Position numbers and translations under genes: made by a program | Assembly: GCA_002327315.1 (NCBI GenBank) | Contig: DCVI01000150.1 | Coordinates: 2,114-66,113 of the forward strand | DNA length: 64,000 bases | DNA from: Syntrophaceae bacterium UBA2192 | Lineage (GTDB): Bacteria > Desulfobacterota > Syntrophia > Syntrophales > UBA2192 | Direction of reading: 5' to 3' | Shown: piece after piece, positions 1 through 64,000 of the stretch | How the letters are laid out: each line of letters opens with the position of its first letter | Position numbering within the stretch: the first letter of the stretch is position 1 | The notes under the pieces: model-generated | The model's database searches: none | What the model saw: the letters and a program-made list of their open reading frames with translations, nothing else | Told to the model about the DNA's origin: nothing

Positions 1-1
1 G

Positions 2-304
2 GTTGCGAAGATCTTCGATGTCATCGTCGTGGCCCTTGCAGGCTATTTCGCGAAGCGAATGTGGAGAACGGCGGCGATCGTCGGGCTAGTCATGATGGGT
101 CCGGAGTTGGTTTTTGCCCTGCCCGGCGGGGTTTCCTTCCGGCTGGCCTCGGCGGCCATCCTCACGCTCATGTTTGTCAACGCCACCCGGGGCTGCTTCC
201 TCTATCATCGGTATGCCCAGGCAAAGCCCGCCCAGCCGACGGTGGAGATATTGCCGCCGGAGCCTCCTCCAACCCAGGAAAAAGAAAACCCGCCACAAGC
301 CTAG
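2..304 (+). CDS. 3' part of a membrane protein gene that starts upstream of the window
   Basis: Frame is open from base 2 (VAKIFDVIVVALAGYF...). Hydrophobic helices (AAIVGLVMMGPELVFALPGG; ASAAILTLMFV) precede a Pro-rich tail. Stop at 302-304, with a hairpin terminator downstream. Confidence 0.4.
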   Translation, partial: VAKIFDVIVVALAGYFAKRMWRTAAIVGLVMMGPELVFALPGGVSFRLASAAILTLMFVNATRGCFLYHRYAQAKPAQPTVEILPPEPPPTQEKENPPQA

Positions 305-365
305 AAGAACTGCATAAGTGACGAAGTGTAGAAGTGTCTGAGTGAAGAGGGAAAAACGTATTATA

Positions 366-404
366 AAGAAGCCCGCCGGATTTCTCCGGCGGGCTTCTTG
401 TTTC
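366..404. terminator. bidirectional rho-independent terminator between convergent genes
   Basis: 14-bp stem AAGAAGCCCGCCGG / CCGGCGGGCTTCTT with loop atttct. A-rich on one side and T-rich on the other. Confidence 0.6.
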
Positions 405-407
405 GGC

Positions 408-2375
408 TCAGTGGGTGAGCTTGCCGCGGTATTTCGTCGAGGGGAGGACCGTGGCGGGGACAACTTCCTGGCTGACCCAGTACGTCGTGTCGATCGTGAA
501 GGCCCTGTTCGTGTAGATCATGTAGCTGCGGCCGGGTTCCAGGGTTTTCAGGTTGCCGACGGTCTTGTGTCCGTGCAGCAGGAGGTACTGCATCGGCCTC
601 TCGAAACTGAAGAAGAGGCTCGCGTAGGGACTGCCCGCGTATGTCCCGAAAACAGCGTTGACGGATCGGTCCCCGGCGGGGAGCTTCTCGAACCGGACGG
701 TGTTGTAGCCCTTGTGGAATGTCATCTCCGTCTTGACGACGATCTTTTCCATGTAGGTTGTCAGTGCCGCGGAGGGTGCCGTCTCGGTCACCGTCACCTC
801 GTCGGGGTCCACCTGGGCCTTGTAGCCGATCTTGAGTTTGTGGACGAAATACCTGCCTGCCTTGGTGACTTTCGAGGCAAACTGGCCCGCCGAGTCGGTG
901 AGGTAATCCCCCACGACCTGCCCGAGTTCGTCCTTCACGGTGACGCTGACGCTCTCCAGCCCCGAGCCGGAAGGAACCTCCCTGATGTTGCCGTTGATGA
1001 AAAATTCCGTCACGGGGGGCGGGACGGGCCCGTCCTTGTCGTACTTGATCAGGACGGCGTCGATGACGCCGGGTGCCTGCTCCCCCAGCACGCCCTCCGT
1101 GGCGCCGGCAAGGTAGACGGTCCCCGAGGGGTCCACGGCGATCCCATAGGCCCAGTCCTGGGCGGCCGTGCCGAGCTGCCGGGTGAAGAGCTTCCGGCCC
1201 TCCGGCGCGAGGCGCGTCAGGAAGATGTCGGAGGCGCCCAGATAGCTCTGCCCGTCGAGACCCGGGCCGCCGGGGTAACCGGTAATTCCGGTCAGGTAGA
1301 TACTACCCTCGGCATCGACGGCAACCCCGTAGGCGACGTCATTGGTCGTCGTTCCGTACTGGTAGGACCAGAGCTTGCTGAGGTTTGCAGTGTATTTGAC
1401 GACGACGATGTCCTCATTGCCCGACCAGGCGTTCCCGTCGAAGGCCCCCAGGGTCGAGCCGGCGACGATGACGTTGCCCTTGCTGTCGACGGTGATGGCC
1501 CTGCCGATGTCGTTATCGCTTCCGTTGTTGGGGCCCCCCACCGTAGCGAGCTTTTTCAGCGTGCACCAGGCATCGAACTTGGCGATGAAGAGGGATCCGT
1601 TTTCATAAGCCCGGGCCAGGCCCGTGACGTAGATGTAGTCATAGGCCGTGCTGCTGTCGACGGCCACGCCGTAGGCATAGGTGTCCAGGGGGCGCGTTGC
1701 GACGCTGAACTGGTTGACGGGCATATCGACTCCGGTGGCGCTGAGCTGCAACAGGAAGGCGTTGCTATAGTCGCCGGGGTCGGTCACGCCGTCCATGGCG
1801 CCCTTCGTCGCCCCTACCGCATAGACCAGGCCGCTGCGGTCGGCGGCTACCGCGTAGGCGAAATCATCTTTGTCCGTGCCGAACTGCTTGATCCAGCGAA
1901 TCGTCCCCCCGGTGTGAATCTTTGCAACGAATACATCGGCGAGGCCGGCGTTTGCGTTCTCCGGCGGGACAACGGGCTGCTCGGCGCCTCCCGGCATGCT
2001 CCCCATCGTCCAGCCTGCGACATAGAGGAAGCCATATCGGTCGAGGGTGATCCCCTCGATGAAATCATCAGCCCCTGAACCGAACTGGACGACCCAGAGG
2101 AGCGCTCCCTGGGGGTCGAACTTGGCCACGAAGGCATCGGTGCCGCCCTTGTTGGTGTTCGGGACGAGCTGAGTCTCTGCGTTGATCGCGCCATGGGTTG
2201 TGCCTGCCACGTAGACGTTTCCAGAGGCATCCGTGACAAGCTCCTTGGCGTAATCGATCTGGGTCGAACCGAACTGCTTGACCCACTGAGGTGGGACGGG
2301 CGCCGTGGCGGCGAAAGCGGACCCGGCCAGCATGATGAAAAGGATGACGGTGACGACGAAATGACGGGTTTTCAT
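408..2375 (-). CDS. secreted SBBP-type beta-propeller repeat protein with a C-terminal Ig/CarboxypepD_reg-like region
   Basis: AGGAGG RBS before ATG at 2375. Signal peptide MKTRHFVVTVILFIMLAGSAFA. At least 7 repeats of the type D-[FW]-A-Y-[GA]-[VI]-A-V-D-x-x-G-x-[VI]-Y-[VL]-[AT]-G. The track ORF start at 2564 is rejected as an upstream extension. Confidence 0.8.
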   Translation of the reverse strand: MKTRHFVVTVILFIMLAGSAFAATAPVPPQWVKQFGSTQIDYAKELVTDASGNVYVAGTTHGAINAETQLVPNTNKGGTDAFVAKFDPQGALLWVVQFGSGADDFIEGITLDRYGFLYVAGWTMGSMPGGAEQPVVPPENANAGLADVFVAKIHTGGTIRWIKQFGTDKDDFAYAVAADRSGLVYAVGATKGAMDGVTDPGDYSNAFLLQLSATGVDMPVNQFSVATRPLDTYAYGVAVDSSTAYDYIYVTGLARAYENGSLFIAKFDAWCTLKKLATVGGPNNGSDNDIGRAITVDSKGNVIVAGSTLGAFDGNAWSGNEDIVVVKYTANLSKLWSYQYGTTTNDVAYGVAVDAEGSIYLTGITGYPGGPGLDGQSYLGASDIFLTRLAPEGRKLFTRQLGTAAQDWAYGIAVDPSGTVYLAGATEGVLGEQAPGVIDAVLIKYDKDGPVPPPVTEFFINGNIREVPSGSGLESVSVTVKDELGQVVGDYLTDSAGQFASKVTKAGRYFVHKLKIGYKAQVDPDEVTVTETAPSAALTTYMEKIVVKTEMTFHKGYNTVRFEKLPAGDRSVNAVFGTYAGSPYASLFFSFERPMQYLLLHGHKTVGNLKTLEPGRSYMIYTNRAFTIDTTYWVSQEVVPATVLPSTKYRGKLTH

Positions 2376-2680
2376 GACTCCCCTCCTGAAAAGCCCTTTT
2401 GTTCGCGCCTGAGCGGTTGTGCAGGTAGCGGTGACGGGAAAAAGGCATCCGGGAAGCGATGAGGGGATCCGCGGCGGGGTGCCGAAGACAGCCCCCGGGC
2501 CCGGTACTCCGGAACCGGAGGGTGCTCGGCTCGCCTGGCAGCCCTGCAACCCTATCCCGCGCAAGCGGGACGTAGGCCGGTGGCTTTGCGCCCCATCCTT
2601 TCGGATGGTTTGCCCTTTTCAGGCTCGTCAATCCCTATATCGGCAGGTCAGCGGAAAACTTTAGCGGGATGTCTCCTGCA

Positions 2681-2740
2681 AATAGGTAATGTCACTCGGA
2701 AAAAGATATTGTCACTGTCAAAAAGATAATGTCATTAGAA
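2681..2740 (+). repeat. three tandem 20-bp direct repeats (AAWAGRTAWTGTCAYTnnnA)
   Basis: aataggtaatgtcactcgga / aaaagatattgtcactgtca / aaaagataatgtcattagaa are exactly contiguous. They lie at the left edge of the AT-rich island. Confidence 0.75.
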
Positions 2741-2914
2741 CCTTCAAGAGCCATCGGGCATTACCTTGATCCATCAAACAATCGGCCCCGTCCATCCTGA
2801 AATCGGAGCAAAGACAATCATTCTTTCGAATGGAAGCTGTCTTTAAACATATGGACCACTCCAGATAGTAATGAAATAAGGCAACTTGAATACAGTAGCA
2901 TGCAGGAGGATTCG

Positions 2915-3421
2915 ATGCACAGGCGACAGATCAATGAATTAGAGTTGCATGACCTTTTCGCGACGATCGGCCGAGGCATTTGGTATCTTCTCTACGTTGA
3001 GGAAGCTTTGAACACATTCATCACGCTGAAGCACGGCATAGGAACCCCGGGTGCGGTATCAGCGGCGGAAGGTGAAGCGATCTTGGAGAAGCACCGCAGA
3101 AATACCTTGGGAAAATCTCTGAAGCTGTCCCGCGATGCTTCCGTACTGAGTTCCTCGCTGCAGGCGCGGGCGGAAGGATTCCGTAATGAGAGGAACTGGC
3201 TTGTCCATTATCTTCACATGCATCGTGAAGACCTGTATATCGATGAGGGCCGCGCAAAGCTGATGATGCGCCTCGAATCATTCGTGGAGGAAGCTATGGC
3301 TCTACAGAAGCTCATCGCGGAGGAAACGGTAGCCTTCATTGAGTCGAAAGGCCTTAGCAGAGAGGCCGGACTCCGCCTGGCATTGGATCAGATCCGCGGA
3401 TCGAAGGGAGAGAATCCTTGA
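2915..3421 (+). CDS. hypothetical protein with a HEPN-like RNxxxH motif
   Basis: AGGAGG at 2903-2908 sits 6 nt before ATG 2915. The protein looks all-helical and contains FRNERNWLVHYLH, which fits the HEPN Rx4-6H motif (RNxxxHxY as in DUF86/HepT). I recognise no other family. Confidence 0.55.
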   Translation: MHRRQINELELHDLFATIGRGIWYLLYVEEALNTFITLKHGIGTPGAVSAAEGEAILEKHRRNTLGKSLKLSRDASVLSSSLQARAEGFRNERNWLVHYLHMHREDLYIDEGRAKLMMRLESFVEEAMALQKLIAEETVAFIESKGLSREAGLRLALDQIRGSKGENP

Positions 3422-3508
3422 TCCAGTCCGCTTCGCGCATCCCGGAAAACCGCATGGAAGACGAAAAACATCTTGCGTGTCATGTGCGTTATGTTATATT
3501 ACATAGCC

Positions 3509-3718
3509 ATGGCGAGAGGAAAATCCGGCCGGATCGTCATCGAGATCGATCCCAAGGCAAAAAGCGATATCTACGCATGTCTGGCCAGGGACAACATGAC
3601 TATGAAGGAGTGGTTCGAGGACAGCGTTGATCGATACCTGAAGACGAGGGGGCAGCAACAACTGTTCGGCGACGAAATGATGGCAAGGAGGCGACGCAAC
3701 AGCAAAACCCGGGAATGA
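3509..3718 (+). CDS. ribbon-helix-helix (CopG/Arc/ParG-like) DNA-binding protein
   Basis: MARGKSGRIVIEIDPKAKSDIYACLARDNMTMKEWFEDSVDRYLK fits a beta-alpha-alpha RHH layout with a basic tail. TTGCGT-16nt-TATATT sits just upstream, so the transcript may be leaderless. There is no SD sequence. Confidence 0.5.
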   Translation: MARGKSGRIVIEIDPKAKSDIYACLARDNMTMKEWFEDSVDRYLKTRGQQQLFGDEMMARRRRNSKTRE

Positions 3719-4001
3719 ACTGTCCTTCCCCATTCGTTATAACTACATAAAAATAAACAATATTTCTCGGCATGAAAAAACACATGAACAGACGTCACGA
3801 CTTGTCGGTACATGGTTACCGGCACAGGTTGACCGAATGGACAAGTGGGTCGAAAAAAACAAGCAGCATGCATTTCTCCCATTCAGACTTCCAGTCCACG
3901 AGCCCCCTTTTCTAAAAAAAAGTATTCATTGAAAAAAAGATGTATAAGCAATAAGAAAAGATCAGCGGTTTTCCACCCACTTAGAAATTCGCGAGGATAT
4001 C

Positions 4002-5084
4002 ATGCCTTACGCGCGAGCAGAGTCGGAACTCTTCACCTTTGATCAATACGATTTCACGCTCCCCCCACAGGCTGGACTGTACCCGGAATTTCGCTACATG
4101 GGCTCGAAGAGCCGCCTTTTGCCATGGATCTACAGTGTTCTGAAAAGCCTAGACTTTGAAACGGCGGCCGACCCCTTCCTTGGGAGCGGCTGCGTTGCCT
4201 ACTTGCTGAAAAGCATGGGGAAGGAGGTCCTAGGAGCCGATTTCCTCAACTTTCCTACCGTAATCGCGAAAGCCTCAATAGAAAACAACACAACCCAAGT
4301 TGATGAAAAATCGTTAAAGCGCCTTTTGTCCACCCGGAAGAAAGCGCCTGATTTCATCCAAAAGAAATTCTCAGGCATTTTCTTCGATGCCGAAGATCGG
4401 GTGTTTCTCGACCGGGTCTGCGGGAATATCGAAAGCTTGGGAGATGATTACCGGCAGGCTATCGCTAGAGCAGCCCTGATCCGGTCTTGCCTTAAAAAAC
4501 AGCCCCGGGGCGTATTCACGGTATCCGGAGATCCCTCCAGATATGACGACGGCCGGCGCGACCTGCGGCTTTCCATAGAGGAGCACTTCCTTGAACAGGT
4601 TCAGGTGCTCAACGAGATCGTATTCGACAACGGGCACCGGCATAAGATTTTTCACAGCGACGTTTTCGATCTTCCGGCGGAAGGAATCGATCTCGTTTAT
4701 TTCGATCCGCCTTACGTCCCGCGATCGGACGACAATTGCTACGTGAAGCGATATCATTTTCTGGAAGGACTCTCCTGTTACTGGAGGGGACTCGAAATTA
4801 TGGAAAATACCAAGGTCAAAAAGATCGCCAAGCAATATACCCCGTTCAGTTACAGACGAACGGCCGTCGATGCCTTCCACAGGCTGTTCCGGCAATTCAG
4901 AAATTCAATCATTGTCCTCTCATACAGTTCAAACGGCTTCCCCGATTTGGGAGAGCTTGAATCCATCATGGGTCAATATAAAAAACGAGTGGTCACTTAC
5001 AAAAAGCCACACCGCTACCATTTTGGGACGCACAGTCGGGTTGAGCGTGCCCTGGTTGAAGAATTTCTGATTGTTGGTTGTTGA
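4002..5084 (+). CDS. DNA N6-adenine methyltransferase (Dam/D12-class)
   Basis: YMGSKSRLLPWI N-terminal motif, SAM-binding DPFLGSGCVAY, and catalytic FDPPYV. Confidence 0.85.
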   Translation: MPYARAESELFTFDQYDFTLPPQAGLYPEFRYMGSKSRLLPWIYSVLKSLDFETAADPFLGSGCVAYLLKSMGKEVLGADFLNFPTVIAKASIENNTTQVDEKSLKRLLSTRKKAPDFIQKKFSGIFFDAEDRVFLDRVCGNIESLGDDYRQAIARAALIRSCLKKQPRGVFTVSGDPSRYDDGRRDLRLSIEEHFLEQVQVLNEIVFDNGHRHKIFHSDVFDLPAEGIDLVYFDPPYVPRSDDNCYVKRYHFLEGLSCYWRGLEIMENTKVKKIAKQYTPFSYRRTAVDAFHRLFRQFRNSIIVLSYSSNGFPDLGELESIMGQYKKRVVTYKKPHRYHFGTHSRVERALVEEFLIVGC

Positions 5085-5920
5085 TGAAGCGCACACAGCA
5101 GACATTATCCGAAATTCTGTCCTCACTGCAGCCTCTTCAAGTCGATTGGCAGGATGATGTTGCCCTCCGGGTTATCGACTATCTGAAAACGATCCCACAA
5201 AAGAAAAAATACGGCCGGCCGGATATCAAACGCATCCTGAATCACAACTTCGATGATGCCCTCCTGATCTTCCGCTTATTTCTCGGTTTGTCCAAAGACC
5301 AATTCATTCCGATGCTCAATTCCGAGCTGGGTGGAGGCGGCAGCGGGATCAAACGCTATAATCAAGACCAGGATGCTTATATTCAGGCCTTGGTTTCTCT
5401 GGAAGTCCCCCAAGCCATGGCGGCCTGCATCAACCGGGTTCCGCACTGGTCGGACATTCTGGTGGAGCGACTGCGCAGCGGGCGTGGCAGCGCGATCAGC
5501 GGCATGAAACGCGGGCGCACGGTGGAAGACTTCGTCGAGGCGATCGTAAAGAGGATCTTCACATCGTATGATGTCCGTTGTGATTTCAGCGGTATTTCCG
5601 GAAAGAAAGCAAAATGCGATTTCGCAATCCCCAGCCGCGACTTGCCTAAAATCATTATCGAGTCGAAAGGCTATGCCGCAACCGGCTCCAAGATGACGGA
5701 CATCATGGGCGATCTGGAAAAAATCATGACAGCCAAACGCCACGACACCACGCTTCTACTCTTCACCGACGGTTTGTCCTGGAACCAGCGCCAGAGTGAC
5801 CTCGCAAAGATTATCAAGTTCCAGAATGAAGGCTACATCGAGCGGATCTATACGTTAAAGATGGCGGAGCAGCTTGAAGAGGATCTGAAGAGTTTAAAGG
5901 CGGAACTTGGGCTTGAGTGA
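5084..5920 (+). CDS. type II restriction endonuclease, DpnII/MboI-like (GATC-type suspected)
   Basis: Its start overlaps the methyltransferase stop (TGATG). KCDFAIPSRDLPKIIIESKGYAATGSKMTD resembles the DpnII core as I recall it (RFDFVI...LIEVNFYSGSGSKLNE). GRTVEDFVEAIV resembles GDAMENIV. Confidence 0.6.
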   Translation: MKRTQQTLSEILSSLQPLQVDWQDDVALRVIDYLKTIPQKKKYGRPDIKRILNHNFDDALLIFRLFLGLSKDQFIPMLNSELGGGGSGIKRYNQDQDAYIQALVSLEVPQAMAACINRVPHWSDILVERLRSGRGSAISGMKRGRTVEDFVEAIVKRIFTSYDVRCDFSGISGKKAKCDFAIPSRDLPKIIIESKGYAATGSKMTDIMGDLEKIMTAKRHDTTLLLFTDGLSWNQRQSDLAKIIKFQNEGYIERIYTLKMAEQLEEDLKSLKAELGLE

Positions 5921-5970
5921 TCTTTGCGAAATAACAGGGCCCCCGGAGCCCACGGAGCAATGCTTAAGCA

Positions 5971-7098
5971 ATGAAAAGGAATCCGAATACTTTCATAAGC
6001 TACTCCCATGATTCCGAGGAGCTTAAACGGATCATATTGGCTTTCGCAAATCAACTAAGACAACAAGGGATTAACTGTAACCTTGATCAATATGAAGAAT
6101 CGCCGGAGAATGGCTGGATTTCATGGATGGAAGCCGAGATACGCAGTAGCGATTACGTCCTTGTTGTGTGTACCGAAGGCTATACAGCAAAACTTCAGCC
6201 CGGAACCAAAAGCCCGCAAGGGAAGGGGGTCAAATGGGAAGGGGCAATCATCACACAGGAACTTTACGAATCTGAAGGAAGAAACAGGAAATTCATTCCC
6301 GTATTGTTGCACGAAGACGATAAGCCATGTATTCCGCGACCGCTCAAATCGTACACCTATTACATCCTGACTGACACGGGTTATGAAAAATTATATCGGA
6401 GACTTACAAAGCAAATCGCTATCGAGAAACCACCAGTAGGGGGAATCCTAGAATTTCCAAGGACAGGGAAGAATATCTCAAATCAGGCTTCCACACCTAA
6501 TCTCCAGCCCAAGAGCCTATCCCAGAATATTGTCGGAAACAATAACATACAGATCGGTGAATTAAGCATGCGGGCTGGCGCTACGGTACGCATCGCACTA
6601 TTGCCAGCACCGGGGACAATAGGTGCCAACCATCTATTGAAACAAGCGATGATGGATCGGTTCAATAAGTTAGGAGAGGAGCGGGAAAAACGATTTGGCA
6701 AAAGTGCATATCCGGTTATGTATAGTCTTTTCAAAAGAGCATTCGGTATAAAAAAGAAAAGGTCGTGGACCGATATTTGGAATTGGCCCGAAGCTGCGGC
6801 AGATGAGATCACAAAGTATCTAGATGAAAAATTCGCAAATACCATAGCGGGGAGAGTAGAGAGTGCTGCTCAAAAGGGAAGACGAATACCCAGTAAAGGC
6901 GACCTGTTTAGAAGAGAAAAGGAGTTGCTGGCCCAGTTGGATCTGGAGATATCGAGTCCTAAAGTAACAAATGCTTTGGTGAAATATTTTGGCGTCAACA
7001 GCCACACGAAGCTGGACTCTCTGAAACATTGGCACTGGGTAATGTATTTGGAGGAACTAGTGAGACAAGCAATCGGAGAACGGCCTTCTCGCTTTTAA
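5971..7098 (+). CDS. SEFIR (TIR-like) domain protein with an uncharacterised C-terminal domain
   Basis: N-terminus TFISYSHDSEELKRIILAFANQLRQQGINCNLDQY...GWISWMEAEIRSSDYVLVVCTEGY matches the SEFIR pattern (FISYSH, W..E, hydrophobic strand + C/S). I do not recognise any family for residues from about 190 to 375. Confidence 0.75.
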   Translation: MKRNPNTFISYSHDSEELKRIILAFANQLRQQGINCNLDQYEESPENGWISWMEAEIRSSDYVLVVCTEGYTAKLQPGTKSPQGKGVKWEGAIITQELYESEGRNRKFIPVLLHEDDKPCIPRPLKSYTYYILTDTGYEKLYRRLTKQIAIEKPPVGGILEFPRTGKNISNQASTPNLQPKSLSQNIVGNNNIQIGELSMRAGATVRIALLPAPGTIGANHLLKQAMMDRFNKLGEEREKRFGKSAYPVMYSLFKRAFGIKKKRSWTDIWNWPEAAADEITKYLDEKFANTIAGRVESAAQKGRRIPSKGDLFRREKELLAQLDLEISSPKVTNALVKYFGVNSHTKLDSLKHWHWVMYLEELVRQAIGERPSRF

Positions 7099-7118
7099 TG
7101 ATTCATCGCTAAGGACGA

Positions 7119-8387
7119 ATGAGAACTATCCAAAAGGTTATAGATTATGAAAGCGAGGAGAGCATAGTCGCAGATGTTTTCTTCGCCAAAGATGAAGCCG
7201 ATGTCTTTACGCAACGGTCCGCACTGGAGAAGGCTTATCATCAGCATAGAAAAATTTGGGTCTGCCCTGTTTGCCGGCAGCCCGTTAAAATCAGGGGGAG
7301 AAAAAACGGCATTCAATCCATGCATTTCGCGCATTTCGCAGACCTGCGTGATTGTCCGATAAAGACAGGGAAGAATTATACCAAAGGTGAAATCCTTAGG
7401 ATGGTCTACAATGGGCAGAAAGAAAGCCCGAGACATGACAGGCTGAAGAATCTCATCGCGGAACAAATATCAAAGGATGAAAGGTTTAAAGAAATCAATG
7501 TAGAGAAACGGTTTGTGGGAATCTGTAAAGACTGGAGAAAACCAGATGTCTCAGCAATTTTCAACGGGAAGAAAGTCGTCTTTGAGCTTCAGCTTAATAC
7601 AACCTTTCTCAGCGTTATAACTGAACGAAATCTGTTTTACCAAGATAATCAAACATACATTCTCTGGGTCTTCGACCACAAGCGAAAGAATATTGATGAT
7701 ATGCGGTTTATGGAAAAAGATATTGTTTATCCCAATCACCATAACGCCTTTTTCATCAATGAAGCAGTGAATGATGGCCAATTCAAGCTGTTTTGTTACT
7801 ACGAAGAACCCAATATAGTTGATGGATCAATCGAGAATGTCTGGCAGTTAAAGGAAATTGATTTTGGCGATCTGACATTTAGCGCAGATTTTCAGGTTTA
7901 TTGGTTCCATTATGAAAAGAAAAAGAAATCGCTACTTGAAGAAATAGAGCAAAACAAGTTTTTAGAATTTGGAAAGGTATGGCGATCCGCTTCTTATGAA
8001 GAGCGATCTCACCTGCTTGATAGATACAGCCATATTCTCAGAGGCCAATGTAAGGATTTTAATTTTCATGAGCTGTCGAATCTTCTGGATTGTTTATACT
8101 CAATCAAATTTAAAGAGCCCATAGGATACAAGTATGTTCGGGTCGTGCAATTATTGCATCAATATCTTGGGAAAGACACGGGCCAAGATTCGCACTTTGG
8201 TGAATATGTCTTTAAATCAATAAGAGTATACGCGCACGATCATATCAAAAAAGAAGATCGAACAAAGAAATTATCCGCTAAGGCAATAGATTACAGAAAG
8301 AAAGGGTTTAAACAATCTGACAAATACGACCCTTTTCTGAAACGGCTGTTTCCGGAGTTATTTTTAGAGGAAATGAAGAATAGGTGA
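7119..8387 (+). CDS. CoiA-like zinc-ribbon / PD-(D/E)xK nuclease family protein
   Basis: The ordered motifs CPVCRQPV...HFAHF...ESPRHDRLKNLI...WRKPDVSAIF...VVFELQLN...ERNLFY...YILWVF match the CoiA family order (CPxC, HFxH, ESxxH..K, rPDV, E.Q.S, R..Y, ilWv). The gene lies 21 bp after the SEFIR gene. Confidence 0.75.
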   Translation: MRTIQKVIDYESEESIVADVFFAKDEADVFTQRSALEKAYHQHRKIWVCPVCRQPVKIRGRKNGIQSMHFAHFADLRDCPIKTGKNYTKGEILRMVYNGQKESPRHDRLKNLIAEQISKDERFKEINVEKRFVGICKDWRKPDVSAIFNGKKVVFELQLNTTFLSVITERNLFYQDNQTYILWVFDHKRKNIDDMRFMEKDIVYPNHHNAFFINEAVNDGQFKLFCYYEEPNIVDGSIENVWQLKEIDFGDLTFSADFQVYWFHYEKKKKSLLEEIEQNKFLEFGKVWRSASYEERSHLLDRYSHILRGQCKDFNFHELSNLLDCLYSIKFKEPIGYKYVRVVQLLHQYLGKDTGQDSHFGEYVFKSIRVYAHDHIKKEDRTKKLSAKAIDYRKKGFKQSDKYDPFLKRLFPELFLEEMKNR

Positions 8388-8584
8388 ATTCGCCAGCCGA
8401 TGGGATTCTGTCAAAAGTAGACCAGATCTGGGATTAATCAATCAGGGCAGGGAATGCGCATCTGTTGCGGGAAAATGCGAACAGCCGTTTCAGCGTCTGC
8501 ATAGATAGTCCCATATGCTCCTCCAGGAATTAAAAGACTGCGCGTTAAGAGCGAGGCGAAGCCGCGTCTGCGCTGATGCCCTTG

Positions 8585-9421
8585 TTAGTCCGGCATTGCG
8601 AAGTACCGACCGCCAAGATAAGCCATGTACTCCTGATGCGCCGCCCCGGAGCCGGTCTGCATCTCAGCGAACACTGACTGGTAGCTGAGAGCCCTGAACT
8701 CGATTCCGTCGGCGACAGCTATGCGGGCGAACTCCGCCGCCTCCGCAGCGTGTTCAGCTGTCGAGGTGCCGAGGATTTCATACCATAGGTACACAAGCGC
8801 CCACTGCTTCCCCGAAGTGGCCAGTCCGAGTATGTGCTTTAGCAACTGCGCCGCGTTCAACAGCCGGAACGCCGCTTTGTCCGAGTACAGCCGTTCGGCA
8901 AGCTCCTGGCACCTCGGGTAGCCCGCTACCCGCCACAAGCCGGACTCAGACTCGAAATACTTCGCCTTGAAGCCCGATGCCGAGCCGTGGCCATAATACG
9001 GCTCGAGGAATTTGGACTCGATCGCCGTCACAGAACCGGACGGCGACGTCAGAACAACGTCCAGGTTGGGTGCGTTGCCGGGCAGTCCCGTTGGGTACTT
9101 TCGCTCGAAATCGACTCCGACGATTGGCGCCGGCAGGCGGAGAGTGGAGGCGAGCGGGGAGGCGTCGCGTCCGCGCCAGTATTCGAAGAAGTTGTATGCC
9201 AGTGCCGAAGAGGAATGCAGAGCCCGCATCTTCCCGCGGTTTCCGGGTCGACCGAGTTCACCGCCGTCGCCACTGCCGAACTCCGCAAGCGCTTGGGGCG
9301 ACATCTGCAGGAACAGGTTATCCGCGAGATCAACGACGTAACCTTGCGAGTCGGTGGCAATCCCTCGCTCACTCGCCCAGGCGCGCTGCTGGATACGCAC
9401 GAGTTTCGCCGGGGAAGGCAT
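8585..9421 (-). CDS. hypothetical protein, candidate PD-(D/E)xK-fold nuclease
   Basis: 278-aa ORF. NLDVVLTSPSGSVTAIESKFLEPY gives a D...(E)SK arrangement, preceded by HSSSALAYNFFEYW. It is more GC-rich than its neighbours. Confidence 0.55.
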   Translation of the reverse strand: MPSPAKLVRIQQRAWASERGIATDSQGYVVDLADNLFLQMSPQALAEFGSGDGGELGRPGNRGKMRALHSSSALAYNFFEYWRGRDASPLASTLRLPAPIVGVDFERKYPTGLPGNAPNLDVVLTSPSGSVTAIESKFLEPYYGHGSASGFKAKYFESESGLWRVAGYPRCQELAERLYSDKAAFRLLNAAQLLKHILGLATSGKQWALVYLWYEILGTSTAEHAAEAAEFARIAVADGIEFRALSYQSVFAEMQTGSGAAHQEYMAYLGGRYFAMPD

Positions 9422-9475
9422 CTGTCACCTCCAGATCAAGTTGTAACTAGGCAATTCTGTCCCTTAGTTGCGGAA

Positions 9476-10531
9476 TCAAGTGGGTCCCGTCCCCGAAATA
9501 ATGGCGATTGTATTGATGAGTGAACGAGTAGCTTCCGCGCACAGGGCGGCGTCACGAAAGCCGGCTGTACGACGGTGTTGTAGGCTCACGGCAAGGTCAT
9601 ACAAGGCCTTCATGAATCTTCTCTGTGCATCGTGTGAGCCACCGCTTAGCTGTTTCGTGATGAAGCCGTCAAGCATCCGCTTGGCATCAGCCTCGCTGGG
9701 AGTTACTCCGTCAGACAAGGCGTGCTGTTCTCGATCATAGACTGCTTGGGCAAGGGAGATCATCGACTCACGGCACAGCAATCCGATCGATTGAAAATCC
9801 TCTTCATCAGTTGCTGTTTCCAGAGCTCTGACTATCTTCTCTACGTTTCTGTCGACGCGTGCCCATCCAGTTGGCTCTATGGGTTGTATTGGCTTGGCTC
9901 TTGTACTGAGCTGCAATGCGTCTAACAAGGATTGATAGAGGGACGAGATGTACATTCTGCGCGATTGATATGTCGGCAAGCTTCCGTCGCTCCACTTACC
10001 GTACCAAGTCCATAGATTCGGATACGGGTTTGGATCTCCGATAGACAACGCTGCTAAATTTTCTTTTATTTGAAGTCGCCTGTCTTCGTACTCCCGGGCC
10101 ACATCTTTGATTCTTGGCCCACCTGTTGCCACAGAAATCATGAGCGCCTTCTGGGCTTCAACTGTCTGAATTAATTCATTCATCTCGGCCTGCAGCAGCG
10201 GGGAATCTACAGTTGACGCATTAGCATAGCTGATTGCTATCGCCCGCGTGCGAATACCTTTCAGATAAGCTCCGCTCGGTAAGGTTGCGGTGATTGCTCG
10301 TTCAATGCTTTTGGTCAGAGGATCCCGCTGGTTTGTCAGAATGTCGTATGATTTTCGGGGGCAGCTCAATTCAATCAGGACACCGTCCAACTGCCGATTA
10401 CCGTCCATCCAATGGTCGACAATGTCCCAGTCCTCGACTGTGCATGTCCGCAAAAGATTCGCCGCTTCTGCTTCGCCACCGTCAAAAAGGAACTGAATCG
10501 ACTGCTTGAGTAATTCTTCGTCAATCTGCAT
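9476..10531 (-). CDS. hypothetical protein (351 aa), no recognised catalytic motif
   Basis: ATG at 10531 has a GAGGA RBS, whereas the track start at 10579 is TTG. Conserved-looking segments are NPYPNLWTWYGKWSDGSLPTYQSRRMYISSLY and the C-terminal helical bundle WARVDRNVEKIVRALETATDEEDFQSIGLLCRESM. Confidence 0.55.
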   Translation of the reverse strand: MQIDEELLKQSIQFLFDGGEAEAANLLRTCTVEDWDIVDHWMDGNRQLDGVLIELSCPRKSYDILTNQRDPLTKSIERAITATLPSGAYLKGIRTRAIAISYANASTVDSPLLQAEMNELIQTVEAQKALMISVATGGPRIKDVAREYEDRRLQIKENLAALSIGDPNPYPNLWTWYGKWSDGSLPTYQSRRMYISSLYQSLLDALQLSTRAKPIQPIEPTGWARVDRNVEKIVRALETATDEEDFQSIGLLCRESMISLAQAVYDREQHALSDGVTPSEADAKRMLDGFITKQLSGGSHDAQRRFMKALYDLAVSLQHRRTAGFRDAALCAEATRSLINTIAIISGTGPT

Positions 10532-10703
10532 CCTTATTCCTCGAATCCGATGAAGTTCATCTATCGTCTCGGAGCGCAACGGAAGTGGTCAGATGCACCG
10601 TCGTGCTCGATCGAAAAACGCTATAAGACGGCGCTGTTTTGTTGTCCCCACGACTCGACAAGAAAAATAGCCGCTGCGCCCGCCAGGTTTATCTATAACT
10701 CAT

Positions 10704-11099
10704 TCAGTCGTTGCGGAACGCATCGCCTTTCGTAGCGCGGGTCACGGCGAGTTCAACGATTCGGTCCATGACGCGGTTAATGTCTTTCCACTTCATGACA
10801 AGCTTGCCTGGGTCCATTCCATACTGTGCGACAATATCGCGTAGCTGATCGAGAGTGAGCATGCTGATTTTAGCTCGTAGTTCGCTTTCTCCCTGACGGG
10901 CGAGTTCCACGGGATCAAGCACGGCGGGGGTACGTCTTCCCCCTTTTCGCCTTTTCGCCCCCCCTGCTCGCGGCTGTGGCACGCCAAGCGAATCGTTGAT
11001 CCCAAGTACACGCTCGACGTTGGCCCGAAACGACTCGTTTTTTTCGGTTTCCTCTATGATGGCAGAAACGAGAGCGGAAAGTCTTTTTTTGAGAGTCAT
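10704..11099 (-). CDS. small protein translationally coupled to ParA (candidate ParB/ParG-type adaptor)
   Basis: ATGA start/stop overlap with the ParA gene. It has a basic unstructured middle (PRAGGAKRRKGGRRTP) and a helical C-terminus (LTLDQLRDIVAQYGMDPGKLVMKWKDINRVMDRIVE). Confidence 0.55.
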   Translation of the reverse strand: MTLKKRLSALVSAIIEETEKNESFRANVERVLGINDSLGVPQPRAGGAKRRKGGRRTPAVLDPVELARQGESELRAKISMLTLDQLRDIVAQYGMDPGKLVMKWKDINRVMDRIVELAVTRATKGDAFRND

Positions 11100-12151
11100 T
11101 CATCCATCTCCAATTTCTTGAGAAGCTCCTTCGCTAGATCGACACAGCGCTCTGCTAGATCGCCGTATCCGTATTTCTGCTTAAGCGTTCGCCGCCCACC
11201 AGTTTGAAACTCGGCGGCGGTGGCAAACTGATCCGCCTGACGAAGGATGGTATCGAATACAGGGGGAGCATTCTCCTTGCGAAGGTTGTCCGTAACGTTC
11301 ACATGAGTTTTTGAGTTCGCTTGAAACTTTGTGATAACGATTCCGAGTGGTGTGATCTCCTCTGCAATCTCACGGGAGAAGTTACGCACTCGTTTGACGA
11401 TCTGCGGGATACCGTATGTTGACAGGAAGTCGGCCACAGTCGGAATAATATATCCCTCCGAGATGCGGAGCCCGTTGAGTGTGATGATCCCAAGATTTGG
11501 AGGACAATCCACGAGCACCAAGTCGTAGATGTCATCGTCCAGCTTTGCCTTGACAGCGAGGCGGAGTAGATCAATCGGAGTCACCGAATAGAATTGACCG
11601 GAAGGGGCGCTGGCCAGTTTGTCCTGAACATCTATGAGATCGATGCTTGACGGCAGAAGATCAACCTTTTCCGCGCCCTGCACGTCTGACACCTTCCGCT
11701 GTAATGTTTTCTCCAGATCGAATGTTCTGTTCTGCGGGTCTAAAGCGTCTTTGAACAGGGTGGCAAGAGTCCAGCCCTTTTCGTTAATCTGCTTCCAGCG
11801 CGTCTCCCCGATTAGCATGACTGTGGCATTGGTCTGCGGGTCCAGATCAATTACTAATACACGTTTGCCGAATCGTGCAGCGAGCGTTTCGGCCAGCGCG
11901 ACTGTCGTCGTCGTCTTTGCGACACCACCCTTGAGATTGATGAGAGAAATAACACGAGCCATTGGAAATTTCCTCCTTCTTAGCCAGCCCTGGACTTGTC
12001 TCGTCCGGAAGACCGGCCCTGCTTTAAGATCAGCAATGGGTTTCGGGAAATCAGGGAAGCGAGCACGCCAATTGGCCACTGCTTGCCGCGATACTCCCGC
12101 CAGTTCAGCAATCTCATTAATACCTAATAGGTCATCTTCTAGAAGAGCCAA
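11096..12151 (-). CDS. parA: ParA/Soj-type P-loop ATPase with N-terminal HTH (type Ia ParA-like)
   Basis: N-terminal HTH INEIAELAGVSRQAVANWRARF. Deviant Walker A KGGVAKTTTTVALA, plus VLVIDLDPQ and LVLVDCPP motifs. The start codon is TTG. Confidence 0.85.
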   Translation of the reverse strand: MALLEDDLLGINEIAELAGVSRQAVANWRARFPDFPKPIADLKAGPVFRTRQVQGWLRRRKFPMARVISLINLKGGVAKTTTTVALAETLAARFGKRVLVIDLDPQTNATVMLIGETRWKQINEKGWTLATLFKDALDPQNRTFDLEKTLQRKVSDVQGAEKVDLLPSSIDLIDVQDKLASAPSGQFYSVTPIDLLRLAVKAKLDDDIYDLVLVDCPPNLGIITLNGLRISEGYIIPTVADFLSTYGIPQIVKRVRNFSREIAEEITPLGIVITKFQANSKTHVNVTDNLRKENAPPVFDTILRQADQFATAAEFQTGGRRTLKQKYGYGDLAERCVDLAKELLKKLEMDE

Positions 12152-12187
12152 GCCACCACATCCTTGTGAGCTACGTTAACACTTACT

Positions 12188-12202
12188 GTGTACAACGTAC
12201 AC
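12188..12202. promoter_or_regulatory. palindromic operator candidate upstream of the HTH-ParA operon
   Basis: GTGTAC-AAC-GTACAC is a perfect 6-bp inverted repeat 37 bp upstream of the parA start. Confidence 0.4.
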
Positions 12203-12349
12203 ATACTATTGTCAAGTATTTTTTGCCCCTTCGGGGGAAAGCTTCTAACTATTGACAAAACAATACATTTTATCCAGTAATCAGGCGCGGCTTGGGATCA
12301 AAGGTAGGCAATCTTAATAGTGGTCCGCCCCGGGCCTTATCTGCAAAAT

Positions 12350-12479
12350 GCAAAAAGTTAGCGTCATCAGACTGAAAGCCAGACATTGACTGACATTAAC
12401 TTTTTGCTCCCTCCCGATGGCTAACTCATTGATTTTGTAAGATCACGAAGGACAATAACTTTTTGCAGTTCACATGTGA
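12350..12479. repeat. cluster of inverted/direct 11-mers and a 10-bp palindrome at the right edge of the island
   Basis: GCAAAAAGTTA (12350-12360) is the reverse complement of TAACTTTTTGC (12397-12407 and 12456-12466). GACATTGACTGACATTAAC at 12382-12400 carries TAATGTCA-type motifs in inverted orientation. TCACATGTGA lies at 12470-12479. Confidence 0.7.
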
Positions 12480-12719
12480 CCGGGAAAAAGGGTGAAATGC
12501 GTGGTACGGATATTGCTATTCTGCACGGTGGAAACACGCGTGAGCGTATCCTCGCAAATCGCTGCAAGGTGAGAAAGAAACGGAACAGACATAACGATTC
12601 ATTGAGTTTCTGAAGTCCCGGCGCCCTGGCGGGGGAAATCCATAATCCCGGAATGCAGGTGGGATATGAATCTGAAAGAATCGACAGCTGCGCGAGCTCC
12701 GATAGCAAGGGGAGGAGTC

Positions 12720-13103
12720 ATGACCCAGCGACCCAAAGTGCTCATGATCGACGACAACAAGGAAATCTGCCGGCTCATGAAGGAATACCTGGAAAGATCG
12801 GGCAGATACGAAGTGACGGTCTTCACCGATGCGAGAATGGGAGTCCGCTATGCCCAGATCGAGAAGCCCGATGTGATCCTGATGGATCTCATGATGCCCG
12901 ACATGGACGGCACGGAGGCGGCCGAGCATCTCCTCGAAGACGAAGCGACCTGCAACATTCCCATTATCTTCATCACGGCGGCGATCAAGAAAGCCGAGGT
13001 TGACGATCGCCTTGGCCGGATTCACGGGCACCCCATCCTGGCAAAGCCCGTCACCCCCATCGAGGTCATGAACGAGATCGAAAAGGTGTTGGCCTTCACC
13101 TGA
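12720..13103 (+). CDS. single-domain response regulator (CheY-like receiver)
   Basis: GGAGG RBS before ATG 12720. VLMIDDN...DVILMDLMMPDMDG...ILAKP receiver signature with no output domain. Confidence 0.85.
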   Translation: MTQRPKVLMIDDNKEICRLMKEYLERSGRYEVTVFTDARMGVRYAQIEKPDVILMDLMMPDMDGTEAAEHLLEDEATCNIPIIFITAAIKKAEVDDRLGRIHGHPILAKPVTPIEVMNEIEKVLAFT

Positions 13104-13132
13104 GAGGGAGCATTCCAGTGATATAAAACGAA

Positions 13133-13162
13133 GGGCAGGGTCCATCGACCCTGCCCTTTTTT
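13133..13162 (+). terminator. rho-independent terminator
   Basis: GGGCAGGGTC-catc-GACCCTGCCC followed by TTTTTT. Confidence 0.75.
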
Positions 13163-13186
13163 ACCATCGCGATCGGCTCTTGCGTC

Positions 13187-16054
13187 TCAGATCATCACCG
13201 CCGTCACGGCATCCTCGAGGCTGATAACCCCCTGGAGCACCTTGTTGACGGCATCCTGTTTCAGGCTTCGGAACGTGCCGTACCGCTCGGCGGCGGCGCT
13301 TATCTCGGCGGCGGCGGCCCCCTTCAGGATCATCTCCTGGATCCCGTTGTCGTTGACAAGGACCTCGAAGAGGGCGGTGTGCCCCTTGAATCCCGTGTTC
13401 TTGCAGGCGGGACACCCCGCGCCCCGGAAGAATCGTCCGCCCGCCATCGATTCGAGCCCCAGGGAGGCCAGGACTTGTTCCGTTGGTTCGTAGGGTTCAC
13501 GGCAGGCGGGGCAGATTGTCCGCACGAGCCGCTGTCCGATCGAGGCCGACAGGGCGGAGGCAACGGGGAAGCGCTCCACGCCCATTTCGAGGAGGCGGGC
13601 AATGACGCCTGCCGCATCGGGCGACTGGATCGTGCTCAGGAAACGGCGGCTGGAGAGGGCCGTCTGCACGGCGAGCGCAGCCGCCTCGGCGTCACGGATC
13701 TCCTTGAGATAGACCACGTCGGGGTCCTGCTTCAAAATGAGCCGGAGATTGCCCGCAACGGTCAGACCGGCCTTGCGGTTGAACTCGATCTGGGTCACTC
13801 CCGCCAGGGGGTGTTTGACGGAGTCCTCCAGGGTGAAGATCTCCGTATCGGGCTTGATCATCCCGCGCAGCAGGGTATAAATGGTGGTGCTTTTTCCGCT
13901 TCCCTCGGGCCCCGACACGAGGATGAGCCCCTGCGGCTTTTCCAGGACGGAAGAGAGGCTGTCCAGGTCCTTCGGGGAGAGTCCCAGCTGCTCCAGGCCG
14001 AAGGTGTTTGCGCTCAGATCCGTCAGGTGCAGGATCAGGTTCTCGCCGTTGACGCCCGGGATGGTGGAGACGAGCACGCTCAGCTCCCTCTCGCCTACCC
14101 GTTCGACGAACCGGCCTTCCTGGGGAATACCCCGGGTGCTGCTGTCGATGTTGGCGATATCCTTGACCCAGGAGATCACCGGGAGGGACATCGACTTCGG
14201 CAGATCGGGCAGGTCGTGGGTCTTTCCGTTGACACGGAACCGGACGCGGACGTTCTTCGCCTGGGGAGTGATGTGGATATCCGTTGCCCCCTCTCGGACA
14301 GCCTGGACGAGCAGCATTTCAAGAAGCCGGTCGGCAGGGGCTCCATTTTCCTGGACAGGCGCGGCAGGTGCCGGCTGGGGATGGGCCGCGGCGGCCGCCA
14401 TGGAAGGCGACCCCATCTCCTGGGCCGCAGCCCGGGGACGAGCCTCGGAGGAATAGCTCCCCATGGGCATGTCGTAGATGATGCCCATGAGCCGGTCGAA
14501 CTCGCGCTCCGTGCAGATGACCGGTTCCACCCCTTCCTCCGACTGCATCCTCAGCAGGTCGAGGGCATAGCGGTTGGTCGGATCCGGCATGGCCACGACG
14601 AGGTGGCGGGTGGTCTTTCTCAAGGGAGCCGCCTGGTGTTTCCTGGCGAAATCCATGGGGAGGAGTCTCGAGAGGCTCAGATCGACAGGGTACTTGTCGG
14701 GCAGGTAACGCTCGATCCGAAGCTGGCGACTGAGGATGTCCACGATCTGCGAATCCCGGAGGAACCCCTGCTGGACGAGAAGCTTGCCGAGCCGCAGGCC
14801 GGTGTAGCGCTGTGCTGCAAGGGCCTCCTCGAGCTGCAGCTCGTCGAGAAGCCGGGCCTCCAGGAGGAGCTCACCCAGCCTCTTCCACTGCCCGTCGACG
14901 ACCTCCAGGTCCAGCGACTCGGCCTTCCTGGTCTCAATCTCGGCGATGAAGTCGGGGAAATCGCCTTCGATCAGGGTCTGCTCCTTGGCCACCGATGCGG
15001 CCCTCAGGAGGATTTTCTCCAGTTCCGCCACGTTACCCGGCCAGGTGTACTCGACGAAACGGTCCATCACCTCCCGGGTGACGCCGAGGATGTTCTTGCG
15101 GAATTCCTGGTTGATGAGCTGAATGAAGTAGTCGACCAGCAGCGGGATGTCTTCCTTGCGCTCCCTCAGCGGCGGCATGTAGAGGGTGACCACGTTGAGA
15201 CGATAGTAGAGATCGTCCCGGAAGGTCCCTTCCTTGATCATTCCGCGGATGTCCTTGTCGGTGGCCGCCATCACCCGTGCGCTCAGCGCGATCTTTTCCC
15301 GGCTCCCGATCCGCTGGAATTCACCGGTTTCGAGGACCCTCAGCAGGCGCGCCTGAAGGTTCAAGGACAGCTCGTGCACCTGGTGGAGGAAGAGCGTGCC
15401 GAGGCCCGCCTCTTCGAACTTGCCGACCTTGCGGCTCGTGGCGCCCGTAAAGGACCCTTTTTCGTAGCCGAACAGTTCGGTCTCAAGGACCTGCTCGGAT
15501 AAGTCCTCGCAGTTGACGATGACGAAGGGCTCGTTTTTCGCGGCAAAATTGTGGAAGGTCTTCGCCAGGAGCGACTTGCCTGTCCCCGTCTCGCCCAGGA
15601 GGAGCACGGTCCGGTCTTCGGGCTTGATCATCATGATCTGGTTGAAGAGGATCCGGACGCGCTTGCTCTGCCCGATGAATTCCGGGAACAGGACCTTGCC
15701 CTCCACCTTGCTGAGCAGATCGCTTACCTGTTCGAAGACGGCATTGAATTCCTTGATGTCATCGCCTTTGCCCTGCTTTTTGCCCCTCGCCTGTCGCGAC
15801 ACGGCAGGAATGAGCTTCATCTTGGTAATGAAATTCTTCATGGGCTTCAGCAAAAGCCACGTGATGAGGAGCGCGCACGCAAATGCGAAGATCCCGATTC
15901 CCAGGCCCCACCATTTCAGGTAGAGCTCCGGATCGGGAATGAGCCTCGTGTATTTCAGGATCTGGTGCGTCGTGATGACGGAAAGAAGGGCAATCCCCCC
16001 GAAGATGATGGGGACGAGCACATAGAGACTGATGTTGAAACGCGGGTGTTTCAT
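13187..16054 (-). CDS. membrane-anchored sigma-54 AAA+ / MshEN / GspE-like ATPase fusion protein without an HTH
   Basis: Two N-terminal TM helices. EBP core with GETGTGKS and a GSFTGA loop, but Walker B reads LFLHQV instead of LFLDEI. Two MshEN-type motifs: [53 protein letters not shown]. GspE core has [21 protein letters not shown] and CPAC..CPAC, but the His box is replaced by [12 protein letters not shown]. Confidence 0.85.
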
Positions 16055-16471
16055 GGCATTCTCACCTTGGGTACTTCCTGTTCATCCGCAACATTTCAGC
16101 CGGACCCTTTCGGGCCATCCCCCCGGAAACAGGGCCGCCGCACCAGCCGGAGGCCTCTCCCGGTGTTCGTGGAGGCCCAGGGGGTACGGGGTTCCTGTTT
16201 GAGCATTTCGTACGATAACAGAGCCGTCCCGTTTTGCAATACGACGCCAGTATGATTTTAAACTACGAGAATAGTATGGCTTTTTCCGTTTATCGGACGC
16301 GTTCTCCCTCGATGATGTCGCGGGGTTTACCGAACGGAAGTCGCACGAAAAAGAAGTGATGAGGAACGCCGGCGTCGCGCTCGAGAAACGAACCTGTCAG
16401 TCATGGCGAGAATATTTGCACGAAGCGTACCAAAAAGCATCTGTTTTCAAGAAGATGGGAGAGACCGCCCC

Positions 16472-16894
16472 TCATTCGGCCAGCTTGACGGCCGTGCCGG
16501 CCAGGATCACCCGGCCTGTTTTCAGCTGGGTCTTGCCGGGGATGAGCCCTTCGTGGCGGACGTTGACGACGGCATCGGCCCCCAGCGCCAGGGCCTTTTG
16601 CATGAGGCTCAGGAGTGCCCTTTTTTCCGCCACGCGCAGAAAGCCCACACCCGCCACCCCCTCGGCGGTGACGGCGCCAAGCTCTCTGGCCACTCTTTTT
16701 CCGGGTACTTCCGGCGTCGTTGCGATGGAGATCTTCTGCCGGAGAGCCCCGAGATCCTCGTCGAGGGCTTCCAGGACCACCTGTCGGGCCCTTATTTTCC
16801 GGCTCTCGCGCAAGGCGAGGGCGAAAATGAAAAGGACGAAGACCGTGATGAGAACTACCGCGCCGAGATGCTCGAGGATCGCTTCCAGATTCAC
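16472..16894 (-). CDS. membrane-anchored YbjQ/UPF0145-like domain protein
   Basis: N-terminal TM helix (GAVVLITVFVLFIFALAL). C-terminal ALALGADAVVNVRHE...GTAVKL resembles the YbjQ family. Confidence 0.55.
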   Translation of the reverse strand: MNLEAILEHLGAVVLITVFVLFIFALALRESRKIRARQVVLEALDEDLGALRQKISIATTPEVPGKRVARELGAVTAEGVAGVGFLRVAEKRALLSLMQKALALGADAVVNVRHEGLIPGKTQLKTGRVILAGTAVKLAE

Positions 16895-16932
16895 GGTCCA
16901 GATCCCTCTTTGGCCGGGTCGACCTTTCCCGA

Positions 16933-18141
16933 TCAGGAATTCTTGTTCTTCGGGGATTTTTTATTCATCATATCCCCCAGGGAGCCGAAACTCCGGGAGC
17001 CCTTCTGGAGATAGGGACTGTAAGAGTCCTCCCGCTCTTCCTCGGGTGCCACCGGGGAGAGAGACAGGCGCCTCTTTTCCCGGTCCGTCGACTCCACCAC
17101 GACCTCGATCGTGTCGCCCTGAACAAGGACCTCCCGCGGATGACGGATCTTCTTGCCTTTCGAGAGCCTGGAGATGGGGATGAGGCCGTCGATGCCGGAC
17201 TCCAGGGTGATAAAGGCCCCGAAGTCGGCCAGCCGCGCGACGGTCCCCTGGTGGCGGGAGCCCTCGGGGTATCTCGTTTCCACGTTTTCCCAGGGGTCTG
17301 GAAGCGTTTCCTTGATGCTCAAGGTGATGCGGTCCTTGACCCAGTCGAGGTTGAGGATGACCGCTTCGACGGTCTGGCCTGCGGTGAAGCGCTCGCGGAT
17401 GTCCTCAATGCGCCCCCAGCTGACCTCCGAAATGGGGAGAAGCGCCTCGATGCCGCCGATGTCGATGAAGGCGCCGAAATCTCGTACGGACCTGACCGTG
17501 CCCGTCACCCTCATGCCCACCTGGAGGGTCGACTTGATGGCTTCCTTTCTCTGGCGCTCTTCCTCTTCGAGGATCCTGCGCCGCGAAACGATGAGCTTCC
17601 GACCCCCTTCGCCGTACTCGATGACGATGAAGGGAAGCCGCTGCCCCAGGATGGTCGCTGCCGTTCCTCCCCGGCCAAGGCCTGCCTGCGAGAAGGGGCA
17701 GAATGCCCGGTAGCTCCCCGCGATCCGGACCTCGAGCCCCCCTTTGATTTCTTTCTCCACGATGCCTTCCACGGGGATGCCGTTCTGCCAGGCCTCTTCG
17801 AGATACTGGCGGGCCGCGTCCCCGGAGACCCTCGTCGTGAAGATCCGCTCGCCATGCCGCGATGAGAGGAAATAGGCCTTGACGGTGTCCCCCTCCTTCA
17901 CGGTCAGTTGCCCTTCCTTGTCGAGGAACTCGTTTTTCTCGACGATCCCCTCCGTTTTTCCCCCGAGGTCGATGAACACCCAGTCCGTCGAGATCTTGGC
18001 GATCACGGCTTCCACGCTCTCCCCGGGTTTGAGCCGGGCCGGCATTCGGTCCGTCGCCTCCAGGAGTTCAGCGAAACTTTTTTCTTCTTCCATGATGATT
18101 TTCCGTCCGAAATTATTTTTAATTGCCTTCGCCTGGGCCAT
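16933..18141 (-). CDS. S1 RNA-binding domain protein (four S1 repeats)
   Basis: Repeated G-x-x-V-x-G-x-V...FGAFI-type S1 modules, for example VTGTVRSVRDFGAFIDIGG and HQGTVARLADFGAFITL. The start is ambiguous between 18141 and 18093. Confidence 0.8.
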   Translation of the reverse strand: MAQAKAIKNNFGRKIIMEEEKSFAELLEATDRMPARLKPGESVEAVIAKISTDWVFIDLGGKTEGIVEKNEFLDKEGQLTVKEGDTVKAYFLSSRHGERIFTTRVSGDAARQYLEEAWQNGIPVEGIVEKEIKGGLEVRIAGSYRAFCPFSQAGLGRGGTAATILGQRLPFIVIEYGEGGRKLIVSRRRILEEEERQRKEAIKSTLQVGMRVTGTVRSVRDFGAFIDIGGIEALLPISEVSWGRIEDIRERFTAGQTVEAVILNLDWVKDRITLSIKETLPDPWENVETRYPEGSRHQGTVARLADFGAFITLESGIDGLIPISRLSKGKKIRHPREVLVQGDTIEVVVESTDREKRRLSLSPVAPEEEREDSYSPYLQKGSRSFGSLGDMMNKKSPKNKNS

Positions 18142-18350
18142 ATGGGCAGGCGGCAGTGCAGGGGACTACTAATAGTCTGACTTGCTCCATTTGTCAAATC
18201 CTCACTGCAGGGGCAGGCATCCATGGAAAATTAGCGCTTGAAAGGGGGGCGGATTAAGGATATCCATAGGATAGACCGATAGTAATAGGGAACGGGTCCC
18301 GGCAGGCCGGAAAAACCTGTCGGGGCAGACATGACAAAGGAGTTGCCCGA

Positions 18351-18824
18351 ATGCGAAAGACCCTCTTCTCAATTGCCCTCATCCTCGCGGCCGCCCTGTG
18401 CGTTGCGATGACCGTAACCGTTTCCGACGCTGCGACCCTTTATCGATGGGTCGATGAGCAGGGCGTCGTTCACATCTCCGGGAATCCTCCCGAAGGAAAG
18501 ATGGAGGTTGCCCAGGCCGTTGTCGGTGAGGCAGAAGACAAGGGGCCTGGGGCAGGACCCGCCGGGGAGAAGAAGGTATTTCAAGTCCGTCCCGGGGAAG
18601 TCACCATATACACGACGCCCACCTGCCCCTGGTGCCACAAGGCGAAGGCCTGGTTTCGGGACAAGAAAATCCGCTATAAAGAGGTCGACGTGACAACCGA
18701 TAAAAGCGGCCTCGAGGAGATGGTGCGCATTTCCGGCCAGACAGGTGTTCCCGTGATCGTCGCGGGTGGCGAGGTGATCGTGGGGTTCAATCAGAACCGG
18801 CTGAACGAAATTTTCAAGGATTGA
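18351..18824 (+). CDS. exported DUF4124-glutaredoxin fusion protein
   Basis: Signal peptide, then YRWVDEQGVVHISGNPP (DUF4124-like), then a glutaredoxin fold with a CPWC active site and GVPVIV. Confidence 0.8.
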   Translation: MRKTLFSIALILAAALCVAMTVTVSDAATLYRWVDEQGVVHISGNPPEGKMEVAQAVVGEAEDKGPGAGPAGEKKVFQVRPGEVTIYTTPTCPWCHKAKAWFRDKKIRYKEVDVTTDKSGLEEMVRISGQTGVPVIVAGGEVIVGFNQNRLNEIFKD

Positions 18825-18866
18825 TTTTCTACACGCCGCGTCCATACGGAATAAGACAAAAGAAAC

Positions 18867-18995
18867 ATCACCCTCACCTCAATCCTCTGCCGGGATGGAA
18901 AGGAATCATTCCCCCTCACCCTGCCCCTCTCCCTCGTAGGGGAGAGGGAAATCAAGGAACTGGGTTTTCATAGGGAGAGGAAGATCGAGGTAATG
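18867..18995 (+). repeat. family-B ~130-bp MITE/REP-like element
   Basis: 5' end ATCACCCTCACCTCAATCCTCT, core palindrome CCCCTCTCCCTCGTAGGGGAGAGGG, and 3' end CATAGGGAGAGGAAGATCGAGG. Related copies lie at 44369-44495 and 58105-58245. Confidence 0.7.
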
Positions 18996-19247
18996 GGTCT
19001 TCTTCGGGCGGTTTTTCGTTGACTTGTAGGCCGCCCGGCGGTAATAAATAATTACATCGTTTCACCGCAGTCACCTTTCCAAACTCACTTTCGTAACCAA
19101 GCAGTTCAATCCCGGTATTTTCCACTCGTCAGCGTCACAAAAGGTCAACTCACCAGCAAACGATTCCCCGTCATCGGGGAGCGGGGCTCTTTTCGGAACC
19201 CGTCCGTTGCGCCCGTGCCGGGGAGAAGTCAAAAGGGAGGTGGTCAT

Positions 19248-19514
19248 ATGCTGTTCATGATGCTTTGCACCTGGGATCCGCAGGACGAACGGGAGGTCAG
19301 AACCAAGCGGGCAAACTGGGAGTGGCCGAAGGAGGTTCGGGTGATCTCGGAGTATTTTGATCTCCAAGGCTGCCGGACCATCTACGTAGTCGACTGCGAT
19401 GCGGTGGGGCTCATCGCCTGCCGCGCAGCCTGGATCAATCTCCTGATGTTCGAAATCTTCCCCGTCTGGCCCATCGGAGCAACCAAGGAATTGGTAAAGA
19501 AACAGGGGGCCTGA
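19248..19514 (+). CDS. DUF3303-like small protein
   Basis: GGGAGG RBS before ATG 19248. MLFMMLCTWDP...AAWINLLMFEIFPV resembles the DUF3303 pattern. Confidence 0.6.
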   Translation: MLFMMLCTWDPQDEREVRTKRANWEWPKEVRVISEYFDLQGCRTIYVVDCDAVGLIACRAAWINLLMFEIFPVWPIGATKELVKKQGA

Positions 19515-19549
19515 GGACGGCAAGTCCGCCGTGAAAGGAGGTACAGGAC

Positions 19550-19732
19550 ATGGGAAATCTGGAACTGACGCCTGTAGAGGAGAAGGAGCTTCTCTCCTTT
19601 ATCGAGCGATATTACCACGACCTTCGAGTCGAGATCGCCAACACCGATGACCGGGAATTCCGACGCTCCCTCAAGAACAAGGAGGCCGTAATCCGGAACA
19701 TCCTGGATCGCATGAAAGTCATGACCATCTGA
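19550..19732 (+). CDS. small hypothetical protein (60 aa)
   Basis: AAAGGAGG RBS and a helical, charged sequence. A terminator follows directly. Confidence 0.5.
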   Translation: MGNLELTPVEEKELLSFIERYYHDLRVEIANTDDREFRRSLKNKEAVIRNILDRMKVMTI

Positions 19733-19761
19733 TGATTTTGATCATGATCTTCCTCTGTTGT

Positions 19762-19795
19762 AAAAAAAAGACCCCGTTTTCAACGGGGTCTTTTT
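19762..19795. terminator. rho-independent (bidirectional) terminator
   Basis: AAAAAAAA-GACCCCGTT-ttc-AACGGGGTC-TTTTT. Confidence 0.8.
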
Positions 19796-20182
19796 AGCAG
19801 GGGGGGGAGGGAGACGACCCTTTCAAGAGTCGCCTCCCTGGAGGAGATCGTTTGTTTCTGGTTAACTTGCTCTTTGCTTTTTTCGGTTTCCTATTTTAAC
19901 TCGCGCTGTCGAACGAGTTGACTATGGGTATTGCACCTTCCGTGCCGGCCAGGCCAAAGAAAAATAAACAATTGATATATCTACGTTATTTGCTATTTTC
20001 TCCGTTCTTTGGTCCATGAATAGAAAGCCGAAAACGGCAATAAATGTCGAAACAGAAAAGACCACAACAGGGGGAAACCTTCGCGGAGCGGTGAAAAACC
20101 GGAGGAAAACGGCTGGCTTGACAAAATTGACGATGAAATACCGGGATTTTCGAAACAGCAGGCGAATGTCGTTATCCGGGCG

Positions 20183-20212
20183 TTGACAGACCCATGCCGG
20201 TGTCACTAGAAT
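20183..20212 (+). promoter_or_regulatory. sigma-70-type promoter giving a probably leaderless archease-rtcB mRNA
   Basis: TTGACA (20183-20188), an 18-nt spacer, then TAGAAT (20207-20212). The ATG at 20219 is 6 nt after the -10 box and there is no SD sequence. Confidence 0.4.
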
Positions 20213-20218
20213 GATGTT

Positions 20219-20635
20219 ATGAAGCCATACACCAATTTTAACCACACGGCCGACCTCGGCCTTGCCATCACGGGCGCAAGCGAAGAGAAGCTTTTTGCCA
20301 ACGCCGCCTTTGCCGTTTTCGACATCCTCACCGATCTCGGTCGCGTGGAGCCGCGCGAGACCCGCCGGATCCTGGTGGAGGGGGACAGCCGTGAGGATCT
20401 TCTGATCAACTTCCTCCGGGAGATCCTCTACCTTTACAATGGGGAGCGATGGCTCCTGAAGGAAATCCGCGTCATCAAGATCGACCAAAAGGCCCTCGAG
20501 GCGGAGGCCCGCGGCGAGCCCTTCGACGAGCATAAACACGAAATCTGCAAGGAAATCAAGGCCGTGACCTACCACCAGGCGGAAGTTCGCAAGTCCCCTG
20601 ATGGCTGGGCGGCCAGGGTGATCTTCGATGTCTGA
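20219..20635 (+). CDS. archease (RtcB activator)
   Basis: FNHTADLGL N-terminal motif and C-terminal KAVTYHQAEV...W. The gene overlaps the rtcB start. Confidence 0.9.
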   Translation: MKPYTNFNHTADLGLAITGASEEKLFANAAFAVFDILTDLGRVEPRETRRILVEGDSREDLLINFLREILYLYNGERWLLKEIRVIKIDQKALEAEARGEPFDEHKHEICKEIKAVTYHQAEVRKSPDGWAARVIFDV

Positions 20636-22070
20636 TATAAAGCTGCGACGCATCGACGAGTACCGATGGGAAATCCCGCGGGAGGGGGCCATGCGCGTCC
20701 CGGGGATTATCTACGCGAGCGACAAGCTCATGAAGGCCATGGGGAAGGATGAAAGCCCGAAACAGGTGGCCAACGTGGCCCAGTTGCCGGGGATCGTGAA
20801 GCACTCGCTAGCCATGCCCGATATGCACTGGGGTTACGGCTTTCCGATAGGCGGGGTGGCCGCTTTTGATATCGACGGCGGCATCGTCTCGCCGGGGGGT
20901 GTTGGTTACGACATCAACTGCGGCTGCCGCCTCGCGGTGACAAGCCTCCGCCGGGACGAGATCCGCCCGCAGATGGCGAAGATTGTCAATGCGCTGTTCC
21001 AGCATGTGCCTTCAGGCGTCGGCTCCAGGGGGGCTCTGAAACTCTCCCGCAGCGAGGAGAAGCGGGTTCTTGTCGAGGGGGCCCGATGGGCGGTGAAAAA
21101 CGGCTACGGCTCCCGGGGCGACCTGGAGTCCATGGAGGACGGGGGGTGTCTGCCCGGGGCAGACCCGGAGGCGGTGAGCGAAAGGGCCCTCGAGAGGGGG
21201 AAGGACCAGGTGGGCACCCTGGGCTCCGGCAACCATTTTCTCGAGGTGGAGATCGTCGAGGAGATCTTCGACAGGGACGTGGCCTCGGTCCTGGGGATCG
21301 AAGTCGGCCAGGTGGCCGTCATGATCCACAGCGGCTCCCGGGGCCTCGGTCACCAGGTCTGCGACGACTACCTGGCGAAGCTGGTGAAGCACGTCGACAA
21401 GATAGGCATCAAACTTCCCGACCGGCAGCTTGCCTGCGCCTATATTCAGTCGCCCGAGGGGCAGCAGTACCTCACGGCCATGGCCTGCGCGGCAAACTAT
21501 GCCTGGGCAAACCGGCAGATGCTCATGCACTGGACGGGCGAAGCCCTCGAGAAGGCCCTCGGCATGGGGCCCCGCGAGCTGGGCATGCGCCTTGTCTACG
21601 ATGTCTGCCACAACATTGCCAAGATCGAGGAGCACATCGTCGACGGGAAGAAGATGACCCTCTGCGTCCACCGCAAGGGGGCGACCCGCGCATTCCCTCC
21701 CGGGCACCCGGCCCTTCCGCAGAAATTCCGCAAGACGGGACAGCCCGTGCTGATCCCCGGTGACATGGGGACGGGCTCTTACGTTCTCGTGGGGACCGAG
21801 AAGTCCATGGAAATGACCTTCGGGAGCACCTGCCACGGTGCGGGGCGGGTGCTGAGCCGTGCCGCGGCCATCAAGGCGAGCAAGGGCCGGTCGATCCGCC
21901 GGGAGATGGAGGACCGCGGGGTCCTCGTCATGTCCGCCGCCAAGGGCACTCTCGCCGAGGAGATCCCCGAGGCCTACAAGGACATCGACGAGGTCGTCAA
22001 CGTTGTACACGGCGCAGGACTTTCAAGGAAAGTCGCCAGGCTCCGCGCCGTCGGCTGCATCAAGGGGTGA
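20628..22070 (+). CDS. rtcB: RNA-splicing ligase RtcB
   Basis: MPDMHWGYGFPIGG, GYDINCG, GSGNHFLE and HSGSRGLGHQ motifs, at the full 480-aa length. Confidence 0.95.
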   Translation: MSDIKLRRIDEYRWEIPREGAMRVPGIIYASDKLMKAMGKDESPKQVANVAQLPGIVKHSLAMPDMHWGYGFPIGGVAAFDIDGGIVSPGGVGYDINCGCRLAVTSLRRDEIRPQMAKIVNALFQHVPSGVGSRGALKLSRSEEKRVLVEGARWAVKNGYGSRGDLESMEDGGCLPGADPEAVSERALERGKDQVGTLGSGNHFLEVEIVEEIFDRDVASVLGIEVGQVAVMIHSGSRGLGHQVCDDYLAKLVKHVDKIGIKLPDRQLACAYIQSPEGQQYLTAMACAANYAWANRQMLMHWTGEALEKALGMGPRELGMRLVYDVCHNIAKIEEHIVDGKKMTLCVHRKGATRAFPPGHPALPQKFRKTGQPVLIPGDMGTGSYVLVGTEKSMEMTFGSTCHGAGRVLSRAAAIKASKGRSIRREMEDRGVLVMSAAKGTLAEEIPEAYKDIDEVVNVVHGAGLSRKVARLRAVGCIKG

Positions 22071-22170
22071 GCCACGAGCCACTAGCCGCAAGCCACGAGG
22101 CATCAAATGCCACGAATAGAAAATCTTGTTCTGCCTTGCGGCTTGAGGCTGAGCCCTGCAGACTGCAGGG
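22069..22170. repeat. long imperfect hairpin with AGCCRCRAG arms plus the CCCTGCA/TGCAGGG stem-loop
   Basis: Left arm GAGCCACGAGCCACTAGCCGCAAGCCACGAGGCA; right arm TGCCTTGCGGCTTGAGGCTGAGCC. Then CCCTGCA-gac-TGCAGGG at 22154-22170, between convergent genes. Confidence 0.6.
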
Positions 22171-22182
22171 CGACTATACGTC

Positions 22183-22389
22183 TCACGTCCCGCCGTACCC
22201 CACCGTCACCTTCCCCGCCTCGACGATGACGGGGACGGCGCGCCTGCCGCCGGAGAGCTTCAGCATCTCGGGAAGTCTCGCCGCATCCTTTTTCACGTCC
22301 ACATACTCCGCCTTGTCGCCATAGGCCGACCTGGCCTTGTCCGTGTAAGGTCAGCCGACCTTGCCGTAGATGATCAACTTGTCTGCCAT
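22183..22389 (-). CDS. glutaredoxin-like selenoprotein candidate (UPYT in place of CPYC), Sec codon at 22351-22353
   Basis: GGAGGG RBS. Translation: MADKLIIYGKVG-U-PYTDKARSAYGDKAEYVDVKKDAARLPEMLKLSGGRRAVPVIVEAGKVTVGYGGT. The UGA falls exactly where the Grx CxxC first Cys sits. The frame stays open for 55 more codons and carries the Grx VPVI motif. Confidence 0.7.
22323..22337 (-). promoter_or_regulatory. candidate SECIS hairpin
   Basis: AGGCC-AGGUC-GGCCU begins 13 nt after the UGA. The loop contains GGU. Confidence 0.35.
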
Positions 22390-22435
22390 GAGTGCACCCT
22401 CCATCATCTTTTTGCTGTTATCCCCGTGCCTCCTG

Positions 22436-23152
22436 CTAAGGCCGGACGGGTCCCGCGATCGGATCCTGGTACCCGTGATCGAAGAACGCCCCGTCCAGGG
22501 CAGGATTGATCCTGTAGTTGCTGAAAATCGTGAACTCCAGGGCAGTGCCAGCCAGGTCGAACCGCTCGAACCGTGCAGGGAGCCAGAGCCTGCTGTCGAT
22601 ATAAATGCGGTATCGTTCCGGCACCTGCCCCTTGACGTAATCCTTTGCATTGAGCCGGAAGGACAGAATCTCCCCGTCGAATTTGAAATCGGCGTTTTCC
22701 TGGGGCAGGTTCCTGGCATTATCGCGCAGGAAGCCCAGGAAGTAACGGAGGTGCAGCTGGTTTACGGCCTGTCCCGAGGGGGACTTGAACAGCGGGTTGT
22801 TGACCGAAAGACGGAACTGGACCGAAGGGAACACGGCAAGGGGCCTTGAGGTCACTTCATTCTCCCCCTCGGTGTAGAAGATCGTCACCCCCGGGTAAGG
22901 GCTTCGGAACTCGATCCGAAAGCGGTCCGGCTTCCGGAAATAGAACCTGAAGTCGTAGCGTTCGGACTCCCTGCTTGACTTGAAATAGATCCCTTCGATA
23001 TCGCAGGCGTAGGAGCGGAGCTTGCCGTATGCCTCCTCGATCCGGTTTGCCACCTCGAGGATCCGCTCCCGGTCCATACCGCCCTGGGCCCGGCAGTCCA
23101 GGGGATGCAGGGTCAGCAGGGCTATTGCAATCATAAGGATGCAGCGCTTCAT
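22436..23152 (-). CDS. LolA-like / outer-membrane lipoprotein-sorting-fold protein
   Basis: Signal peptide MKRCILMIAIALLTL. DRFRIEF...TIFYTEG resembles the LolA/DUF1571-like beta-sheet pattern. The start abuts the upstream stop. Confidence 0.55.
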   Translation of the reverse strand: MKRCILMIAIALLTLHPLDCRAQGGMDRERILEVANRIEEAYGKLRSYACDIEGIYFKSSRESERYDFRFYFRKPDRFRIEFRSPYPGVTIFYTEGENEVTSRPLAVFPSVQFRLSVNNPLFKSPSGQAVNQLHLRYFLGFLRDNARNLPQENADFKFDGEILSFRLNAKDYVKGQVPERYRIYIDSRLWLPARFERFDLAGTALEFTIFSNYRINPALDGAFFDHGYQDPIAGPVRP

Positions 23153-23153
23153 C

Positions 23154-24692
23154 TCACCTGAACACGAAGTAATGCTCGAACAGACCCGGTTCATCAAAAA
23201 GGGTCCGCCCCGACAGGGTGATGGCGTGGTGGCCCCGCTGCCTCATGCTCCCGATGGAAGGAATGCCCGTGGGGAAGAAGATAAACCGCTCGACCCTCCC
23301 GGAACCTTTGGCAATGCCCTCGGCGTCGAAGATGCTTGCGCCCCGGCCGTCCCCCCGGGGCAGGGCCTCCAGCATCTCGTAGGGGAGCAGCTCATAGGGA
23401 GTGCCTTCGGGCGGAGGTGCCAGGGCCAGGAGCCTCTGGACCTGGTGCCATCCCGAGATGATCCGTACGGCGGGGGATTGTCCCGCCGCCATCTCCGGGA
23501 GTCCCTGGGGGGCGAAGGGGTCGTTTGGGTAATAGCGCTGGATCGTCCGGAGCACCCGGTCCTTCGCCGGGATGAATACGTGATAGCAGCCGCAGTTGTT
23601 CATGAGATCGATCATGAACAGCCGTCCCCCTGGTTCGAAGGACAGGCGAAGGGTGAGGCCGTCGAGACGGCCGTGCTCGATTGAAGGCGCCCGGTCTCCC
23701 GCCCAGGCCGGGTACCAGAAGGCATAATTGATCTGGAGGACCGGTTCGCCCTTCACGCGGGCATGGGAGAGGTAATAATAGACCGCGGGCTTGTCCCCGT
23801 CGACGGTCAGTTCATCGCCCTTCCAGGTGATCCGCCCGACGCGGTCATAGGGGGCTGCCTCGTCCTGGATGATGACGGGCGCGTAGTGCACCGCGAGCTC
23901 CCTTGCCTCGCTGGCGGAGGGCCTGGGGATGTTGAGGGGGTTGTGCCTCGAGGCCGCGATCACCTCGCGGGCATCCCTGCCGGTGCCCTGCGGCGGCCTG
24001 TAGAAACGCAGCCTCCCCTCCACGGGGAGTTTTTCGTAAGGCATTTCGTACCAGGCGCGGAAGCGTTCGCGCACCCTCTCGGTGATTTTGTACTCGGGGA
24101 TCGTGACCAGGGGATAGAGCCCGGCGATCCGCAGGGCATTGGAGTACTCGTCGGGGACCTCGACACGGGGCGTGAGCTCGTCGTAAAAATCGGGCCGTAC
24201 CCGGTCGGCATCGTAAAGAGACTGCGAACAGGCCGCCACCCGCCGGGCAAGCTCTTCACGGCTCGCCGCGAGCGTCCTTGCGGCAACGTCGGGCAGGGTT
24301 GCAATTTCCCGATTCCTTGCCTCCAGGTCGAGCTCCCGCATCCACTGCACCCAATCCGTTTTCGCGGCCGGTTCTGAAAGACCTCCCGCAAGCGATGCCA
24401 CGAAACGATTCGCCCTCAGGTAGGGAAAGCCGGGGACGGGCGCATCCGCCGCGTTGTGCACCCCCCTCTCGAGGACGACGGCATCGAGTCTCTCGAAAAA
24501 CGCCCGGCACCCGTCAGGGCGCTCTGTCTCCCAGGGGACCCTCGTTGCCGAAAGGGTCCCGCAGCCGGCGAGGGAGAGGATCAGCAGGACGGAAAAAAGT
24601 GCACTCAGCGACGAGCATCCGCAGACCCTCGTGCCGAGGGGGTTACGGGGGGACGCCTTTAAATTTTTGTTCAACACCGTTGAACGTTCCAT
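23154..24692 (-). CDS. lipoprotein of unknown function (512 aa)
   Basis: Lipobox LILSLAGCGT. Long uninterrupted ORF with native codon bias. No recognised domain. Confidence 0.65.
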   Translation of the reverse strand: MERSTVLNKNLKASPRNPLGTRVCGCSSLSALFSVLLILSLAGCGTLSATRVPWETERPDGCRAFFERLDAVVLERGVHNAADAPVPGFPYLRANRFVASLAGGLSEPAAKTDWVQWMRELDLEARNREIATLPDVAARTLAASREELARRVAACSQSLYDADRVRPDFYDELTPRVEVPDEYSNALRIAGLYPLVTIPEYKITERVRERFRAWYEMPYEKLPVEGRLRFYRPPQGTGRDAREVIAASRHNPLNIPRPSASEARELAVHYAPVIIQDEAAPYDRVGRITWKGDELTVDGDKPAVYYYLSHARVKGEPVLQINYAFWYPAWAGDRAPSIEHGRLDGLTLRLSFEPGGRLFMIDLMNNCGCYHVFIPAKDRVLRTIQRYYPNDPFAPQGLPEMAAGQSPAVRIISGWHQVQRLLALAPPPEGTPYELLPYEMLEALPRGDGRGASIFDAEGIAKGSGRVERFIFFPTGIPSIGSMRQRGHHAITLSGRTLFDEPGLFEHYFVFR

Positions 24693-24748
24693 TCAACTGC
24701 AGCCCCTTTTTTCGTGAAGTTACCCGGAATGCCCCGGGGGTGCCATCA

Positions 24749-24819
24749 ATAATTGTTTAATGATATTGAACAATTATAAATTTTCTTTTCGACATCCCCG
24801 AATTGGCACGATCGTTTCA
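24749..24819 (+). promoter_or_regulatory. 9-bp inverted repeat plus a sigma-54-like -24/-12 element
   Basis: ATAATTGTT (24749-57) and AACAATTAT (24769-77) are perfect reverse complements. TGGCAC-gatcg-TTTCA at 24804-24819 has a perfect -24 box and TC instead of GC at -12. It lies 53 nt upstream of ATG 24872. Confidence 0.35.
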
Positions 24820-24871
24820 ATATCATAAGGCAAAGATCGGAAATAAACCAGTCGCAAGGAGGACATAAAAA

Positions 24872-25147
24872 ATGAAAAAGTCGCTTTCGATGCTGGCCCT
24901 GACCGCTTTGATCGTTCTCATCACCGGAACCTTCAGCTATGCCGAGTACGCTGCAGCCGGCGCCGACAACTTCCCCTACTTCCACCTTGGCGCCATCGTG
25001 ATCGGCGGGCTCACGATCCTCTCGCTCAAGCAGAAGTATGAGAAGATCTACCTGAGCGAAGCCGCCGGGTCCTTCGCCCTCTACGCGGTGATGATCGCCC
25101 TGTTCACCTCCCCGGTTTCCGAGGCGATCAAGAACCTGATCGGTTAA
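24872..25147 (+). CDS. small membrane protein (91 aa)
   Basis: AAGGAGG RBS, a signal/TM segment and two further hydrophobic helices. Confidence 0.6.
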
Positions 25148-25350
25148 GAAAGAAAATCCGGGGCTCCCCGCTCGATAAGGCGGGGAGCCTGCAATGCAGG
25201 AATCAAAATGAAACGCCTCGAACGCCACATGGAAAAAACAATCCGCAAGCTCCAGTCGCAGCCGCTTCTGCTGCTTCTCGTCGCGATCTTTTTCATGGGC
25301 GGCATGATGAAGCAGGTAAAGAAGAGCTTGCCGAGCTGGGCCGTCCAGGC

Positions 25351-25494
25351 ACTATAACGACTTTCCCCTATCTGCTGAACCTTTCGCCGTCCACCGTGGA
25401 TTTCCACCGGAACAACATCCGCTCCAAGCTCGGCCTGAAAAACAAGGAAGAAAGCCTGAAGGCCCGCCTGCTGTCGCTGTCGCGGGAAGCGTAG
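25351..25494 (+). pseudogene. remnant of a LuxR-type HTH C-terminal domain
   Basis: The frame reads ...[44 protein letters not shown], which matches the LuxR/GerE recognition helix pattern (LS..TV..H..NI..KLG). No start codon or N-terminal domain exists in this frame. Confidence 0.35.
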
Positions 25495-25500
25495 AAATAC

Positions 25501-25594
25501 AAATCCCCCTTCCTCCCCCTTTATAAAAGGGGGAAAGAGGGGGATTTTCTCTTGTTACTCTTTCCTTGTGGCTTGCGGCTCGTGCCTTGAGGCT
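25501..25594 (-). repeat. family-A repeat (GGGGGATTT palindrome + AAGCCRCAAG arm), inverted copy
   Basis: Its reverse complement is nearly identical to 28032-28113 and 47647-47724. It overlaps, and supplies, the last 12 codons and the stop of CDS 25555-26283. Confidence 0.75.
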
Positions 25595-26283
25595 CTCCGG
25601 AGGTATTTCCGTGTCCACGGGCAGGCCTCGATGCAGATGCCGCAGATCGTCGAATCGATTTGCTCCCTCTCGCAGAATTCCGTTGCCTTGCGGCAGCAGG
25701 CCCAGGCGTCGAAGAACTCGTCCCGGTCAAGCCCCAGGCGCCAGTTCGTCCCCGACGGGGCCGCCGCGGGGCAGATCTCGACGCAGGCCGAGCAGGTCCC
25801 GCATCTCGACTCGTCGAGGGGATGGCCTGTCTCGAGAGGGGCGTCGGTGAGGACCGTCGTAAGCCGGATTGCCGAACCGAAGGGCTTGGTGATCACCAGG
25901 GCATTCTTCCCGATCCAGCCCAACCCCGAGCGCGTCGCGGCGATCTTGTGGGAAAGCCCCGCGCGAAGCTGAACCGCATCGAATTCCTCCGTCGTCGGTT
26001 CAAGCGCGACGGCCGCAAACCCCCGCTCCCGCAGCAGCGTTGCCGCCCGGTGCGAGAGCTCCGAGAGCTGGGTGTTTGCCCGTTGGTATTCCCGGAAGTA
26101 CTCCTTCGTCGGCCCTTTCGTGATCCGTGAGACGATCCCGGGGCTGAGGGCCACGGCAATCGAGAGGGCGCGGCCCATATCCCTGCGGTCCTCTGCCGGG
26201 ACGGCCGTCATGTCGGCAAAGCCCACGAGGGCTGCCCCGTTTTCGATAAGCATTTTCCGGATCTTTTCAGAAGAACCTGCCAT
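25555..26283 (-). CDS. QueG-related 4Fe-4S ferredoxin-domain protein
   Basis: CGTCSACVEICP and CGICIEACP cluster motifs. The N-terminal LVGFADM...SHKIAATRSGLGWIGKN resembles epoxyqueuosine-reductase-like proteins. Confidence 0.65.
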   Translation of the reverse strand: MAGSSEKIRKMLIENGAALVGFADMTAVPAEDRRDMGRALSIAVALSPGIVSRITKGPTKEYFREYQRANTQLSELSHRAATLLRERGFAAVALEPTTEEFDAVQLRAGLSHKIAATRSGLGWIGKNALVITKPFGSAIRLTTVLTDAPLETGHPLDESRCGTCSACVEICPAAAPSGTNWRLGLDRDEFFDAWACCRKATEFCEREQIDSTICGICIEACPWTRKYLRRASRHEPQATRKE

Positions 26284-26286
26284 CGG

Positions 26287-27177
26287 TCACGACCCCTTCT
26301 TCCGGCTTGCGTACTGCTGGATGACAACGCCCGCCACGATGAGGACAAGCCCCACCACGGTGGAGGGAAAGATCTCCTCGCCGACGATGAAGTGGATGAG
26401 GAAAAGCGACAGGAATGGCGAGGCGTAGACGAGGTTGCTCACCTGTGCCGTCGTGCGGGAGAGCTGCAGGGCCTTGAGCCATGTGACGAAGGTTATCCCC
26501 ATCTCGAAGAGCCCCACCCAGATGACCCCCAGGATGCCGGCCGCCGGCGGGACGCGGATCTCCCCGAAGAGAAGAACGGCAGCGAGTGTGAAGATCGAGC
26601 CGAAGACGAAATTGAGGAAGAGCTTGACGATCTCGTCGCGCCTGTCCTTCACGTTGTAGATCCAGAAGAGGGCCCAGATGACGGAGCTTCCAAGCGCAAG
26701 CAGCGCCCCCGGGAGGTTCGTGAACCTGAAGCCCAGCACATCGCCCCGGGTGGAGATGACGAGGACGCCTAAAAAGCTGACGACGATGGCCAGCACGCTG
26801 GCCCAGCGGATGGGCTGCTTGAGAATCGCGATGGAGAGCAGCACCAGCATGATGGGCCAGGTCCAGTTCAGGGGCTGGGCCTCCTGGGCGGGCAGCAACG
26901 AGTAGGCCTTGAAGAGGATGACGTAGTAGAGAAAGGGGTTGAGAAACCCGAGGGCCGCCGAGCGTGCAAGATCGGCCCCCGTGCAGGTCCTGACGGCGGC
27001 GAGTTTCCCCTGGGCAAGAAGGATGATGAACAGGACCGCCAGGGACACGAGGGATGCCCCCAGGAGCATCTCGATGAAGCTCAGATGGGCCAAGGTGAGC
27101 TTGAAGGCGGAGGCCACGGTGGACCAGAGCAGAACGGTGGCACCGGCGTAGAGATAGGCCTTCGTCTGTCGCTCCAT
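26287..27177 (-). CDS. DMT-superfamily (EamA) transporter
   Basis: About 10 TM helices in two EamA-like halves. ATG at 27177; the track start at 27201 is TTG. Confidence 0.8.
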   Translation of the reverse strand: MERQTKAYLYAGATVLLWSTVASAFKLTLAHLSFIEMLLGASLVSLAVLFIILLAQGKLAAVRTCTGADLARSAALGFLNPFLYYVILFKAYSLLPAQEAQPLNWTWPIMLVLLSIAILKQPIRWASVLAIVVSFLGVLVISTRGDVLGFRFTNLPGALLALGSSVIWALFWIYNVKDRRDEIVKLFLNFVFGSIFTLAAVLLFGEIRVPPAAGILGVIWVGLFEMGITFVTWLKALQLSRTTAQVSNLVYASPFLSLFLIHFIVGEEIFPSTVVGLVLIVAGVVIQQYASRKKGS

Positions 27178-27199
27178 CGGCAGGGTCCTTTTCCGGATC

Positions 27200-27236
27200 A
27201 AATCCCCCTTTTACAAAGGGAAAAAGAGGGGGAATT
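27200..27236. repeat. family-A palindrome core (short copy)
   Basis: AAATCCCCCTTTTACAAAGGGAAAAAGAGGGGGAATTT. Confidence 0.6.
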
Positions 27237-27356
27237 TTTCTTCAATCTGCTAATCACAGAACGAAACCGGAAGCAACGGGAATGTGGAGAATGCCCTTGT
27301 CTTCGATCCGTCTATCGGCTATAGACTTGACGATTGCACAGCATAAGGAGATGCCA

Positions 27357-28022
27357 ATGAAACTTGCCGACAGCCTCTATGTCTACGAGTGGACGAACTA
27401 CTTCGAGAACAACTGCAACAGCTTCTTCATCGGGGGCACCATCGGGGCGCTCGTCGACCCGGGGCTCAGTAAGCACCTGCCCGATCTGCTGAAGCGGATG
27501 GCCAAGGACGGGATTAAAAAGGAAGACATTCATTACGTCGTCAATACCCACTCGCACCCCGATCACTACGAGGCCTCGGCGCTTTTTGACAGCTCGCAGG
27601 TGAAGATTGCCCTTTCGGAAATCGAGATGGAATTCATGCAGGGCCCCGGCGCACACCTCTACCAGCTCTTCGGCCTGAAAGCCCCGGTCGTGGACGTGAA
27701 CCTGCCCCTCAAGGAAGGGGAGGTGAAACTGAACGGCGAGACCTTCGAGATCTCCATCGTGCCGGGCCATTCGCCGGGATCCATCGGCCTTTACTGGCCG
27801 GCGAAGAAGGCCCTCTTCCCCGGGGACGTGATCTTCCAGATGAACGTGGGCCGCTCCGATTTCCCCGGCGGCGACAGCAAGCTCCTGAAGAAGAGCATCC
27901 AGAATCTCGCCAAGCTCGACGTGAAATACCTGCTCCCTGGCCACATGGGCATGGTCACGGGCAAGGCGAACGTGAAGAAGAATTTTGAAAAGGTGATCGA
28001 GGGGATATTCCCGTATCTTTGA
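27357..28022 (+). CDS. MBL-fold metallo-hydrolase
   Basis: AAGGAG RBS. THSHPDH zinc motif, plus GHSPGS and LLPGH downstream. Confidence 0.8.
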   Translation: MKLADSLYVYEWTNYFENNCNSFFIGGTIGALVDPGLSKHLPDLLKRMAKDGIKKEDIHYVVNTHSHPDHYEASALFDSSQVKIALSEIEMEFMQGPGAHLYQLFGLKAPVVDVNLPLKEGEVKLNGETFEISIVPGHSPGSIGLYWPAKKALFPGDVIFQMNVGRSDFPGGDSKLLKKSIQNLAKLDVKYLLPGHMGMVTGKANVKKNFEKVIEGIFPYL

Positions 28023-28031
28023 GAAATAGGC

Positions 28032-28113
28032 AAAAGCCACAAGCCGCAAGCATCAAGGCAAAAGAAAATCCCCCTCTTTCCCCCTTTTGCAAAGGGGGAA
28101 GAAAGGGGGATTT
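28032..28113 (+). repeat. family-A repeat
   Basis: AAAGCCACAAGCCGCAAGCATCAAGGCAAAAG followed by the palindrome AAATCCCCCTCTTTCCCCCTTTTGCAAAGGGGGAAGAAAGGGGGATTT. Confidence 0.75.
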
Positions 28114-28153
28114 GATTTTCCAGCCCGAATCCGGAAGCCCGCGGCGTCAGCCG

Positions 28154-28558
28154 CTATTTCCATCCGATCGGCTCGTACCCTTTCTCCCTCAGGCACCGCT
28201 CGACAAATTGCTTGTGGACGGGGCTTGGCTCTGCGGCCTGAAAGAGCCCGCCGAAAAATCCCCAGATGCCGCCGCTCGAGGCCCCGATCGCCAGTCCCTG
28301 GCCGAAGTCGCCTGTGATGGCGCCGACGGCGGCCCCCACGGTGGCCCCGACAACGGCGCCCGTCGCGGTGCTTTTCGCCACGTCCCCGGCGGGATTTTCT
28401 TTCACGTAGGCCTCGGCCTTCCGGGTGCACTCGTCGATGTCCTGCTGGGCCCGTGCCTCACCGGCCTGCTGCACCTGCATATTGGGGTACAGGACGGGGC
28501 GGGCAGTCCCGCATCCCGCAAGGATCAACGCAATAATCGGGATCAGAGCTTTTTTCAT
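28154..28558 (-). CDS. glycine-zipper lipoprotein
   Basis: Lipobox LILAGCGT, Gly-zipper GAVVGATVGAAVGAITG and C-terminal RCLREKGYEPIGWK. It is a paralogue of the next gene. Confidence 0.7.
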   Translation of the reverse strand: MKKALIPIIALILAGCGTARPVLYPNMQVQQAGEARAQQDIDECTRKAEAYVKENPAGDVAKSTATGAVVGATVGAAVGAITGDFGQGLAIGASSGGIWGFFGGLFQAAEPSPVHKQFVERCLREKGYEPIGWK

Positions 28559-28601
28559 GACATCGTCTTCCCGTTGTTCCTGCTAAGTCTGCCAGGTCAC
28601 G

Positions 28602-29018
28602 CTATTGCCAGCCCATCGGCTCGTAGCCCTTTTCCTTGAGACAGCGGTTCGTGAACTGCTTGAAAACAGGGCTTGGCTCGGCCGCCTTGAACAGCCCGTA
28701 CGTTGCACCGCCTGCCGCACCGCCTGCCGCTCCCGCGGCAAGCCCCCTGCCGAAGTTTCCCGTCACGGCCCCTACTGCGGCGCCCGTCGCGGCGCCAACG
28801 GCGCCTCCCTTTACGGCACCTTCGGCCACCTTGGAGTCCTGGTTTTTCTTGACGTAGGTCTCCGCCGTCTGCATGCAGTCGTTGATGTCCCGATCGGCCT
28901 GCGCACTTCCCACAGTCTTCAGGTAGTTGTTGGGGTACAGGACGGGCCTTTGCGAGGCGGCGCAGCCGATGAGGGTCAGGGCGAAAAGAAACAGGACGGG
29001 CAAGGCGATTTTTCTCAC
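28602..29018 (-). CDS. glycine-zipper lipoprotein (paralogue)
   Basis: Lipobox LTLIGCAAS, GGAVGAATGAAVGAVTG and C-terminal RCLKEKGYEPMGWQ. Confidence 0.7.
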   Translation of the reverse strand: MRKIALPVLFLFALTLIGCAASQRPVLYPNNYLKTVGSAQADRDINDCMQTAETYVKKNQDSKVAEGAVKGGAVGAATGAAVGAVTGNFGRGLAAGAAGGAAGGATYGLFKAAEPSPVFKQFTNRCLKEKGYEPMGWQ

Positions 29019-29022
29019 GATC

Positions 29023-29397
29023 TTATTCCTTTTCGATGCGGATTTTCGAAGCCCCTTTGGCCTTTTTAAGTATTAACGCATCACCGGCAATTTGGCCGAC
29101 AAGGTTCACCTCGCTTGCCGGCACGGGGTCCGGGCCCGTGCTCATGGGCGTGCGGCCAAAGAAAAGGGCCAGGGCCTGTCCCGGGGGCCAGTAGCCGATG
29201 TCCCCGATTTTTACCTTCCCCGTGGCCGTTGCGTCAAGGGGAAGCTTCACGGGGATCGTGAAGTAGAATTCGTCGCCCCACTCGTTGGGGACGGCCTCGA
29301 TGGGGAGTTTCCCGGCGATGGCTTTTGCGCAGTCCGTGTCGGACAGCTCCGCCGAAACGGTAACCGGGCCGATAATGATCCTTATTTTTTGCGGCAT
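29023..29397 (-). CDS. cyclophilin-like-fold protein
   Basis: GDEFYF...GDIGYWPPGQALALFFG is the pattern of the cyclophilin-like (PF04126-type) family. Confidence 0.6.
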   Translation of the reverse strand: MPQKIRIIIGPVTVSAELSDTDCAKAIAGKLPIEAVPNEWGDEFYFTIPVKLPLDATATGKVKIGDIGYWPPGQALALFFGRTPMSTGPDPVPASEVNLVGQIAGDALILKKAKGASKIRIEKE

Positions 29398-29411
29398 GGC
29401 AATCTTTCCTT

Positions 29412-30137
29412 TTACTTCGAATCGGCGATGGCGTAAGTCACCGTCACGGTGACGCTGAATGTCTGCTCCCCCGGTGCGATCGGCACCGCAGAGGCCGCAG
29501 CGGCTTCCATGCGCGCAACAGGGTACGGACCCGGACGGCCGCCTGCCTGCTCGTCGATCCGTATCGGCTTTCCGAGCTTCAGACCCGCCGCTTCCGCATA
29601 GACCCGGGCGCGGCGTTGCGCATCGGCAATGGCCTTCTTGCGCGCCTCGTCCGTGAGCTGCACAGGATCGGCAACCCCGAAGCTGATCCCCCGGACCTGG
29701 TTGGCCCCCTGGGAAACCGTTTCATCCAGAAAGGCCCCCAGCGCCAGGAGATTTCGGACCTTCACGTGGACCTCGTTTGTGACCCGGTAGCCGGCGATCT
29801 TCGGGGGCTCCTGCTGGGTCTTGTCATACTTGTAGCGGGGCGAGACGTTGAACTGGACGGTCTGCAGGTCCCTGTCCTCGATCCCGCGCTTGCGGATCAT
29901 GACGATGAGCTGGCTCACGGCCTCGTTGTTTTTCCTGAGCGCCTCGGCTGCCGTGGGGGCCTCGGTGACAACGCCCACCTGGACCTGGGCGAAGTCCGGT
30001 TTGCCGTGGGATTCGCCTGTGCCGGCCACGGTGATGGAGGACGGTCGGGCGCCTGTGAGATCCGACGTCTGCGCAATTGCCGTAACTGCCGCGAAAACGG
30101 CCAGTACCAGGACAACAAAGGCGGACAAATTCTTCAT
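29412..30137 (-). CDS. SIMPL (DUF541) periplasmic protein
   Basis: Signal peptide. Overall SIMPL pattern, with GKPDFAQVQVGV..., ...RKKAIADAQRRARVYAEAAGLKLGKPIRI... and a TVTVTY end. Confidence 0.75.
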   Translation of the reverse strand: MKNLSAFVVLVLAVFAAVTAIAQTSDLTGARPSSITVAGTGESHGKPDFAQVQVGVVTEAPTAAEALRKNNEAVSQLIVMIRKRGIEDRDLQTVQFNVSPRYKYDKTQQEPPKIAGYRVTNEVHVKVRNLLALGAFLDETVSQGANQVRGISFGVADPVQLTDEARKKAIADAQRRARVYAEAAGLKLGKPIRIDEQAGGRPGPYPVARMEAAAASAVPIAPGEQTFSVTVTVTYAIADSK

Positions 30138-30369
30138 GATGCCCCCCCCTCCGGAAGGTTTTTAGGACGGTGCCCCGTCCGGGAATCCTTTAGTGAACGG
30201 CCCCGACAACAGGGTCAATGCGAGGAGCAAAGCGACGCGGCAATCCCGTGATATTGCTTCACTTCGCTTGCAGTGACCCCTCGATTCATCTATGGTGCTG
30301 ACTATATCACAGCCCCGTCCGATGCAAAAAGTTTTTCACGGGCATGGTTTCACAGCTCAATACCTCGCC

Positions 30370-30618
30370 CTAGGCCTTCTTCATGGCGAAGAAGGTCCCC
30401 AGACTGTTTCCCCCCGCAAAGGCCATGATGCTGAAGGCGCCGTCCATGGCGCTGTCCTTGAGGATCACGGTGAGCAGAAGGAAATTGGCGACCGTGATCA
30501 ACCCGCTCAAAACCGTTGCCCGCCCGATGCGTTTCTCGGCGACGTCTCCCGTGTACTTGGTGATGAGCAGGTCGATGACAAACCCCGCGATGAAGATCAA
30601 AAGAAGCTTCGTGATCAT
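30370..30618 (-). CDS. DUF5698/UPF0316-like small membrane protein
   Basis: GGAGG RBS 9 nt before ATG 30618. FVIDLLITKYTGDVAEKRIGRATVLSGLITVANF...FAGGNSLGTFF resembles the UPF0316 N-terminal domain. Confidence 0.55.
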   Translation of the reverse strand: MITKLLLIFIAGFVIDLLITKYTGDVAEKRIGRATVLSGLITVANFLLLTVILKDSAMDGAFSIMAFAGGNSLGTFFAMKKA

Positions 30619-30952
30619 GACACACACCTCCCCTGAAGAAACATGCGGTTTGGATGGGATTCCGGGAGGACGGGAAAGACAATCCCGTGCCGGGCGGGCA
30701 CAACTCTGCCGTCCGGTGAAGAGTTCAGAAAGTTTCTCAGAAGGTTACGGGCGGGAAAGATCCCGGTAATGGAAGGGAAAGACAGGCGGCCCGGGCTTAC
30801 ACCCCGTAACCTGCCGGTTGCTCACCAGCGCTCACTCCAGCCTCCCTCAATTGAGTTGCCTATATGATCCCCCGGGCGAGGGGGAAAAGTCAAGGCGGAG
30901 ATTGTTGAGCAATTTCAATTAAATAAGGCCAAACCTGTGCAGGGGATATGCT

Positions 30953-31237
30953 TCAGTCGGCTATGGTGTCCTGCATGGACCTCACTTGATTCAGGGCCTT
31001 CTCGACGATGGTCATGAAGAACTCGTAGCTCTCCCGGCAGGCCCGGTGAACGACAGGCGTGACGAGGTCCTGGTTCTCCTCGTAGAACTGGTCCACCAGC
31101 TGCTGGTACTCCAGCGTGTCGAAGACGATCGGCGTTGCATCCGCCGAAAAGGCGTAGCCATGCAGGTACAACCCCCTGAGCTTGATGTCCTCGAGGGCCT
31201 CGATGCGTTCCTTCGGAGACTGCGTTTTCTTTTCCAT
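30953..31237 (-). CDS. hypothetical protein (94 aa)
   Basis: ORF with native codon usage and an acidic, helical sequence. No recognised motif. Confidence 0.45.
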   Translation of the reverse strand: MEKKTQSPKERIEALEDIKLRGLYLHGYAFSADATPIVFDTLEYQQLVDQFYEENQDLVTPVVHRACRESYEFFMTIVEKALNQVRSMQDTIAD

Positions 31238-31255
31238 GTCGAACTCCTTGCTTCA

Positions 31256-31298
31256 AATCCCCCCTGCCCCCCTTTGCGAAAGGGGGGAAATGGGGAGT
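31256..31298. repeat. family-A palindrome core (variant)
   Basis: AAATCCCCCCTGCCCCCCTTTGCGAAAGGGGGGAAATGGGGAG. Confidence 0.55.
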
Positions 31299-31304
31299 GT
31301 TCGT

Positions 31305-32012
31305 TCATCCGCCCAGGTAGGCCTTCTGGACCTCGGGGTTGGTCAGCAGCGCCGCCGCCGAGTCCTCCAGGACGATGTTCCCCACTTCCATGATATAGCC
31401 CCGGTTGGCGAGTTTGAGGGCTGCCTTCGCATTCTGTTCGACGAGCACGATGGTCACGCCCGCCTTGTTGATCTGCTCGAGCGTCCGGAAGATGGCCCTC
31501 GCCAGAAGCGGTGCAAGACCGAGCGAGGGCTCGTCGAGAAGCAGGATCTTCGGCTCGGCCATGAGGCCCCGGGCGATGGCCAGCATCTGCTGCTCTCCGC
31601 CGGAAAGGGTCCCGCCAAGCTGATCGCGCCTTTCCTTCAGAATGGGGAAAAGCTCGTAGATCCACTCCCTGGTCTTTGCGATCCCTGCGGTGCCGGTGCG
31701 CACGAAGGAGCCCAGAGCGAGGTTTTCCTCGACGGTGAGGGTGCCGAAGATTCGCCTTCCCTCGGGAACCTGGATCACGCCCTCTTTGACGACATCGTGG
31801 GCCTTGAGCCTGTGCAGCGCCTTGCCGCCGAATTCGATGGATCCTGCCGAGGACTTCACGATTCTGCTGATGGCCATCAGCGTCGTCGATTTCCCCGCCC
31901 CGTTGGCCCCCAGGATGGCGACGATCTCCCCCTCATTGACCGCGAGGTGGATCCCGTGGAGGACTTCCACGTTGCCGTATTTGACTCGAAGGTCCCGGAT
32001 TTCGAGCAGCAT
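31305..32012 (-). CDS. livF: branched-chain amino acid ABC transporter ATP-binding protein
   Basis: GANGAGKST Walker A, LSGGEQQMLAI signature and LLLDEPS Walker B. Confidence 0.9.
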   Translation of the reverse strand: MLLEIRDLRVKYGNVEVLHGIHLAVNEGEIVAILGANGAGKSTTLMAISRIVKSSAGSIEFGGKALHRLKAHDVVKEGVIQVPEGRRIFGTLTVEENLALGSFVRTGTAGIAKTREWIYELFPILKERRDQLGGTLSGGEQQMLAIARGLMAEPKILLLDEPSLGLAPLLARAIFRTLEQINKAGVTIVLVEQNAKAALKLANRGYIMEVGNIVLEDSAAALLTNPEVQKAYLGG

Positions 32013-32015
32013 CGG

Positions 32016-32777
32016 CTAGTCCTCCATCCCCAGGTAGGCCTCGATGACCTTCGGGTCGCCCTTGATGGCTTCCGGCGCGCCTTCGGCGATCTTGGAGCCG
32101 AACTCCAGAACGACGATCTTCTCGCAGGCCTTCATGACGAGCGACATGTCGTGCTCGATGAGCAGGGTCGTGATCCCCCTGTTCTGGATCCTGCGAATCG
32201 TGCCAATCAGTGCCGCCGTCTCCTGCTCGTTCATCCCGCCTGCGGGTTCGTCGAGAATGACGAGCCGGGGCTCCGATGCCAGGGCCCGGGCGATCTCGAG
32301 GAGCCGCTGGCTGCCGTAGGAGAGATTTTTTGCCAGCTGCATCTCCTGGCCCTGCAGGCCCACGAAGGCAAGCTCGTCGAGGGCCCTGGCGAGGGCCGCG
32401 CGCTCTTCCCTGCGCTCGCCCGGCATGCGGAGCATGGCCGTGAAGGAGCCCGATTTCATCCGGCAGTGGCAGCCGGCCAGCACGTTCTCGAGCACGGAGA
32501 GATTCTGGAAGAGGCGAATCGTCTGGAAGGTCCGGGCGATGCCGAGCTTGACGATGCGGTAGGTGGGCCAGTTCGTGATGTCTTTGCTTTCGAAGCGGAC
32601 AGCTCCGCTGTCGGAGCGGTGATTGCCGGTGATGAGGTTGAATACGGTCGTCTTGCCCGCCCCGTTCGGGCCGATGAGCCCGACGATGGCCCGTTCCTCC
32701 ACGTCGAAGGAGACTTCGTTTACGGCCATCAGTCCGCCGAAGGACTTGGTAATGCTCTCAAGCTCCAGCAGGCTCAT
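32016..32777 (-). CDS. livG: branched-chain amino acid ABC transporter ATP-binding protein
   Basis: GPNGAGKTT, LSYGSQRLLEIA and LVILDEPAGG motifs. ATG at 32777 overlaps the livM stop (ATGA). The longer track ORF extending to 33491 is rejected. Confidence 0.9.
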   Translation of the reverse strand: MSLLELESITKSFGGLMAVNEVSFDVEERAIVGLIGPNGAGKTTVFNLITGNHRSDSGAVRFESKDITNWPTYRIVKLGIARTFQTIRLFQNLSVLENVLAGCHCRMKSGSFTAMLRMPGERREERAALARALDELAFVGLQGQEMQLAKNLSYGSQRLLEIARALASEPRLVILDEPAGGMNEQETAALIGTIRRIQNRGITTLLIEHDMSLVMKACEKIVVLEFGSKIAEGAPEAIKGDPKVIEAYLGMED

Positions 32778-33733
32778 GGGGCCCCCCCGGCATTGCGTGC
32801 CTCGGGAAGCGCGTATGTCCGCGGCCGCTGCGGCAGGATGCCCTCGGTCCGGACGATCATCATGACGACCATGGCGGCGCCGAAGATCAGCATGCGTGCA
32901 TCGGCGAAGTCCCGGAAGACCTCGGGCAGGCCCACGAAGAGTACCGCCCCGAGCAGCACACCGGGGATGCTCCCCGATCCGCCCAGGATGACGATGGCGA
33001 ACATGACGACGGATTCCCAGAAGTTGAAGGACTCGGGGGCGATGATGGTCATCTTGGCGGCGAAGATGTCGCCGGCCATTCCCGCCCAGGCGGCGCCCAG
33101 GACGAATACGGCGAGCTTGTAGTGCGACGTGTTGATCCCGCTTCCCTCGGCGGCGGTCTCGTCCTCGCGAAGGTAGTTGACGGCCCGGCCGAAGCGCGAG
33201 TTCTCCAGGCGGTGGAAGAGAAAGATCGTGACCATGAGGAATGCCCCGATGAGGTAGTAGAACTCGTGGGGCCTGCGGATCACGTACCCGAAGACGGTGG
33301 GCCTCGAGATGCCGAAGATGCCGTTGGGCCCGCCGGTGATCCCGAAAAGATCGTTGGTCAGGGCGATGCGCAGGATCTCGCCTACGCCGATCGTGACGAT
33401 GCACAGGTAGTCGCCGCGCAGGTGGATGATGGGCCGGGCGATGATACCGGCGAAAAGGCCCGCCGTAAGAGCGCAGACGGGAAGGAGCCACAGCACGGGG
33501 ATTGCGAACTGCGTGTTGAGGATGGCCGCCGTGTAGGCCCCCACGGCGAAGAAGGCCGCGTGCCCCAGGTTGAAAAGCCCCGCGTGGCCCACGATGAGGT
33601 TGAGCGAGAGCCCCAGGATGGCATAGAGGCCCACGTTGTTGAGCACATCCACCCAGTAGGGGTTGAGAAAAGTTGGGGCCACGGCCAGCACGGCGAATAT
33701 GACCCCGTAGATGTACATGCTCTTATTTTTCAT
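32774..33733 (-). CDS. livM: branched-chain amino acid ABC transporter permease
   Basis: Polytopic BPD_transp_2-type permease. LSLNLIVGHAGLFNLGHAAFFAVGAY motif. Confidence 0.9.
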   Translation of the reverse strand: MKNKSMYIYGVIFAVLAVAPTFLNPYWVDVLNNVGLYAILGLSLNLIVGHAGLFNLGHAAFFAVGAYTAAILNTQFAIPVLWLLPVCALTAGLFAGIIARPIIHLRGDYLCIVTIGVGEILRIALTNDLFGITGGPNGIFGISRPTVFGYVIRRPHEFYYLIGAFLMVTIFLFHRLENSRFGRAVNYLREDETAAEGSGINTSHYKLAVFVLGAAWAGMAGDIFAAKMTIIAPESFNFWESVVMFAIVILGGSGSIPGVLLGAVLFVGLPEVFRDFADARMLIFGAAMVVMMIVRTEGILPQRPRTYALPEARNAGGAP

Positions 33734-33765
33734 TGTGCCGTCTGTTTCGTTCCTTCTTTTCCTGC

Positions 33766-33796
33766 CTACACGCTACACCCTACGCCCTACACGCTA
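33766..33796 (+). repeat. tandem heptamer CTACRCS x4.4
   Basis: ctacacg ctacacc ctacgcc ctacacg cta, in the livM-livH spacer. Confidence 0.7.
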
Positions 33797-33801
33797 TCTT
33801 T

Positions 33802-34707
33802 TCAGACTTTCTCCGCCACCCTCTCGCCCAAAAGCCCCGTGGGCCTCACGATGAGAATGAGGATGAGGACGAAGAAGGCGATGGCGTCCTTCCAGGCAAT
33901 CGAGATGTAGGCCGACCCCATGGCCTCGATGACCCCGAGAAGCAGTCCGCCCAGCATGGCGCCGGGGATGTTCCCGATTCCGCCCAGGATGGCCGCCGTG
34001 AAGGCCTTCATGCCGTAGGTCCAGCCCATGGTGAAGTTAATCTGCCCGTACTGGAGCCCCACCATGAGCCCCGCGGCGCCTCCCAGGGCCGGGCCGATCA
34101 GGAAGACGAGCAGGATCACCCGGGTGACGTCGATTCCCATGAGCCTTGCCGCGTCCTGGTCAATGGCGGCGGCCCGGATGGCCGTCCCGATCCGCGTTTT
34201 CTGGATGAAGGTGTAGAGTGCGGCCATGAGGACGAGCGACGCGGCGAGGACGAGGATTCGTACCAGGGGTACGTAGAGGCCGAAGAGGTCGATGGCGGTC
34301 TCCGGGATGAGGTCCTCGGGGTAGACCTGGAAGCGGGCCCCGTAGATGAGCATGACGGCGTTCTGCAGGAAGATGGAGGCCCCGAGGGCCGAGACGACGG
34401 CGGAGAGACGCGGAGATTCGCGCAGCGGCCTGTAGGCCGTCCGTTCCACGATGGCCCCCAGGATCGCCACGAGCCCCATCACCATGAGGGCGAGAACGAC
34501 GAGACCGATGAAAGGCCCGATGGTCTCGTGGAGCGCAAAGGAGGCCAGCAGGGTCATCCCCAGGTAGGCACCGATCGTGAAGAGGTCCCCGTGGGCGAAG
34601 TTGATGAGCTTCAGCACCCCGTAGACCATGGTATAGCCCAGCGCAATGAGCGCGTAGATGCTCCCCACCGCGAGGCCGTTTGTCAATTGCTGGAAAAACT
34701 CTTCCAT
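33802..34707 (-). CDS. livH: branched-chain amino acid ABC transporter permease
   Basis: The LTNGLAVGSIYALIALGYTMVYG N-terminal motif is typical of LivH. Confidence 0.9.
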   Translation of the reverse strand: MEEFFQQLTNGLAVGSIYALIALGYTMVYGVLKLINFAHGDLFTIGAYLGMTLLASFALHETIGPFIGLVVLALMVMGLVAILGAIVERTAYRPLRESPRLSAVVSALGASIFLQNAVMLIYGARFQVYPEDLIPETAIDLFGLYVPLVRILVLAASLVLMAALYTFIQKTRIGTAIRAAAIDQDAARLMGIDVTRVILLVFLIGPALGGAAGLMVGLQYGQINFTMGWTYGMKAFTAAILGGIGNIPGAMLGGLLLGVIEAMGSAYISIAWKDAIAFFVLILILIVRPTGLLGERVAEKV

Positions 34708-34712
34708 AAAAA

Positions 34713-34802
34713 TGGCTTATGGCTAAGGGCATATGGCAAAAGGAATGAAAAGACCCCTCAAAATTGACTTATGCCTTTAGCCTTAAGCCCTATGCCTTTC
34801 CT
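34713..34802. repeat. long imperfect hairpin (GGCWWAKGGC arms)
   Basis: GGCTTATGGCTAAGGGCATATGGCAAAAGG ... CTTATGCCTTTAGCCTTAAGCCCTATGCCTTTCC, in the livH-livK spacer. Confidence 0.6.
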
Positions 34803-34922
34803 TGATTCAACCTCCGTGTCAGGGGCTCAGGGGGATTCGATGTCCCGGCGACTCTCGCCGGCAGGGCCGATGAAAAAGACGGTCCATGGGGCCGGAGCCC
34901 CATGGACCGGTCGCCTTTTCCT

Positions 34923-36041
34923 TTACTTCTGCAGTACGATTTCTCCCTTGGAATCGAACTTGAAATACCGATAGACATCGCCGACCCGGTCGCCCTTGGC
35001 GTTGAAGGAAATCGTGCCCGTCAGGGCGTCCTTGTCCTTGAACTGGGTCTTCATGTAGTTGGCGAGCTTGTCGGGATCCGTCGTCTTTGTCTGGGCGATG
35101 GCCGCCGCAACCACGCGGAACCCGTCACCGGCCAGGACGGAATAGGGGGAAGAAGGCTCGTTGCCGTACTTTTTCTTGAAGTCAGCCAGGAAGGATTTCG
35201 CCTGCTTCGAAGGCAGGTATTTGGGCAGGGGGGGCATGACGAAGGAGAAGCCCGTAACCGCCTCTCTGCCGGCCAGCTTCACCAGGTCGGTATTGTAAGT
35301 GGCATCGCCGCCCAGGAAGGGGACCTTCCAGTTCATCTGCTTGGCCTGCTTCAGCAGAAGCCCGGCCTCGCTGTAGTAGCCCGTGAAGAAGACGAGATCG
35401 GGGCCGGCGCCCTTCATCTTGGTGAGCACCGCCGTGTAGTCGCTCTGCTTCGGGGTGAGGGCGTCGAAGAATACGATCTTGATGCCCTTCTTCTCGAGCT
35501 GCGGCTTCACCTCGTCGGCAAGCCCCTTGGCATAGGTGCTGTTGTCGTGCAGGATAGCCACTTTTTTCGCCTTGGTCTTCACGATGGCGTCGACGGCCAC
35601 CTTGCCCTGCTCGTCGTCGCGGGGGCATGTCCGGAAGAAGTACTTGAGACCCTTTTCAGTGAGCCGGATGGCCGTGGAGCCGTTGGCGACCTGTATGATC
35701 TTGGCCTCGTTGAAGATGTTCTGGCTGGCCTCGGTTACGGAGGAGCCGTAGGTGCCGATAACGGCCACGACACCCTTTGTCGTGAGTCTCTGGGCCGCCA
35801 GGGCCGCCGTGCGGGCATCGCTGCCGTCATCATCGGTGATAAGCTCTACTTTCTTGCCGAGAAGGCCTCCCTTGGCATTCAGCTCGGCGTTGAGCAGCTC
35901 GAGGACCTGCTTCATCTCCGCGCCCTCGCTGGCGAAAGAGCCCGTCAGCGGAGCCATCAGGCCGATCTTGATCGTGTCCTGGGCGTAGGCTGTTGCGGTG
36001 AGCAGGCAGACCGTCATCAGGACGAAAACGATTTTTTTCAT
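34923..36041 (-). CDS. livK: branched-chain amino acid ABC transporter substrate-binding protein
   Basis: AAGGAGG RBS and signal peptide MKKIVFVLMTVCLLTATAYA. Type-I periplasmic binding pattern IKIGLMAPLTGSFA. Confidence 0.9.
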   Translation of the reverse strand: MKKIVFVLMTVCLLTATAYAQDTIKIGLMAPLTGSFASEGAEMKQVLELLNAELNAKGGLLGKKVELITDDDGSDARTAALAAQRLTTKGVVAVIGTYGSSVTEASQNIFNEAKIIQVANGSTAIRLTEKGLKYFFRTCPRDDEQGKVAVDAIVKTKAKKVAILHDNSTYAKGLADEVKPQLEKKGIKIVFFDALTPKQSDYTAVLTKMKGAGPDLVFFTGYYSEAGLLLKQAKQMNWKVPFLGGDATYNTDLVKLAGREAVTGFSFVMPPLPKYLPSKQAKSFLADFKKKYGNEPSSPYSVLAGDGFRVVAAAIAQTKTTDPDKLANYMKTQFKDKDALTGTISFNAKGDRVGDVYRYFKFDSKGEIVLQK

Positions 36042-36125
36042 GAATTCCCCTCCTTGAGAAATCGGGTTGATAAGGGCTTGATGCTTGGTTTGCAACCTGC
36101 GGGACTGGCGGAAAATAGCAGAGAA

Positions 36126-36584
36126 TCATGCACCTGTCAACGGTCCGCCTCTTTTCTTAAATTGCGGGCAGATCTCCGACGAACCGGGCTCGAATTCGCG
36201 GCAGACCCGGGGCCGCGTCTCATAGATCGTACAGGCAAAGGAACCTTCCCGGAAGTCCAGAAACGGGCAGTCGTGGATGGTCATGCCCGTGGTGACGGAC
36301 ACGAAGTGATCGCCCACCCAGCGCGCGTCTCGGTATCTTTGCAGGATGTCGTCTCGGCCTTCGCACCTCCAGCGCTCGAGGTCCTCGGCGTCGGCATCGG
36401 CGATCATGTCGGCCATGCAGCACGTCCCGCAGCGCAGGCAGGGGATGTGTGGGTTGTCGGTCAATGAATCCTCCGGGCTTGACGGGGGGATGCGGATCTT
36501 GATATGGCGTGAAAAGGTATTTGCCGTACATTTCCTATACACCCGCACCTCGCCGTGACGAAAGGAAAAAGGTCGCCGCCGCAA
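36126..36584 (-). CDS. YkgJ-family (UPF0153) cysteine-cluster protein
   Basis: CLRCGTCC motif and a second cluster CPFL...CTIYETRPRVCREF. The start is uncertain. Confidence 0.6.
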   Translation of the reverse strand: MRRRPFSFRHGEVRVYRKCTANTFSRHIKIRIPPSSPEDSLTDNPHIPCLRCGTCCMADMIADADAEDLERWRCEGRDDILQRYRDARWVGDHFVSVTTGMTIHDCPFLDFREGSFACTIYETRPRVCREFEPGSSEICPQFKKRGGPLTGA

Positions 36585-37492
36585 TGCCCTCCCTTCACGA
36601 CACCCGCCATTACCACCTCCACCACCCCATCGATCTCATGACGGAATTCACCATCTGCGAGTCCCTGGGCCATCCCCGGTCACCTTATCTCCCTGCGCTG
36701 GCGATGGAGAGAACCTACGGTGCAGTCCTGGGCGATCGCCTGCGGGAGAAAGGACTTCTCCGGCAGGGGTGCCGCCTCTGCGAGATCGGCGGCGGGTATG
36801 GAAGCCTCATGCGGGGACTTGTGGAAGCCCACGGGGATCTCGTGGAACGGGTGGTCATGGTGGATCTTTCCCGGGCCCTTCTCGGGAGGCAGCAGCGCGC
36901 ACTCAATCCCTGGATAGACCGTGTGAGATTCGTCCTGGGCGATGCCCTCGAAGTCCTGCCGGCCATTTCCGGCGTGGATCTTTTCCTGATCAACGAGATG
37001 ATCGGCGACCTGCCGGTCTGGACGGACTTCCACCCGAGAGGTCTTCCTCCCGAAGCGGCGGCCCTTATCGAACGCTACCGGCTGGCCATCCCGGAAGACG
37101 GGTTATTCCATTTCAACATCGGGGCGATACGGCTCGTCGAGGCTGTCTGCCTAAAGAACATCCCGGCATTTATCTCGGAGCATGCAAGCGATCCCATCAT
37201 CCCCCGGGAAATGCCTTTTCTCGTGAAGGGTCTCGCAACGGGCGGCTGGCCCCGGGAGATCCGGCTTACGGCCCACTCGGAATACACCATCCGGTTTTCC
37301 CATCTCGAACAGGTTGCCCGCGCCCTGGGCCGGAAGGTCGAGACGGGGAGCCTCCTCGAGTTCATCGGGTATACCAACGTGGAGAAGGCCCGCTTCATCT
37401 TCAACGCCCGGGCGTGCGCCACGGACGAGCAGGCACTCGTGTTCGAATTTCTGGATCATGTGAGGGAATACCGCTGGCTCATCATCAGTTAG
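36584..37492 (+). CDS. class I SAM-dependent methyltransferase
   Basis: Motif I LCEIGGGYGSL, an acidic loop VVMVDLS and post-I GDALE. The start is uncertain (36584 or 36638); the track start at 36509 overlaps the divergent gene. Confidence 0.6.
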   Translation: MPSLHDTRHYHLHHPIDLMTEFTICESLGHPRSPYLPALAMERTYGAVLGDRLREKGLLRQGCRLCEIGGGYGSLMRGLVEAHGDLVERVVMVDLSRALLGRQQRALNPWIDRVRFVLGDALEVLPAISGVDLFLINEMIGDLPVWTDFHPRGLPPEAAALIERYRLAIPEDGLFHFNIGAIRLVEAVCLKNIPAFISEHASDPIIPREMPFLVKGLATGGWPREIRLTAHSEYTIRFSHLEQVARALGRKVETGSLLEFIGYTNVEKARFIFNARACATDEQALVFEFLDHVREYRWLIIS

Positions 37493-37612
37493 GCTGTTGA
37501 AAAACGCCCATCTGCGGCGTTCCCTCATCCCTCGTCGCTCGACGTACACCCAAAGTAAGCCTGCGCTCCTCGGGATTTCGGAGGCCTTGCATCTGGGCAT
37601 TTTTGAACAGCC
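37492..37612. mobile_element. 121-bp MITE-like element with imperfect terminal inverted repeats (family C)
   Basis: GGCTGTTGAAAAACGCCCATCTGC ... GCATCTGGGCATTTTTGAACAGCC. A partial copy of one end lies at about 54345-54392. Confidence 0.6.
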
Positions 37613-37717
37613 TAATAAGGCGCTCCCGTTGGGTAACCTGCGTTTGTAACCAGCAGGAAGTCTCGTGTTGAGCGTTCTAGGATTAGACGAAATACAAGAA
37701 GAGAGGTTGAGGGAGTA

Positions 37718-39091
37718 TCAGACTTTGATGCCGTATTTTTCGATGCGGTAGATCATGGTGGGGCGCGACATGCCCAGAAGCTTTGCCGCCTTGGCCCTGT
37801 TCCCGCCACTGCGCTCCAGGGCCTGGACAATGAGATCCCGGTCCAGCTCGTCGAGGATGAGGCCTTCCGGCGGGATCTTCCACGTCGTACTGTCCGTCTC
37901 GCCGGAAAGTGGGGCCGCTTTCGTCAGGAAGTCCAGATGGCCCTTCGTGATCTCGGGCCCCTCCTCCATCAGCATGACCCGCTCAATGGCGTTGCGAAGC
38001 TCCCGGACATTGCCCGTCCAGGGGTGCTCCATGAGAAGGCGTCCGGCATCATCCGTGACTTTCTGGAAATTCTTCCGGAATCGCTGGTTGAACTTGTCCA
38101 TGAAAAAAAGAGTGAGCGCCGCGATGTCCTCCTTGCGCTCCCTCAGGGGCGGGATGGTGATCCGGGCGACGTTGAGGCGGTAATAGAGATCCTCGCGGAA
38201 GGAGCCTTCCCGGATGCACTCTTCGAGGCTCTTGTTCGTGGCGGCGATGATCCGCACGTCGACGTGCTTCTTCTCGGAGCCGCCCACGGGGTAGAAGGCC
38301 TTTTCCTCCAGAAAGGTCAGCAGCTTGACCTGTGCCGCAGGCAGAAGCTCGCTGATCTCGTCGAGGAGCACCGTGCCCCCGTTTGCCGCCTCGAACTTCC
38401 CCTTCTTCCCCTCCTGGAGCCCGCCGGTGAAGGTGCCCTTTTCGTAGCCGAAGAGCTCGCTCTCCACGAGGTCCTTGCTGATGGCCCCGCAGTTGATGCT
38501 CACGAAGGGCTTGTCGAAGCGGTCGCTGCGATGGTGGATGAGACGCGCGATGACCTCCTTGCCCGTGCCCGTTTTCCCCTCGATGAGGACCGTCGTGTCG
38601 TAGCTTCGGGCGATGGTGTCGGCCAGCCGCAGGGCGAGCTTCATGGTCGGGCTCTGGGCGACGATGTTCTCGAGGTTGTAGTCCTTGACGAATTGTTTCC
38701 GGAGCTCTTCCACCTCCCGCTTGAGCTTGAGGGTCTCCAATGAGCGCTCGATGATGAGATCGAGTTCCTCGATGTCGAGGGGCTTCACCAGGTAGTCGAA
38801 AGCGCCCAGCTTCATGGAGCTGATGACGGACTTCACGTCCTCGTAGGCCGTCATCATGATCACCACGGCTTCCCCGTTGAGCTGCCGGATGCGGCGGAGG
38901 GTCTCGATGCCGTTGATGCCCGGCAGGCGGATGTCCAGCAGGACGAGGTCAAAATTGTGCGACGGGATCAGCCGCAGGGCCTCCTCACCGCTTCCGGCGA
39001 TCCGCGTGTCGTATTTCTCCGACAGGATCGTGTCCAGGGAGTTTTGAAGAAGCTTGTCGTCATCGACGATGAGGATCTTATACCGGTACAT
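37718..39091 (-). CDS. sigma-54-dependent response regulator (NtrC family)
   Basis: Receiver domain (ILIVDDD, LVLLDIRLP). AAA+ domain (GKTGTGKE, GTFTGG loop, canonical VLLDEISEL). Fis-type HTH (AKAAKLLGMSRPTMIYRIEKYGI). Confidence 0.9.
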   Translation of the reverse strand: MYRYKILIVDDDKLLQNSLDTILSEKYDTRIAGSGEEALRLIPSHNFDLVLLDIRLPGINGIETLRRIRQLNGEAVVIMMTAYEDVKSVISSMKLGAFDYLVKPLDIEELDLIIERSLETLKLKREVEELRKQFVKDYNLENIVAQSPTMKLALRLADTIARSYDTTVLIEGKTGTGKEVIARLIHHRSDRFDKPFVSINCGAISKDLVESELFGYEKGTFTGGLQEGKKGKFEAANGGTVLLDEISELLPAAQVKLLTFLEEKAFYPVGGSEKKHVDVRIIAATNKSLEECIREGSFREDLYYRLNVARITIPPLRERKEDIAALTLFFMDKFNQRFRKNFQKVTDDAGRLLMEHPWTGNVRELRNAIERVMLMEEGPEITKGHLDFLTKAAPLSGETDSTTWKIPPEGLILDELDRDLIVQALERSGGNRAKAAKLLGMSRPTMIYRIEKYGIKV

Positions 39092-40757
39092 GGCCCCTCC
39101 CGTCGTCGATGGGGAACCGCAGCGTGAACGTCGTTCCCTGCCCTTCACGGCTTTTGACCTCGATCACGGCGCGGTGCTGCTCCAGGATCTTGTGGGCGAT
39201 CGAGAGCCCCAGCCCCGTCCCCTCGGGTTTGGTCGTGAAGAAGGGGTCGAAGATCTTCGAGAAATCATCCTTCGGAATCCCGACACCGCTGTCGCTGATG
39301 GTGACACAGAGCTGCCGGCGCGGTTTTTTCGCATCCCGCTCGATGCGGCTCTCCACCCGGACGGTGCCTCCCTTCGGCATGGCCTGCATGGCGTTGAGCA
39401 GGATGTTGACGAAGACCTGGTGGATCTGCTGGTTGTCGAAGACGATGTCGGGGGCGTCCTGTACGAGGGACAGCAGCACGCGGATTTCGTGCTTCCGGAA
39501 CTGGGACTCCAGCAGGGAGACGGCATCCTCGATGCACTGGCGGATGGAGTCGCTCTTCAGCTTCGGGGGGGCCGGCCGGCAGAAATCCAGCATGCCCTTG
39601 ACGAGATCCTTGATCCTGTCGACTCCGGTCAGCGTGTCGTCGATGATCCTTCGGGTCTTTTCGTCCGGGTCGAGCTGCCTGGCGAGGAACTGGACGTTGA
39701 AATTGATGCTGGCCAGGGGGTTGCGGATCTCGTGGGCGATGCCGGCCGAAAGCTGTCCCAGCGATGTGAGCCGGTCCATCCGCCTCATCCACTCCTCCGA
39801 TCGCTTGGCCTCCGTGAGATCGCGGGCAATCAATACGGCACCCAGTATGGTCCCGTCCCGGCTCTTAAGCTGGGAGGAGCTGACGCCGAGGACGGCCCTG
39901 CCCCCCTGCTTTCGCCTGATGATGAGCTCCCTGCTTTCCGTGATCTGGCCGTTGATGGCCTCCCGGATGATCGCGGCGACGGGTCCCTCGAAGACCTCCG
40001 AGGCGGCCCTGCCCTGCACCTGCTCCTTTTCCAGTCCGAAGAAGTCCCCCGTCATCTCGTTGATGGTGCGGATCGTTTCGTCGCAGTTCACGACAAAGAT
40101 GCAGTTCGGCGAGCTCTCCACGACATTTTCCGCGAAGTTGCGCTCGTTGACGAGCTGCTCGTAGAGGCGCGTGTTTTCGATGATGATGCTTGCCTGGTTG
40201 GCGAAGATGGACAGGTGCTGGATGTCCTCCTCGGTGAGGACCAGGGGGTACCCGCCCCGGTCCGCCTCGATAAGGCCGATGACGGACTCCCTTAAATGCA
40301 GGGGAACGGCGATGGTGGCAAAACGGTTCTGTTTTGCGCTGACCTTCCGGTCCAGATAGGTCACCCGGCTGTCGGCATCGTAGTCCCGGATATAAACGGT
40401 CTGGCCGGTCTTGACCACCAGGGTTTCGATGCACTCGTGGCGCACCAGATGAAAGGGGCGCTGAAAGGCAATCTCCATCTCCTCGGGCGTGAAGCCGATC
40501 TCATACTTGCACTCGAGTAGCTTGCGGTCCTTGTTGACCAGGTAGATTGCCACGCGGTCATAACCGAAGACATGCGCGGTTTCCTCGACGATGGCGGTCA
40601 GGACGGTGTCAAGGGCTACAGGTCGGGTGAGCAGGCTGCTGATCTTGTGGACGGAGGAGAGGAGCCGGTCCTTTGCATGAAGATCGCCCTGATACTCCTG
40701 GGGCTTCCAGGACGATGTCTCCTGATTATTTTTTGAAGTTTCGGATGTACGGCTCAT
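39078..40757 (-). CDS. GAF-like/PAS sensor histidine kinase
   Basis: H-box SAGIAHEIRNPL, N-box NILLNAMQAM and G-boxes DSGVGIP and GTGLGLSI. It overlaps the RR gene by 14 bp. The alternative TTG start is at 40787. Confidence 0.85.
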   Translation of the reverse strand: MSRTSETSKNNQETSSWKPQEYQGDLHAKDRLLSSVHKISSLLTRPVALDTVLTAIVEETAHVFGYDRVAIYLVNKDRKLLECKYEIGFTPEEMEIAFQRPFHLVRHECIETLVVKTGQTVYIRDYDADSRVTYLDRKVSAKQNRFATIAVPLHLRESVIGLIEADRGGYPLVLTEEDIQHLSIFANQASIIIENTRLYEQLVNERNFAENVVESSPNCIFVVNCDETIRTINEMTGDFFGLEKEQVQGRAASEVFEGPVAAIIREAINGQITESRELIIRRKQGGRAVLGVSSSQLKSRDGTILGAVLIARDLTEAKRSEEWMRRMDRLTSLGQLSAGIAHEIRNPLASINFNVQFLARQLDPDEKTRRIIDDTLTGVDRIKDLVKGMLDFCRPAPPKLKSDSIRQCIEDAVSLLESQFRKHEIRVLLSLVQDAPDIVFDNQQIHQVFVNILLNAMQAMPKGGTVRVESRIERDAKKPRRQLCVTISDSGVGIPKDDFSKIFDPFFTTKPEGTGLGLSIAHKILEQHRAVIEVKSREGQGTTFTLRFPIDDGRGHVPV

Positions 40758-41012
40758 GAGTGCCTTGGGGCCGTGGGTTCCCGGCAATGCGAAGAAATAA
40801 TACGCTTTTTACCGCATTGTGCAAGGGTTTTCTGGTCCGGGTATCCCTGTGCAGGTCACTGAGAAGTGCTGTGATCCGATGGCAGGTGCGTGCCTGGAGG
40901 GGTGAGGCGATTGCGACTTCAGCGGCCCCTTCAAGGGGGTGTCCGGGGCTCTTGGTGGCGCTCCCCCAACCGCCGGCCCCTCCGTAAAAATGCTCTTAAA
41001 GTGGAGATTCTT

Positions 41013-41135
41013 TCAGTGGATCTCCCCATCCTGGATCATCCGCTCGAGTTGGGCCATGGCCTTCCTCATATCTTCCAGGTATTTTTCCAGCTCCCTTTGT
41101 TTTTGAACTCTTCTCGCCGCTTCGTAAAAGCTCAT
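41013..41135 (-). CDS. small helical protein (40 aa)
   Basis: Strong RBS (AGGAGGAAACC-ATG). MSFYEAARRVQKQRELEKYLEDMRKAMAQLERMIQDGEIH. Confidence 0.4.
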   Translation of the reverse strand: MSFYEAARRVQKQRELEKYLEDMRKAMAQLERMIQDGEIH

Positions 41136-41217
41136 GGTTTCCTCCTGCTTTGCCGCATTGCCTCCCGTCGCTCCGCGGAGAGTTTTCCGCCCCGCAGTTA
41201 TTGCTCCGGGCCTGCCC

Positions 41218-41433
41218 TCAGCGAATGGGAAGCGAGGCAAAAAGCCCGTTCAGGGTGTATATGGCTACAGCCTGGATATCCTTGTCCCTTTCGACCTCGT
41301 CGAGCAGGGCGTCGATCTCGTCGTAGACTTCGCCTACATTTTGTACCTTCGCGGTGATGATCCCGAGATGGCCCCTCTTTTCATAACGGACGAACCGGCC
41401 GGCTGCCTTCCGTAACCCCTCCGGCGGGAACAA
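41218..41433 (-). CDS. small ORF (71 aa, TTG start), possibly the C-terminal half of a frameshifted gene
   Basis: The coding-looking sequence GHLGIITAKVQNVGEVYDEIDALLDEVERDKDIQAVAIY has no ATG. It overlaps ORF 41381-41560. Confidence 0.35.
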   Translation of the reverse strand: MFPPEGLRKAAGRFVRYEKRGHLGIITAKVQNVGEVYDEIDALLDEVERDKDIQAVAIYTLNGLFASLPIR

Positions 41434-41560
41434 AGATTCTTCCCGGGATGGGATCGGCTACCATGACTTCGGCCACGCGGGCTCTCGTCTGTCCAAGGCA
41501 AGCTTTTGTCGGGTCGTTCACGAGTTGAAGGATTATCGAGGGTTTGTTCGGCGCTTTCAT
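41381..41560 (-). CDS. small ORF (59 aa, below the track threshold), possibly the N-terminal half of a frameshifted gene
   Basis: AAAGGGGG RBS before ATG 41560. MKAPNKPSIILQLVNDPTKACLGQTRARVAEVMVADPIPGRIF... Confidence 0.3.
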   Translation of the reverse strand: MKAPNKPSIILQLVNDPTKACLGQTRARVAEVMVADPIPGRIFVPAGGVTEGSRPVRPL

Positions 41561-41775
41561 GATGCCGCCCCCTTTCGCGTTATTCTATTCAACCCCAGAT
41601 AGAGCAATCGCCGTGCCTGGATGGACAATATTGTAACATGCTGAAATAACTAATAATTATTGTTGTGCTCCTCGCGCGCCAGCCGTGGAAAATGAAGCAC
41701 ATCCTTTGTTTGGAGGAGGGTCCGAAGAGAAGGCAGGGGAAATATGTTATAAATCGGCAAGTTACGGCGATGCAA

Positions 41776-41801
41776 CATTTGCTTCACCTGCGAAGCAAAT
41801 G
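41776..41801 (+). promoter_or_regulatory. 10-bp perfect inverted repeat with an overlapping alternative hairpin
   Basis: CATTTGCTTC-acctgc-GAAGCAAATG. Its 3' arm also forms GAAGCA-aa-TGCTTC with the following bases. Confidence 0.4.
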
Positions 41802-41908
41802 CTTCGCCTTTGTAACCCCTGTCCAGAGCCGGGGGGATGTGGTATGGGAAAAACAGGCTCAAGGCTAAAGGCTAAAGGCGGGGAGAAGGCATCTCTTCTT
41901 TAAATACG

Positions 41909-42232
41909 ATGAAGTATGCTGATGGAGAGGAATATCCAGTGCAGAGAATGGAGGTTCTGGAGAGGCAGATCGCTGCCATCGGAGCGTTAACGGGGAAATC
42001 TGTTGCGTCGGGGGAATTTGGCCAGTGGCGAAGACAGACGGAGGATATCCTCAAGGTCTTTTTTGGGGAAAATTCCGCCGAGGTCCAGGAATTCAACGCG
42101 ATCTACTACACGCCCGTCTTTCTCACCTGCCGCATGGGCGACGAGGCCTTTGACGAGGCGTTTCGCGGCGGCCTTGCAGAAGCCCGCCTTTTTCTTCAGT
42201 CGTTAATGGAAAAAATCAGGCGGCCCGATTGA
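41909..42232 (+). CDS. hypothetical protein (107 aa)
   Basis: ORF in a locally AT-rich patch. No motif recognised and no clear RBS. Confidence 0.4.
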   Translation: MKYADGEEYPVQRMEVLERQIAAIGALTGKSVASGEFGQWRRQTEDILKVFFGENSAEVQEFNAIYYTPVFLTCRMGDEAFDEAFRGGLAEARLFLQSLMEKIRRPD

Positions 42233-43163
42233 CGGTCTTCCGGCGAAAGGACACCCATAGCGTGAGAAGCCGGGTGGCCGCCATGGCTGTGATCAGCCTC
42301 GGCACCCAGAGCCACAAGGCGCTGATTCCGAAGGGCATGAACAGGAAGGGGTCCTCGACCATGGAGTGGTTGATCCCGATGGAGAGCTGAAGCTCCTCGA
42401 GTTCCTCCCGCGAGATGTGTCCCTGCCGCGCCTCCTCGACGATCACCGCCCCGCCATAGGTCAGACCGAAGACAACGGCCGTCATCCAGAGGATCCCCAC
42501 CTTCTCGCTCAGCCCCAGGATTCTCAGGAAGGGCGACAGGGCCTTCACGACGGGCATGACCCAGTCCATGCTCTTGGCGATCTCGAGGAGCGTGAGGATT
42601 GTCATGATGATGAAAAAGACCTTCACGGACAGGTCCAGCGTCGAGACCCCCCAGTCGGCCACCATCAGCTGAAAAGACTGCGCGGAGGCACCCAGGGCGC
42701 CCGCCTGCATCGCGGCGGCGGGATCGGTCTTGATGAAAAAAGTCATGGCATAAACGGTGATCACGGCGGCGGCAATCCGGAACAGGGTTGCCTTGACGGG
42801 GTTGAGACCGGATTTGGCCTGGATGACCCCTTCCTGGATGAGGTTGTGGCTGATGAGCAGGAAGTTGGCCAGCAGCGTCATCTCCGCGACGGTGAAGGGC
42901 AGAACCGCCATGGCCGCAATACCGCCGTAGATGCCCGTGAGCGCCCCGATCACGATGGGAAGGGTCGCCATGGACGGCAGACCCATGAACCCCATGAGGG
43001 GCGCAAGCAGAAAATCAATCCTGCCGAGCCAGCCGGTCCAGGCGAGCACGGCCGTCAGAAAAGACATGGGGATGACGATCTTCATGAGCCAGAGAAACGC
43101 GCTCCACCCCCGCTTCAATCCGTTGAGAAACCCTTCCTTGAGCTTATACCGAGTATCGTTCAC
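42216..43163 (-). CDS. nucleoside-recognition (Gate) domain membrane protein
   Basis: A polytopic membrane protein with two Gate-like halves (LAPLMGFMGLP...; ALSPFLRILGLSEK...). Confidence 0.7.
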   Translation of the reverse strand: MNDTRYKLKEGFLNGLKRGWSAFLWLMKIVIPMSFLTAVLAWTGWLGRIDFLLAPLMGFMGLPSMATLPIVIGALTGIYGGIAAMAVLPFTVAEMTLLANFLLISHNLIQEGVIQAKSGLNPVKATLFRIAAAVITVYAMTFFIKTDPAAAMQAGALGASAQSFQLMVADWGVSTLDLSVKVFFIIMTILTLLEIAKSMDWVMPVVKALSPFLRILGLSEKVGILWMTAVVFGLTYGGAVIVEEARQGHISREELEELQLSIGINHSMVEDPFLFMPFGISALWLWVPRLITAMAATRLLTLWVSFRRKTVNRAA

Positions 43164-43636
43164 GACAGCTTGATGATCCCTTTCAGCCCCCGCTCGATTT
43201 CATCGCCCGACTGGACACCGACCATCCTCTTGAGGAGTTTTCCCTCGCGGAACAGCAGCAGCGTGGGGACTCCTTGAATGCCGTACTGCGCAGACACGAC
43301 GGGATTCACGGTGGTGTTGAGACGCGCGATGAGGGCGGCCCCCTCGAATTTGACGGCAAGCTGATCGATGACCGGAGACAGCATCCGGCAATAAGGACAG
43401 CTCGGTGAGTAAAAGAAGACCAGGACAGGCTCCGCCGCAGCCAGAACATCCCGGGCGAAGGTCCCGTCGGCCGTTTCCAGCGGCCTGATCGCAAAGGCCT
43501 CCAAAGATAGCGGTGCGTGGCACTGCCCGCAGCTCGGCCGGTCATGGATGCGCGACCGGGGGACGCGGTTTTTCGTCCCGCAGCGCAGGCACTCGATGAT
43601 TACCGTTTCCTGATCCATGGCTTTTTTGAACTTCAT
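43160..43636 (-). CDS. thioredoxin with an N-terminal zinc-finger (Trx2/TrxC-like), SCPYC active site
   Basis: CLRCGTKNRV...CGQCHAPL zinc ribbon. Thioredoxin fold with FYSPSCPYCRML and GIQGVPTLLLF. Confidence 0.85.
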   Translation of the reverse strand: MKFKKAMDQETVIIECLRCGTKNRVPRSRIHDRPSCGQCHAPLSLEAFAIRPLETADGTFARDVLAAAEPVLVFFYSPSCPYCRMLSPVIDQLAVKFEGAALIARLNTTVNPVVSAQYGIQGVPTLLLFREGKLLKRMVGVQSGDEIERGLKGIIKLS

Positions 43637-43678
43637 CGGTACGCCCGGTCTACCTTCTTTACAGCGTATAAGGGTCAC

Positions 43679-43773
43679 GAAGGTGAGAGGGTAAGAAGGT
43701 TGGATAAGCCTGCGGTATCCGCTTGGTCTCCGCCCCTCCAACCTTCATATCTTCTTACCTTCTCAACTTCTCA
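43679..43773. repeat. long imperfect purine/pyrimidine-arm hairpin
   Basis: GAAGGTGAGAGGGTAAGAAGGTTGG ... CCAACCTTCATATCTTCTTACCTTCTCAACTTCTC. Confidence 0.6.
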
Positions 43774-43777
43774 TTTT

Positions 43778-44260
43778 TCAGCGTGCCACCCTTACCGGCG
43801 TCGCTTGCAGAATCCGCACGAGCTCCGCGGGTGTCATCTCCACGAGGAGCCCCTTGCGGCCCGCGTTGATGTAGATAACGGGAAGACGCAGGATCGTTTC
43901 CTCCACGTAGACTGGCAAGGCCTTCTTCGTGCCGAAGGGCGACGTCCCCCCCACGATGTAGCCTGTGTGGCGGTTGGCCGCGGCCGGCTCGCAGGGTTGA
44001 ACCGTCTTCACGCCGAGGACGCGCGCGAGCTCCTTCGTGGAGACCTCCCTGTCGCCGTGCATGAGGACGATGAAGGGTGCCTTTTTCTCGTCTTCCATGA
44101 CAAGCGTCTTTACGGTGAGGTGCTCGTCGACGCCGAGCTCCCTCGCGGCCACCTCCGTGCCGCCCCTCTCTTCGTACTTGTAGGGTCGCGGGACGAAGTC
44201 GACCTGCTTGTCCTTGAGGACCCGGATGGCCGGCGTTGCCGGGAGATGATCCTTGCTCAT
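43778..44260 (-). CDS. ybaK: Cys-tRNA(Pro)/Cys-tRNA(Cys) deacylase YbaK
   Basis: Overall YbaK/EbsC pattern including KTLVM and GYIVGGTSPFG. Confidence 0.85.
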   Translation of the reverse strand: MSKDHLPATPAIRVLKDKQVDFVPRPYKYEERGGTEVAARELGVDEHLTVKTLVMEDEKKAPFIVLMHGDREVSTKELARVLGVKTVQPCEPAAANRHTGYIVGGTSPFGTKKALPVYVEETILRLPVIYINAGRKGLLVEMTPAELVRILQATPVRVAR

Positions 44261-44368
44261 GGGCTGCCCCGGTGCATCGAAAACTCCGAAATCTCCAAAT
44301 CACTTAACACGTTTCAGGGCGGTTTTGCCATCGCTGAATCGCTGTGCATGCGCCAAGGGATGCGATAA

Positions 44369-44495
44369 ATCACCCTCACCTCGATCCTCTCCTGGAAAAG
44401 GAACGGGATCCTTCCCCCTCCTCCACTTCCTCCTCCCACCAGGGGAGGAGAACAGAGGAAAAGGTCTCCATAGGGAGAGGAAGATCAAGGAAGGG
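44369..44495 (+). repeat. family-B ~130-bp MITE/REP-like element
   Basis: ATCACCCTCACCTCGATCCTCTCC ... CCTCCTCCCACCAGGGGAGGAG ... CATAGGGAGAGGAAGATCAAGG. Confidence 0.7.
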
Positions 44496-45576
44496 GTTTT
44501 TTACAGGACGGGAGCGCCTTCAGGATCTTCTTCTCGAGCCTTGAGACGGCAAGGCGGGAAATACCCGTTATCCCGACCCAGCGCAATTGCACATCGCCCC
44601 CGGAATCAGGGATGGCCCCCCGGATCCTGCAGGGAAAGACGTGCACGGTAACGGAGAAGTGGGAATATCCGTGTTCGACGGAGAACATTTCCCTGCCGGG
44701 GATTGCCTTCAGGGCCAATTCCTCCCGCAGCGACCTGCGCAGGCCTGCGGAAGGTGCATCCCCTTCCTTGAGGAAGCCCCCCGGAAAACTCCAGAGACCC
44801 CCGAGAAGCCCCCTCCCCGGCCTCTTGACGAGGAGGATCTCCCCCCGGTCATTGCGAATCACCGCAACGGCGGCCTCGCGGTGAGGGACTGCGGCCGCCT
44901 TCTTTTTTGCGGGAATCGATTCCTGATTCCCTTTCTTTCGGGCCCTGCACGCCGCGGCCAGGGGGCAGGCCGGGCAGGCGGGGCTCCGGGGCGTGCAGAT
45001 GCCGGAGCCGAGATCCATGAGGGCCTGGTTGTAATGGCCGGGCTCGCTCGCCGGGACGAGCCTCTCCGCGATTGCCCCGATCCGGTTTTTTGCCGTGCTC
45101 CCGTCGACGGGGTCCTCGATCGCGAAGAGTCGGGCGATGACGCGGATCACATTGCCGTCGACGGCCGCAAAGCGCCTTCCGAAAGCGATGCTCAGGATCG
45201 CCCCGGCGGTGTAGGCGCCCACGCCGGGCAGTTTCCGAAGATCCTCCATCTCTTCGGGGATCGTCCCGCCGAATTTTTTCACGACGACGCCGGCCGCCTC
45301 ATGGAGCTGTCGGGCGCGGGAATAGTAGCCGAGGCCTTCCCAGGCCTTGAGGACGTCGTCCACGCGGGCCCGGGCGAGCGCCCTCACGTCGGGAAACCTC
45401 TTCAGGAACCGCTCATAGTAGGGGATGACCGTGTCGACCCGGGTCTGCTGGAGCAGGACCTCGGCCACCCAGGTCCTGTAAGGGTCTCTCGTCTTCCGCC
45501 AGGGAAGATCTCTTTTATTCTTCTTGTACCAGTCGAGAAGCAGGCGGGGGATTTCCGTGTCGCGGTTGCTTGGCAT
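44485..45576 (-). CDS. mutY: A/G-specific adenine DNA glycosylase MutY
   Basis: LPWR...DPYRTWVAEVLLQQT, HhH LPGVGAYTAGAI, four-Cys cluster CTPRSPACPACPLAAAC and a C-terminal Nudix-like domain. Confidence 0.9.
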   Translation of the reverse strand: MPSNRDTEIPRLLLDWYKKNKRDLPWRKTRDPYRTWVAEVLLQQTRVDTVIPYYERFLKRFPDVRALARARVDDVLKAWEGLGYYSRARQLHEAAGVVVKKFGGTIPEEMEDLRKLPGVGAYTAGAILSIAFGRRFAAVDGNVIRVIARLFAIEDPVDGSTAKNRIGAIAERLVPASEPGHYNQALMDLGSGICTPRSPACPACPLAAACRARKKGNQESIPAKKKAAAVPHREAAVAVIRNDRGEILLVKRPGRGLLGGLWSFPGGFLKEGDAPSAGLRRSLREELALKAIPGREMFSVEHGYSHFSVTVHVFPCRIRGAIPDSGGDVQLRWVGITGISRLAVSRLEKKILKALPSCKKPLP

Positions 45577-45580
45577 GACG

Positions 45581-45669
45581 GTAAGGATAAAGGATAAAGG
45601 TGAAAGGACAAAGTAAAAAGGCGGGACAAGAATTTTTCGCCTTTAACCTTTTTCCTTTAGCCTTTGACC
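45581..45669. repeat. long imperfect hairpin (AAAGGNNA arms)
   Basis: GTAAGGATAAAGGATAAAGGTGAAAGGACAAAGTAAAAAGGCG ... CGCCTTTAACCTTTTTCCTTTAGCCTTTGAC. Confidence 0.6.
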
Positions 45670-45682
45670 TGGCGCTTCGCGC

Positions 45683-46639
45683 CTAGACGTGGTTGCGGAG
45701 CATCAGCTCCGAGGGGTGCGGGTTCAAATAGGTCTGCTCTTTCAGGTAGGGTTGGTTGTACTTCCGGACATAGTGGCCAAGCAGGGTGACGGGGACGATC
45801 AGAGGGATGAGCCCTCTCTTGTATTCAGTGATGATCTCCAGGAGCTCCCGCTTCTCGTCTGCACTGAGATCTTTCTTGAAGTAGCCCATGATGTGCATCA
45901 GGACATTCTCGTGCTTGGCCGCCGTGGGCTTGAGCGCCATGGCCTCCATGAGATGCCCCTCGTAGCGCTCGACAAGTTCACGGACCGGAATCTCCTTCGC
46001 ATGGGCCACGAGGCTTCCCATTTCCTTGAGGTGCCTGGGGCTGTGTGCCATGAGGAGAAGTTTGTTCTTCGCGTGGAAGTTCATCAGGCGCCTCGCCTGC
46101 TTCGTGCCCTCCATGATGTCGCAGTAACGCTTGCAGGTGAAGATGCGCTCGATGAAGTTCTCCCGAAGGACGGGGTCGTGGAGACGCCCTTCCTCTTCCA
46201 CGGGAGTGAGCGGAAAGTGCTCCATGAAGATACGGGCGAACACCCCCACGCCGACCTTCGACGGGATGCCCTTGTCGCCGTACACCTTGACGCGCTCCAT
46301 GCCGCTCGAAGGCGAATCGCTCTTGAAGACGTAGCCGCAGAGGTCTTCCTTCTCCAGCTCCTCAACGCGCTTGCGTGCCCAGGCCTCCATCCTCTCTGTG
46401 TGATCGGCACCGGTCTTGTGGATCACGAGTCGCGGCCGCTTCGGGTCGCCGATGAGACGGAAGGTGTCACGAGGGATGCCGAAACCGCACTCCACCTCGG
46501 GGCAGACGGGGACATACTCAACGTACTTGCCCAGGGTGTAGGCGAGGAACCGGTCCAAGGCGTGCCCGCCGTTCCAGCGGACATTCTGGCCGAGCAGTCA
46601 GCTGCTGATTCCGAGACGGATCTTGTCCATGTTGGTCAT
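45683..46639 (-). CDS. DUF523(TudS-like)-DUF1722(YbgA-like) fusion protein, selenoprotein candidate; Sec codon at 46598-46600
   Basis: Reading through the UGA gives MTNMDKIRLGISS-U-LLGQNVRWNGGHALDRFLAYTLGKYVEYVPVCPEVECGFGIPRD. This matches the DUF523 N-terminus (kIgiSACLLGe.vRydGgh ... vCPEv) with U at the conserved Cys. The track ORF starts only at an internal TTG (46558). Confidence 0.65.
46563..46583 (-). promoter_or_regulatory. candidate SECIS hairpin
   Basis: UGUCCGC-UGGAACG-GCGGGCA (7-bp stem including one G.U pair) begins 14 nt after the UGA. Confidence 0.35.
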
Positions 46640-46779
46640 GGTAGCACACATCGACTCGAAGGAAAACCAAATCATGGGTTGAACACCGATTCCCCCCGGA
46701 TTGTCTTTCTTGCCTCGAAGGTCGGAGGCATGCTAGAAATGGAGCCGAATGAAACGCTGACGGGACACGGAGGAGGCGC

Positions 46780-47154
46780 ATGGCGAAGATCAGGCGCGTT
46801 GCGATCGGGGACAGGGCATGGACGGATGCCAGGGGTTGGGTTCTCAACCCGCTTCCCCTGGCGGGGCTCGAGGGAAGACCCCTTGGGAATCTTCACGTGG
46901 CGTCCATGCAGCCCGGGGCCGTCCGGGGAAACCATGCCCACGCCGGCGCCGCGGAGTGGATTCTTTTCTGCGGGGGCCCGGCGTCGCTGACTACGGGGAC
47001 GGAGGAGATCCTCGTCGGCGGCGGGGAGCCGGAGCTTTTCGAAATCCCGGCAGGCCTTCCCCACGCCATCTTGAACCGCTCCGAGCGGGAGATCTTCCTG
47101 GTCGTTTTCTATGAAGAGAAGGAACTGGAGACGACGCCCGCGAAGGTTCTCTGA
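46780..47154 (+). CDS. cupin-fold protein (WxcM/FdtA-like)
   Basis: VRGNHAHAGAAEWILFCGG and FEIPAGLPHA are cupin motifs. Confidence 0.55.
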   Translation: MAKIRRVAIGDRAWTDARGWVLNPLPLAGLEGRPLGNLHVASMQPGAVRGNHAHAGAAEWILFCGGPASLTTGTEEILVGGGEPELFEIPAGLPHAILNRSEREIFLVVFYEEKELETTPAKVL

Positions 47155-47206
47155 GAGGGCCCGCACCCCGAACTTTTTCTTACGACTGTTTCCGTGGAGG
47201 AATCCC

Positions 47207-47644
47207 ATGCTCAAGAAGATGAAGAAGCTCGTGAAGGACAAGGATGTCTGCGTGCTCGCAACCGTGATGGACAACGTTCCCCACTGCTCGCTCATGTCCT
47301 ACGTGCCCGACAGAGACTGCCGCGAGATCTACATGATGACCCGAAAGGGGACGAAGAAGTTCCGCAACCTCGCCGCCAACAGGACGGTGAGCCTCCTCAT
47401 CGACACCCGCGAGGAGGACTGCGGGGCCGATCGCGCCCGGATCAAGGCCCTCACGGTAAGCGGCGTCTTTAAAACCATCGGCGACAAAGCCAAAAAGAAA
47501 CTCGTCCGGCAGAAGCTGCTGAAAAAACACCCTCAGCTCAAACCGTTTGCGGAAGACCCCGACACAGAGATATTCGCCGTGAAGGTAAAGACCTTCCAAC
47601 TTCTCGACGGGGTGATGGACTCCTACTTTGAAAAGGTAAAGTAA
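47207..47644 (+). CDS. pyridoxamine 5'-phosphate oxidase-family FMN-binding protein
   Basis: GGAGG RBS before ATG 47207. The VCVLATVMDNVPHCSLMSY...RTVSLLID split-barrel pattern is present. Confidence 0.7.
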   Translation: MLKKMKKLVKDKDVCVLATVMDNVPHCSLMSYVPDRDCREIYMMTRKGTKKFRNLAANRTVSLLIDTREEDCGADRARIKALTVSGVFKTIGDKAKKKLVRQKLLKKHPQLKPFAEDPDTEIFAVKVKTFQLLDGVMDSYFEKVK

Positions 47645-47646
47645 AA

Positions 47647-47724
47647 AAGCCGCAAGCCTCAAGCCACAAGGCAAAATAGAATCCCCCTCTTTCCCCCTTT
47701 TGCAAAGGGGGATGAAGGGGGATT
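47647..47724 (+). repeat. family-A repeat
   Basis: AAGCCGCAAGCCTCAAGCCACAAGGCAAAATAG plus the palindrome AATCCCCCTCTTTCCCCCTTTTGCAAAGGGGGATGAAGGGGGATT. Confidence 0.75.
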
Positions 47725-47741
47725 TGTATAATTATAGCTGT

Positions 47742-48470
47742 TCAGGACCGGAGCTTCAGGAGGGCCGCCTCGTATTCCTGCATGAGCTGCGGGGGCCGAG
47801 TAGCGCCCAGCGCTTCCCGGAGCACCCCTTCGGCCCGCGATGGATCGATTGCTGCCAGGGTCTTGACGGCAAGGACTTCCCTCAGGGTCCGAGGTGGGAA
47901 GACCCGGGTGACGGTCTTTTTCTCCGGGTCGAAGAACTGGATGTAACCCTGGCGGATCGTTTTCCCGTATACGTTGATGCTCGCGGCGATCCCGTCGGTG
48001 GGGTTGTCCATGGCGTGGATGCCCTTGTTGAGGGGCCGGACAAAGGTCGTCTCCCCGGGCCCGCACACCCCGTGCCCGGTCTCGCGAAGCTCCGCGCAGC
48101 CCTCACGCTTCCCGTCGTCGGTCCGCTCGTACTTCCTTTCCCCCAGCTTTCCGCAAAGCGTGCCGATGATGCCCCAGGAGCCGTGGTCATGGATGATGTC
48201 GGCAAGCTTCGCATCCCAGATGTAGGCCAGGACAACGAAAGACCTCTCGGGGCTGCGGTAGAGTGTGTACTCGTTGGGCCATATGCCGGGCCTGCGGCTT
48301 TCGAAAGAGGACGGCTCGAGAATCATTTTTTTCAGATACTCGAAAAACCAGTCCTGCCGGGACAGGAGTTCCGACACCAGCTCGCGGCCGTTTTCGATCT
48401 TTCGGGACATGGTCTTCTCGTCGGCGATCATCCTCTGGATCCGCCCGCAGAAGGCCTCGAACCGCTCCAT
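47742..48470 (-). CDS. cysteine-dioxygenase-like cupin protein
   Basis: AAGGAG RBS before ATG 48470. Cupin His motif DIIHDHGSWG, with NKGIHAMDNP downstream. Confidence 0.55.
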   Translation of the reverse strand: MERFEAFCGRIQRMIADEKTMSRKIENGRELVSELLSRQDWFFEYLKKMILEPSSFESRRPGIWPNEYTLYRSPERSFVVLAYIWDAKLADIIHDHGSWGIIGTLCGKLGERKYERTDDGKREGCAELRETGHGVCGPGETTFVRPLNKGIHAMDNPTDGIAASINVYGKTIRQGYIQFFDPEKKTVTRVFPPRTLREVLAVKTLAAIDPSRAEGVLREALGATRPPQLMQEYEAALLKLRS

Positions 48471-48474
48471 GGCG

Positions 48475-49341
48475 CTACTCCTTGTCTTTGCTTTTTTCCC
48501 TGGGCTTTTGCGGTGCCCCATATTTGCGGATGTGGGTCCACGATTTGTACTCGGGCGCATCGGGGTTGGCCGCCAGGGTCTCCTGCTCTTTCCCGTATTT
48601 CTTCCGGATTCCCTTGCTCTTGTAGAGCAGCCTGTCTTTTCCGATGGGGCAGACCTTCGTGCAGATGCCGCAGGGGTAGCAGCGCCGCTTCACCAGCTCC
48701 TCGTGCATCTCCAGGCAGGCCGTCTTGTCGTAGTCCCCGACGACACGGTCCTCTCTCGGCTTGATGGCATTCTTGGGGCAGCACTCGGCGCAGAGCTTGC
48801 AATGGATGCACAGCTCCTTGCCCTGCATCGGGTCGGGCGGGATCTCGGCGGCAGTGAGAACGGAAACAAAACGGACACGGGGCCCGAACTCGGGAGTGAG
48901 GATGCACTGGTTCATCCCGATCGTGCCCAGGCCGGCATACTTTGCCGCCGGGACGTGGCCGAAGGCGGCCAGGTTATTCTCCCGGAGGGCCCGCATGGTG
49001 GTGTAGGTGTCGCGGGTGAAGGGGAACGAGGCGTGCCCCATGCGGTTGAGATAGCGTGTGAGCTCCACGGCCAGGTCGTCGAGCTGGCGGTTCGTCGTCG
49101 TGTAGAGCTCCTGGTGGAGTGCCGACGGTGTCGTCTCCACGACGGGCAGCGGCATGGACATGCCGATGACGATGACGGTGCGCGCCTGCGGGAAGATCGC
49201 CCTGGGCCGGAAATCCGGCGGCACTTCTCCGTACTCGTCCCAGCGCTCCACGGGGGCAAACCCCACGAGATCCGTGTTTCGGTCCCTGCAGAATCGGATG
49301 ACGTCGTCCTTGAGTGCCTGGTCCTTGAGGGGGATAGTCAT
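48475..49341 (-). CDS. QueG/reductive-dehalogenase-related 4Fe-4S protein
   Basis: CIHCKLCAECCP and CYPCGICTKVCP motifs. N-terminal LVGFAPVERW...AAKYAGLGTIGMN. Confidence 0.65.
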   Translation of the reverse strand: MTIPLKDQALKDDVIRFCRDRNTDLVGFAPVERWDEYGEVPPDFRPRAIFPQARTVIVIGMSMPLPVVETTPSALHQELYTTTNRQLDDLAVELTRYLNRMGHASFPFTRDTYTTMRALRENNLAAFGHVPAAKYAGLGTIGMNQCILTPEFGPRVRFVSVLTAAEIPPDPMQGKELCIHCKLCAECCPKNAIKPREDRVVGDYDKTACLEMHEELVKRRCYPCGICTKVCPIGKDRLLYKSKGIRKKYGKEQETLAANPDAPEYKSWTHIRKYGAPQKPREKSKDKE

Positions 49342-49455
49342 TTCAGTTCTCCGTGAATAATGATATTAACGCATTTTCCCCTCAAAGGAAAGTTGATGTC
49401 TCGAAGGTGAAGAATTGCTTAAGTTGATACCTCTTCGGGTCGATAATTTAGACAG

Positions 49456-49479
49456 GACCGGAAATTTGCCGGTCTTTTT
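49456..49479 (+). terminator. orphan rho-independent terminator-like hairpin
   Basis: GACCGG-aaatttg-CCGGTC-TTTTT. There is no plus-strand gene upstream. Confidence 0.4.
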
Positions 49480-49621
49480 ACTGCAAAAAAAGTAATGTAT
49501 GCAATTGATATCGTTCAGCAATTAATTTTTATCTTGATTTTTCTTTTCTGGCCGGGGTAAAAGAGCATCACTTTTGCGTCATTGGCGCATGCTTTCTAAG
49601 GAAAAAGCAAAGGAGGGGACG

Positions 49622-50299
49622 ATGCGTTCCTTTAGAAAACATGGCGATCTTCTTTGCCAGCCGTTCAGCCGCCGCTCCTTTCTCAAGATAGGCATCTTCA
49701 GCGCCGCCATGCTGGCGCTGCCCCATAAGGTCCTTGCATCTCTCGAAGAAACTCCCGCACCGGAGTTGATCACCCCGGACTGGCGGGAAGGCGCCGGCCT
49801 TATTCTCGAACCCTGCGAGGAACGCAGGCTCCATCTGTACAGCACCAATACGGGCGAGACGTTCAACCGGGTTTACTGGGCCGATGGGGATTACGTACCC
49901 GAGGCGCTTGCGGAGGTTAATCACCTCCTGCGCGATTACCGGGCCAACCAGATCAAGGAAATCGACCCCAACCTGCTCGACCTGCTCTACACTCTCAACC
50001 AGAAGCTGGAATGCGACAGCCCCTACCACGTCATCTCGGGCTACCGTTCGCCCAGGACCAATGCGGCCCTTCGCAAGCGCAACCGCAAGGTTGCCCGCAA
50101 CAGCCTGCACATGTCCGGGATGGCCGTCGATCTGCGGGTGCCTGATGTGCATGTCAAGAACATCTGCAATGCGGCTCTGGAAATGCGCGGCGGCGGTGTC
50201 GGCTACTACGCGAGGCGCGGGTTCGTCCACCTCGACGTGGGTGACGTACGCACGTGGCAGGACAGCAAGAAGAGAAAGAAGAAGGTGAAGAAGACCTAA
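49622..50299 (+). CDS. DUF882 / peptidase M15A family murein endopeptidase (YcbK/MepK-like), Tat-exported
   Basis: AGGAGG RBS. Twin-arginine-type signal FSRRSFLKIG. SGYRSP, HMSGMAVD and FVHLDVG metal-ligand motifs. Confidence 0.85.
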   Translation: MRSFRKHGDLLCQPFSRRSFLKIGIFSAAMLALPHKVLASLEETPAPELITPDWREGAGLILEPCEERRLHLYSTNTGETFNRVYWADGDYVPEALAEVNHLLRDYRANQIKEIDPNLLDLLYTLNQKLECDSPYHVISGYRSPRTNAALRKRNRKVARNSLHMSGMAVDLRVPDVHVKNICNAALEMRGGGVGYYARRGFVHLDVGDVRTWQDSKKRKKKVKKT

Positions 50300-50373
50300 C
50301 GCGGCCTGAAGGCCGCAGGCATCGGGCGCCAGGCTTCAGGCGTCAGGAAGAAAGAAAAAACCATATCGGCCTG

Positions 50374-52071
50374 CTAGGGTTTTACTGCCTTGGCAGGCTT
50401 TATTTTGGGCTGGAGGGCCCTGTCGAGCCGCTCGTCGCGGCGGTAGATGTCTTCCAGGAAGTGGGTCGCCCCGTCGCCGTTTCCCCAGGCCGTGAAGTAG
50501 AGGATATGCACGGGTATGGGCTTCGGCAGGTTGGCCACCGTCGTCTCTTTCGTCTTCAGAACCGCCTTGATTTTCTCAATCGGCCACTCCTTGCTGCCCC
50601 TCATGACGAAGGCCGCCATCTCCATGGGCTTCTCGATCCGGATGCAGCCGTGGCTGAACTCGCGCCGTTCCTTGCGGAAGAGCTGGGGGTCGGAGGTGTC
50701 ATGCAGGTAGACACTGTGCTTGTTGGGGAACATGAACTTGATCCGGCCCAGGGGGTTCCGGGGGCCTGGTTCCTGGCGAAGCCTGTAGGGAAAGTTGTTC
50801 TCCGAATGCTGCGACCAATCGATGGTGGCGGGGCTCACCTCCTCGCCGTTTTGCCCTGCCGTGAAGACCCTCATGTTCTCCTTGGCGAAGAATTCCGGGT
50901 TCTGCCGGATCTTTTTGAGGGTTTCCTCCGTGGCGATGCTGTGGGGGACGTTCCAGTAGGGATTCATCTCGATGTAGGTCATCTTCCCGCTGAAGACGGG
51001 CGTTTTCTGGTAGGCCGTTCCAACGATGATCTTCATGGTCAGGACGGGGGACTCGTTTTCGACGACCTCGAGGCCGTAGCCCGCGATGTTGACCATGATG
51101 TAAGGGTTCCCCATGTTCTGGGGCAGCCAGCGCCAGCGCTCCATGTTGAGCTCGATCTGACGGATGCGCTTTTCAACGGGTACGTTGAGGGCCCGAAGTG
51201 TCCGGGTGCCCACGATCCCGTCATCGAATAGACCATGGCTCAGCTGGAACCGCTTCACCGCCTCTTCAACGGCCTCGTCGAAGAGATCGCTTGCGCTGTC
51301 CGCCGATGCCGGCATATCGCCGGTGACCTTCAACCGGCTGCGGAGCACGGGGACCCGGTCGCTTTTCATGCCCTTCTCGAGCCTGCCGTCTCCCGGGATG
51401 ACGGGCCAGCCGCCCCGTTCGGCAAGTCCCCGGTAAACGATCAGCGCTGTCTTGAGCCTGCCGTAGCCCTGCTGAGCCTGCAGGAGGCCCTTCAGGCTTC
51501 CTTCGACATCCCCGCCGTTCAGTGCCGTCGAGAGATGGCGCACCAGGTTGAAGCGCGCGGGATAGATCGTCCACTCGTCGGCATGGAGCGTCTCGGGGTT
51601 GACACGGCCGTTGAGCAGATGGGCCGCGTAGACGAGGTAGGCATCGGACAGGAGAAATTCCATCTCGAGGATCTTTCCCGTATCCGGCCGCTCACTGCGG
51701 GCCAGGTCCTGCCGGATATTGCCGAGGGAGGATTCGATGCGCTCCAGGTGATAGTTCTTAGGCTGCAGGCCCTCGGCATCGGCCCCTTTAACGGCCTTCG
51801 CCAGGGCTTCCGCGACGGGCAGCGGGTAGCCGTCCCGAGTCCAGGCCGGCTCGTACTTGCGCATCTGGTAAAAACGGGCAACCGATGAGGGGTTGCAGTA
51901 GGGCGACTGCGGGCATACGGTTTTCTGGATTGCGCCGGACTTGACGGCCCTCTCCAGGCTTTTTCGGACATCCTCAGGCGGGGCTTGGGCCTGGGCGTTG
52001 CTTGCTAAGCATGCGAGCAGGGCGATGAGCAGCAGGAGCCGGATCAGTTTTCGAGAATGTGGGGGAATCAT
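50374..52071 (-). CDS. L,D-transpeptidase (YcbB-type) with a peptidoglycan-binding domain
   Basis: Signal peptide. PG_binding_1 (VKRFQLSHGLFDDGIVGTRTLRALN). YkuD catalytic FSHGCIRI. Confidence 0.85.
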   Translation of the reverse strand: MIPPHSRKLIRLLLLIALLACLASNAQAQAPPEDVRKSLERAVKSGAIQKTVCPQSPYCNPSSVARFYQMRKYEPAWTRDGYPLPVAEALAKAVKGADAEGLQPKNYHLERIESSLGNIRQDLARSERPDTGKILEMEFLLSDAYLVYAAHLLNGRVNPETLHADEWTIYPARFNLVRHLSTALNGGDVEGSLKGLLQAQQGYGRLKTALIVYRGLAERGGWPVIPGDGRLEKGMKSDRVPVLRSRLKVTGDMPASADSASDLFDEAVEEAVKRFQLSHGLFDDGIVGTRTLRALNVPVEKRIRQIELNMERWRWLPQNMGNPYIMVNIAGYGLEVVENESPVLTMKIIVGTAYQKTPVFSGKMTYIEMNPYWNVPHSIATEETLKKIRQNPEFFAKENMRVFTAGQNGEEVSPATIDWSQHSENNFPYRLRQEPGPRNPLGRIKFMFPNKHSVYLHDTSDPQLFRKERREFSHGCIRIEKPMEMAAFVMRGSKEWPIEKIKAVLKTKETTVANLPKPIPVHILYFTAWGNGDGATHFLEDIYRRDERLDRALQPKIKPAKAVKP

Positions 52072-52100
52072 CGTTGCTACACGCAGTGAGGGATTACCAT

Positions 52101-52127
52101 AAAAAAAACCGCCAGTCGCCACTGGCG
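52101..52127 (-). terminator. rho-independent terminator after the photolyase gene
   Basis: On the minus strand: CGCCAGT-ggcg-ACTGGCG followed by GTTTTTTTT. Confidence 0.7.
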
Positions 52128-52209
52128 ATCGCAGCGGTTAAGGGCCTACGACGCTCGTGCAAGCTTTATACCGGCATCGAAGGGAAAAGTCGACAGGTAT
52201 TTTCAAATC

Positions 52210-53580
52210 TCACCGGCTTTTGCGCTCCAGGGCGGACACCTTTTTCAGGTAGGCATCCATGTCGAACTTGCGCTTGAGCCCCGCATCGTTCATGTAGCGA
52301 ATCTTTCCGAAGACCTTCCGCTCGGACCAGGCCCGGTCGTGCTTGCCGAAGCACCAGGCCACGCCGGCAAACCCGTTGGGGTCCCTTCCGTCGAGTTCGT
52401 AGCGGTTGTTGAGGGTAATGGCCGTCCGGAAGGCCTCCGCCGGGGTCCGGCTCCACTCGAGGATCTTCTTCCCCCAGTACATGCGCATGTAATTGTGCAT
52501 CTTGCCGGTGATCATCATCTCCCGCTGGGCGGCGTTCCAGTAAGGGTCATGGGTCCCGGCGCGCTCCCACTGTTCAGGGCCATAGATAACTTCGCGGCGG
52601 TCCTTTGCGTGCTCGGCGAGGGTCTTTCTCGCCCAGTCCGGCAGGCACTCGTACTCGTCGTAGCGGTCGTTGTAAAAAACGAAGTTCATGCCGAGCTCGC
52701 GCCGCACGATGAGCTCTTCCAGGAAGGACTCCCTTGCCGCGGCGGGGACCGATCTCTCACCGGATATGCGAAGGGCGACGGCGAGCGGTGAGATCTGCCC
52801 AAAGTGCAGGTAGGGGCTCAGATGGGAGGAGTAGTCGAGGCCCGGGTCGTTCCGAAGCTTGTCGTAGTGGCGGATCTTCTTTGCGATGAATCCCTCCAGC
52901 AGGGCGTTGGCCCGGGCCGTACCGCCCCGGAAGGCCATCACGGGCGAAACGCTGCGGTCGATTTTCATTTTCTTGAGCAAAGACGTGAGCTCCCCTTCCG
53001 AGTCCACGTCGAGGCGAAGGGAGAGAGAGTCCTTCCTGACCGTTTTTTCCTTCAGCGGGACGAGGTATCCCTCGAGGATTCGCTGGAGCTTGGGCCTCAG
53101 GGTCCCCGCGGTGTATTCCTCCTTCGGCGAGGCCGTCTCCACGGGGACGACAGTCTCGGACTCCACCTGCACGACGGAGCAGGGGGCGTTTTTTGCGACG
53201 TGGTTTCTCCACTGCCGCTGGATGCGCAGATAGCCCCGGTCGGCGACGACAAGGGCCGCCTCCTCGGCCATCGCCGTTGCGGCCAGCTCGGGCGAGCGGT
53301 GAACGAGCACGAAACGGATGCCCCGGCTGTTCAGCCTCTTTCGGACCTCCTCGAGCCCTTCCACCATGAAGGCGTAGTGGCGCAGGTTGGCCTCGGGGAA
53401 CTGCCCGGTGAGGCCGAAGACGACAACGACGGGAAGGTTGCGCTCGTTTGCCTCTCCCACGGCGTATTCGAGGGCATGGTTGCACTCGACCCTCTGGGAG
53501 GCCTGCATCCAGTAAAGGATGTAGCGGCCGTCCTGGATGCTTCGGCTGTTGAGCGGCTGGATACGCGAGGCATGGATCAT
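52210..53580 (-). CDS. phr: class II CPD deoxyribodipyrimidine photolyase
   Basis: YILYWMQASQRVECNHAL N-terminus and C-terminal GKMHNYMRMYWGKKILEW. Confidence 0.9.
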   Translation of the reverse strand: MIHASRIQPLNSRSIQDGRYILYWMQASQRVECNHALEYAVGEANERNLPVVVVFGLTGQFPEANLRHYAFMVEGLEEVRKRLNSRGIRFVLVHRSPELAATAMAEEAALVVADRGYLRIQRQWRNHVAKNAPCSVVQVESETVVPVETASPKEEYTAGTLRPKLQRILEGYLVPLKEKTVRKDSLSLRLDVDSEGELTSLLKKMKIDRSVSPVMAFRGGTARANALLEGFIAKKIRHYDKLRNDPGLDYSSHLSPYLHFGQISPLAVALRISGERSVPAAARESFLEELIVRRELGMNFVFYNDRYDEYECLPDWARKTLAEHAKDRREVIYGPEQWERAGTHDPYWNAAQREMMITGKMHNYMRMYWGKKILEWSRTPAEAFRTAITLNNRYELDGRDPNGFAGVAWCFGKHDRAWSERKVFGKIRYMNDAGLKRKFDMDAYLKKVSALERKSR

Positions 53581-53598
53581 CAGCGGAACGCCTTACCC

Positions 53599-54171
53599 TT
53601 ATCGGAGGTACGTCGTTTTTTCACGGAAGTCCTTCCGTTTCGTCGCGCCAGTAGAAACGGGCTTTCCGATGCACAGAAGTGCTACGGGTTCCTTTCCCGC
53701 ATCCATACTGAGGATCTGCCGCACCACCCCCGCCTCGTAGAGGCTGAACCAAAGGCTCCCCAGCCCCAGGGCGTGAGCAGCGAGCATCATGTTCTGAACG
53801 GCGGCCGAGCAGCCCTCCAGGTATCCCCGGCCGGCGCCTTCGTCGAGAAACATGTCGGCGCCGCTCTTTTTCGGGTCGCCCGCCACCACGATGATGACAG
53901 GGGCGTCCTTTACGAAGTCGAGGGGGAACTTCTCGAGCCATTTCCAGCCGCTGCGTTCGAAGAGCTTCTTCTTGCACACCTCGCTTTCGGAAAAGATCCT
54001 TTCCTTGATGCCCGTGTTCGTGATGACGATGAATTCCCAGGGCTGCTGATTGGCGGGCGATGGGGCCCAGTTGCCTGCCTCGAGGATTTTTTCGATTTCC
54101 GCATCGCTCACCGCTTCGGGATGGAATTTCCGGCAGCTTCTCCTGCCGCTGATCGCTGTGAAGACATCCAT
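53599..54171 (-). CDS. nitroreductase-family protein
   Basis: AAGGAGG RBS before ATG 54171. ISGRRSCRKF, APSPANQQPWEF and GLGSLW motifs. The track start at 54393 runs through a repeat and is rejected. Confidence 0.85.
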   Translation of the reverse strand: MDVFTAISGRRSCRKFHPEAVSDAEIEKILEAGNWAPSPANQQPWEFIVITNTGIKERIFSESEVCKKKLFERSGWKWLEKFPLDFVKDAPVIIVVAGDPKKSGADMFLDEGAGRGYLEGCSAAVQNMMLAAHALGLGSLWFSLYEAGVVRQILSMDAGKEPVALLCIGKPVSTGATKRKDFREKTTYLR

Positions 54172-54242
54172 ACGTTCCTCCTTTTCTTCAGGTCGTCGGA
54201 ATCCTTTCTTTTTACCTTGTGCCAGCTTTGAGCTTCGGGCAT

Positions 54243-54392
54243 GCGAAGATCGGAAGAGCAGAAGTGAGGAAGAGCGGATCAGAGAAGAAAAGAATCCCCC
54301 ATCCACTCCGATCTTCCGCTCTTCATAACTTCCTCGCTTCGCAAGCCTGTGCAGGGGGCCTTGCATCCAGGCATTTTCAAATAGCCCGGGCA
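54243..54392. repeat. purine/pyrimidine-arm hairpin (GAAGAGCGG family) followed by a partial family-C end
   Basis: GCGAAGATCGGAAGAGCAGAAGTGAGGAAGAGCGG ... CCGATCTTCCGCTCTTCATAACTTCCTCGCTTCGC. This is followed by CCTTGCATCCAGGCATTTTCAAATAGCC; compare 37586-37612. Confidence 0.6.
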
Positions 54393-54409
54393 TGTTATTT
54401 ACTCCGGGT

Positions 54410-55243
54410 TCAGATGAAACCGTGACTTTTCAAAAATTCCGTGACGACCTCCCGAAACCCGTCCGGGTTGTCCAGATGGGCGGGGTGGGTTGCCCTGGGA
54501 ATCTCCACCATCTCGCCTGCCGGGATGGCCCCGGCCATCTGCTGTGCGGCCTGGCGTCCGAGAACGCGGCTTTCGGCGCCGCGGACGACAAGGGCGGGAC
54601 AGCGGATGTCGGAGAGATTCCCCAGCAGGTCGTAGTGGTCAAACCGGGCAAGGATCTCCCGGTCATAAGTCCTGTACCACCGGGCATCCCTCTGGATAAG
54701 GGATTTTTCGGCCAGGCGCCGCAAGTGTTCCGGCCGGGCGTAGGGGGCATTTTTCTCGATCTCTGCGATGAAATCCTCCGGGGCGGCGTACGAGTCGGGG
54801 AGGTTTTTGTAGAGCCCGAGAAGGTATTTCCGGTTCCAGTCCGGCGGGCGGGGCTCGATGTCGACGTGGATGAGGGCGGCCACCCTGTCGGGGTTGAGCG
54901 CGGCATAGAGGCTGGCGTGCAGGGCCCCCATGGAGTGCCCCAGCAGGATCATGCCTTCCAGGCCGAGAGAATCGATCAAGGCGGCCAGATCAAGCATATA
55001 ATCAGCGCATTGGTAAGACGGTGGCACGGCCCAGCCGCTCTTGCCGTGTCCGCGCTGATCCAGGGCGATGACCCGGAAGCCCGATGCCAGACGAGGAGCG
55101 ATCAGGTCCCATGTGCGGGCATTGTCCCCGGTGCCGTGAAGGAAGACCATGGGCCGTCCGTCCACCGGGCCCCGCTCGAGGAATCGGAGCCGGAGGCCGT
55201 TAAGCATGAGGGTTTGCTCCCTCGGGGCCTCATCGACGGGCAT
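54410..55243 (-). CDS. alpha/beta-fold hydrolase
   Basis: VFLHGTGDN oxyanion motif, nucleophile elbow LLGHSMGAL and C-terminal catalytic His (ATHPAHLD). Confidence 0.8.
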   Translation of the reverse strand: MPVDEAPREQTLMLNGLRLRFLERGPVDGRPMVFLHGTGDNARTWDLIAPRLASGFRVIALDQRGHGKSGWAVPPSYQCADYMLDLAALIDSLGLEGMILLGHSMGALHASLYAALNPDRVAALIHVDIEPRPPDWNRKYLLGLYKNLPDSYAAPEDFIAEIEKNAPYARPEHLRRLAEKSLIQRDARWYRTYDREILARFDHYDLLGNLSDIRCPALVVRGAESRVLGRQAAQQMAGAIPAGEMVEIPRATHPAHLDNPDGFREVVTEFLKSHGFI

Positions 55244-55246
55244 CGC

Positions 55247-55666
55247 TTACATCCCTTCAATCAGAAGTTTCGCAATCGGGATATCGGCCGCGGAAAAATC
55301 ATGGGAGGCAAGGTCAGCCGGCGATACCCAGCGGATTTCCTCGTGATCATGGAGTTGAAAATCCCCGGAGAGATGGATGACCCGGTAGGCCAAGAGCTCG
55401 ATCTCCCCGTGGGGGTAACAATAACAGCTGCGGCCGACAAAGCCGACCACGACGACGTCGATGCCTAACTCCTCCTGCAGCTCTCTCCGGAGGCACGCCT
55501 CCGGGGTCTCTCCCTCCTCGAGCTTCCCGCCGGGGAATTCCCATTTGTCCGCCAGTCGGTCCCCGCGTTTGCGGCGGGCGATGAGGACCCTGCCGTCCTT
55601 TTCGAGGACGGCGGCAGTGACGGTGATTCTTTTGATATCGGAGCTCGAGAATGTCATCCGTTTCAA
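55247..55666 (-). CDS. Nudix hydrolase (MutT / 8-oxo-dGTP diphosphatase-like)
   Basis: Nudix box GGKLEEGETPEACLRRELQEELGI. Confidence 0.8.
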   Translation of the reverse strand: MKRMTFSSSDIKRITVTAAVLEKDGRVLIARRKRGDRLADKWEFPGGKLEEGETPEACLRRELQEELGIDVVVVGFVGRSCYCYPHGEIELLAYRVIHLSGDFQLHDHEEIRWVSPADLASHDFSAADIPIAKLLIEGM

Positions 55667-55782
55667 ACCCTAACAACTCGCCTCAACAGCGTCAAGGCGA
55701 AAACCCTTGAATCGGGGCGCATTCTATGGAATAAAAGGCCTTCCTTTTGGAGAAAACCCTACAAAAAATGTAGGAGCGGCAC

Positions 55783-56280
55783 ATGAGAAAGTGGATCTGG
55801 GGGCTTCTTTACCTCCTGAGCATCCTTCTGGGCAATGCCTTCGTCATCTGGTTCGGCATCGTGACCATAGCCGGACTCACCTTTCCGGCCGGCGTGGTCT
55901 GGATCGGGTTGACATTTTCCTTTCGGGATTTTGTTCAGCGCTACTGGGGCGACCGGGCCACCTGGGGCTGGATGGTTGCAGCGTCGGTCATCACTCTTTT
56001 CTTCAATATGGATATAGCGTTAGCCTCGATGGCGGCCTTCTTCGTATCGGAGAGCCTCGACTGGCTCTTATTCAGGGTGCTCAAGCGCTCCTTTTCCTCC
56101 CGGATCATCTGGTCCAACCTCGTCTCCTGCCCGGTCGATTCTCTTGTTTTTGTCCTGCTTGCCTTTGGGCCTGTCTGGCCTGCCATCATCGGGCAGGCTG
56201 TTATCAAGTATCTCTCGGGACTTGTCGTTCTTCCTTTCCTGGCGACCCAGCGACCGACACCCGCGATCCCTTCCACGTAA
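55783..56280 (+). CDS. VUT-family (YhhQ/DUF165-like) membrane protein
   Basis: TAGGAG RBS and 5-6 TM helices. PAGVVWIGLTFSFRDFVQRYWG resembles the queuosine-precursor transporter family. Confidence 0.6.
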   Translation: MRKWIWGLLYLLSILLGNAFVIWFGIVTIAGLTFPAGVVWIGLTFSFRDFVQRYWGDRATWGWMVAASVITLFFNMDIALASMAAFFVSESLDWLLFRVLKRSFSSRIIWSNLVSCPVDSLVFVLLAFGPVWPAIIGQAVIKYLSGLVVLPFLATQRPTPAIPST

Positions 56281-56330
56281 CCGGAGAATCCCACGTCCTT
56301 CAATCCAATCACGGCCATCGCCAGATGCTA

Positions 56331-56416
56331 GTGAAGATCGGAAGATAGGAGGCGCGGAAGAGCGGAACTTGGAGTAGTTTTTCCGATTTTCTGCTCTTCC
56401 TCACTTCATAACTTCA
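56331..56416. repeat. purine/pyrimidine-arm hairpin related to 54243-54341
   Basis: GTGAAGATCGGAAGATAGGAGGCGCGGAAGAGCGGAA ... TTCCGATTTTCTGCTCTTCCTCACTTCATAACTTCA. Confidence 0.6.
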
Positions 56417-56484
56417 TGATCGCTGACCTCCAAACGAGAGTTCATGGCGACATTTCTGCGAGCCCCAAAATTATTTTGGCCGGC

Positions 56485-56605
56485 TGGCACAAGTTGTCAC
56501 ACTTGTTGCATAATCAATAAAGCGAATTCGATAACTTGAAACCCCATTTATCTCTCTCTGGGTGCCAGTTTCCCCTCCTTCACCTGGCACCCAATCTTTT
56601 TTTTT
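56485..56605 (+). ncRNA. candidate small RNA: promoter-like element plus a strong orphan terminator
   Basis: TGGCAC/TGTCAC-N5-TTGCA and CATAAT at 56485-56514. About 45 nt further is TGGGTGCCAG-tttcccctccttcac-CTGGCACCCA followed by a T9 run. No ORF is present. The loop CCCCUCCUU is anti-SD-like. Confidence 0.4.
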
Positions 56606-56888
56606 GCCCTTTTTATTTTCCCTTCCCTTTTGTCTTTACAAGCTCAGGGTTTTGTCAGATATAGGTATTGTCGCGCACGATGCGCGTCAGTACAGGGACA
56701 TCAACGGCGGGAATCGTGGGGCTTCTGGAGAAGATAGAAAAACGTCTGGTCCTCCGGCTGATGAAGAGTTCGGGCAAGCAGCCATTTCTCCTCGTGTTCA
56801 TCATCGTGTTTCTGTCCATGAACAAGAAGGGAAAGAAAAAGGTCGAGCCCGAAAAGGACGAAAACTACTGGCGGGTGCTCGGAGGATT

Positions 56889-56906
56889 GTGACGGAATTC
56901 CGTCAC
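56889..56906. repeat. perfect 18-bp palindrome
   Basis: GTGACGGAATTCCGTCAC. Confidence 0.8.
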
Positions 56907-57110
56907 TTCAACCGTTCAACTTGCCGGAAATTTGACTCTTTCCTGCCCACCGCCAACACTTTCAATGCGCCAGCAAGGAATCCGAAAGGTGCATTTCGGC
57001 GTTTTCCGGTAACCACTCTTATATCGAAGCCCTTCGGCACCCTTCGCTGAACTCAGGACAGGCGCTCAGGGTAAACTCCGCATCCGCTGTTTATGTCCGA
57101 TACCGGGTGT

Positions 57111-57177
57111 CATGGTGAGCAGCCATCGTGAGCGGTCATGGTGAGCCTGCCGAACCACGAACGACGAACCATGAGCC
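57111..57177. repeat. CATGGTGAGC / GAACCATGAGC-type repeat cluster
   Basis: catggtgagcagccatcgtgagcggtcatggtgagcctgccgaaccacgaacgacgaaccatgagcc. The related GTGAGCCTGTCGAACGG lies at about 58212. Confidence 0.5.
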
Positions 57178-57271
57178 CGCAGGGCGAGTTTTTGAGCCGC
57201 AGCGAAGCGAGAGTTAGAGTGGTCGGAAAATGTCGACGCGTCCGAGGGTTGCTTGCTGACGCCTTTCCCTG

Positions 57272-58102
57272 CTAACGCATCATGATGCACTTCGTGTTCA
57301 GAAGCCGCGCCACGGCATCCTCCGCGACGGGCTTGCGGAACATCTCCTTGCCTTCCCGGCAGACGAATTGCTCATCCCGCCAGAAAATTCCGATAGGGAT
57401 CCGCTCGCCCCAGGTCTGTGCCGTCCGTATGGCTTCGCTCCGTTCTCGCAGAGGTTCCTCCACCCGGTAGACTCTTTCGCGGTACCAGGGATAGGTGTTT
57501 ACCTTGTTGAAGCTCACGCAGGGCTGCAGGATATCGACGACGGAGGTGCCCTTGAAGAGGATCGCCTCGCGGAAGACCTTCTCCATGTGCTGGGGGTCGC
57601 CGGCAAAGGTCCGCGCGACGAAGGGGGCCCCTACGATGAGAGCCACGGCCAGCGGATCGAGGGGGGTGTTGAGGTTTCCCTGGGGGTCCAGGGCGTTTTT
57701 CATGCCCGCATCCGTCGTGGGGGAGCTCTGCCCCTTTGTGAGGCCGTATACCTTGTTGTCGCAGGCGAGGATCGTGATGTCGAGCCGGCGCCGTATCGTG
57801 TGGATGAAGTGATTTCCGCCTTCTCCATACTGGCACCCGTCACCGGAGACGGCAATCACGGTCAGCTCCGGGCGAGCCAGCTTGATGCCCACGGCGAGCG
57901 GCAATGACCGGCCGTGAAGGCCGTTGAAGTAGCTGTACGGCAGATAGTGGGGCATCTTGGCCGCCTGGCCGATCCCCGAAGTCAGGACGATGTCCTTTCC
58001 CGGGAGTGGCAGCTCTTTCAGAACTTTTTCCAGGGTGGCCCGGATGGGGAAATCCCCGCAGCCCGGGCACCAGGCGATGTCCTGTCTAGACACGGGAACC
58101 AT
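57272..58102 (-). CDS. korB: 2-oxoacid:ferredoxin oxidoreductase beta (TPP-binding) subunit
   Basis: WCPGCGDF N-terminus and TPP motif VSGDGCQYGEGGNHF. Confidence 0.9.
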   Translation of the reverse strand: MVPVSRQDIAWCPGCGDFPIRATLEKVLKELPLPGKDIVLTSGIGQAAKMPHYLPYSYFNGLHGRSLPLAVGIKLARPELTVIAVSGDGCQYGEGGNHFIHTIRRRLDITILACDNKVYGLTKGQSSPTTDAGMKNALDPQGNLNTPLDPLAVALIVGAPFVARTFAGDPQHMEKVFREAILFKGTSVVDILQPCVSFNKVNTYPWYRERVYRVEEPLRERSEAIRTAQTWGERIPIGIFWRDEQFVCREGKEMFRKPVAEDAVARLLNTKCIMMR

Positions 58103-58104
58103 CC

Positions 58105-58245
58105 TTTCAGTTCCCTCTCCCTTGAGGGGAGAGGGCTAGGGTGAGGGTGATGTTTTCCTTTCCTCTCAGGCTCCCTGTCCCCGCCGAGGGAGAGCGGTGT
58201 CGTGAGCCTGTCGAACGGGATTGAGGTGAGGGTGAAATTCTTCCT
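58105..58245 (-). repeat. family-B element (inverted copy) inside the korA-korB spacer
   Basis: CCCTCTCCCTTGAGGGGAGAGGGCTAGGGTGAGGGTG ... GGATTGAGGTGAGGGTGAAAT, which is the reverse complement of the ATTTCACCCTCACCTCAATCC end. Confidence 0.7.
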
Positions 58246-58248
58246 CCT

Positions 58249-59871
58249 TCAGCCGACAATCTTCCTGACCTTCTCGACCAGTTCCGCGACGGTGAAGCAC
58301 TCGCCGTTGTATTTAAGGATCCGATGATTCACCTTCAAACCCAGTTCGCGCCTGAGCAACTGCGCGAACTGGCCTGTCGCATTGTTCTCGATGCATATCA
58401 AGCGCTTGCGGGAAAGCCCTCTCGCCATTTTCGGCGCCAGGGGGTAGACCTGGCCGAAATGCAGGGCCGCCACTGCGATCCTTTCGGCCTGGAGGGCCTC
58501 GACAGCCTCCTGGACAATGAGGTGGTTCGATCCCCACGAGATGAGAACCGTAGCGGCCTTTCGATCCCCGAAGCGGGAGGGCATGACGGCTTCCTGTTTG
58601 ATTCCTTCCATCTTCCGGAGCCGCTTTTCGACCATCCGGACCCTCAGATCGAGATCTTCCGTGATTTTCCCATCCTCGGTGTGCTCGTCGGAGTCGACCT
58701 CGACGCGTGCCTCCGAAAGGCCGGGGTAAGTCAGGGGCGAGACCCCGTCGGCCGTGATCGCATAGCGTTTGTATCCGGCCTCGAAGACGGGGTACTCCCG
58801 GCGAAGCATTTTTGTCGGGACCCGTCCATCCATGACCTGGACGGAGTCGGCGAGGTACTGGTCCGTCAGGATGAAGACGGGAACCTGCCATCGGTCGGCC
58901 AGATCAAAGCCCTTCCGCGCCAGTGCGATGGCCCCCTCGATGGATCCCGGGGCGAAGATCACCCTGGAAAACTCGCCGTGGCCCGCGTGAAGGACGAAAT
59001 TCAGGTCGGCCTGCTCGGTCCTGGTCGGAAGCCCCGTTGCCGGTCCCGGCCGCTGGGCGTCGATGATGACGATCGGCGTCTCCGTCATGCCGGCAAGCGA
59101 GACGGCCTCCGTCATGAGGGCAAATCCCCCGCCCGAGGTGGCCACCATGGAACGCAGCCCTGCGTACGAGGCGCCCAGGGCCATGTTCAGGGCCGCGATC
59201 TCGTCTTCGGCCTGCTCGAAATGCACGGGAATCTCCGCCGCAACGGTTGCGAAGTAATGCAGGATCGACGTGGCGGGCGTCATGGGGTAGCCGGCCATGA
59301 ACTGACAGCCGCCGAGAAGCGCCCCCAGGGCGAGGGCCTGGTTCCCGTCGAGTTTGCAGTGATCGCCCGCCTTCGGGGCTATGACCATGCGGCCCGCAAG
59401 CTCCCAGCGGGCGGCAAAATCCCGGCCCTTCGCCAGGGCGCTGCGAGCCGGTTCATCGGCGGCCGACTTCGTTTCTGCGGGGTCCGCACCGATGAACGCG
59501 AGGATGAGGCCGACGAGGATGGTGCTTGTGGCCGAAACATCCTGGAAAGAACCCTTTGCCTCCGCCTCGATCTGCCCCACCCGGTCGGCGCCGATGAAGA
59601 CGCCGCCCGTCCCCAAAGAGGGGCGGTGCCTTCGCTCCGTCTCGCCGTCGTCCATGGCGACGATCAAGTCCCAGGGTCTGCCGCTCAATGCATGAACGGG
59701 CTTGTCAGCCACACGGATCATGTGGAAGTTGTGGCCGCCCCGTATGCGCGACATGTAGTTCTTCGTGGCGAAGAAATGGTAGCCCATCTCGGAGAGAAGC
59801 TCCGAGAGCTCCATCTCGACGGAAAACATCCCCTGCCCGGCTTCCCCACCGATCAGTACATTGAATTCCAT
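58249..59871 (-). CDS. korA: 2-oxoacid:ferredoxin oxidoreductase alpha subunit with a fused N-terminal gamma domain
   Basis: Gamma-type N-terminus LIGGEAGQGM...RGGHN, then alpha GNQALALGALLGGCQFMAGYPMTP. Confidence 0.9.
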   Translation of the reverse strand: MEFNVLIGGEAGQGMFSVEMELSELLSEMGYHFFATKNYMSRIRGGHNFHMIRVADKPVHALSGRPWDLIVAMDDGETERRHRPSLGTGGVFIGADRVGQIEAEAKGSFQDVSATSTILVGLILAFIGADPAETKSAADEPARSALAKGRDFAARWELAGRMVIAPKAGDHCKLDGNQALALGALLGGCQFMAGYPMTPATSILHYFATVAAEIPVHFEQAEDEIAALNMALGASYAGLRSMVATSGGGFALMTEAVSLAGMTETPIVIIDAQRPGPATGLPTRTEQADLNFVLHAGHGEFSRVIFAPGSIEGAIALARKGFDLADRWQVPVFILTDQYLADSVQVMDGRVPTKMLRREYPVFEAGYKRYAITADGVSPLTYPGLSEARVEVDSDEHTEDGKITEDLDLRVRMVEKRLRKMEGIKQEAVMPSRFGDRKAATVLISWGSNHLIVQEAVEALQAERIAVAALHFGQVYPLAPKMARGLSRKRLICIENNATGQFAQLLRRELGLKVNHRILKYNGECFTVAELVEKVRKIVG

Positions 59872-59974
59872 GGTTTCCTCCCGCGGTCTTTCATGAACCT
59901 GCGATCGGTAATGTGTGCTGGGGTTTGCCGCCCCCGGAATGGGTCATTTACCGGTGGCGACGGGAACTCAGTCC

Positions 59975-60217
59975 TCAGGAAAGGCCCTCGCGCTCCATCT
60001 CGGCGATGAGGTCCAGGTAGGTCTTTGCAAGCAGGTCCTCGAGGATCTGGCTTTTCTTCCACGAAGGAAACCAGTCGATCTCGGATGCGTTGTCCGCCTC
60101 GATTTGTTCCCTGCTCTGCCAGAATTTTTCCTGGATGGCCGAGGCCTTCTCCTGGCCGAATCTTTCCTGGTACTGCATCAAGGCGTGGAGGAATCTTTCT
60201 CGAGTAGAGCCTTCCAT
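59975..60217 (-). CDS. hypothetical protein (80 aa)
   Basis: Acidic, helical ORF downstream of the selenoprotein pair. No motif recognised. Confidence 0.45.
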   Translation of the reverse strand: MEGSTRERFLHALMQYQERFGQEKASAIQEKFWQSREQIEADNASEIDWFPSWKKSQILEDLLAKTYLDLIAEMEREGLS

Positions 60218-60310
60218 GGGATGCCTGCCTGCAAGAAGAAGTTACGAAAGTGGAAAGAGGCACAGGGACGGAGGCCGTCTTTCGGCCCCCGCCCCGGCGA
60301 GTTGTGCGAA

Positions 60311-60619
60311 TTACTGCAGAATCTTCGGCGGCCCGGAGAGCGGAAACCCCGCCTTTTCGAGGGCATCGACGATCTTTTCGATACTGGTTACTTCGTCATC
60401 GAAGTGGATGATCGCCATGTGGGTGAACTCATTGACATCCGACTTTCCGGCCTTTGCAACGTTTGTGAGGGTCCAACTGACCCTGTCCCGGGTGAAGGGT
60501 CACTCGCAGTTCGGCAGCATGACCTGGATGATCCGCTCCTTGGCCATGGCGGTTGAGGCGCCGATCAGGATGACAAGCACAACCGTGAACAGCACCAGGA
60601 GAATCGATCTTGATCTCAT
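60311..60619 (-). CDS. exported HMA-like ferredoxin-fold selenoprotein candidate (C-E-U motif); Sec codon at 60500-60502; absent from the ORF track
   Basis: AAGGAGG RBS. MRSRSILLVLFTVVLVILIGASTAMA signal peptide. KERIIQVMLPNCE-U-PFTRDRVSWTLTNVAKAGKSDVNEFTHMAIIHFDDEVTSIEKIVDALEKAGFPLSG follows the HMA layout (metal-binding loop, ...V.fD....s.e.i..ai..aGf). Confidence 0.6.
60468..60484 (-). promoter_or_regulatory. candidate SECIS hairpin
   Basis: AGGGUC-AGUUG-GACCCU (6-bp stem) begins 15 nt after the UGA. Confidence 0.4.
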
Positions 60620-60682
60620 GGATGAACCTCCTTTTCAATTTGCATTATTTTAATCACTCCGGCGGCCAAAATCCACTCAAAT

Positions 60683-61222
60683 CTATTTGCCTCCGTTGAG
60701 GTCTTTCAGCACCCTGAGGATCTCTTCATAGTCGGGCGACCCGTCCCGCACGTAGCGGATGGTTGCCTTTTTGTCGATAATGACGGTTCGCCGCTCAAAG
60801 GGGAACCTACCCTCCTTCACGACTCCAAAGGAGCTTCCCAGGTAACCGGAGATGTTCGACAGCAGGGGAAAGGACAGTCTTAAATGTTTTTTCCAGTATT
60901 GGAGGGTCTGCACGTCGTCACGGCTGACGCCCACGACCTGGGCGTTGAGGGACCTGTAGGCTTCCAGGTTCGCCTGGTGTCCCTGCATCTCGCCCGTTCA
61001 GGTGGGGGTGTAGGCTGCCGGGAAGAATGTGACGATCAGGAAGGCCTTGTCGTAGTATTCCGGTCCGTAGTTGATCGCCCGGTCCTCCGTTGAGGAGAGG
61101 GTGAAATTGACGGTCTGCTTGCCGATCAGGGGATCCTGCTGACCGGCTGCCCGGATCGTCAGAGGGATCATCAGCAGCGCGACCAGAAGGAGAAGCCCAA
61201 CGGTAAATCGCCGAGTCATCAT
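60683..61222 (-). CDS. exported PrxQ/Bcp-type peroxiredoxin, selenoprotein candidate; Sec codon at 60998-61000
   Basis: AAGGAGG RBS. Signal peptide MMTRRFTVGLLLLVALLMIPLTIRA. FLIVTFFPAAYTPT-U-TGEMQGHQANLE matches F-[YF]-P-x3-T-P-x-C-T-x-E, with U at the peroxidatic Cys. Both track ORFs are in the same frame across the UGA. Confidence 0.75.
60964..60977 (-). promoter_or_regulatory. weak candidate SECIS hairpin
   Basis: CCAGG-CGAA-CCUGG lies 20 nt after the UGA. A wider AGGGAC...GUCCCU pairing is also possible. Confidence 0.25.
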
Positions 61223-61281
61223 GGGATACCTCCTTTGCGGGTTGATGGGACACAGTTGCGGAGTTGACGGGATGCCCGATA

Positions 61282-62571
61282 TCAGGTCGGGGGCTTTGCC
61301 TTTCGCACCACGGCCTCGAAAAAAGCCGAGCGAAGAGGATCGATGGCCATGAGCGCCCGGGCCGGCGGAGTTTTTTCCAGGGCGGCCGCAATGCGTCCGA
61401 AGGCGCGCCAGCCCCACTGCTCGTGGCCTTCGAAAACGAGGTTGGCGAGCTTGCCGCGCTCGATGGCCATGGCGATCACCTTGTCGAAGGTCGTCTCCGG
61501 CGTGAACACCCTCTTGGGCCGGGGCTTCATCCGGATCGCCCCGGTCTTGCATCCCGTGTAGCACACGCCGCAGCCGAGGCAGAACTCCTCCTGGTGACGG
61601 GCCTTCTTCGCGTTCTTTTTCCCGCCCTCGGCCTCAACGGGGACCATGTCGATCAGCTCGACGGGGCAGAGTTTGGCGCACTTGCCGCAGCCCTTGCATT
61701 TTGTCTCGTCGATCTCGACGGTCCAGTTCGACGTGACGATGGCGTTGCGCTGACCCATGACCCGGATGGCCTTCATCATCTCGCAGCAGCAACCGCAGCA
61801 GTTACAGATGTAGGCGGCGTTTTTCCGGACATTGTCGCCCGTCTGGGCAAGCCCCAGCTCCTTGCACTGCTCGAGGATCTTGAGCGCCTCCGCCGTCGAA
61901 ACGGGCCGGGCAAAACCGTTTTTCACGAGGATCTCCGCCCCCATGTTGAGGGCAATGCAGTTCTCCATGGGCCTGTCGCATGCCTTCCCCAGGTGGGAGG
62001 CCTTGTGCCGGCAGGCGCAAAGCGACACGGAGGCCGCCGAGGCCGATTCGATGAGCCGGGTGGCCCGCTCCCAGTCGAGGATCTCCGTGTGGTCCCCCTC
62101 CGGGAGGGCCTCCTCGCGCACGAGCGATCGGCCGATCTGTGTGTCGGCCCCGAAGACGGACCGGGCGAAGCGGTCATCGCCGTGCATGTAGGCATCGAAG
62201 AGTCGCGCCAGCTCCTTCAGGGGGAGCTTGTCGTCGGCGCGCATGAAGGTGTACTCGAAGAAGCCGATGACGACGGGTGCCAGCGACACGTAACGGCGCC
62301 CGCCCCTGCCGATGTCGATGACGAGCCCCCGATGGGCCATCTCGGTGATCCAGCCATCGAGGGCCGCGGGCTCCATGCCCAGCTTCTTGGCGAGCCGTCC
62401 CACGGTGGTAAAGCGCGTCGGAATCTGCCGGGCGATATTGGCATCCTCAGGCGAGAAGAGAATTTTCAGGATCTCCATGAAATGGGGCGAGTCGGGCGCA
62501 CCGGTCACGTTGCGGTCGAGGCGCTGCTGGAGGAGGCGGTATTCGCGGTCAGGGTTAACGATGTGTCCCAT
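61282..62571 (-). CDS. Fe-S protein with a CCGCCC motif and two 4Fe-4S ferredoxin motifs
   Basis: ICNCCGCCCEMM, CKGCGKCAKLCP and CLGCGVCYTGC. Confidence 0.75.
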   Translation of the reverse strand: MGHIVNPDREYRLLQQRLDRNVTGAPDSPHFMEILKILFSPEDANIARQIPTRFTTVGRLAKKLGMEPAALDGWITEMAHRGLVIDIGRGGRRYVSLAPVVIGFFEYTFMRADDKLPLKELARLFDAYMHGDDRFARSVFGADTQIGRSLVREEALPEGDHTEILDWERATRLIESASAASVSLCACRHKASHLGKACDRPMENCIALNMGAEILVKNGFARPVSTAEALKILEQCKELGLAQTGDNVRKNAAYICNCCGCCCEMMKAIRVMGQRNAIVTSNWTVEIDETKCKGCGKCAKLCPVELIDMVPVEAEGGKKNAKKARHQEEFCLGCGVCYTGCKTGAIRMKPRPKRVFTPETTFDKVIAMAIERGKLANLVFEGHEQWGWRAFGRIAAALEKTPPARALMAIDPLRSAFFEAVVRKAKPPT

Positions 62572-62731
62572 AGGAAATACTTATCATCCTGGGCTGTTGA
62601 CCGGGGGCGCGTCCCGTCAGGGGGCGCAATCATGTCCTGTTTAGGACCTTGCCGGGAAGCACCGCAGGTGCTTCAAAATAAACCCATCTGCAGTTTCTTG
62701 CAACCTTTCCTTAATCTCCCTCTCCCTTGAG

Positions 62732-64000
62732 AGACTGTGTCACAACAGCCAGGAGGGAACCGGGGGTCGGTTGTTTAAGCGTTCTTTGACAACAAAATAT
62801 CCGTAACGTCTATCCGCGAACTGCCCGGCGGGCAGGTAAGGATGGTTCAGGGCCCTTCGGCGAGTGCCGTTGAGTCTTATGCCGGGGTGAAGCAGGGTCT
62901 TCCGAGGACCCGGAGCTTCTCGATGAGCCCGTTGACCCCCAGGATCCCGATCAGGCGCGCCACATTGAAGCAACTGGCCAGCACCGAGATCTCGGCTCGC
63001 GCCCCCTCGAGTTCCCGCAGCAGGAAGGCATCGACCTTGAGGTTGCGTTTGATGTGCCCGAAGGGATGCTCCGCCCGGGTTTTTCGCCTCTCGTAGACGG
63101 CCTGGGAGGCGGCCTCCTCGTACTGGGCCTCCAGCTTGAGCTTGACCTCTTCGTTGGACAGCCGGATGATCTTGCGCCCCTTGCGCGCCTTGGTGCAGGT
63201 TCCGTAGTGCCGGCACCTCTGGCAGATCGTCCCGTTGGCGATCACGTAGTGCCGCTTGCCCGTGCGCTTCTCCGTCGTTTCGTAGCGAAGCCGATGACCT
63301 TCGGGGCAGAGGTAGACATCGAGCTCGGGGTCGTAGGTAAAATGACTCTTGCTGAAGGGCCCCTCGGGCTCCTTCAGGGCCTGCCGCTGCGAGGGGACGA
63401 TCACCCGGATGCCCTGGTTGTCGATCTTCTCGAGTTCCGTCGTGTCGGCATAGCCGGCATCGGCGCAGGCCGTCTCGCAGGGGGTCCGCAGTAGGGCATT
63501 GGCCGCTTCGATCTGCCGGGCGAACTGGTTGACATCGCTGACCTGCTCGACCGCGTCGGCCTGCAGCAGAAGCCCCTGCTTGTCATCCACCACCAACTGT
63601 ACGTTGTAGGCCGCGTGGCTGCCCTGGACGCTCTTCATGAGGGCACAGTCCGGATCGGTCTGGTTGACGTACCTGCGGGTGCTTCCCTCGAAGCCCCGCA
63701 GGGCCCCCTGGACCCGGTCCTTGAGCGTGCGGCTCCGGGTCAGCTCCTTCTGCATCCGCACCCAGGAGCCCTGCTGCTGCTCCCGGCGGTCGATGGCCTC
63801 GCAGTCCTTCAGCAACTGCTCGATGCGCCGATCCGGATCGGCCAGCTTCTTCTCGTACCAGGCCCGCTCATGGCTGCGGTACCGCGAGGCGTTGGCCCGG
63901 ATCTTCGTGCCGTCCACAAACAGCACGTTGCCCGCGATCAGGTCCAGCCGGATGCAGAGCCGGGCGCAGTGCCGAAGCACCTGCTTGAGGGCCGGCTTGT
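62732..64000 (-). mobile_element. IS1182/IS5-type insertion sequence (one end only; it continues past the window)
   Basis: A family-B palindrome is truncated at 62731/62732 (TCCCTCTCCCTTGAG|agactgtg versus the intact CCCTTGAGGGGAGAGGG). The transposase gene follows. Confidence 0.6.
62877..64000 (-). CDS. IS1182-family DDE transposase (N-terminus outside the window)
   Basis: FVDGTKIRANAS, DAGYADT and the Cys-rich YLCPEGH...CQRC...C segment, plus C-terminal RKTRAEHPFGHIK. The frame is still open at 64000. Confidence 0.85.
   Translation of the reverse strand, partial: KPALKQVLRHCARLCIRLDLIAGNVLFVDGTKIRANASRYRSHERAWYEKKLADPDRRIEQLLKDCEAIDRREQQQGSWVRMQKELTRSRTLKDRVQGALRGFEGSTRRYVNQTDPDCALMKSVQGSHAAYNVQLVVDDKQGLLLQADAVEQVSDVNQFARQIEAANALLRTPCETACADAGYADTTELEKIDNQGIRVIVPSQRQALKEPEGPFSKSHFTYDPELDVYLCPEGHRLRYETTEKRTGKRHYVIANGTICQRCRHYGTCTKARKGRKIIRLSNEEVKLKLEAQYEEAASQAVYERRKTRAEHPFGHIKRNLKVDAFLLRELEGARAEISVLASCFNVARLIGILGVNGLIEKLRVLGRPCFTPA

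Follow-up and report, generated by a model that had tools for sequence, protein, structure and literature searches.

A conserved inner-membrane protein that joins the core of a membrane-bound sigma-54 activator (EBP) to an MshEN unit and a PilB/GspE-type ATPase is encoded on contig DCVI01000150.1 of Syntrophaceae bacterium UBA2192, within the 64,000-nucleotide stretch of DNA that was analysed, referred to here as the window. The gene is real and under purifying selection, and both NTPase modules of its product are, as read from their motifs, pseudo-ATPases. The reading that we favour, with a probability of about 0.45, is that the fusion may be a non-catalytic, c-di-GMP-responsive regulator of a sigma-54/pilus circuit, which would act by protein contacts.

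From the N-terminus, two TM helices are followed by a sigma-54 AAA+ core, MshEN and the PilB/GspE-type ATPase, an order which the preliminary description of this DNA had proposed and which Pfam, hydropathy and AF2 secondary structure confirm. The features of the protein, with the evidence for each, are as follows.

13187..16054, minus strand: whole fusion ORF, 955 aa (on the program-made ORF list)
15962..16030, minus strand: TM helix 1, about residues 9-31 (hydropathy and AF2 helix 10-36)
15845..15913, minus strand: TM helix 2, about residues 48-70 (hydropathy and AF2 helix 42-79)
15689..15844, minus strand: juxtamembrane helical linker, residues 71-122 (AF2 helices, low pLDDT)
15182..15676, minus strand: sigma-54 interaction AAA+ core, residues 127-291 (Pfam; alignment to ZraR and NtrC1; family motif states)
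15380..15385, minus strand: replaced Walker B acidic pair, H224-Q225 (EBP alignment and family motif states)
14921..15166, minus strand: AAA+ lid, residues 297-378, sensor-II Arg replaced (label 343) (Pfam PF25601)
14723..14881, minus strand: predicted MshEN_N c-di-GMP-binding unit, 53 aa, residues 392-444 (published motif, residue by residue)
14465..14716, minus strand: MshEN_C subdomain, residues 447-530 (Pfam PF05157)
14342..14464, minus strand: low-complexity Ala/Pro-rich linker, residues 531-571 (pLDDT below 50; 12% invariant columns)
13208..14350, minus strand: PilB/GspE-type N2D and CTD, residues 569-949 (Pfam PF00437; PilB/PilF alignments)

Pfam places Sigma54_activat (PF00158) at residues 127-291 with an E-value of 6.8e-58 (195.5 bits against a cutoff of 20.2), AAA_lid_14 (PF25601) at 297-378 (72.7 bits), MshEN (PF05157) at 447-530 (63 bits) and T2SSE (PF00437) at 569-949 (E-value 6e-89, 298.7 bits). 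HTH_8 gives no match in the 955-residue protein, in line with the earlier claim that the usual C-terminal HTH is absent. The full-length AF2 model was used for secondary structure only, as its low confidence (pLDDT 62.5, pTM 0.35) means that inter-domain geometry is not readable from it. Alignment of the N-terminal module revealed that the TM helix 1 motif SLYxL(I/V)PxIFxG is common to the fusion and to canonical membrane EBPs, in which the juxtamembrane linker is also kept; a HAMP domain in this linker was considered on a resemblance by eye only, and Pfam finds none.

Alignment to solved EBPs bore out the motifs that had been called in the AAA+ core. Walker A is intact (K160), the GAFTGA sequence of the L1 loop is GSFTGA (residues 200-205), a form also found in canonical membrane EBPs with intact Walker B, and Walker B itself, GTLFLDEI in the solved proteins, is GTLFLHQV (H224, Q225), which makes the DE to HQ change real and not a misreading. 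The NtrC-type EBP of the window that had been used for comparison does have a canonical Walker B (VLLDEISEL), and its ORF extends over 37718..39148 on the minus strand (37718-39091 as given before). RxDxxxR is intact in the fusion at residues 279-285 (R279, D281, R285), and the sensor-II arginine is replaced by alanine (WPGNVAELE). Walker B is HQ or NQ in 37/37 sequences of clade 1, the close homologues of the fusion, and the sensor-II change is invariant in the same 37/37, so that the doubt expressed earlier about ATP-driven remodelling by the EBP core was well placed. The L1 phenylalanine varies (F/Y/H) within clade 1, which speaks against a strict need for the canonical sigma-54 contact. 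In PspF, the substitutions D107A, E108A and E108Q each leave less than 1% of wild-type ATPase activity (PMC3419264); the E108Q variant has about 0.2% of the wild-type Vmax (0.07 vs 39.5 min-1), a 32-fold higher affinity for ATP and constitutive hexamers, and in the presence of ATP it enters an intermediate complex with RNAP-sigma54 (PMC4132715; PMC3419264).

Alignment to PilB and PilF likewise upheld what had been reported for the GspE part: Walker A (GPEGSGKST, K721), the catalytic glutamate (E785, in KEIRD) and the tetracysteine (CPAC...CPAC), all four cysteines of which are conserved across both clades of the family, are kept, and the His box, TGHLVLSTLHTNDA in the solved proteins, is replaced. 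In GmPilB numbering, T411-G412-H413 become S801-S802-R803 and H420 becomes Q810. The picture of an ATPase merely without its His box did not stand, since both arginine fingers (R271 to L661, R286 to H676) and the Mg-coordinating glutamate of the Asp box (E357 to K747) are gone too. In GmPilB, E357 coordinates Mg, R271 and R286 sense phosphates and H420 touches the gamma-phosphate (PMC5424180). Among the 37 clade-1 sequences, the R271 site is L, V or Q, the R286 site H or N, the E357 site K or R and the H420 site Q, P or N, with histidine still present at this last position in three clade-1 clusters, and in some members of the fusion family the Walker A lysine is arginine. The scores against TIGR02538 (402, cutoff 675.65) and TIGR02533 (400, cutoff 630.25) are below equivalog level, which for the former is that of PilB. 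With the arginine fingers, Mg-binding glutamate and His box lost, the fusion would be unable to power a pilus or secretion machine, and the loss of catalytic residues from both the EBP and the PilB module points to two pseudo-ATPase rings.

The c-di-GMP-binding unit presents a different motif state. Its two 24-residue MshEN motifs lie at residues 392-415 and 421-444 and are separated by the spacer RYTGL; the motif that the preliminary description had given is exactly the published one (PMC5013675), and the near residue-for-residue match that it had claimed mostly holds, the deviations being the turn glycine of motif 1, which is arginine, and one leucine of motif 2, which is isoleucine. A residue-by-residue comparison found 11/12 c-di-GMP contact residues identical to the published set, with one L to I change. 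Motif 2 satisfies the relaxed pattern of PMC5013675 and motif 1 is off only at the turn glycine, a position which also deviates, to Asn, in the PilB proteins of Myxococcus and Geobacter. MshEN_N has 88% of its columns invariant and a dN/dS of 0.056, placing it among the regions under strongest constraint, and the description of the double motif as intact is thus sustained. Judged by these residues, the clade-1 c-di-GMP pocket is essentially intact.

At 90% identity, the full-length homologues, which are 80-96% identical, form 36 clusters (JGI, ENA, NCBI and Logan assemblies), 30 further metagenome loci carry the fusion, and it is found in >30 independent assemblies of Syntrophales-like bacteria. 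The worry raised earlier that the ORF might be an assembly chimera was laid to rest by the recurrence of the same uninterrupted ORF in >60 independent contigs from different projects and assemblers, and by a dN/dS of 0.14 overall, determined against a relative with 83% amino-acid identity; every region tested lies at 0.05-0.18, the lowest being the juxtamembrane linker and MshEN. Two database entries (P0042 and P0043) are truncated after MshEN, and P0043 owes its truncation to a noisy long-read contig, where the genes beside it are split too. A second fusion clade (P0045, L153, L159, L161) is 44-46% identical to clade 1, the TM region being the most similar of any region at 56%. Clade 2 has lost the R168-equivalent of RxDxxxR, the sensor-II arginine (3/4 members) and the His box, and some members also the Walker A lysine or the catalytic glutamate; that the clades have lost different catalytic residues is the pattern expected once catalysis is dispensable. 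The MshEN motifs of clade 2 are broken, with substitutions at the RLG glycine and arginine positions, where such changes abolish or weaken binding by VcMshE, and clade-2 proteins probably do not bind c-di-GMP, so that sensing of this molecule would not be a function of the whole family.

A search of 1.84 billion representatives gave, among the matches listed, Sigma54_activat and T2SSE together only in clusters P0015 and P0045. Top matches of about 1000 aa were considered as further fusions, and the nine that were scanned with Pfam have other architectures (tandem T2SSE-T2SSE, triple-MshEN PilF-like or tandem Sigma54_activat). A profile search with the N-terminal module returned fragmentary proteins only. 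Two N-terminal fragments (L087, L088) have contexts that are uninformative or come from noisy contigs. The fusion architecture is not mentioned in the MshEN and sigma-54 literature that was searched, in the MshEN paper and its supplement or in a 2024 PilB review.

As to the origin of the fusion, a single cluster of Desulfatibacillum alkenivorans has a separate counterpart gene for each half: MshE, with 45% identity to the C-terminal half, and an HTH-bearing membrane EBP of 451 aa, with 37% identity to the N-terminal half, TM helices included. A GTDB genome scan with the family alignment, which was dominated by a generic EBP peptide pattern, yielded no list of species for the fusion but contained these split genes among the matches listed. 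In 41/41 metagenome loci with enough upstream DNA, the canonical membrane EBP of 441-453 aa comes after PilMN-PilP-secretin-MshM-MshE-MshG; type IV pilin genes follow it in 29/30 loci, and a sigma-54 promoter lies about 140 nt past its stop codon in 17/30. Neighbour-joining trees of both halves group the fusions in a single clade, with the canonical pairs as its sister, and MshEN begins where the HTH lies in the canonical relatives. The fusion therefore arose once, when copies of two genes that lie side by side in an MSH-like type IV pilus cluster were joined, the parents being a membrane sigma-54 EBP upstream of sigma-54-dependent pilin genes and the c-di-GMP-binding ATPase MshE/PilB, and the Fis-type HTH of the EBP parent has been replaced. 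The earlier suggestion of a protein that could tie sigma-54 or a pilus machine to the membrane is in keeping with this origin from a membrane pilin-gene activator and an MshE motor; as a function, we infer it. No publication on the 441-453-aa membrane EBP family was found in the literature searched.

Three further features of the locus bear on the regulation of the fusion.

16417..16432, minus strand: sigma-54-type -24/-12 element TGGTACGCTTCGTGCA, upstream of the fusion gene (conserved across loci)
12720..13103, plus strand: CheY-like stand-alone receiver gene, convergent (Pfam Response_reg)
12502..12517, plus strand: TGGTACGGATATTGCT, a sigma-54-type promoter that precedes the receiver gene (also kept in L001 and L084)

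The element upstream of the fusion, TGGTAC-N5-NTGCA, is present in 33/34 scanned clade-1 loci, the exception having too little upstream DNA, and in clade 2 an element of this type is found in only 2/4 loci. Sigma-54-like sites in the window are not above chance (23 found vs 24 expected), so the case for the promoter is made by its position and by its conservation from locus to locus. The receiver gene adjoins the fusion throughout clade 1 (synteny in L001, L084, L085 and six metagenome loci), with a variant promoter, CGGCATGTTTATTGCT, in L085, and its product is a possible partner of the fusion. REC and SBBP accompany clade 1 only, and no partner gene is conserved across both clades. In 23 loci the palindrome TCTACATAAWATGTAGA is found on the pilin-promoter side of the canonical EBP; neither the fusion promoter nor that of the receiver gene has it nearby, and therefore the idea that the canonical EBP drives them is unsupported. 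A c-di-GMP-I riboswitch is found beside the fusion locus in relatives and is also present in the window; the conserved leader that precedes the fusion gene matches no RNA family in Rfam and has almost no covariation in RNAalifold. Homologues of PilC/MshG, PilMNOP, secretin or MshM are absent from the window and, in 35 fusion loci, from the 10 kb around the gene; pilin genes are also absent within 10 kb, and the fusion was never adjacent to the canonical pilus cluster in the loci examined. The evidence that both occur in the same genome is limited to shared samples and similar tetranucleotide usage.

In the regulator that we propose, the EBP module would be the natural counterpart of the PspF Walker-B trap mutation, and a substitution of this kind leads one to expect tight ATP binding and stable hexamers. 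The L1 loops of such a ring might keep sigma-54 bound with no turnover, or the ring might co-assemble with the active membrane EBP. The dead PilB-like ring could serve, under the control of c-di-GMP, as a docking or conformational element, perhaps at the MshG/PilC platform, and the net effect would be that sigma-54-dependent (pilin) expression is damped or gated from the membrane, with the fusion's own sigma-54 promoter providing feedback. A more specific form, in which the protein would be a membrane-tethered anti-sigma-54 device whose ATP-trap EBP ring sequesters sigma-54 or E-sigma54 at the membrane, with release governed by the c-di-GMP occupancy of the attached dead PilB ring, its own expression being sigma-54-controlled, strikes us as improbable; to our knowledge, no dedicated sigma-54 sequestration factor of the ATP-trap-EBP kind has been described.

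It is also conceivable, if on balance unlikely, that the fusion is a positive co-activator like FleT, which would enter a mixed ring with the active 441-aa membrane EBP, supply its RxDxxxR arginines in trans and raise sigma-54 transcription or direct it to other targets, with the PilB-like part tying the mixed ring to the pilus base. RxDxxxR and Walker A are both kept in clade 1, Walker-B-dead PspF subunits are complemented in mixed rings by R-finger-defective subunits (PMC3419264), and canonical clusters of the same composition occur in the same samples; however, the loss of the R168-equivalent arginine in clade 2 means that donation in trans is not a function of the whole family, and the separation of the fusion from the canonical cluster also counts against this reading. 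We are similarly sceptical of a brake on the pilus machine only, in which the dead PilB-like hexamer would compete as a decoy with MshE/PilB for the MshG/PilC-PilM platform under c-di-GMP control, and the EBP part would be an oligomerisation and anchoring scaffold with no sigma-54 role. The variable L1 phenylalanine is consistent with it, as are the full PilB fold, Zn tetracysteine and MshEN kept under purifying selection, and c-di-GMP does act on pilus motors via MshEN in Vibrio and other bacteria (PMC5013675). The EBP core is, however, at least as constrained as the PilB part (dN/dS 0.13 vs 0.18), the T, G and A of its GAFTGA loop are invariant, the fusion gene has a conserved sigma-54 promoter, and no structured part evolves faster than the PilB CTD (42% invariant columns).

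The databases name the fusion 'type IV pilus assembly protein PilB' or 'ATPase, T2SS/T4P/T4SS family', and with the strong T2SSE match, Walker A and catalytic glutamate this could be read as a working type IV pilus/T2SS assembly ATPase (PilB/GspE/TadA) with an extra regulatory AAA+ domain. Such a reading is very hard to sustain where, of four residues given as invariant or highly conserved in the ATPase family, all 37 close homologues have lost two arginine fingers and the Asp-box glutamate and most also the His-box histidine, some members have the Walker A K to R change, the TIGR02538 score is far below its cutoff, and no platform, pilin or secretin genes lie nearby. An assembly chimera or a decaying, functionless pseudogene, to which the two truncated entries and the many degenerate catalytic motifs might point, has a negligible chance given the recurrence of the ORF, its selection throughout, the noisy contig behind P0043 and a family old enough for two clades 45% identical.

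As a natural Rosetta-stone fusion, the protein predicts physical contact between the membrane sigma-54 pilin-gene activator and the pilus assembly ATPase, and the predicted link between pilus assembly and pilin transcription is testable in cultivable Desulfobacterota such as Desulfatibacillum. The TM-anchored EBP that ends these pilus clusters is itself an apparently unstudied one-component alternative to PilS/PilR, MshEN c-di-GMP signalling gains a new output architecture, and an EBP in which evolution has fixed a textbook Walker-B trap can serve as a natural model of AAA+ regulators that do not hydrolyse ATP. The organisms that carry the fusion are syntrophic anaerobes that form aggregates, and pili and surface behaviour matter for their partnership with methanogens; the names 'PilB' and 'TadA' are misleading for the fusion family.

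Among known systems are the MshE/PilB extension ATPases (V. cholerae MshE; Myxococcus and Geobacter PilB): the alignment of PilB with the C-terminal 565 aa runs over the full length (about 2-558 of the 564 positions of TIGR02538), and the MshE of Desulfobacterota pilus clusters is 45-50% identical to this half, sharing the double MshEN motif, N2D, CTD, Walker A, catalytic glutamate and tetracysteine. Unlike them, the fusion is without arginine fingers, Asp-box glutamate and His box, its gene lies outside the pilus cluster, and it is anchored in the membrane by a foreign N-terminal half. With the canonical membrane EBPs, of which that of D. alkenivorans DSM 16219 (NZ_FQZU01000016.1, L003 13079-14434) is the 37% identical example above, it shares the TM hairpin motif, juxtamembrane linker and AAA+ core (residues 1-385 are 45-50% identical to the nearest members), whereas these have GAFTGA or GSFTGA, the Walker B DE pair, the sensor-II arginine and a Fis HTH, the last three of which the fusion lacks. 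As in PspF E108Q and D107A, the acidic Walker B pair is changed to amide or non-acidic residues at the same positions; those are engineered soluble AAA+ domains, and here the change is natural, fixed in the clade, accompanied by loss of sensor II and fused to other modules. FleT with FleQ (Rhodobacter sphaeroides) and HrpR/HrpS, natural EBP hetero-oligomers, resemble the fusion in having no functional DNA-binding domain and a possible dependence on a partner EBP, and FlgR and CtcC are further EBPs without a DNA-binding domain or in hetero-oligomers. Proteins of the FleT/FleQ and HrpR/HrpS type are soluble, unlike the fusion, and none is fused to a secretion-type ATPase; we know of no loss of hydrolysis motifs in FleT, HrpR or HrpS. 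A conceptual likeness to the regulator that we favour is offered by Myxococcus PilB, which signals for EPS production independently of pilus assembly (PMC5544727), PilB being a mutual c-di-GMP/ADP allosteric sensor (PMC6957770): there, too, a PilB fold passes nucleotide and c-di-GMP state to a regulatory pathway, but that protein has kept its function as a motor and has no transcription machinery fused to it.

The 955-aa fusion protein begins with two transmembrane (TM) helices, as judged from hydropathy and predicted secondary structure, and a Pfam scan of the full protein returned the following domains and no HTH.

13187..16054, minus strand: fusion ORF, 955 aa
aa 127-291 of the fusion: Sigma54_activat
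aa 297-378 of the fusion: AAA+ lid
aa 447-530 of the fusion: MshEN
aa 569-949 of the fusion: T2SSE

The alignment to TIGR02538, the PilB equivalog, covers aa 393-949 and nearly the whole model, at a score of 402 against a cutoff of 675. Alignments to solved structures, which took in the Walker B and His-box positions, bear out each motif named in the preliminary description: Walker A is kept in both ATPase parts and the tetracysteine motif in the PilB part, the sigma-54 activator (EBP) core reads GTLFLHQV for GTLFLDEI at Walker B and GSFTGA for GAFTGA in the L1 loop, and the PilB His box, TGHLVLSTLHTNDA in the solved structures, is replaced. The catalytic Glu of the PilB part is retained. The EBP cited there for comparison (37718..39148, minus strand) does carry LLDEISEL; it is a response regulator of NtrC type whose L1 loop reads GTFTGG, has a canonical Walker B DE and an HTH, and is paired with a GAF-PAS histidine kinase (39078-40787, minus strand). 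The 24-residue MshEN motif given in the preliminary description agrees with the published one (PMC5013675) and occurs twice, with the spacer RYTGL; 11 of the 12 contact residues are identical, and the only further deviation, Arg for the turn Gly of motif 1, falls at a position that is non-Gly in Myxococcus and Geobacter PilB as well.

Decay of the two rings goes deeper than was first described, and hydrolytic residues have been lost from both. The EBP module has also exchanged its sensor-II Arg for Ala (WPGNVAELE), and residues of the PilB module were mapped to Geobacter metallireducens PilB (GmPilB) through a 5tsg alignment, with roles taken from McCallum et al. (PMC5424180).

Residues of GmPilB, their roles or motifs, and their counterparts in the fusion
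E357 (Asp box), coordinates Mg: K747
R271, arginine finger: L661
R286, arginine finger: H676
T411-G412-H413, His box: S-S-R
H420, contacts the gamma-phosphate: Q810

All 37 close homologues share the loss of the arginine fingers and of the Asp-box Glu; at the His-box position they have Q, P or N, except in three clusters that keep His. In PspF, the substitutions D107A, E108A and E108Q each leave less than 1% of wild-type ATPase activity (PMC3419264), and neither ring of the fusion should therefore hydrolyse ATP, judging by the residues replaced.

Full-length homologues 80-96% identical to the fusion form 36 clusters at 90% identity, drawn from JGI, ENA, NCBI and Logan assemblies, the named members being Syntrophales MAGs; a further 30 fusion loci came from scanning metagenomes with the N-terminal module. 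Carriers include the MAGs GCA_964585095.1 and GCA_964628025.1. Comparison with a relative of 83% amino-acid identity gives a dN/dS of 0.14 for the protein as a whole, 0.05-0.07 in the juxtamembrane linker and both MshEN subdomains, 0.10 in the TM region, 0.13-0.15 in the EBP core and lid, and 0.17-0.18 in the PilB N2D and CTD; invariant columns are likewise most frequent in the MshEN_N unit (88%) and, among structured parts, least frequent in the PilB CTD (42%). The c-di-GMP pocket is retained and strongly constrained in clade 1, the fusion proteins close to the query. That the ORF is an assembly artefact joining two genes, an eventuality raised in the preliminary description, is contradicted by the homologues from several assembly sources and by the dN/dS of 0.14; the fusion is no artefact and is under selection. 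The database does hold two truncated entries (P0042 and P0043), the second of which was traced to a noisy long-read contig where neighbouring genes are split too. Frameshifts in some long-read assemblies cause the fusion to be called as two genes (L084, ENA contig_11464; P0042 and P0043). On the contig examined, L084, the adjacent RtcB and SBBP genes are broken up too, so that domain-architecture counts from such assemblies may mislead.

The architecture is rare. Among the best 150 matches from 1.84 billion cluster representatives, EBP and PilB modules occur together in two, the query's own cluster and P0045. Nine further high scorers of around 1000 aa proved on Pfam scanning to be tandem T2SSE, triple-MshEN or tandem EBP proteins. 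One group (P0121, P0123-P0126, about 1000 aa, P0128 and P0141) carries either two complete tandem T2SSE modules or two to three tandem Sigma54_activat domains, some of the latter proteins with FHA domains. P0045 and three metagenome proteins (L153, L159 and L161) make up clade 2, with 64-87% identity among themselves, 44-46% identity to the query and the same layout of TM region, linker, EBP, MshEN and PilB. All four proteins have Leu or Phe for the final Arg of RxDxxxR, though their Walker B still reads DE or DD; three of them carry Met or Thr at sensor II, R286 has become Asn in three, and the His box has been deleted, while P0045 has Arg for the Walker A Lys and Asp for the catalytic Glu. 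Independent erosion of different catalytic residues in the two clades is what would be expected once catalysis had become dispensable. In the clade-2 MshEN domain [DE]LG and K[VL]K stand where the RLG motifs should be, and c-di-GMP binding has probably been lost.

The fusion has its origin in an activator of pilin genes and the motor of a pilus; a genome scan located counterparts of its two halves as separate genes of one cluster in Desulfatibacillum alkenivorans DSM 16219.

L003, 3155-15098: D. alkenivorans cluster, in the order PilMN, PilO-like, PilP-like, secretin, MshM-like AAA, MshE, MshG/PilC, 451-aa EBP

MshE of this cluster (570 aa) is fully canonical and 45% identical to the C-terminal half of the query. 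The 451-aa protein, 37% identical to the N-terminal half including the TM helices, has the TM hairpin and linker seen in the fusion, together with a Fis HTH and an EBP core that is canonical (GAFTGA, FLDEIG, GNVRELRN); its gene is followed by a sigma-54 promoter close to consensus, beyond which lies a type IV pilin gene. The arrangement recurs in metagenomes, where a canonical membrane EBP of 441-453 aa directly follows MshG in 41/41 loci with enough upstream DNA, and on contigs that extend far enough the remaining pilus cluster precedes it. Downstream of this EBP, 29 of 30 loci have one or two GFTLIE pilin genes, and 17 of the 30 have the promoter TGGCACGGATGATGCT about 140 nt past the EBP stop codon; in 23 loci the EBP gene ends within TCTACATAAWATGTAGA, a perfect palindrome. 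From its cluster position, the pilin genes and the sigma-54 promoter, the canonical EBP most likely activates pilin genes as a one-component regulator anchored in the membrane. Neighbour-joining trees, computed for each half, unite the two fusion clades as a sister group of the canonical EBP and MshE lineages, with the fused PilB halves on long branches. The simplest reading of these trees and gene orders would be a single old fusion that joined a copy of the cluster's activator gene to a copy of its motor gene, with MshEN in the place of the HTH. A Polyangia MAG holds another PilB gene adjoining an EBP gene, in a different lineage (L006, 4608-8644): the gene for a PilB-like ATPase of 779 aa, extended at its N-terminus, stands directly before that for a soluble, HTH-bearing EBP of 531 aa.

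Pilus genes were found neither in the window nor within 10 kb of any fusion locus examined. The clade-1 order is instead an S1-domain protein, a YbjQ-like protein (absent from the relative's locus L085), the fusion, a convergent receiver, a c-di-GMP-I riboswitch and an SBBP beta-propeller protein; receiver and SBBP gene are both missing in clade 2.

2534-2624, minus strand: c-di-GMP-I riboswitch (74 bits), preceding the SBBP beta-propeller repeat protein (408-2564)
12502-12517, plus strand: near-consensus sigma-54 promoter of the receiver, TGGTACGGATATTGCT, conserved in relatives
12720-13103, plus strand: stand-alone CheY-like receiver, convergent to the fusion

In relatives (L001 13538-13631; L084 13616-13706; L085 13407-13497) the riboswitch is intergenic, between the receiver and SBBP genes, so the ancestral locus combined two c-di-GMP-responsive elements. 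Compared with these three loci, the window has a lower-GC island of about 9.9 kb (about 2625-12470) parting the riboswitch from the receiver promoter. It looks like a defence island, encoding a D12 adenine methyltransferase with a DpnII-like endonuclease, a TIR/SEFIR protein, a CoiA-like DUF6035 nuclease, a REase-ARP endonuclease and a ParA-like AAA_31 protein with an N-terminal HTH. The window as a whole yielded no tRNA genes.

Of 34 clade-1 loci scanned, 33 carry a conserved sigma-54-type element, TGGTAC-N5-NTGCA, upstream of the fusion; the remaining one had too little upstream DNA. Even L085, with a leader of only about 90 nt, retains the element. The first 220 nt or so of the leader 3' of this element (about 16200-16416, minus strand) are near invariant in clade-1 loci and mostly missing in L085; with no Rfam match and almost no covariation, they could be protein-binding DNA or an RNA element. 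Where fusion loci and canonical pilus clusters share a sample, their tetranucleotide compositions correlate at 0.98, equal to one half of the window against the other, which is consistent with, and does not prove, one population carrying both.

We infer that the fusion is a regulator working by binding, without catalysis. The E108Q variant of PspF has a 32-fold higher affinity for ATP than the wild type, is constitutively hexameric and, in the presence of ATP, enters an intermediate complex with RNAP-sigma54 (PMC4132715); by analogy, a natural variant that carries HQ or NQ and has an L1 loop would be expected to resemble it. The EBP ring would then either hold sigma-54 or poison or modify the rings of an active membrane EBP, while the PilB-like ring with MshEN would supply c-di-GMP-dependent conformational control, perhaps docking at the MshG platform, and the fusion's own sigma-54 promoter would close a feedback loop. 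Three points count against a sigma-54/c-di-GMP regulator: the L1 Phe varies within clade 1, clade 2 has probably lost the ligand, and no partner gene conserved across both clades was found. Rival readings are a FleT-like co-activator and a pure pilus-platform decoy; the decoy would keep the docking and dispense with sigma-54, and the gene's own sigma-54-type promoter counts against it. A working PilB, as database labels (PilB or TadA) would have it, is at odds with the eroded motor residues.

Each domain of the fusion is well known, and there are precedents both for EBPs without DNA binding and for hetero-oligomeric EBPs. The architecture goes unmentioned in the MshEN paper and its supplement, a 2024 PilB review and full-text literature searches; it is narrow taxonomically and suggestive mechanistically. 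A by-product of its study is the apparently undescribed family of membrane-anchored, one-component pilin-gene activators to which the canonical EBPs (L003; L119-L168) belong, and which could be a one-component analogue of PilS/PilR.

What the first reader, a model, noticed from the sequence alone, without database searches (positions are those of the whole stretch)
22183..22389. Glutaredoxin-like gene with in-frame UGA at the active-site Cys (UPYT), split and mis-called in the ORF track
Twelve codons after a GGAGGG-preceded ATG, the frame hits TGA exactly where Grx/NrdH proteins have the first Cys of CPYC (YGKVG-U-PYTDKA). Translation continues for 55 codons with typical Grx features (RRAVPVIVEAGKVTVGY). 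The track shows only a spurious 122-aa ORF (22351-22719) that ends at this TGA. A hairpin AGGCC-AGGUC-GGCCU lies 13 nt downstream, where a bacterial SECIS is expected.
Basis: partly seen in the sequence, partly recalled or inferred. Interest (0 to 1): 0.55.

Follow-up and report, generated by a model that had tools for sequence, protein, structure and literature searches.

The report
Two-selenocysteine glutaredoxin-like gene, known family
This is a real 71-codon glutaredoxin-like gene with two UGA codons that most likely encode selenocysteine, one at the active site and one three codons from the end, and it belongs to the already described "UXX-star selenoprotein family 1", so it is a correct catch but not new.

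Summary
On the minus strand, a GGAGGG-preceded ATG (22389) opens a frame that hits TGA at codon 13 (22353..22351). This is exactly where solved glutaredoxins have the first Cys of CPYC.

The "stop" at 22185..22183 is a second TGA, followed by GAC-GTA-TAG, so the protein ends ...GYGGT-U-D-V. The true CDS is 22389..22174.

The sequence (U read as C) scores 103 bits, against a cutoff of 72, on NCBIfam NF041114 "UXX-star selenoprotein family 1". A 2026 review lists this family with motif UxxT and 2 Sec.

Across 81 genes (80 related genome loci plus the window):
- Codon 13 is TGA in 69 and TGC/TGT in 12.
- The C-terminal position is TGA in all 80 that can be read, always followed by two codons (mostly Gly-Val, using all synonymous codons) and a stop.

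Both UGAs are followed by hairpins that meet the published bacterial SECIS criteria. The first has compensatory wobble changes. The second lies in the 3' UTR, and its stem sequence varies freely while its position and G/U loop are kept.

No selA/B/C/D genes lie in the window. Two well-supported selenoprotein-type genes (peroxiredoxin, DUF523) and one tentative MerP-like one do.

Function is untested. The best guess is a redox carrier that cycles through a Sec13-Sec69 diselenide.

The parts
22174..22389 (-). Complete CDS of the UXX-star family 1 glutaredoxin-like selenoprotein: 71 codons plus TAG. Product: MADKLIIYGKVG-U-PYTDKARSAYGDKAEYVDVKKDAARLPEMLKLSGGRRAVPVIVEAGKVTVGYGGT-U-DV.
   Evidence: NCBIfam NF041114 scores 103.2 bits against a cutoff of 72. 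Pfam Glutaredoxin.
22397..22402 (-). Shine-Dalgarno-like GGAGGG, 7 nt upstream of the ATG.
   Evidence: Read directly from the sequence.
22351..22353 (-). First in-frame UGA (codon 13). Predicted Sec at the position of the first Cys of CPYC; the motif here is U-P-Y-T.
   Evidence: Across the 80 related loci plus the window, this codon is TGA in 69, TGC in 7 and TGT in 5.
22323..22337 (-). SECIS-type hairpin 1, inside the coding region. Stem AGGCC/GGCCU, loop AGGUC. The loop starts 18 nt after the UGA.
   Evidence: Energy -8.4 kcal/mol. 98.5% of cells are paired in 66 distinct loci. Two pairs show compensatory changes. Slid controls give 9-56% pairing.
22183..22185 (-). Second in-frame UGA (codon 69). 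Predicted Sec three residues from the C-terminus.
   Evidence: TGA at this position in all 79 related loci that can be read, plus the window. It is always followed by two codons and a stop.
22174..22182 (-). Codons Asp70 and Val71, then the true stop TAG (22176..22174).
22153..22171 (-). SECIS-type hairpin 2, in the 3' UTR. Stem GCCCUGCA/UGCAGGGC, loop GUC. The loop G and U are nt 23 and 24, counting the U of the UGA as 1.
   Evidence: Energy -15.2 kcal/mol. 73 of 79 sequences (78 loci plus the window) have an equivalent hairpin, against 7% of 11,194 random TGA triplets. There is no T-tail, so it does not look like a terminator.
22351..22719 (-). Spurious mechanical ORF (122 aa). Only its last 12 codons are real, as the N-terminus of the selenoprotein. 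The rest overlaps ORF 22436..23197 in another frame.

Best explanation
The locus encodes a 71-residue minimal glutaredoxin-fold protein of the known UXX-star selenoprotein family 1 (also called 'distant Grx-like protein 1').

Both in-frame UGA codons are most likely decoded as selenocysteine by the bacterial SelB/tRNA-Sec system. Each is directed by its own small hairpin, whose G/U-containing apical loop begins about 18-19 nt downstream. The first hairpin is embedded in the codons for Lys/Ala/Arg/Ser/Ala/Tyr (residues 18-23). The second lies wholly in the 3' UTR, because only two codons and the stop separate Sec69 from it.

In the protein, Sec13 sits at the N-terminus of helix 1, where glutaredoxins have their nucleophilic Cys. 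The usual resolving Cys is replaced by an invariant Thr. Sec69 sits on a flexible tail just after the conserved GG motif.

Inferred, not shown: Sec69 acts as the resolving or partner residue. The protein would then cycle between a reduced diselenol and an intramolecular Sec13-Sec69 diselenide (a selenenylsulfide in the Cys13 forms). It would work as a small redox carrier, or as a carrier of a chalcogen or metal(loid).
For: Shown:
- Family assignment. NF041114 scores 103.2 bits (cutoff 72) and NF041212 scores 75.9 (cutoff 66). The review PMC13188914 lists NF041114 with motif UxxT and 2 Sec.
- Cys/Sec pair at codon 13. Across the 80 loci plus the window the codon is TGA in 69 and TGC/TGT in 12. 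The column aligns with the first Cys of CPYC in PDB glutaredoxins.
- C-terminal UGA. It is present in all 80 readable genes and is followed by exactly two codons and a stop. Gly is encoded by all four of its codons (GGC 21, GGG 35, GGT 12, GGA 3). Val is also encoded by all four (GTG 27, GTA 23, GTC 14, GTT 7). This pattern shows selection on a translated peptide.
- Hairpin 1. 98.5% of cells are paired. Pair 27-33 is CG in 53 and UA in 12 sequences. Pair 24-36 is GC 41, AU 6, UA 5, GU 9. No shuffle out of 500 reaches the observed covariation score. In Sec forms the Arg codon is AGG or CGG in 65 of 68. The more distant Cys forms, including all four Pelotomaculum-type loci, lose the GGU loop.
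- Hairpin 2. It is present in 73 of 79 sequences against a 7% background. Every stem position shows 4-6 pair types. The loop G sits at nt 22-23 in 48 of 79. In the window the stem sequence is unrelated to that of relatives with up to 96% identical proteins, yet its position and loop are kept.
- TGA is otherwise a normal stop here, ending 28 of 49 Pfam-supported window genes.
- The window holds other selenoprotein-type genes with in-frame TGA at the Cys position and a downstream hairpin.
- Fold. The AF2 model of a 70%-identical homologue has a beta-alpha-beta-alpha-beta-beta topology, with tail residues 68-71 at pLDDT below 50. The best structural matches are glutaredoxins and NrdH.
Against: - There is no direct evidence of Sec insertion: no proteomics and no 75Se labelling.
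- No selA, selB, selC or selD gene lies in the 64-kb window, so the organism's Sec competence is inferred only.
- The diselenide mechanism is pure inference. The tools gave no coordinates, so the Sec13-Sec69 distance could not be measured. The modelled tail has low confidence and was modelled with Trp in place of Sec.
- Gene neighbours are not conserved outside the Syntrophales, so context says nothing about a substrate or a reductase.
- For hairpin 1, an alternative 9-bp pairing that includes the UGA itself is also 87% conserved, so the exact structure of the element is not settled.
Confidence: 0.9

Rival explanations
1. One reading: a single-Sec glutaredoxin. Only codon 13 is Sec. The TGA at 22185..22183 is the real stop, and the hairpin after it is an mRNA-stability or terminator element.
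For: The TGA at 22183 is read as a stop by every ORF caller. A GC-rich hairpin just after a gene is also what a terminator looks like.
Against: - Exactly two further sense codons and then a stop follow in all 79 readable related loci and in the window. The peptide is conserved as Gly-Val or Asp-Val while all synonymous codons are used.
- No T-tail follows the hairpin.
- The loop G is fixed at nt 22-23 from the UGA while the stem sequence varies freely.
- The curated family is defined by this U-X-X-stop ending and is listed with 2 Sec.
Confidence: 0.05
2. Pseudogene: a glutaredoxin gene inactivated by a TGC/TGT-to-TGA nonsense mutation at the active-site Cys.
For: A single transversion turns a Cys codon into TGA. 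Cys forms of the gene exist (12 of 81).
Against: - TGA is at this codon in 68 of the 80 related loci, from several phyla.
- The downstream reading frame is intact and conserved.
- The hairpin covaries and its codon choice is restricted.
Confidence: 0.01
3. Reassigned genetic code: TGA is read as Trp or Gly throughout this organism (code 4 or 25). Several metagenome gene callers assumed this, which is why homologues appear with W at both positions.
For: Many database homologues are stored with Trp at both positions.
Against: - TGA ends 28 of 49 Pfam-supported genes in the window.
- The positions align with Cys, not Trp, in Cys-form relatives and in solved glutaredoxins.
- The relatives are Syntrophales, Nitrospirota and Pelotomaculum. 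From general knowledge, not tested here, none of these groups is known to use code 4 or 25.
Confidence: 0.01
4. Both Sec residues are real, but the protein is not a redox enzyme. The two selenols, or Sec69 alone, bind a soft metal or metalloid (Hg, As, Cu) or carry selenium or sulfur. The protein would act as a chaperone or carrier rather than a disulfide/diselenide oxidoreductase.
For: [quoted passage not shown]
- Sec at -3 is never replaced by Cys in the 80 genes examined, whereas position 13 toggles between Cys and Sec. This suggests that Sec69 is the indispensable residue.
- The resolving Cys of CxxC is an invariant Thr.
Against: - No metal-resistance genes are conserved next to the gene.
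- The fold and active-site geometry are those of thiol-disulfide oxidoreductases.
Confidence: 0.3

Closest known systems
UXX-star selenoprotein family 1 (NCBIfam NF041114), also called 'distant Grx-like protein 1' (Zhang & Gladyshev 2008; UXX-star naming attributed to Haft & Tolstoy 2025, as cited in PMC13188914)
   Same: - The sequence scores above the equivalog cutoff.
- It has the UxxT motif at the N-terminal active site.
- It has a second Sec exactly three residues before the stop.
- It is about 70 residues long with a glutaredoxin fold.
   Different: Nothing essential differs. The window protein ends U-D-V, as do five close Syntrophaceae-type relatives, rather than the majority U-G-V. It uses TAG as its stop, and its 3' hairpin stem sequence is unrelated to that of its closest relatives.
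Selenoprotein glutaredoxin Grx1 of Clostridium oremlandii (UxxC; Kim et al. 2011; Cys-mutant structures 7c10/7c12)
   Same: It is a small bacterial glutaredoxin with Sec at the first active-site position. It is among the best structural and sequence matches.
   Different: - The Clostridium protein has a resolving Cys (UxxC), a single Sec, and a C-terminal helix.
- Here the resolving position is Thr, the C-terminal helix is missing, and a second Sec sits on the tail.
C-terminal Gly-Cys-Sec-Gly redox centre of mammalian thioredoxin reductase
   Same: A Sec lies within three residues of the C-terminus, on a flexible tail next to a Gly-rich segment. Its SECIS lies beyond the stop codon. This resemblance comes from general knowledge and was not tested here.
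   Different: It is a eukaryotic flavoenzyme with a eukaryotic 3'-UTR SECIS. It forms a selenenylsulfide with the adjacent Cys, not with a distant active-site residue. There is no homology.
E. coli fdhF SECIS (minimal hairpin GGUUGCAGGUCUGCACC; loop G23/U24 contacted by SelB)
   Same: - A hairpin follows the UGA closely, with a GGUC/GUC apical loop.
- In the window's second element, G and U are at nt 23 and 24, as in fdhF.
- The first element has the loop AGGUC.

The fdhF sequence and numbering are recalled from established literature. The published bSECIS consensus criteria are quoted.
   Different: - The stems are shorter (5 and 8 bp) and have no bulged U.
- One of the two elements is non-coding.
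- Binding to SelB has not been tested.
NrdH-redoxin and YruB-type glutaredoxin-like proteins
   Same: They share a minimal, roughly 75-residue glutaredoxin fold, with structural matches to 1h75 and 4hs1. The hit to TIGR02196 is weak (28 bits).
   Different: - The score is far below their cutoffs: 28.1 against 88.55 for YruB, and 12.6 against 85.75 for NrdH.
- Those families have CxxC and no Sec.

Membership tests
[quoted passage not shown] | Score at or above the curated cutoff of the family HMM | tested here: met
   103.2 bits against a cutoff of 72, with U read as C. The parent subfamily NF041212 scores 75.9 against 66. Sister families 2 and 3 fall below their cutoffs.
[quoted passage not shown] | In-frame UGA exactly three codons before the true stop (U-X-X-stop) | tested here: met
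   TGA at 22185..22183, then GAC, GTA and TAG. All 79 readable related loci show the same architecture.
[quoted passage not shown] | UxxT motif at the N-terminal glutaredoxin active site (listed as 'UxxT, 2 Sec' in PMC13188914) | tested here: met
   The motif is G-U-P-Y-T at codons 12-16. Thr16 and Pro14 are invariant in the family alignment.
[quoted passage not shown] | Glutaredoxin/thioredoxin fold | tested here: met
   Pfam PF00462 scores 28.8 bits against a cutoff of 22.9. The AF2 model of homologue P0006 has pLDDT 84. Its best Foldseek hits are glutaredoxins.
Bacterial selenoprotein gene (general) | Cys-containing homologues with Cys aligned to the UGA | tested here: met
   This is met for codon 13: 12 of the 81 genes have TGC or TGT, and PDB glutaredoxins have Cys there. 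For codon 69, no Cys homologue was found among the 80 readable genes. That is unusual, but it is the known trait of this family.
Bacterial selenoprotein gene (general) | [quoted passage not shown] | tested here: met
   The criteria are quoted.
- Element 1: 5 bp stem, loop AGGUC, 18 nt spacing, -8.4 kcal/mol.
- Element 2: 8 bp stem, loop GUC (or 7 bp with loop AGUCU), 19 nt (or 18 nt) spacing, -15.2 kcal/mol.

Covariation is shown.
Bacterial selenoprotein gene (general) | Sec machinery (selA, selB, selC, selD) in the same genome | not testable with these tools
   The window holds no tRNA at all. About 60 window ORFs gave no SelA, SelB or SelD domain. Only 64 kb is available. Indirect support comes from other selenoprotein-type genes in the window: two well supported and one tentative.
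Bacterial selenoprotein gene (general) | Selenium actually incorporated at the UGA positions | not testable with these tools
   This needs 75Se labelling or mass spectrometry.
NrdH / YruB glutaredoxin-like proteins | Score above the family cutoff and a CxxC motif | tested here: not met
   TIGR02194 scores 12.6 against 85.75, and TIGR02196 scores 28.1 against 88.55. The motif is UxxT, not CxxC.

The most novel reading that the evidence does not exclude
Sec69, not Sec13, is the indispensable reactive centre. It is Sec in all 80 genes examined and never Cys, whereas position 13 toggles between Sec and Cys. The 71-residue protein would then be a natural minimal diselenide (or Se-S) 'swinging-arm' carrier. 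Its very low redox potential or high chalcogen/metal affinity would serve a still unknown partner in strictly anaerobic bacteria (Syntrophales, Nitrospirota and Pelotomaculum among the loci found here). That would be a redox chemistry distinct from any characterised glutaredoxin.
Probability: 0.3. Interest if true: 0.5.

Novelty: already known. Interest (0 to 1): 0.22.

Why it matters
For annotation, this gene shows how standard ORF callers break a two-Sec gene. They yield a spurious 122-aa ORF, a 39-aa fragment, or a Trp-containing translation. It also shows that the last three codons are lost even when the first Sec is recognised.

Biologically the case is compact. One 216-nt gene carries two UGA recoding events, one driven by a coding-region hairpin and one by a 3'-UTR hairpin. 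A third UGA often serves as the true stop only 9 nt after the second Sec codon in relatives. This shows how strictly spacing decides the meaning of UGA.

None of this is new as a family. The open question, here as in the literature, is the function of the protein.

Tried and rejected
- **Rfam.** No bacterial SECIS family matched the region, at either the gathering or the permissive threshold; only chance-level hits appeared. Short bSECIS hairpins are not captured by these models.
- **Single-sequence folding.** The regions downstream of the UGAs gave weak z-scores (-0.6 to -2.0). The thermodynamics of one sequence do not prove the hairpins, so comparative counts were used instead.
- **Alternative long stem for element 1.** GGCUGACCU pairs with AGGUCGGCC, which would bury the UGA. 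This pairing is 87% conserved but has three weak pairs and less covariation. It was neither adopted nor excluded.
- **Conserved gene neighbourhood.** The RtcB/archease neighbours are shared only with close Syntrophales relatives. Clustering all ORFs within 3 kb in the 80 loci gave no partner present in more than 19 loci, apart from an antisense shadow ORF of the gene itself (28 loci).
- **Structure prediction of the window protein itself.** A 70%-identical database homologue with Trp at both positions was modelled instead. No coordinates are returned, so the Sec-Sec distance could not be measured.
- **Haft & Tolstoy 2025 paper.** It is not held in the library. Its content is cited only through the review.
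- **Second glutaredoxin gene (18351..18824).** It passes the Uxx_star subfamily cutoff (77 against 66), but it ends ...FKD-TGA with no U-X-X-stop pattern. It was judged an ordinary glutaredoxin domain.

Full report
**1. What is in the sequence**

The features below are on the minus strand.
- GGAGGG lies at 22402..22397, followed by a 7-nt spacer and ATG at 22389.
- The frame reads MADKLIIYGKVG, then TGA at 22353..22351.
- It continues PYTDKARSAYGDKAEYVDVKKDAARLPEMLKLSGGRRAVPVIVEAGKVTVGYGGT, then TGA at 22185..22183.
- It ends with GAC GTA TAG; the TAG is at 22176..22174.

There is a 122-aa ORF (22351..22719) whose only real part is its last 12 codons. There is also a 39-aa GTG-started fragment (22183..22302). 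The one error is that the second TGA was taken as the stop.

**2. Family assignment**

With both U read as C, Pfam Glutaredoxin matches residues 6-60 across the first TGA (28.8 bits, cutoff 22.9). NCBIfam gives NF041114 "UXX-star selenoprotein family 1" at 103.2 bits (cutoff 72). The parent subfamily NF041212 scores 75.9 bits (cutoff 66). NrdH, YruB and ordinary glutaredoxin models score far below their cutoffs.

[quoted passage not shown] It cites Zhang & Gladyshev 2008. It credits Haft & Tolstoy 2025 with further UXX-star families, whose discovery method looked for truncated termini that extend through UGA. The window gene ends U-D-V-TAG.

**3. Comparative evidence for both UGA codons**

A protein search returned 73 relatives.
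- Many are stored with Trp at both positions (...KAGWPYTD...GYGGSWGV), because gene callers read TGA as Trp on short contigs.
- Others have Cys at position 13 and stop at ...GYGGT.
- About 20 clusters are 39-aa fragments.

A scan of one genome per species found 154 loci, and 80 were kept. They come from Syntrophales/Syntrophaceae, Thermodesulfovibrionia/Nitrospirota, Pelotomaculum, Spirochaetota and others. The closest is 96% identical, from an uncultured delta-proteobacterial MAG.

I read each locus through TGA. The counts below cover the 80 loci plus the window.
- Codon 13 is TGA in 69, TGC in 7 and TGT in 5. This is a classical Cys/Sec pair.
- The codon after GYGG[T/S/A] is TGA in all 80 that can be read; one contig ends too early.
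- That codon is always followed by exactly two sense codons: GV 65, DV 6, GI 5, others 4.
- A stop then follows: TGA 41, TAA 26, TAG 12, and one cut off by a contig end.
- Gly is encoded by all four of its codons, and so is Val. These two codons are therefore under protein-level selection and are translated.

A family profile aligns the codon-13 column with the first Cys of CPYC in solved glutaredoxins 2klx, 3uiw and 3grx. TGA is otherwise an ordinary stop in this genome, ending 28 of 49 Pfam-supported window genes. A reassigned genetic code is therefore excluded.

**4. The two recoding hairpins**

I tested it on a gap-free alignment of 66 distinct TGA-form sequences.
- 98.5% of cells are paired, against 9-56% when the 3' partner is slid by 1-3 columns.
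- Two pairs show compensatory changes. Both involve codon third positions.
  - Pair 27-33: CG 53, UA 12.
  - Pair 24-36: GC 41, GU 9, AU 6, UA 5.
- No shuffle out of 500 reaches the observed covariation score.

Codon use is restricted in the Sec forms. The Arg codon is AGG or CGG in 65 of 68, which supplies the loop GG. The more distant Cys forms, including all four Pelotomaculum-type loci, replace Arg with Leu and lose the GGU loop. A rival 9-bp pairing that includes the UGA itself is 87% conserved but weaker. It may correspond to a lower stem, and I leave it open.

*Element 2* is GCCCUGCA/GUC/UGCAGGGC at 22171..22153, with an energy of -15.2 kcal/mol. It begins 2 nt after the TAG.
- Equivalent hairpins occur in 73 of 79 sequences, against 7% of 11,194 random TGA triplets from the same loci.
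- Every stem position shows four to six pair types.
- The loop G sits at nt 22-23, counted from the U of the UGA, in 48 of 79 sequences.
- The window's stem is unrelated in sequence to that of its closest relatives (protein up to 96% identical), yet position and loop are kept.
- No T-tail follows it, and the terminator scan finds nothing.

Both elements meet the published bSECIS criteria quoted. From established knowledge, the loops resemble the GGUC loop of E. coli fdhF, whose G23/U24 contact SelB. In the window's element 2, G and U are at nt 23 and 24.

In 41 relatives the true stop is itself UGA, only 9 nt after the Sec codon. The hairpin is then too close to that second UGA to recode it. 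This is an inference from the spacing rule.

**5. Surroundings**

Downstream, and convergent with the gene, lie archease (20219..20635) and RtcB (20628..22070). Upstream on the same strand are two ORFs with no family hit (22436..23197 and 23154..24692). They are present only in two relatives. The RtcB synteny is limited to close Syntrophales.

Clustering all ORFs within 3 kb in the 80 loci gave no widely conserved partner. The largest real cluster is in 19 loci; the only larger one, in 28 loci, is an antisense shadow of the gene itself. Context therefore does not reveal the function.

No tRNA and no SelA, SelB or SelD domain is found in the window. The window does hold three more genes with an in-frame TGA at a Cys position and a downstream hairpin.
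- A secreted peroxiredoxin with motif TPT-U. The AhpC-TSA match becomes full length only when the TGA is read through.
- A DUF523+DUF1722 protein with motif GISS-U-LLG. The review lists this type as a known selenoprotein.
- A weaker MerP/HMA-like protein.

This makes Sec decoding in this organism very likely. The review also notes that Thermodesulfobacteriota are among the bacteria richest in selenoproteins.

**6. How it probably works**

*Shown.* An AF2 model of a 70%-identical homologue (mean pLDDT 84) has a beta-alpha-beta-alpha-beta-beta topology.
- Residue 13 sits just before helix 1.
- There is no C-terminal helix.
- The tail, residues 68-71, has low confidence.
- Its best structural matches are archaeal and clostridial glutaredoxins and NrdH.
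- Thr16 replaces the resolving Cys and is invariant in the alignment.

*Inferred.* In glutaredoxins the GG motif after strand 4 borders the active site; this is general knowledge. Sec69, two residues after that motif on a flexible tail, could therefore reach Sec13. It could form a diselenide, or a selenenylsulfide in the Cys13 forms.

This would work like the mobile C-terminal Sec tail of thioredoxin reductase, with no membership of that family implied. The review's alternative is metal or other ligand binding. That alternative fits the finding that Sec69 is never Cys while position 13 toggles. I give about 0.9 to the statement [quoted passage not shown]. Within that, I give roughly 0.5-0.6 to the diselenide redox reading and about 0.3 to a ligand-carrier reading.

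**7. Novelty and verdict**

The gene is nonetheless a regular member of a curated, published family, with near-identical orthologues in public MAGs. My additions are:
- the second Sec codon and the true gene end (22174);
- the 3'-UTR hairpin;
- quantitative covariation support for both hairpins;
- the absence of a conserved neighbourhood.

Interest is low (0.22). The remaining open question is the protein's function, which sequence analysis does not settle.

Noticed in passing
window 60683..61222, minus strand (TGA at 61000..60998): A secreted peroxiredoxin (AhpC/TSA) with an in-frame TGA in FFPAAYTPT-U-TGE (TxxU). The called ORF 60683..60988 matches only profile positions 49-124. Read through the TGA, it matches positions 1-124 (79.6 bits). 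A hairpin CCAGG/CGAA/CCUGG follows the TGA. This is probably a Sec-peroxiredoxin, a known type.
   Followed up: partly
window 45683..~46675, minus strand (TGA at 46600..46598): A DUF523 (2-thiouracil desulfurase, PF04463) + DUF1722 fusion with an in-frame TGA in GISS-U-LLGQNVRWNGGH, at a conserved Cys position. A 9-bp hairpin begins 18 nt from the UGA. The 2026 review lists a DUF523 selenoprotein as recently predicted. The start codon was not determined.
   Followed up: partly
window 60311..60619, minus strand (TGA at 60502..60500): A small secreted protein with weak MerP/HMA similarity (TIGR02052 34.5 bits and HMA 16.6 bits, both below cutoff). It has an in-frame TGA in MLPNCE-U-PF, followed by the hairpin AGGGUC/AGUUG/GACCCU. 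It lies directly downstream of the Sec-peroxiredoxin candidate. It is a possible CxU metal-binding selenoprotein, but this is tentative.
   Followed up: partly
window 18351..18824, plus strand: A second glutaredoxin gene (DUF4124 plus a Grx domain). It passes the Uxx_star subfamily cutoff (77 against 66 bits) and nearly reaches the YruB cutoff. It ends ...FKD-TGA with no U-X-X-stop pattern, so it looks like an ordinary, non-Sec relative.
   Followed up: partly
window 2534..2624, minus strand: A c-di-GMP-I riboswitch (RF01051, 74 bits, cutoff 35), upstream of a 718-aa beta-propeller-repeat (SBBP) protein ORF (408..2564). It is the only Rfam gathering-level hit in the window.
   Followed up: no
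window 4002..9421: A cluster of restriction/defence-type genes: D12 adenine methyltransferase, a DpnII-like endonuclease, a SEFIR/TIR-domain protein, a CoiA-nuclease-like DUF6035 protein and REase-ARP. G+C at third codon positions is lower than in the rest of the window (0.43-0.65 against about 0.8), which suggests an acquired island.
   Followed up: no
window 22436..24692, minus strand: Two ORFs with no family hit lie directly upstream of the selenoprotein gene: 253 aa with a signal-peptide-like N-terminus, and a 512-aa lipoprotein-like ORF. They are present in only two of the 80 related loci (L001 and L064) and absent from other close relatives. This looks like an insertion between the selenoprotein gene and a conserved 91-aa ORF.
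   Followed up: partly
L001-L005 and 36 other related loci, around locus position 10205..10216: In 41 of 79 readable relatives the true stop after U-X-X is itself TGA. Two UGA codons, 9 nt apart, therefore have opposite meanings. Presumably only the first lies at the right distance from the hairpin.
   Followed up: partly
window 62877..63980, minus strand: A DDE transposase (DDE_Tnp_1_6 / DDE_Tnp_1) near the end of the window.
   Followed up: no
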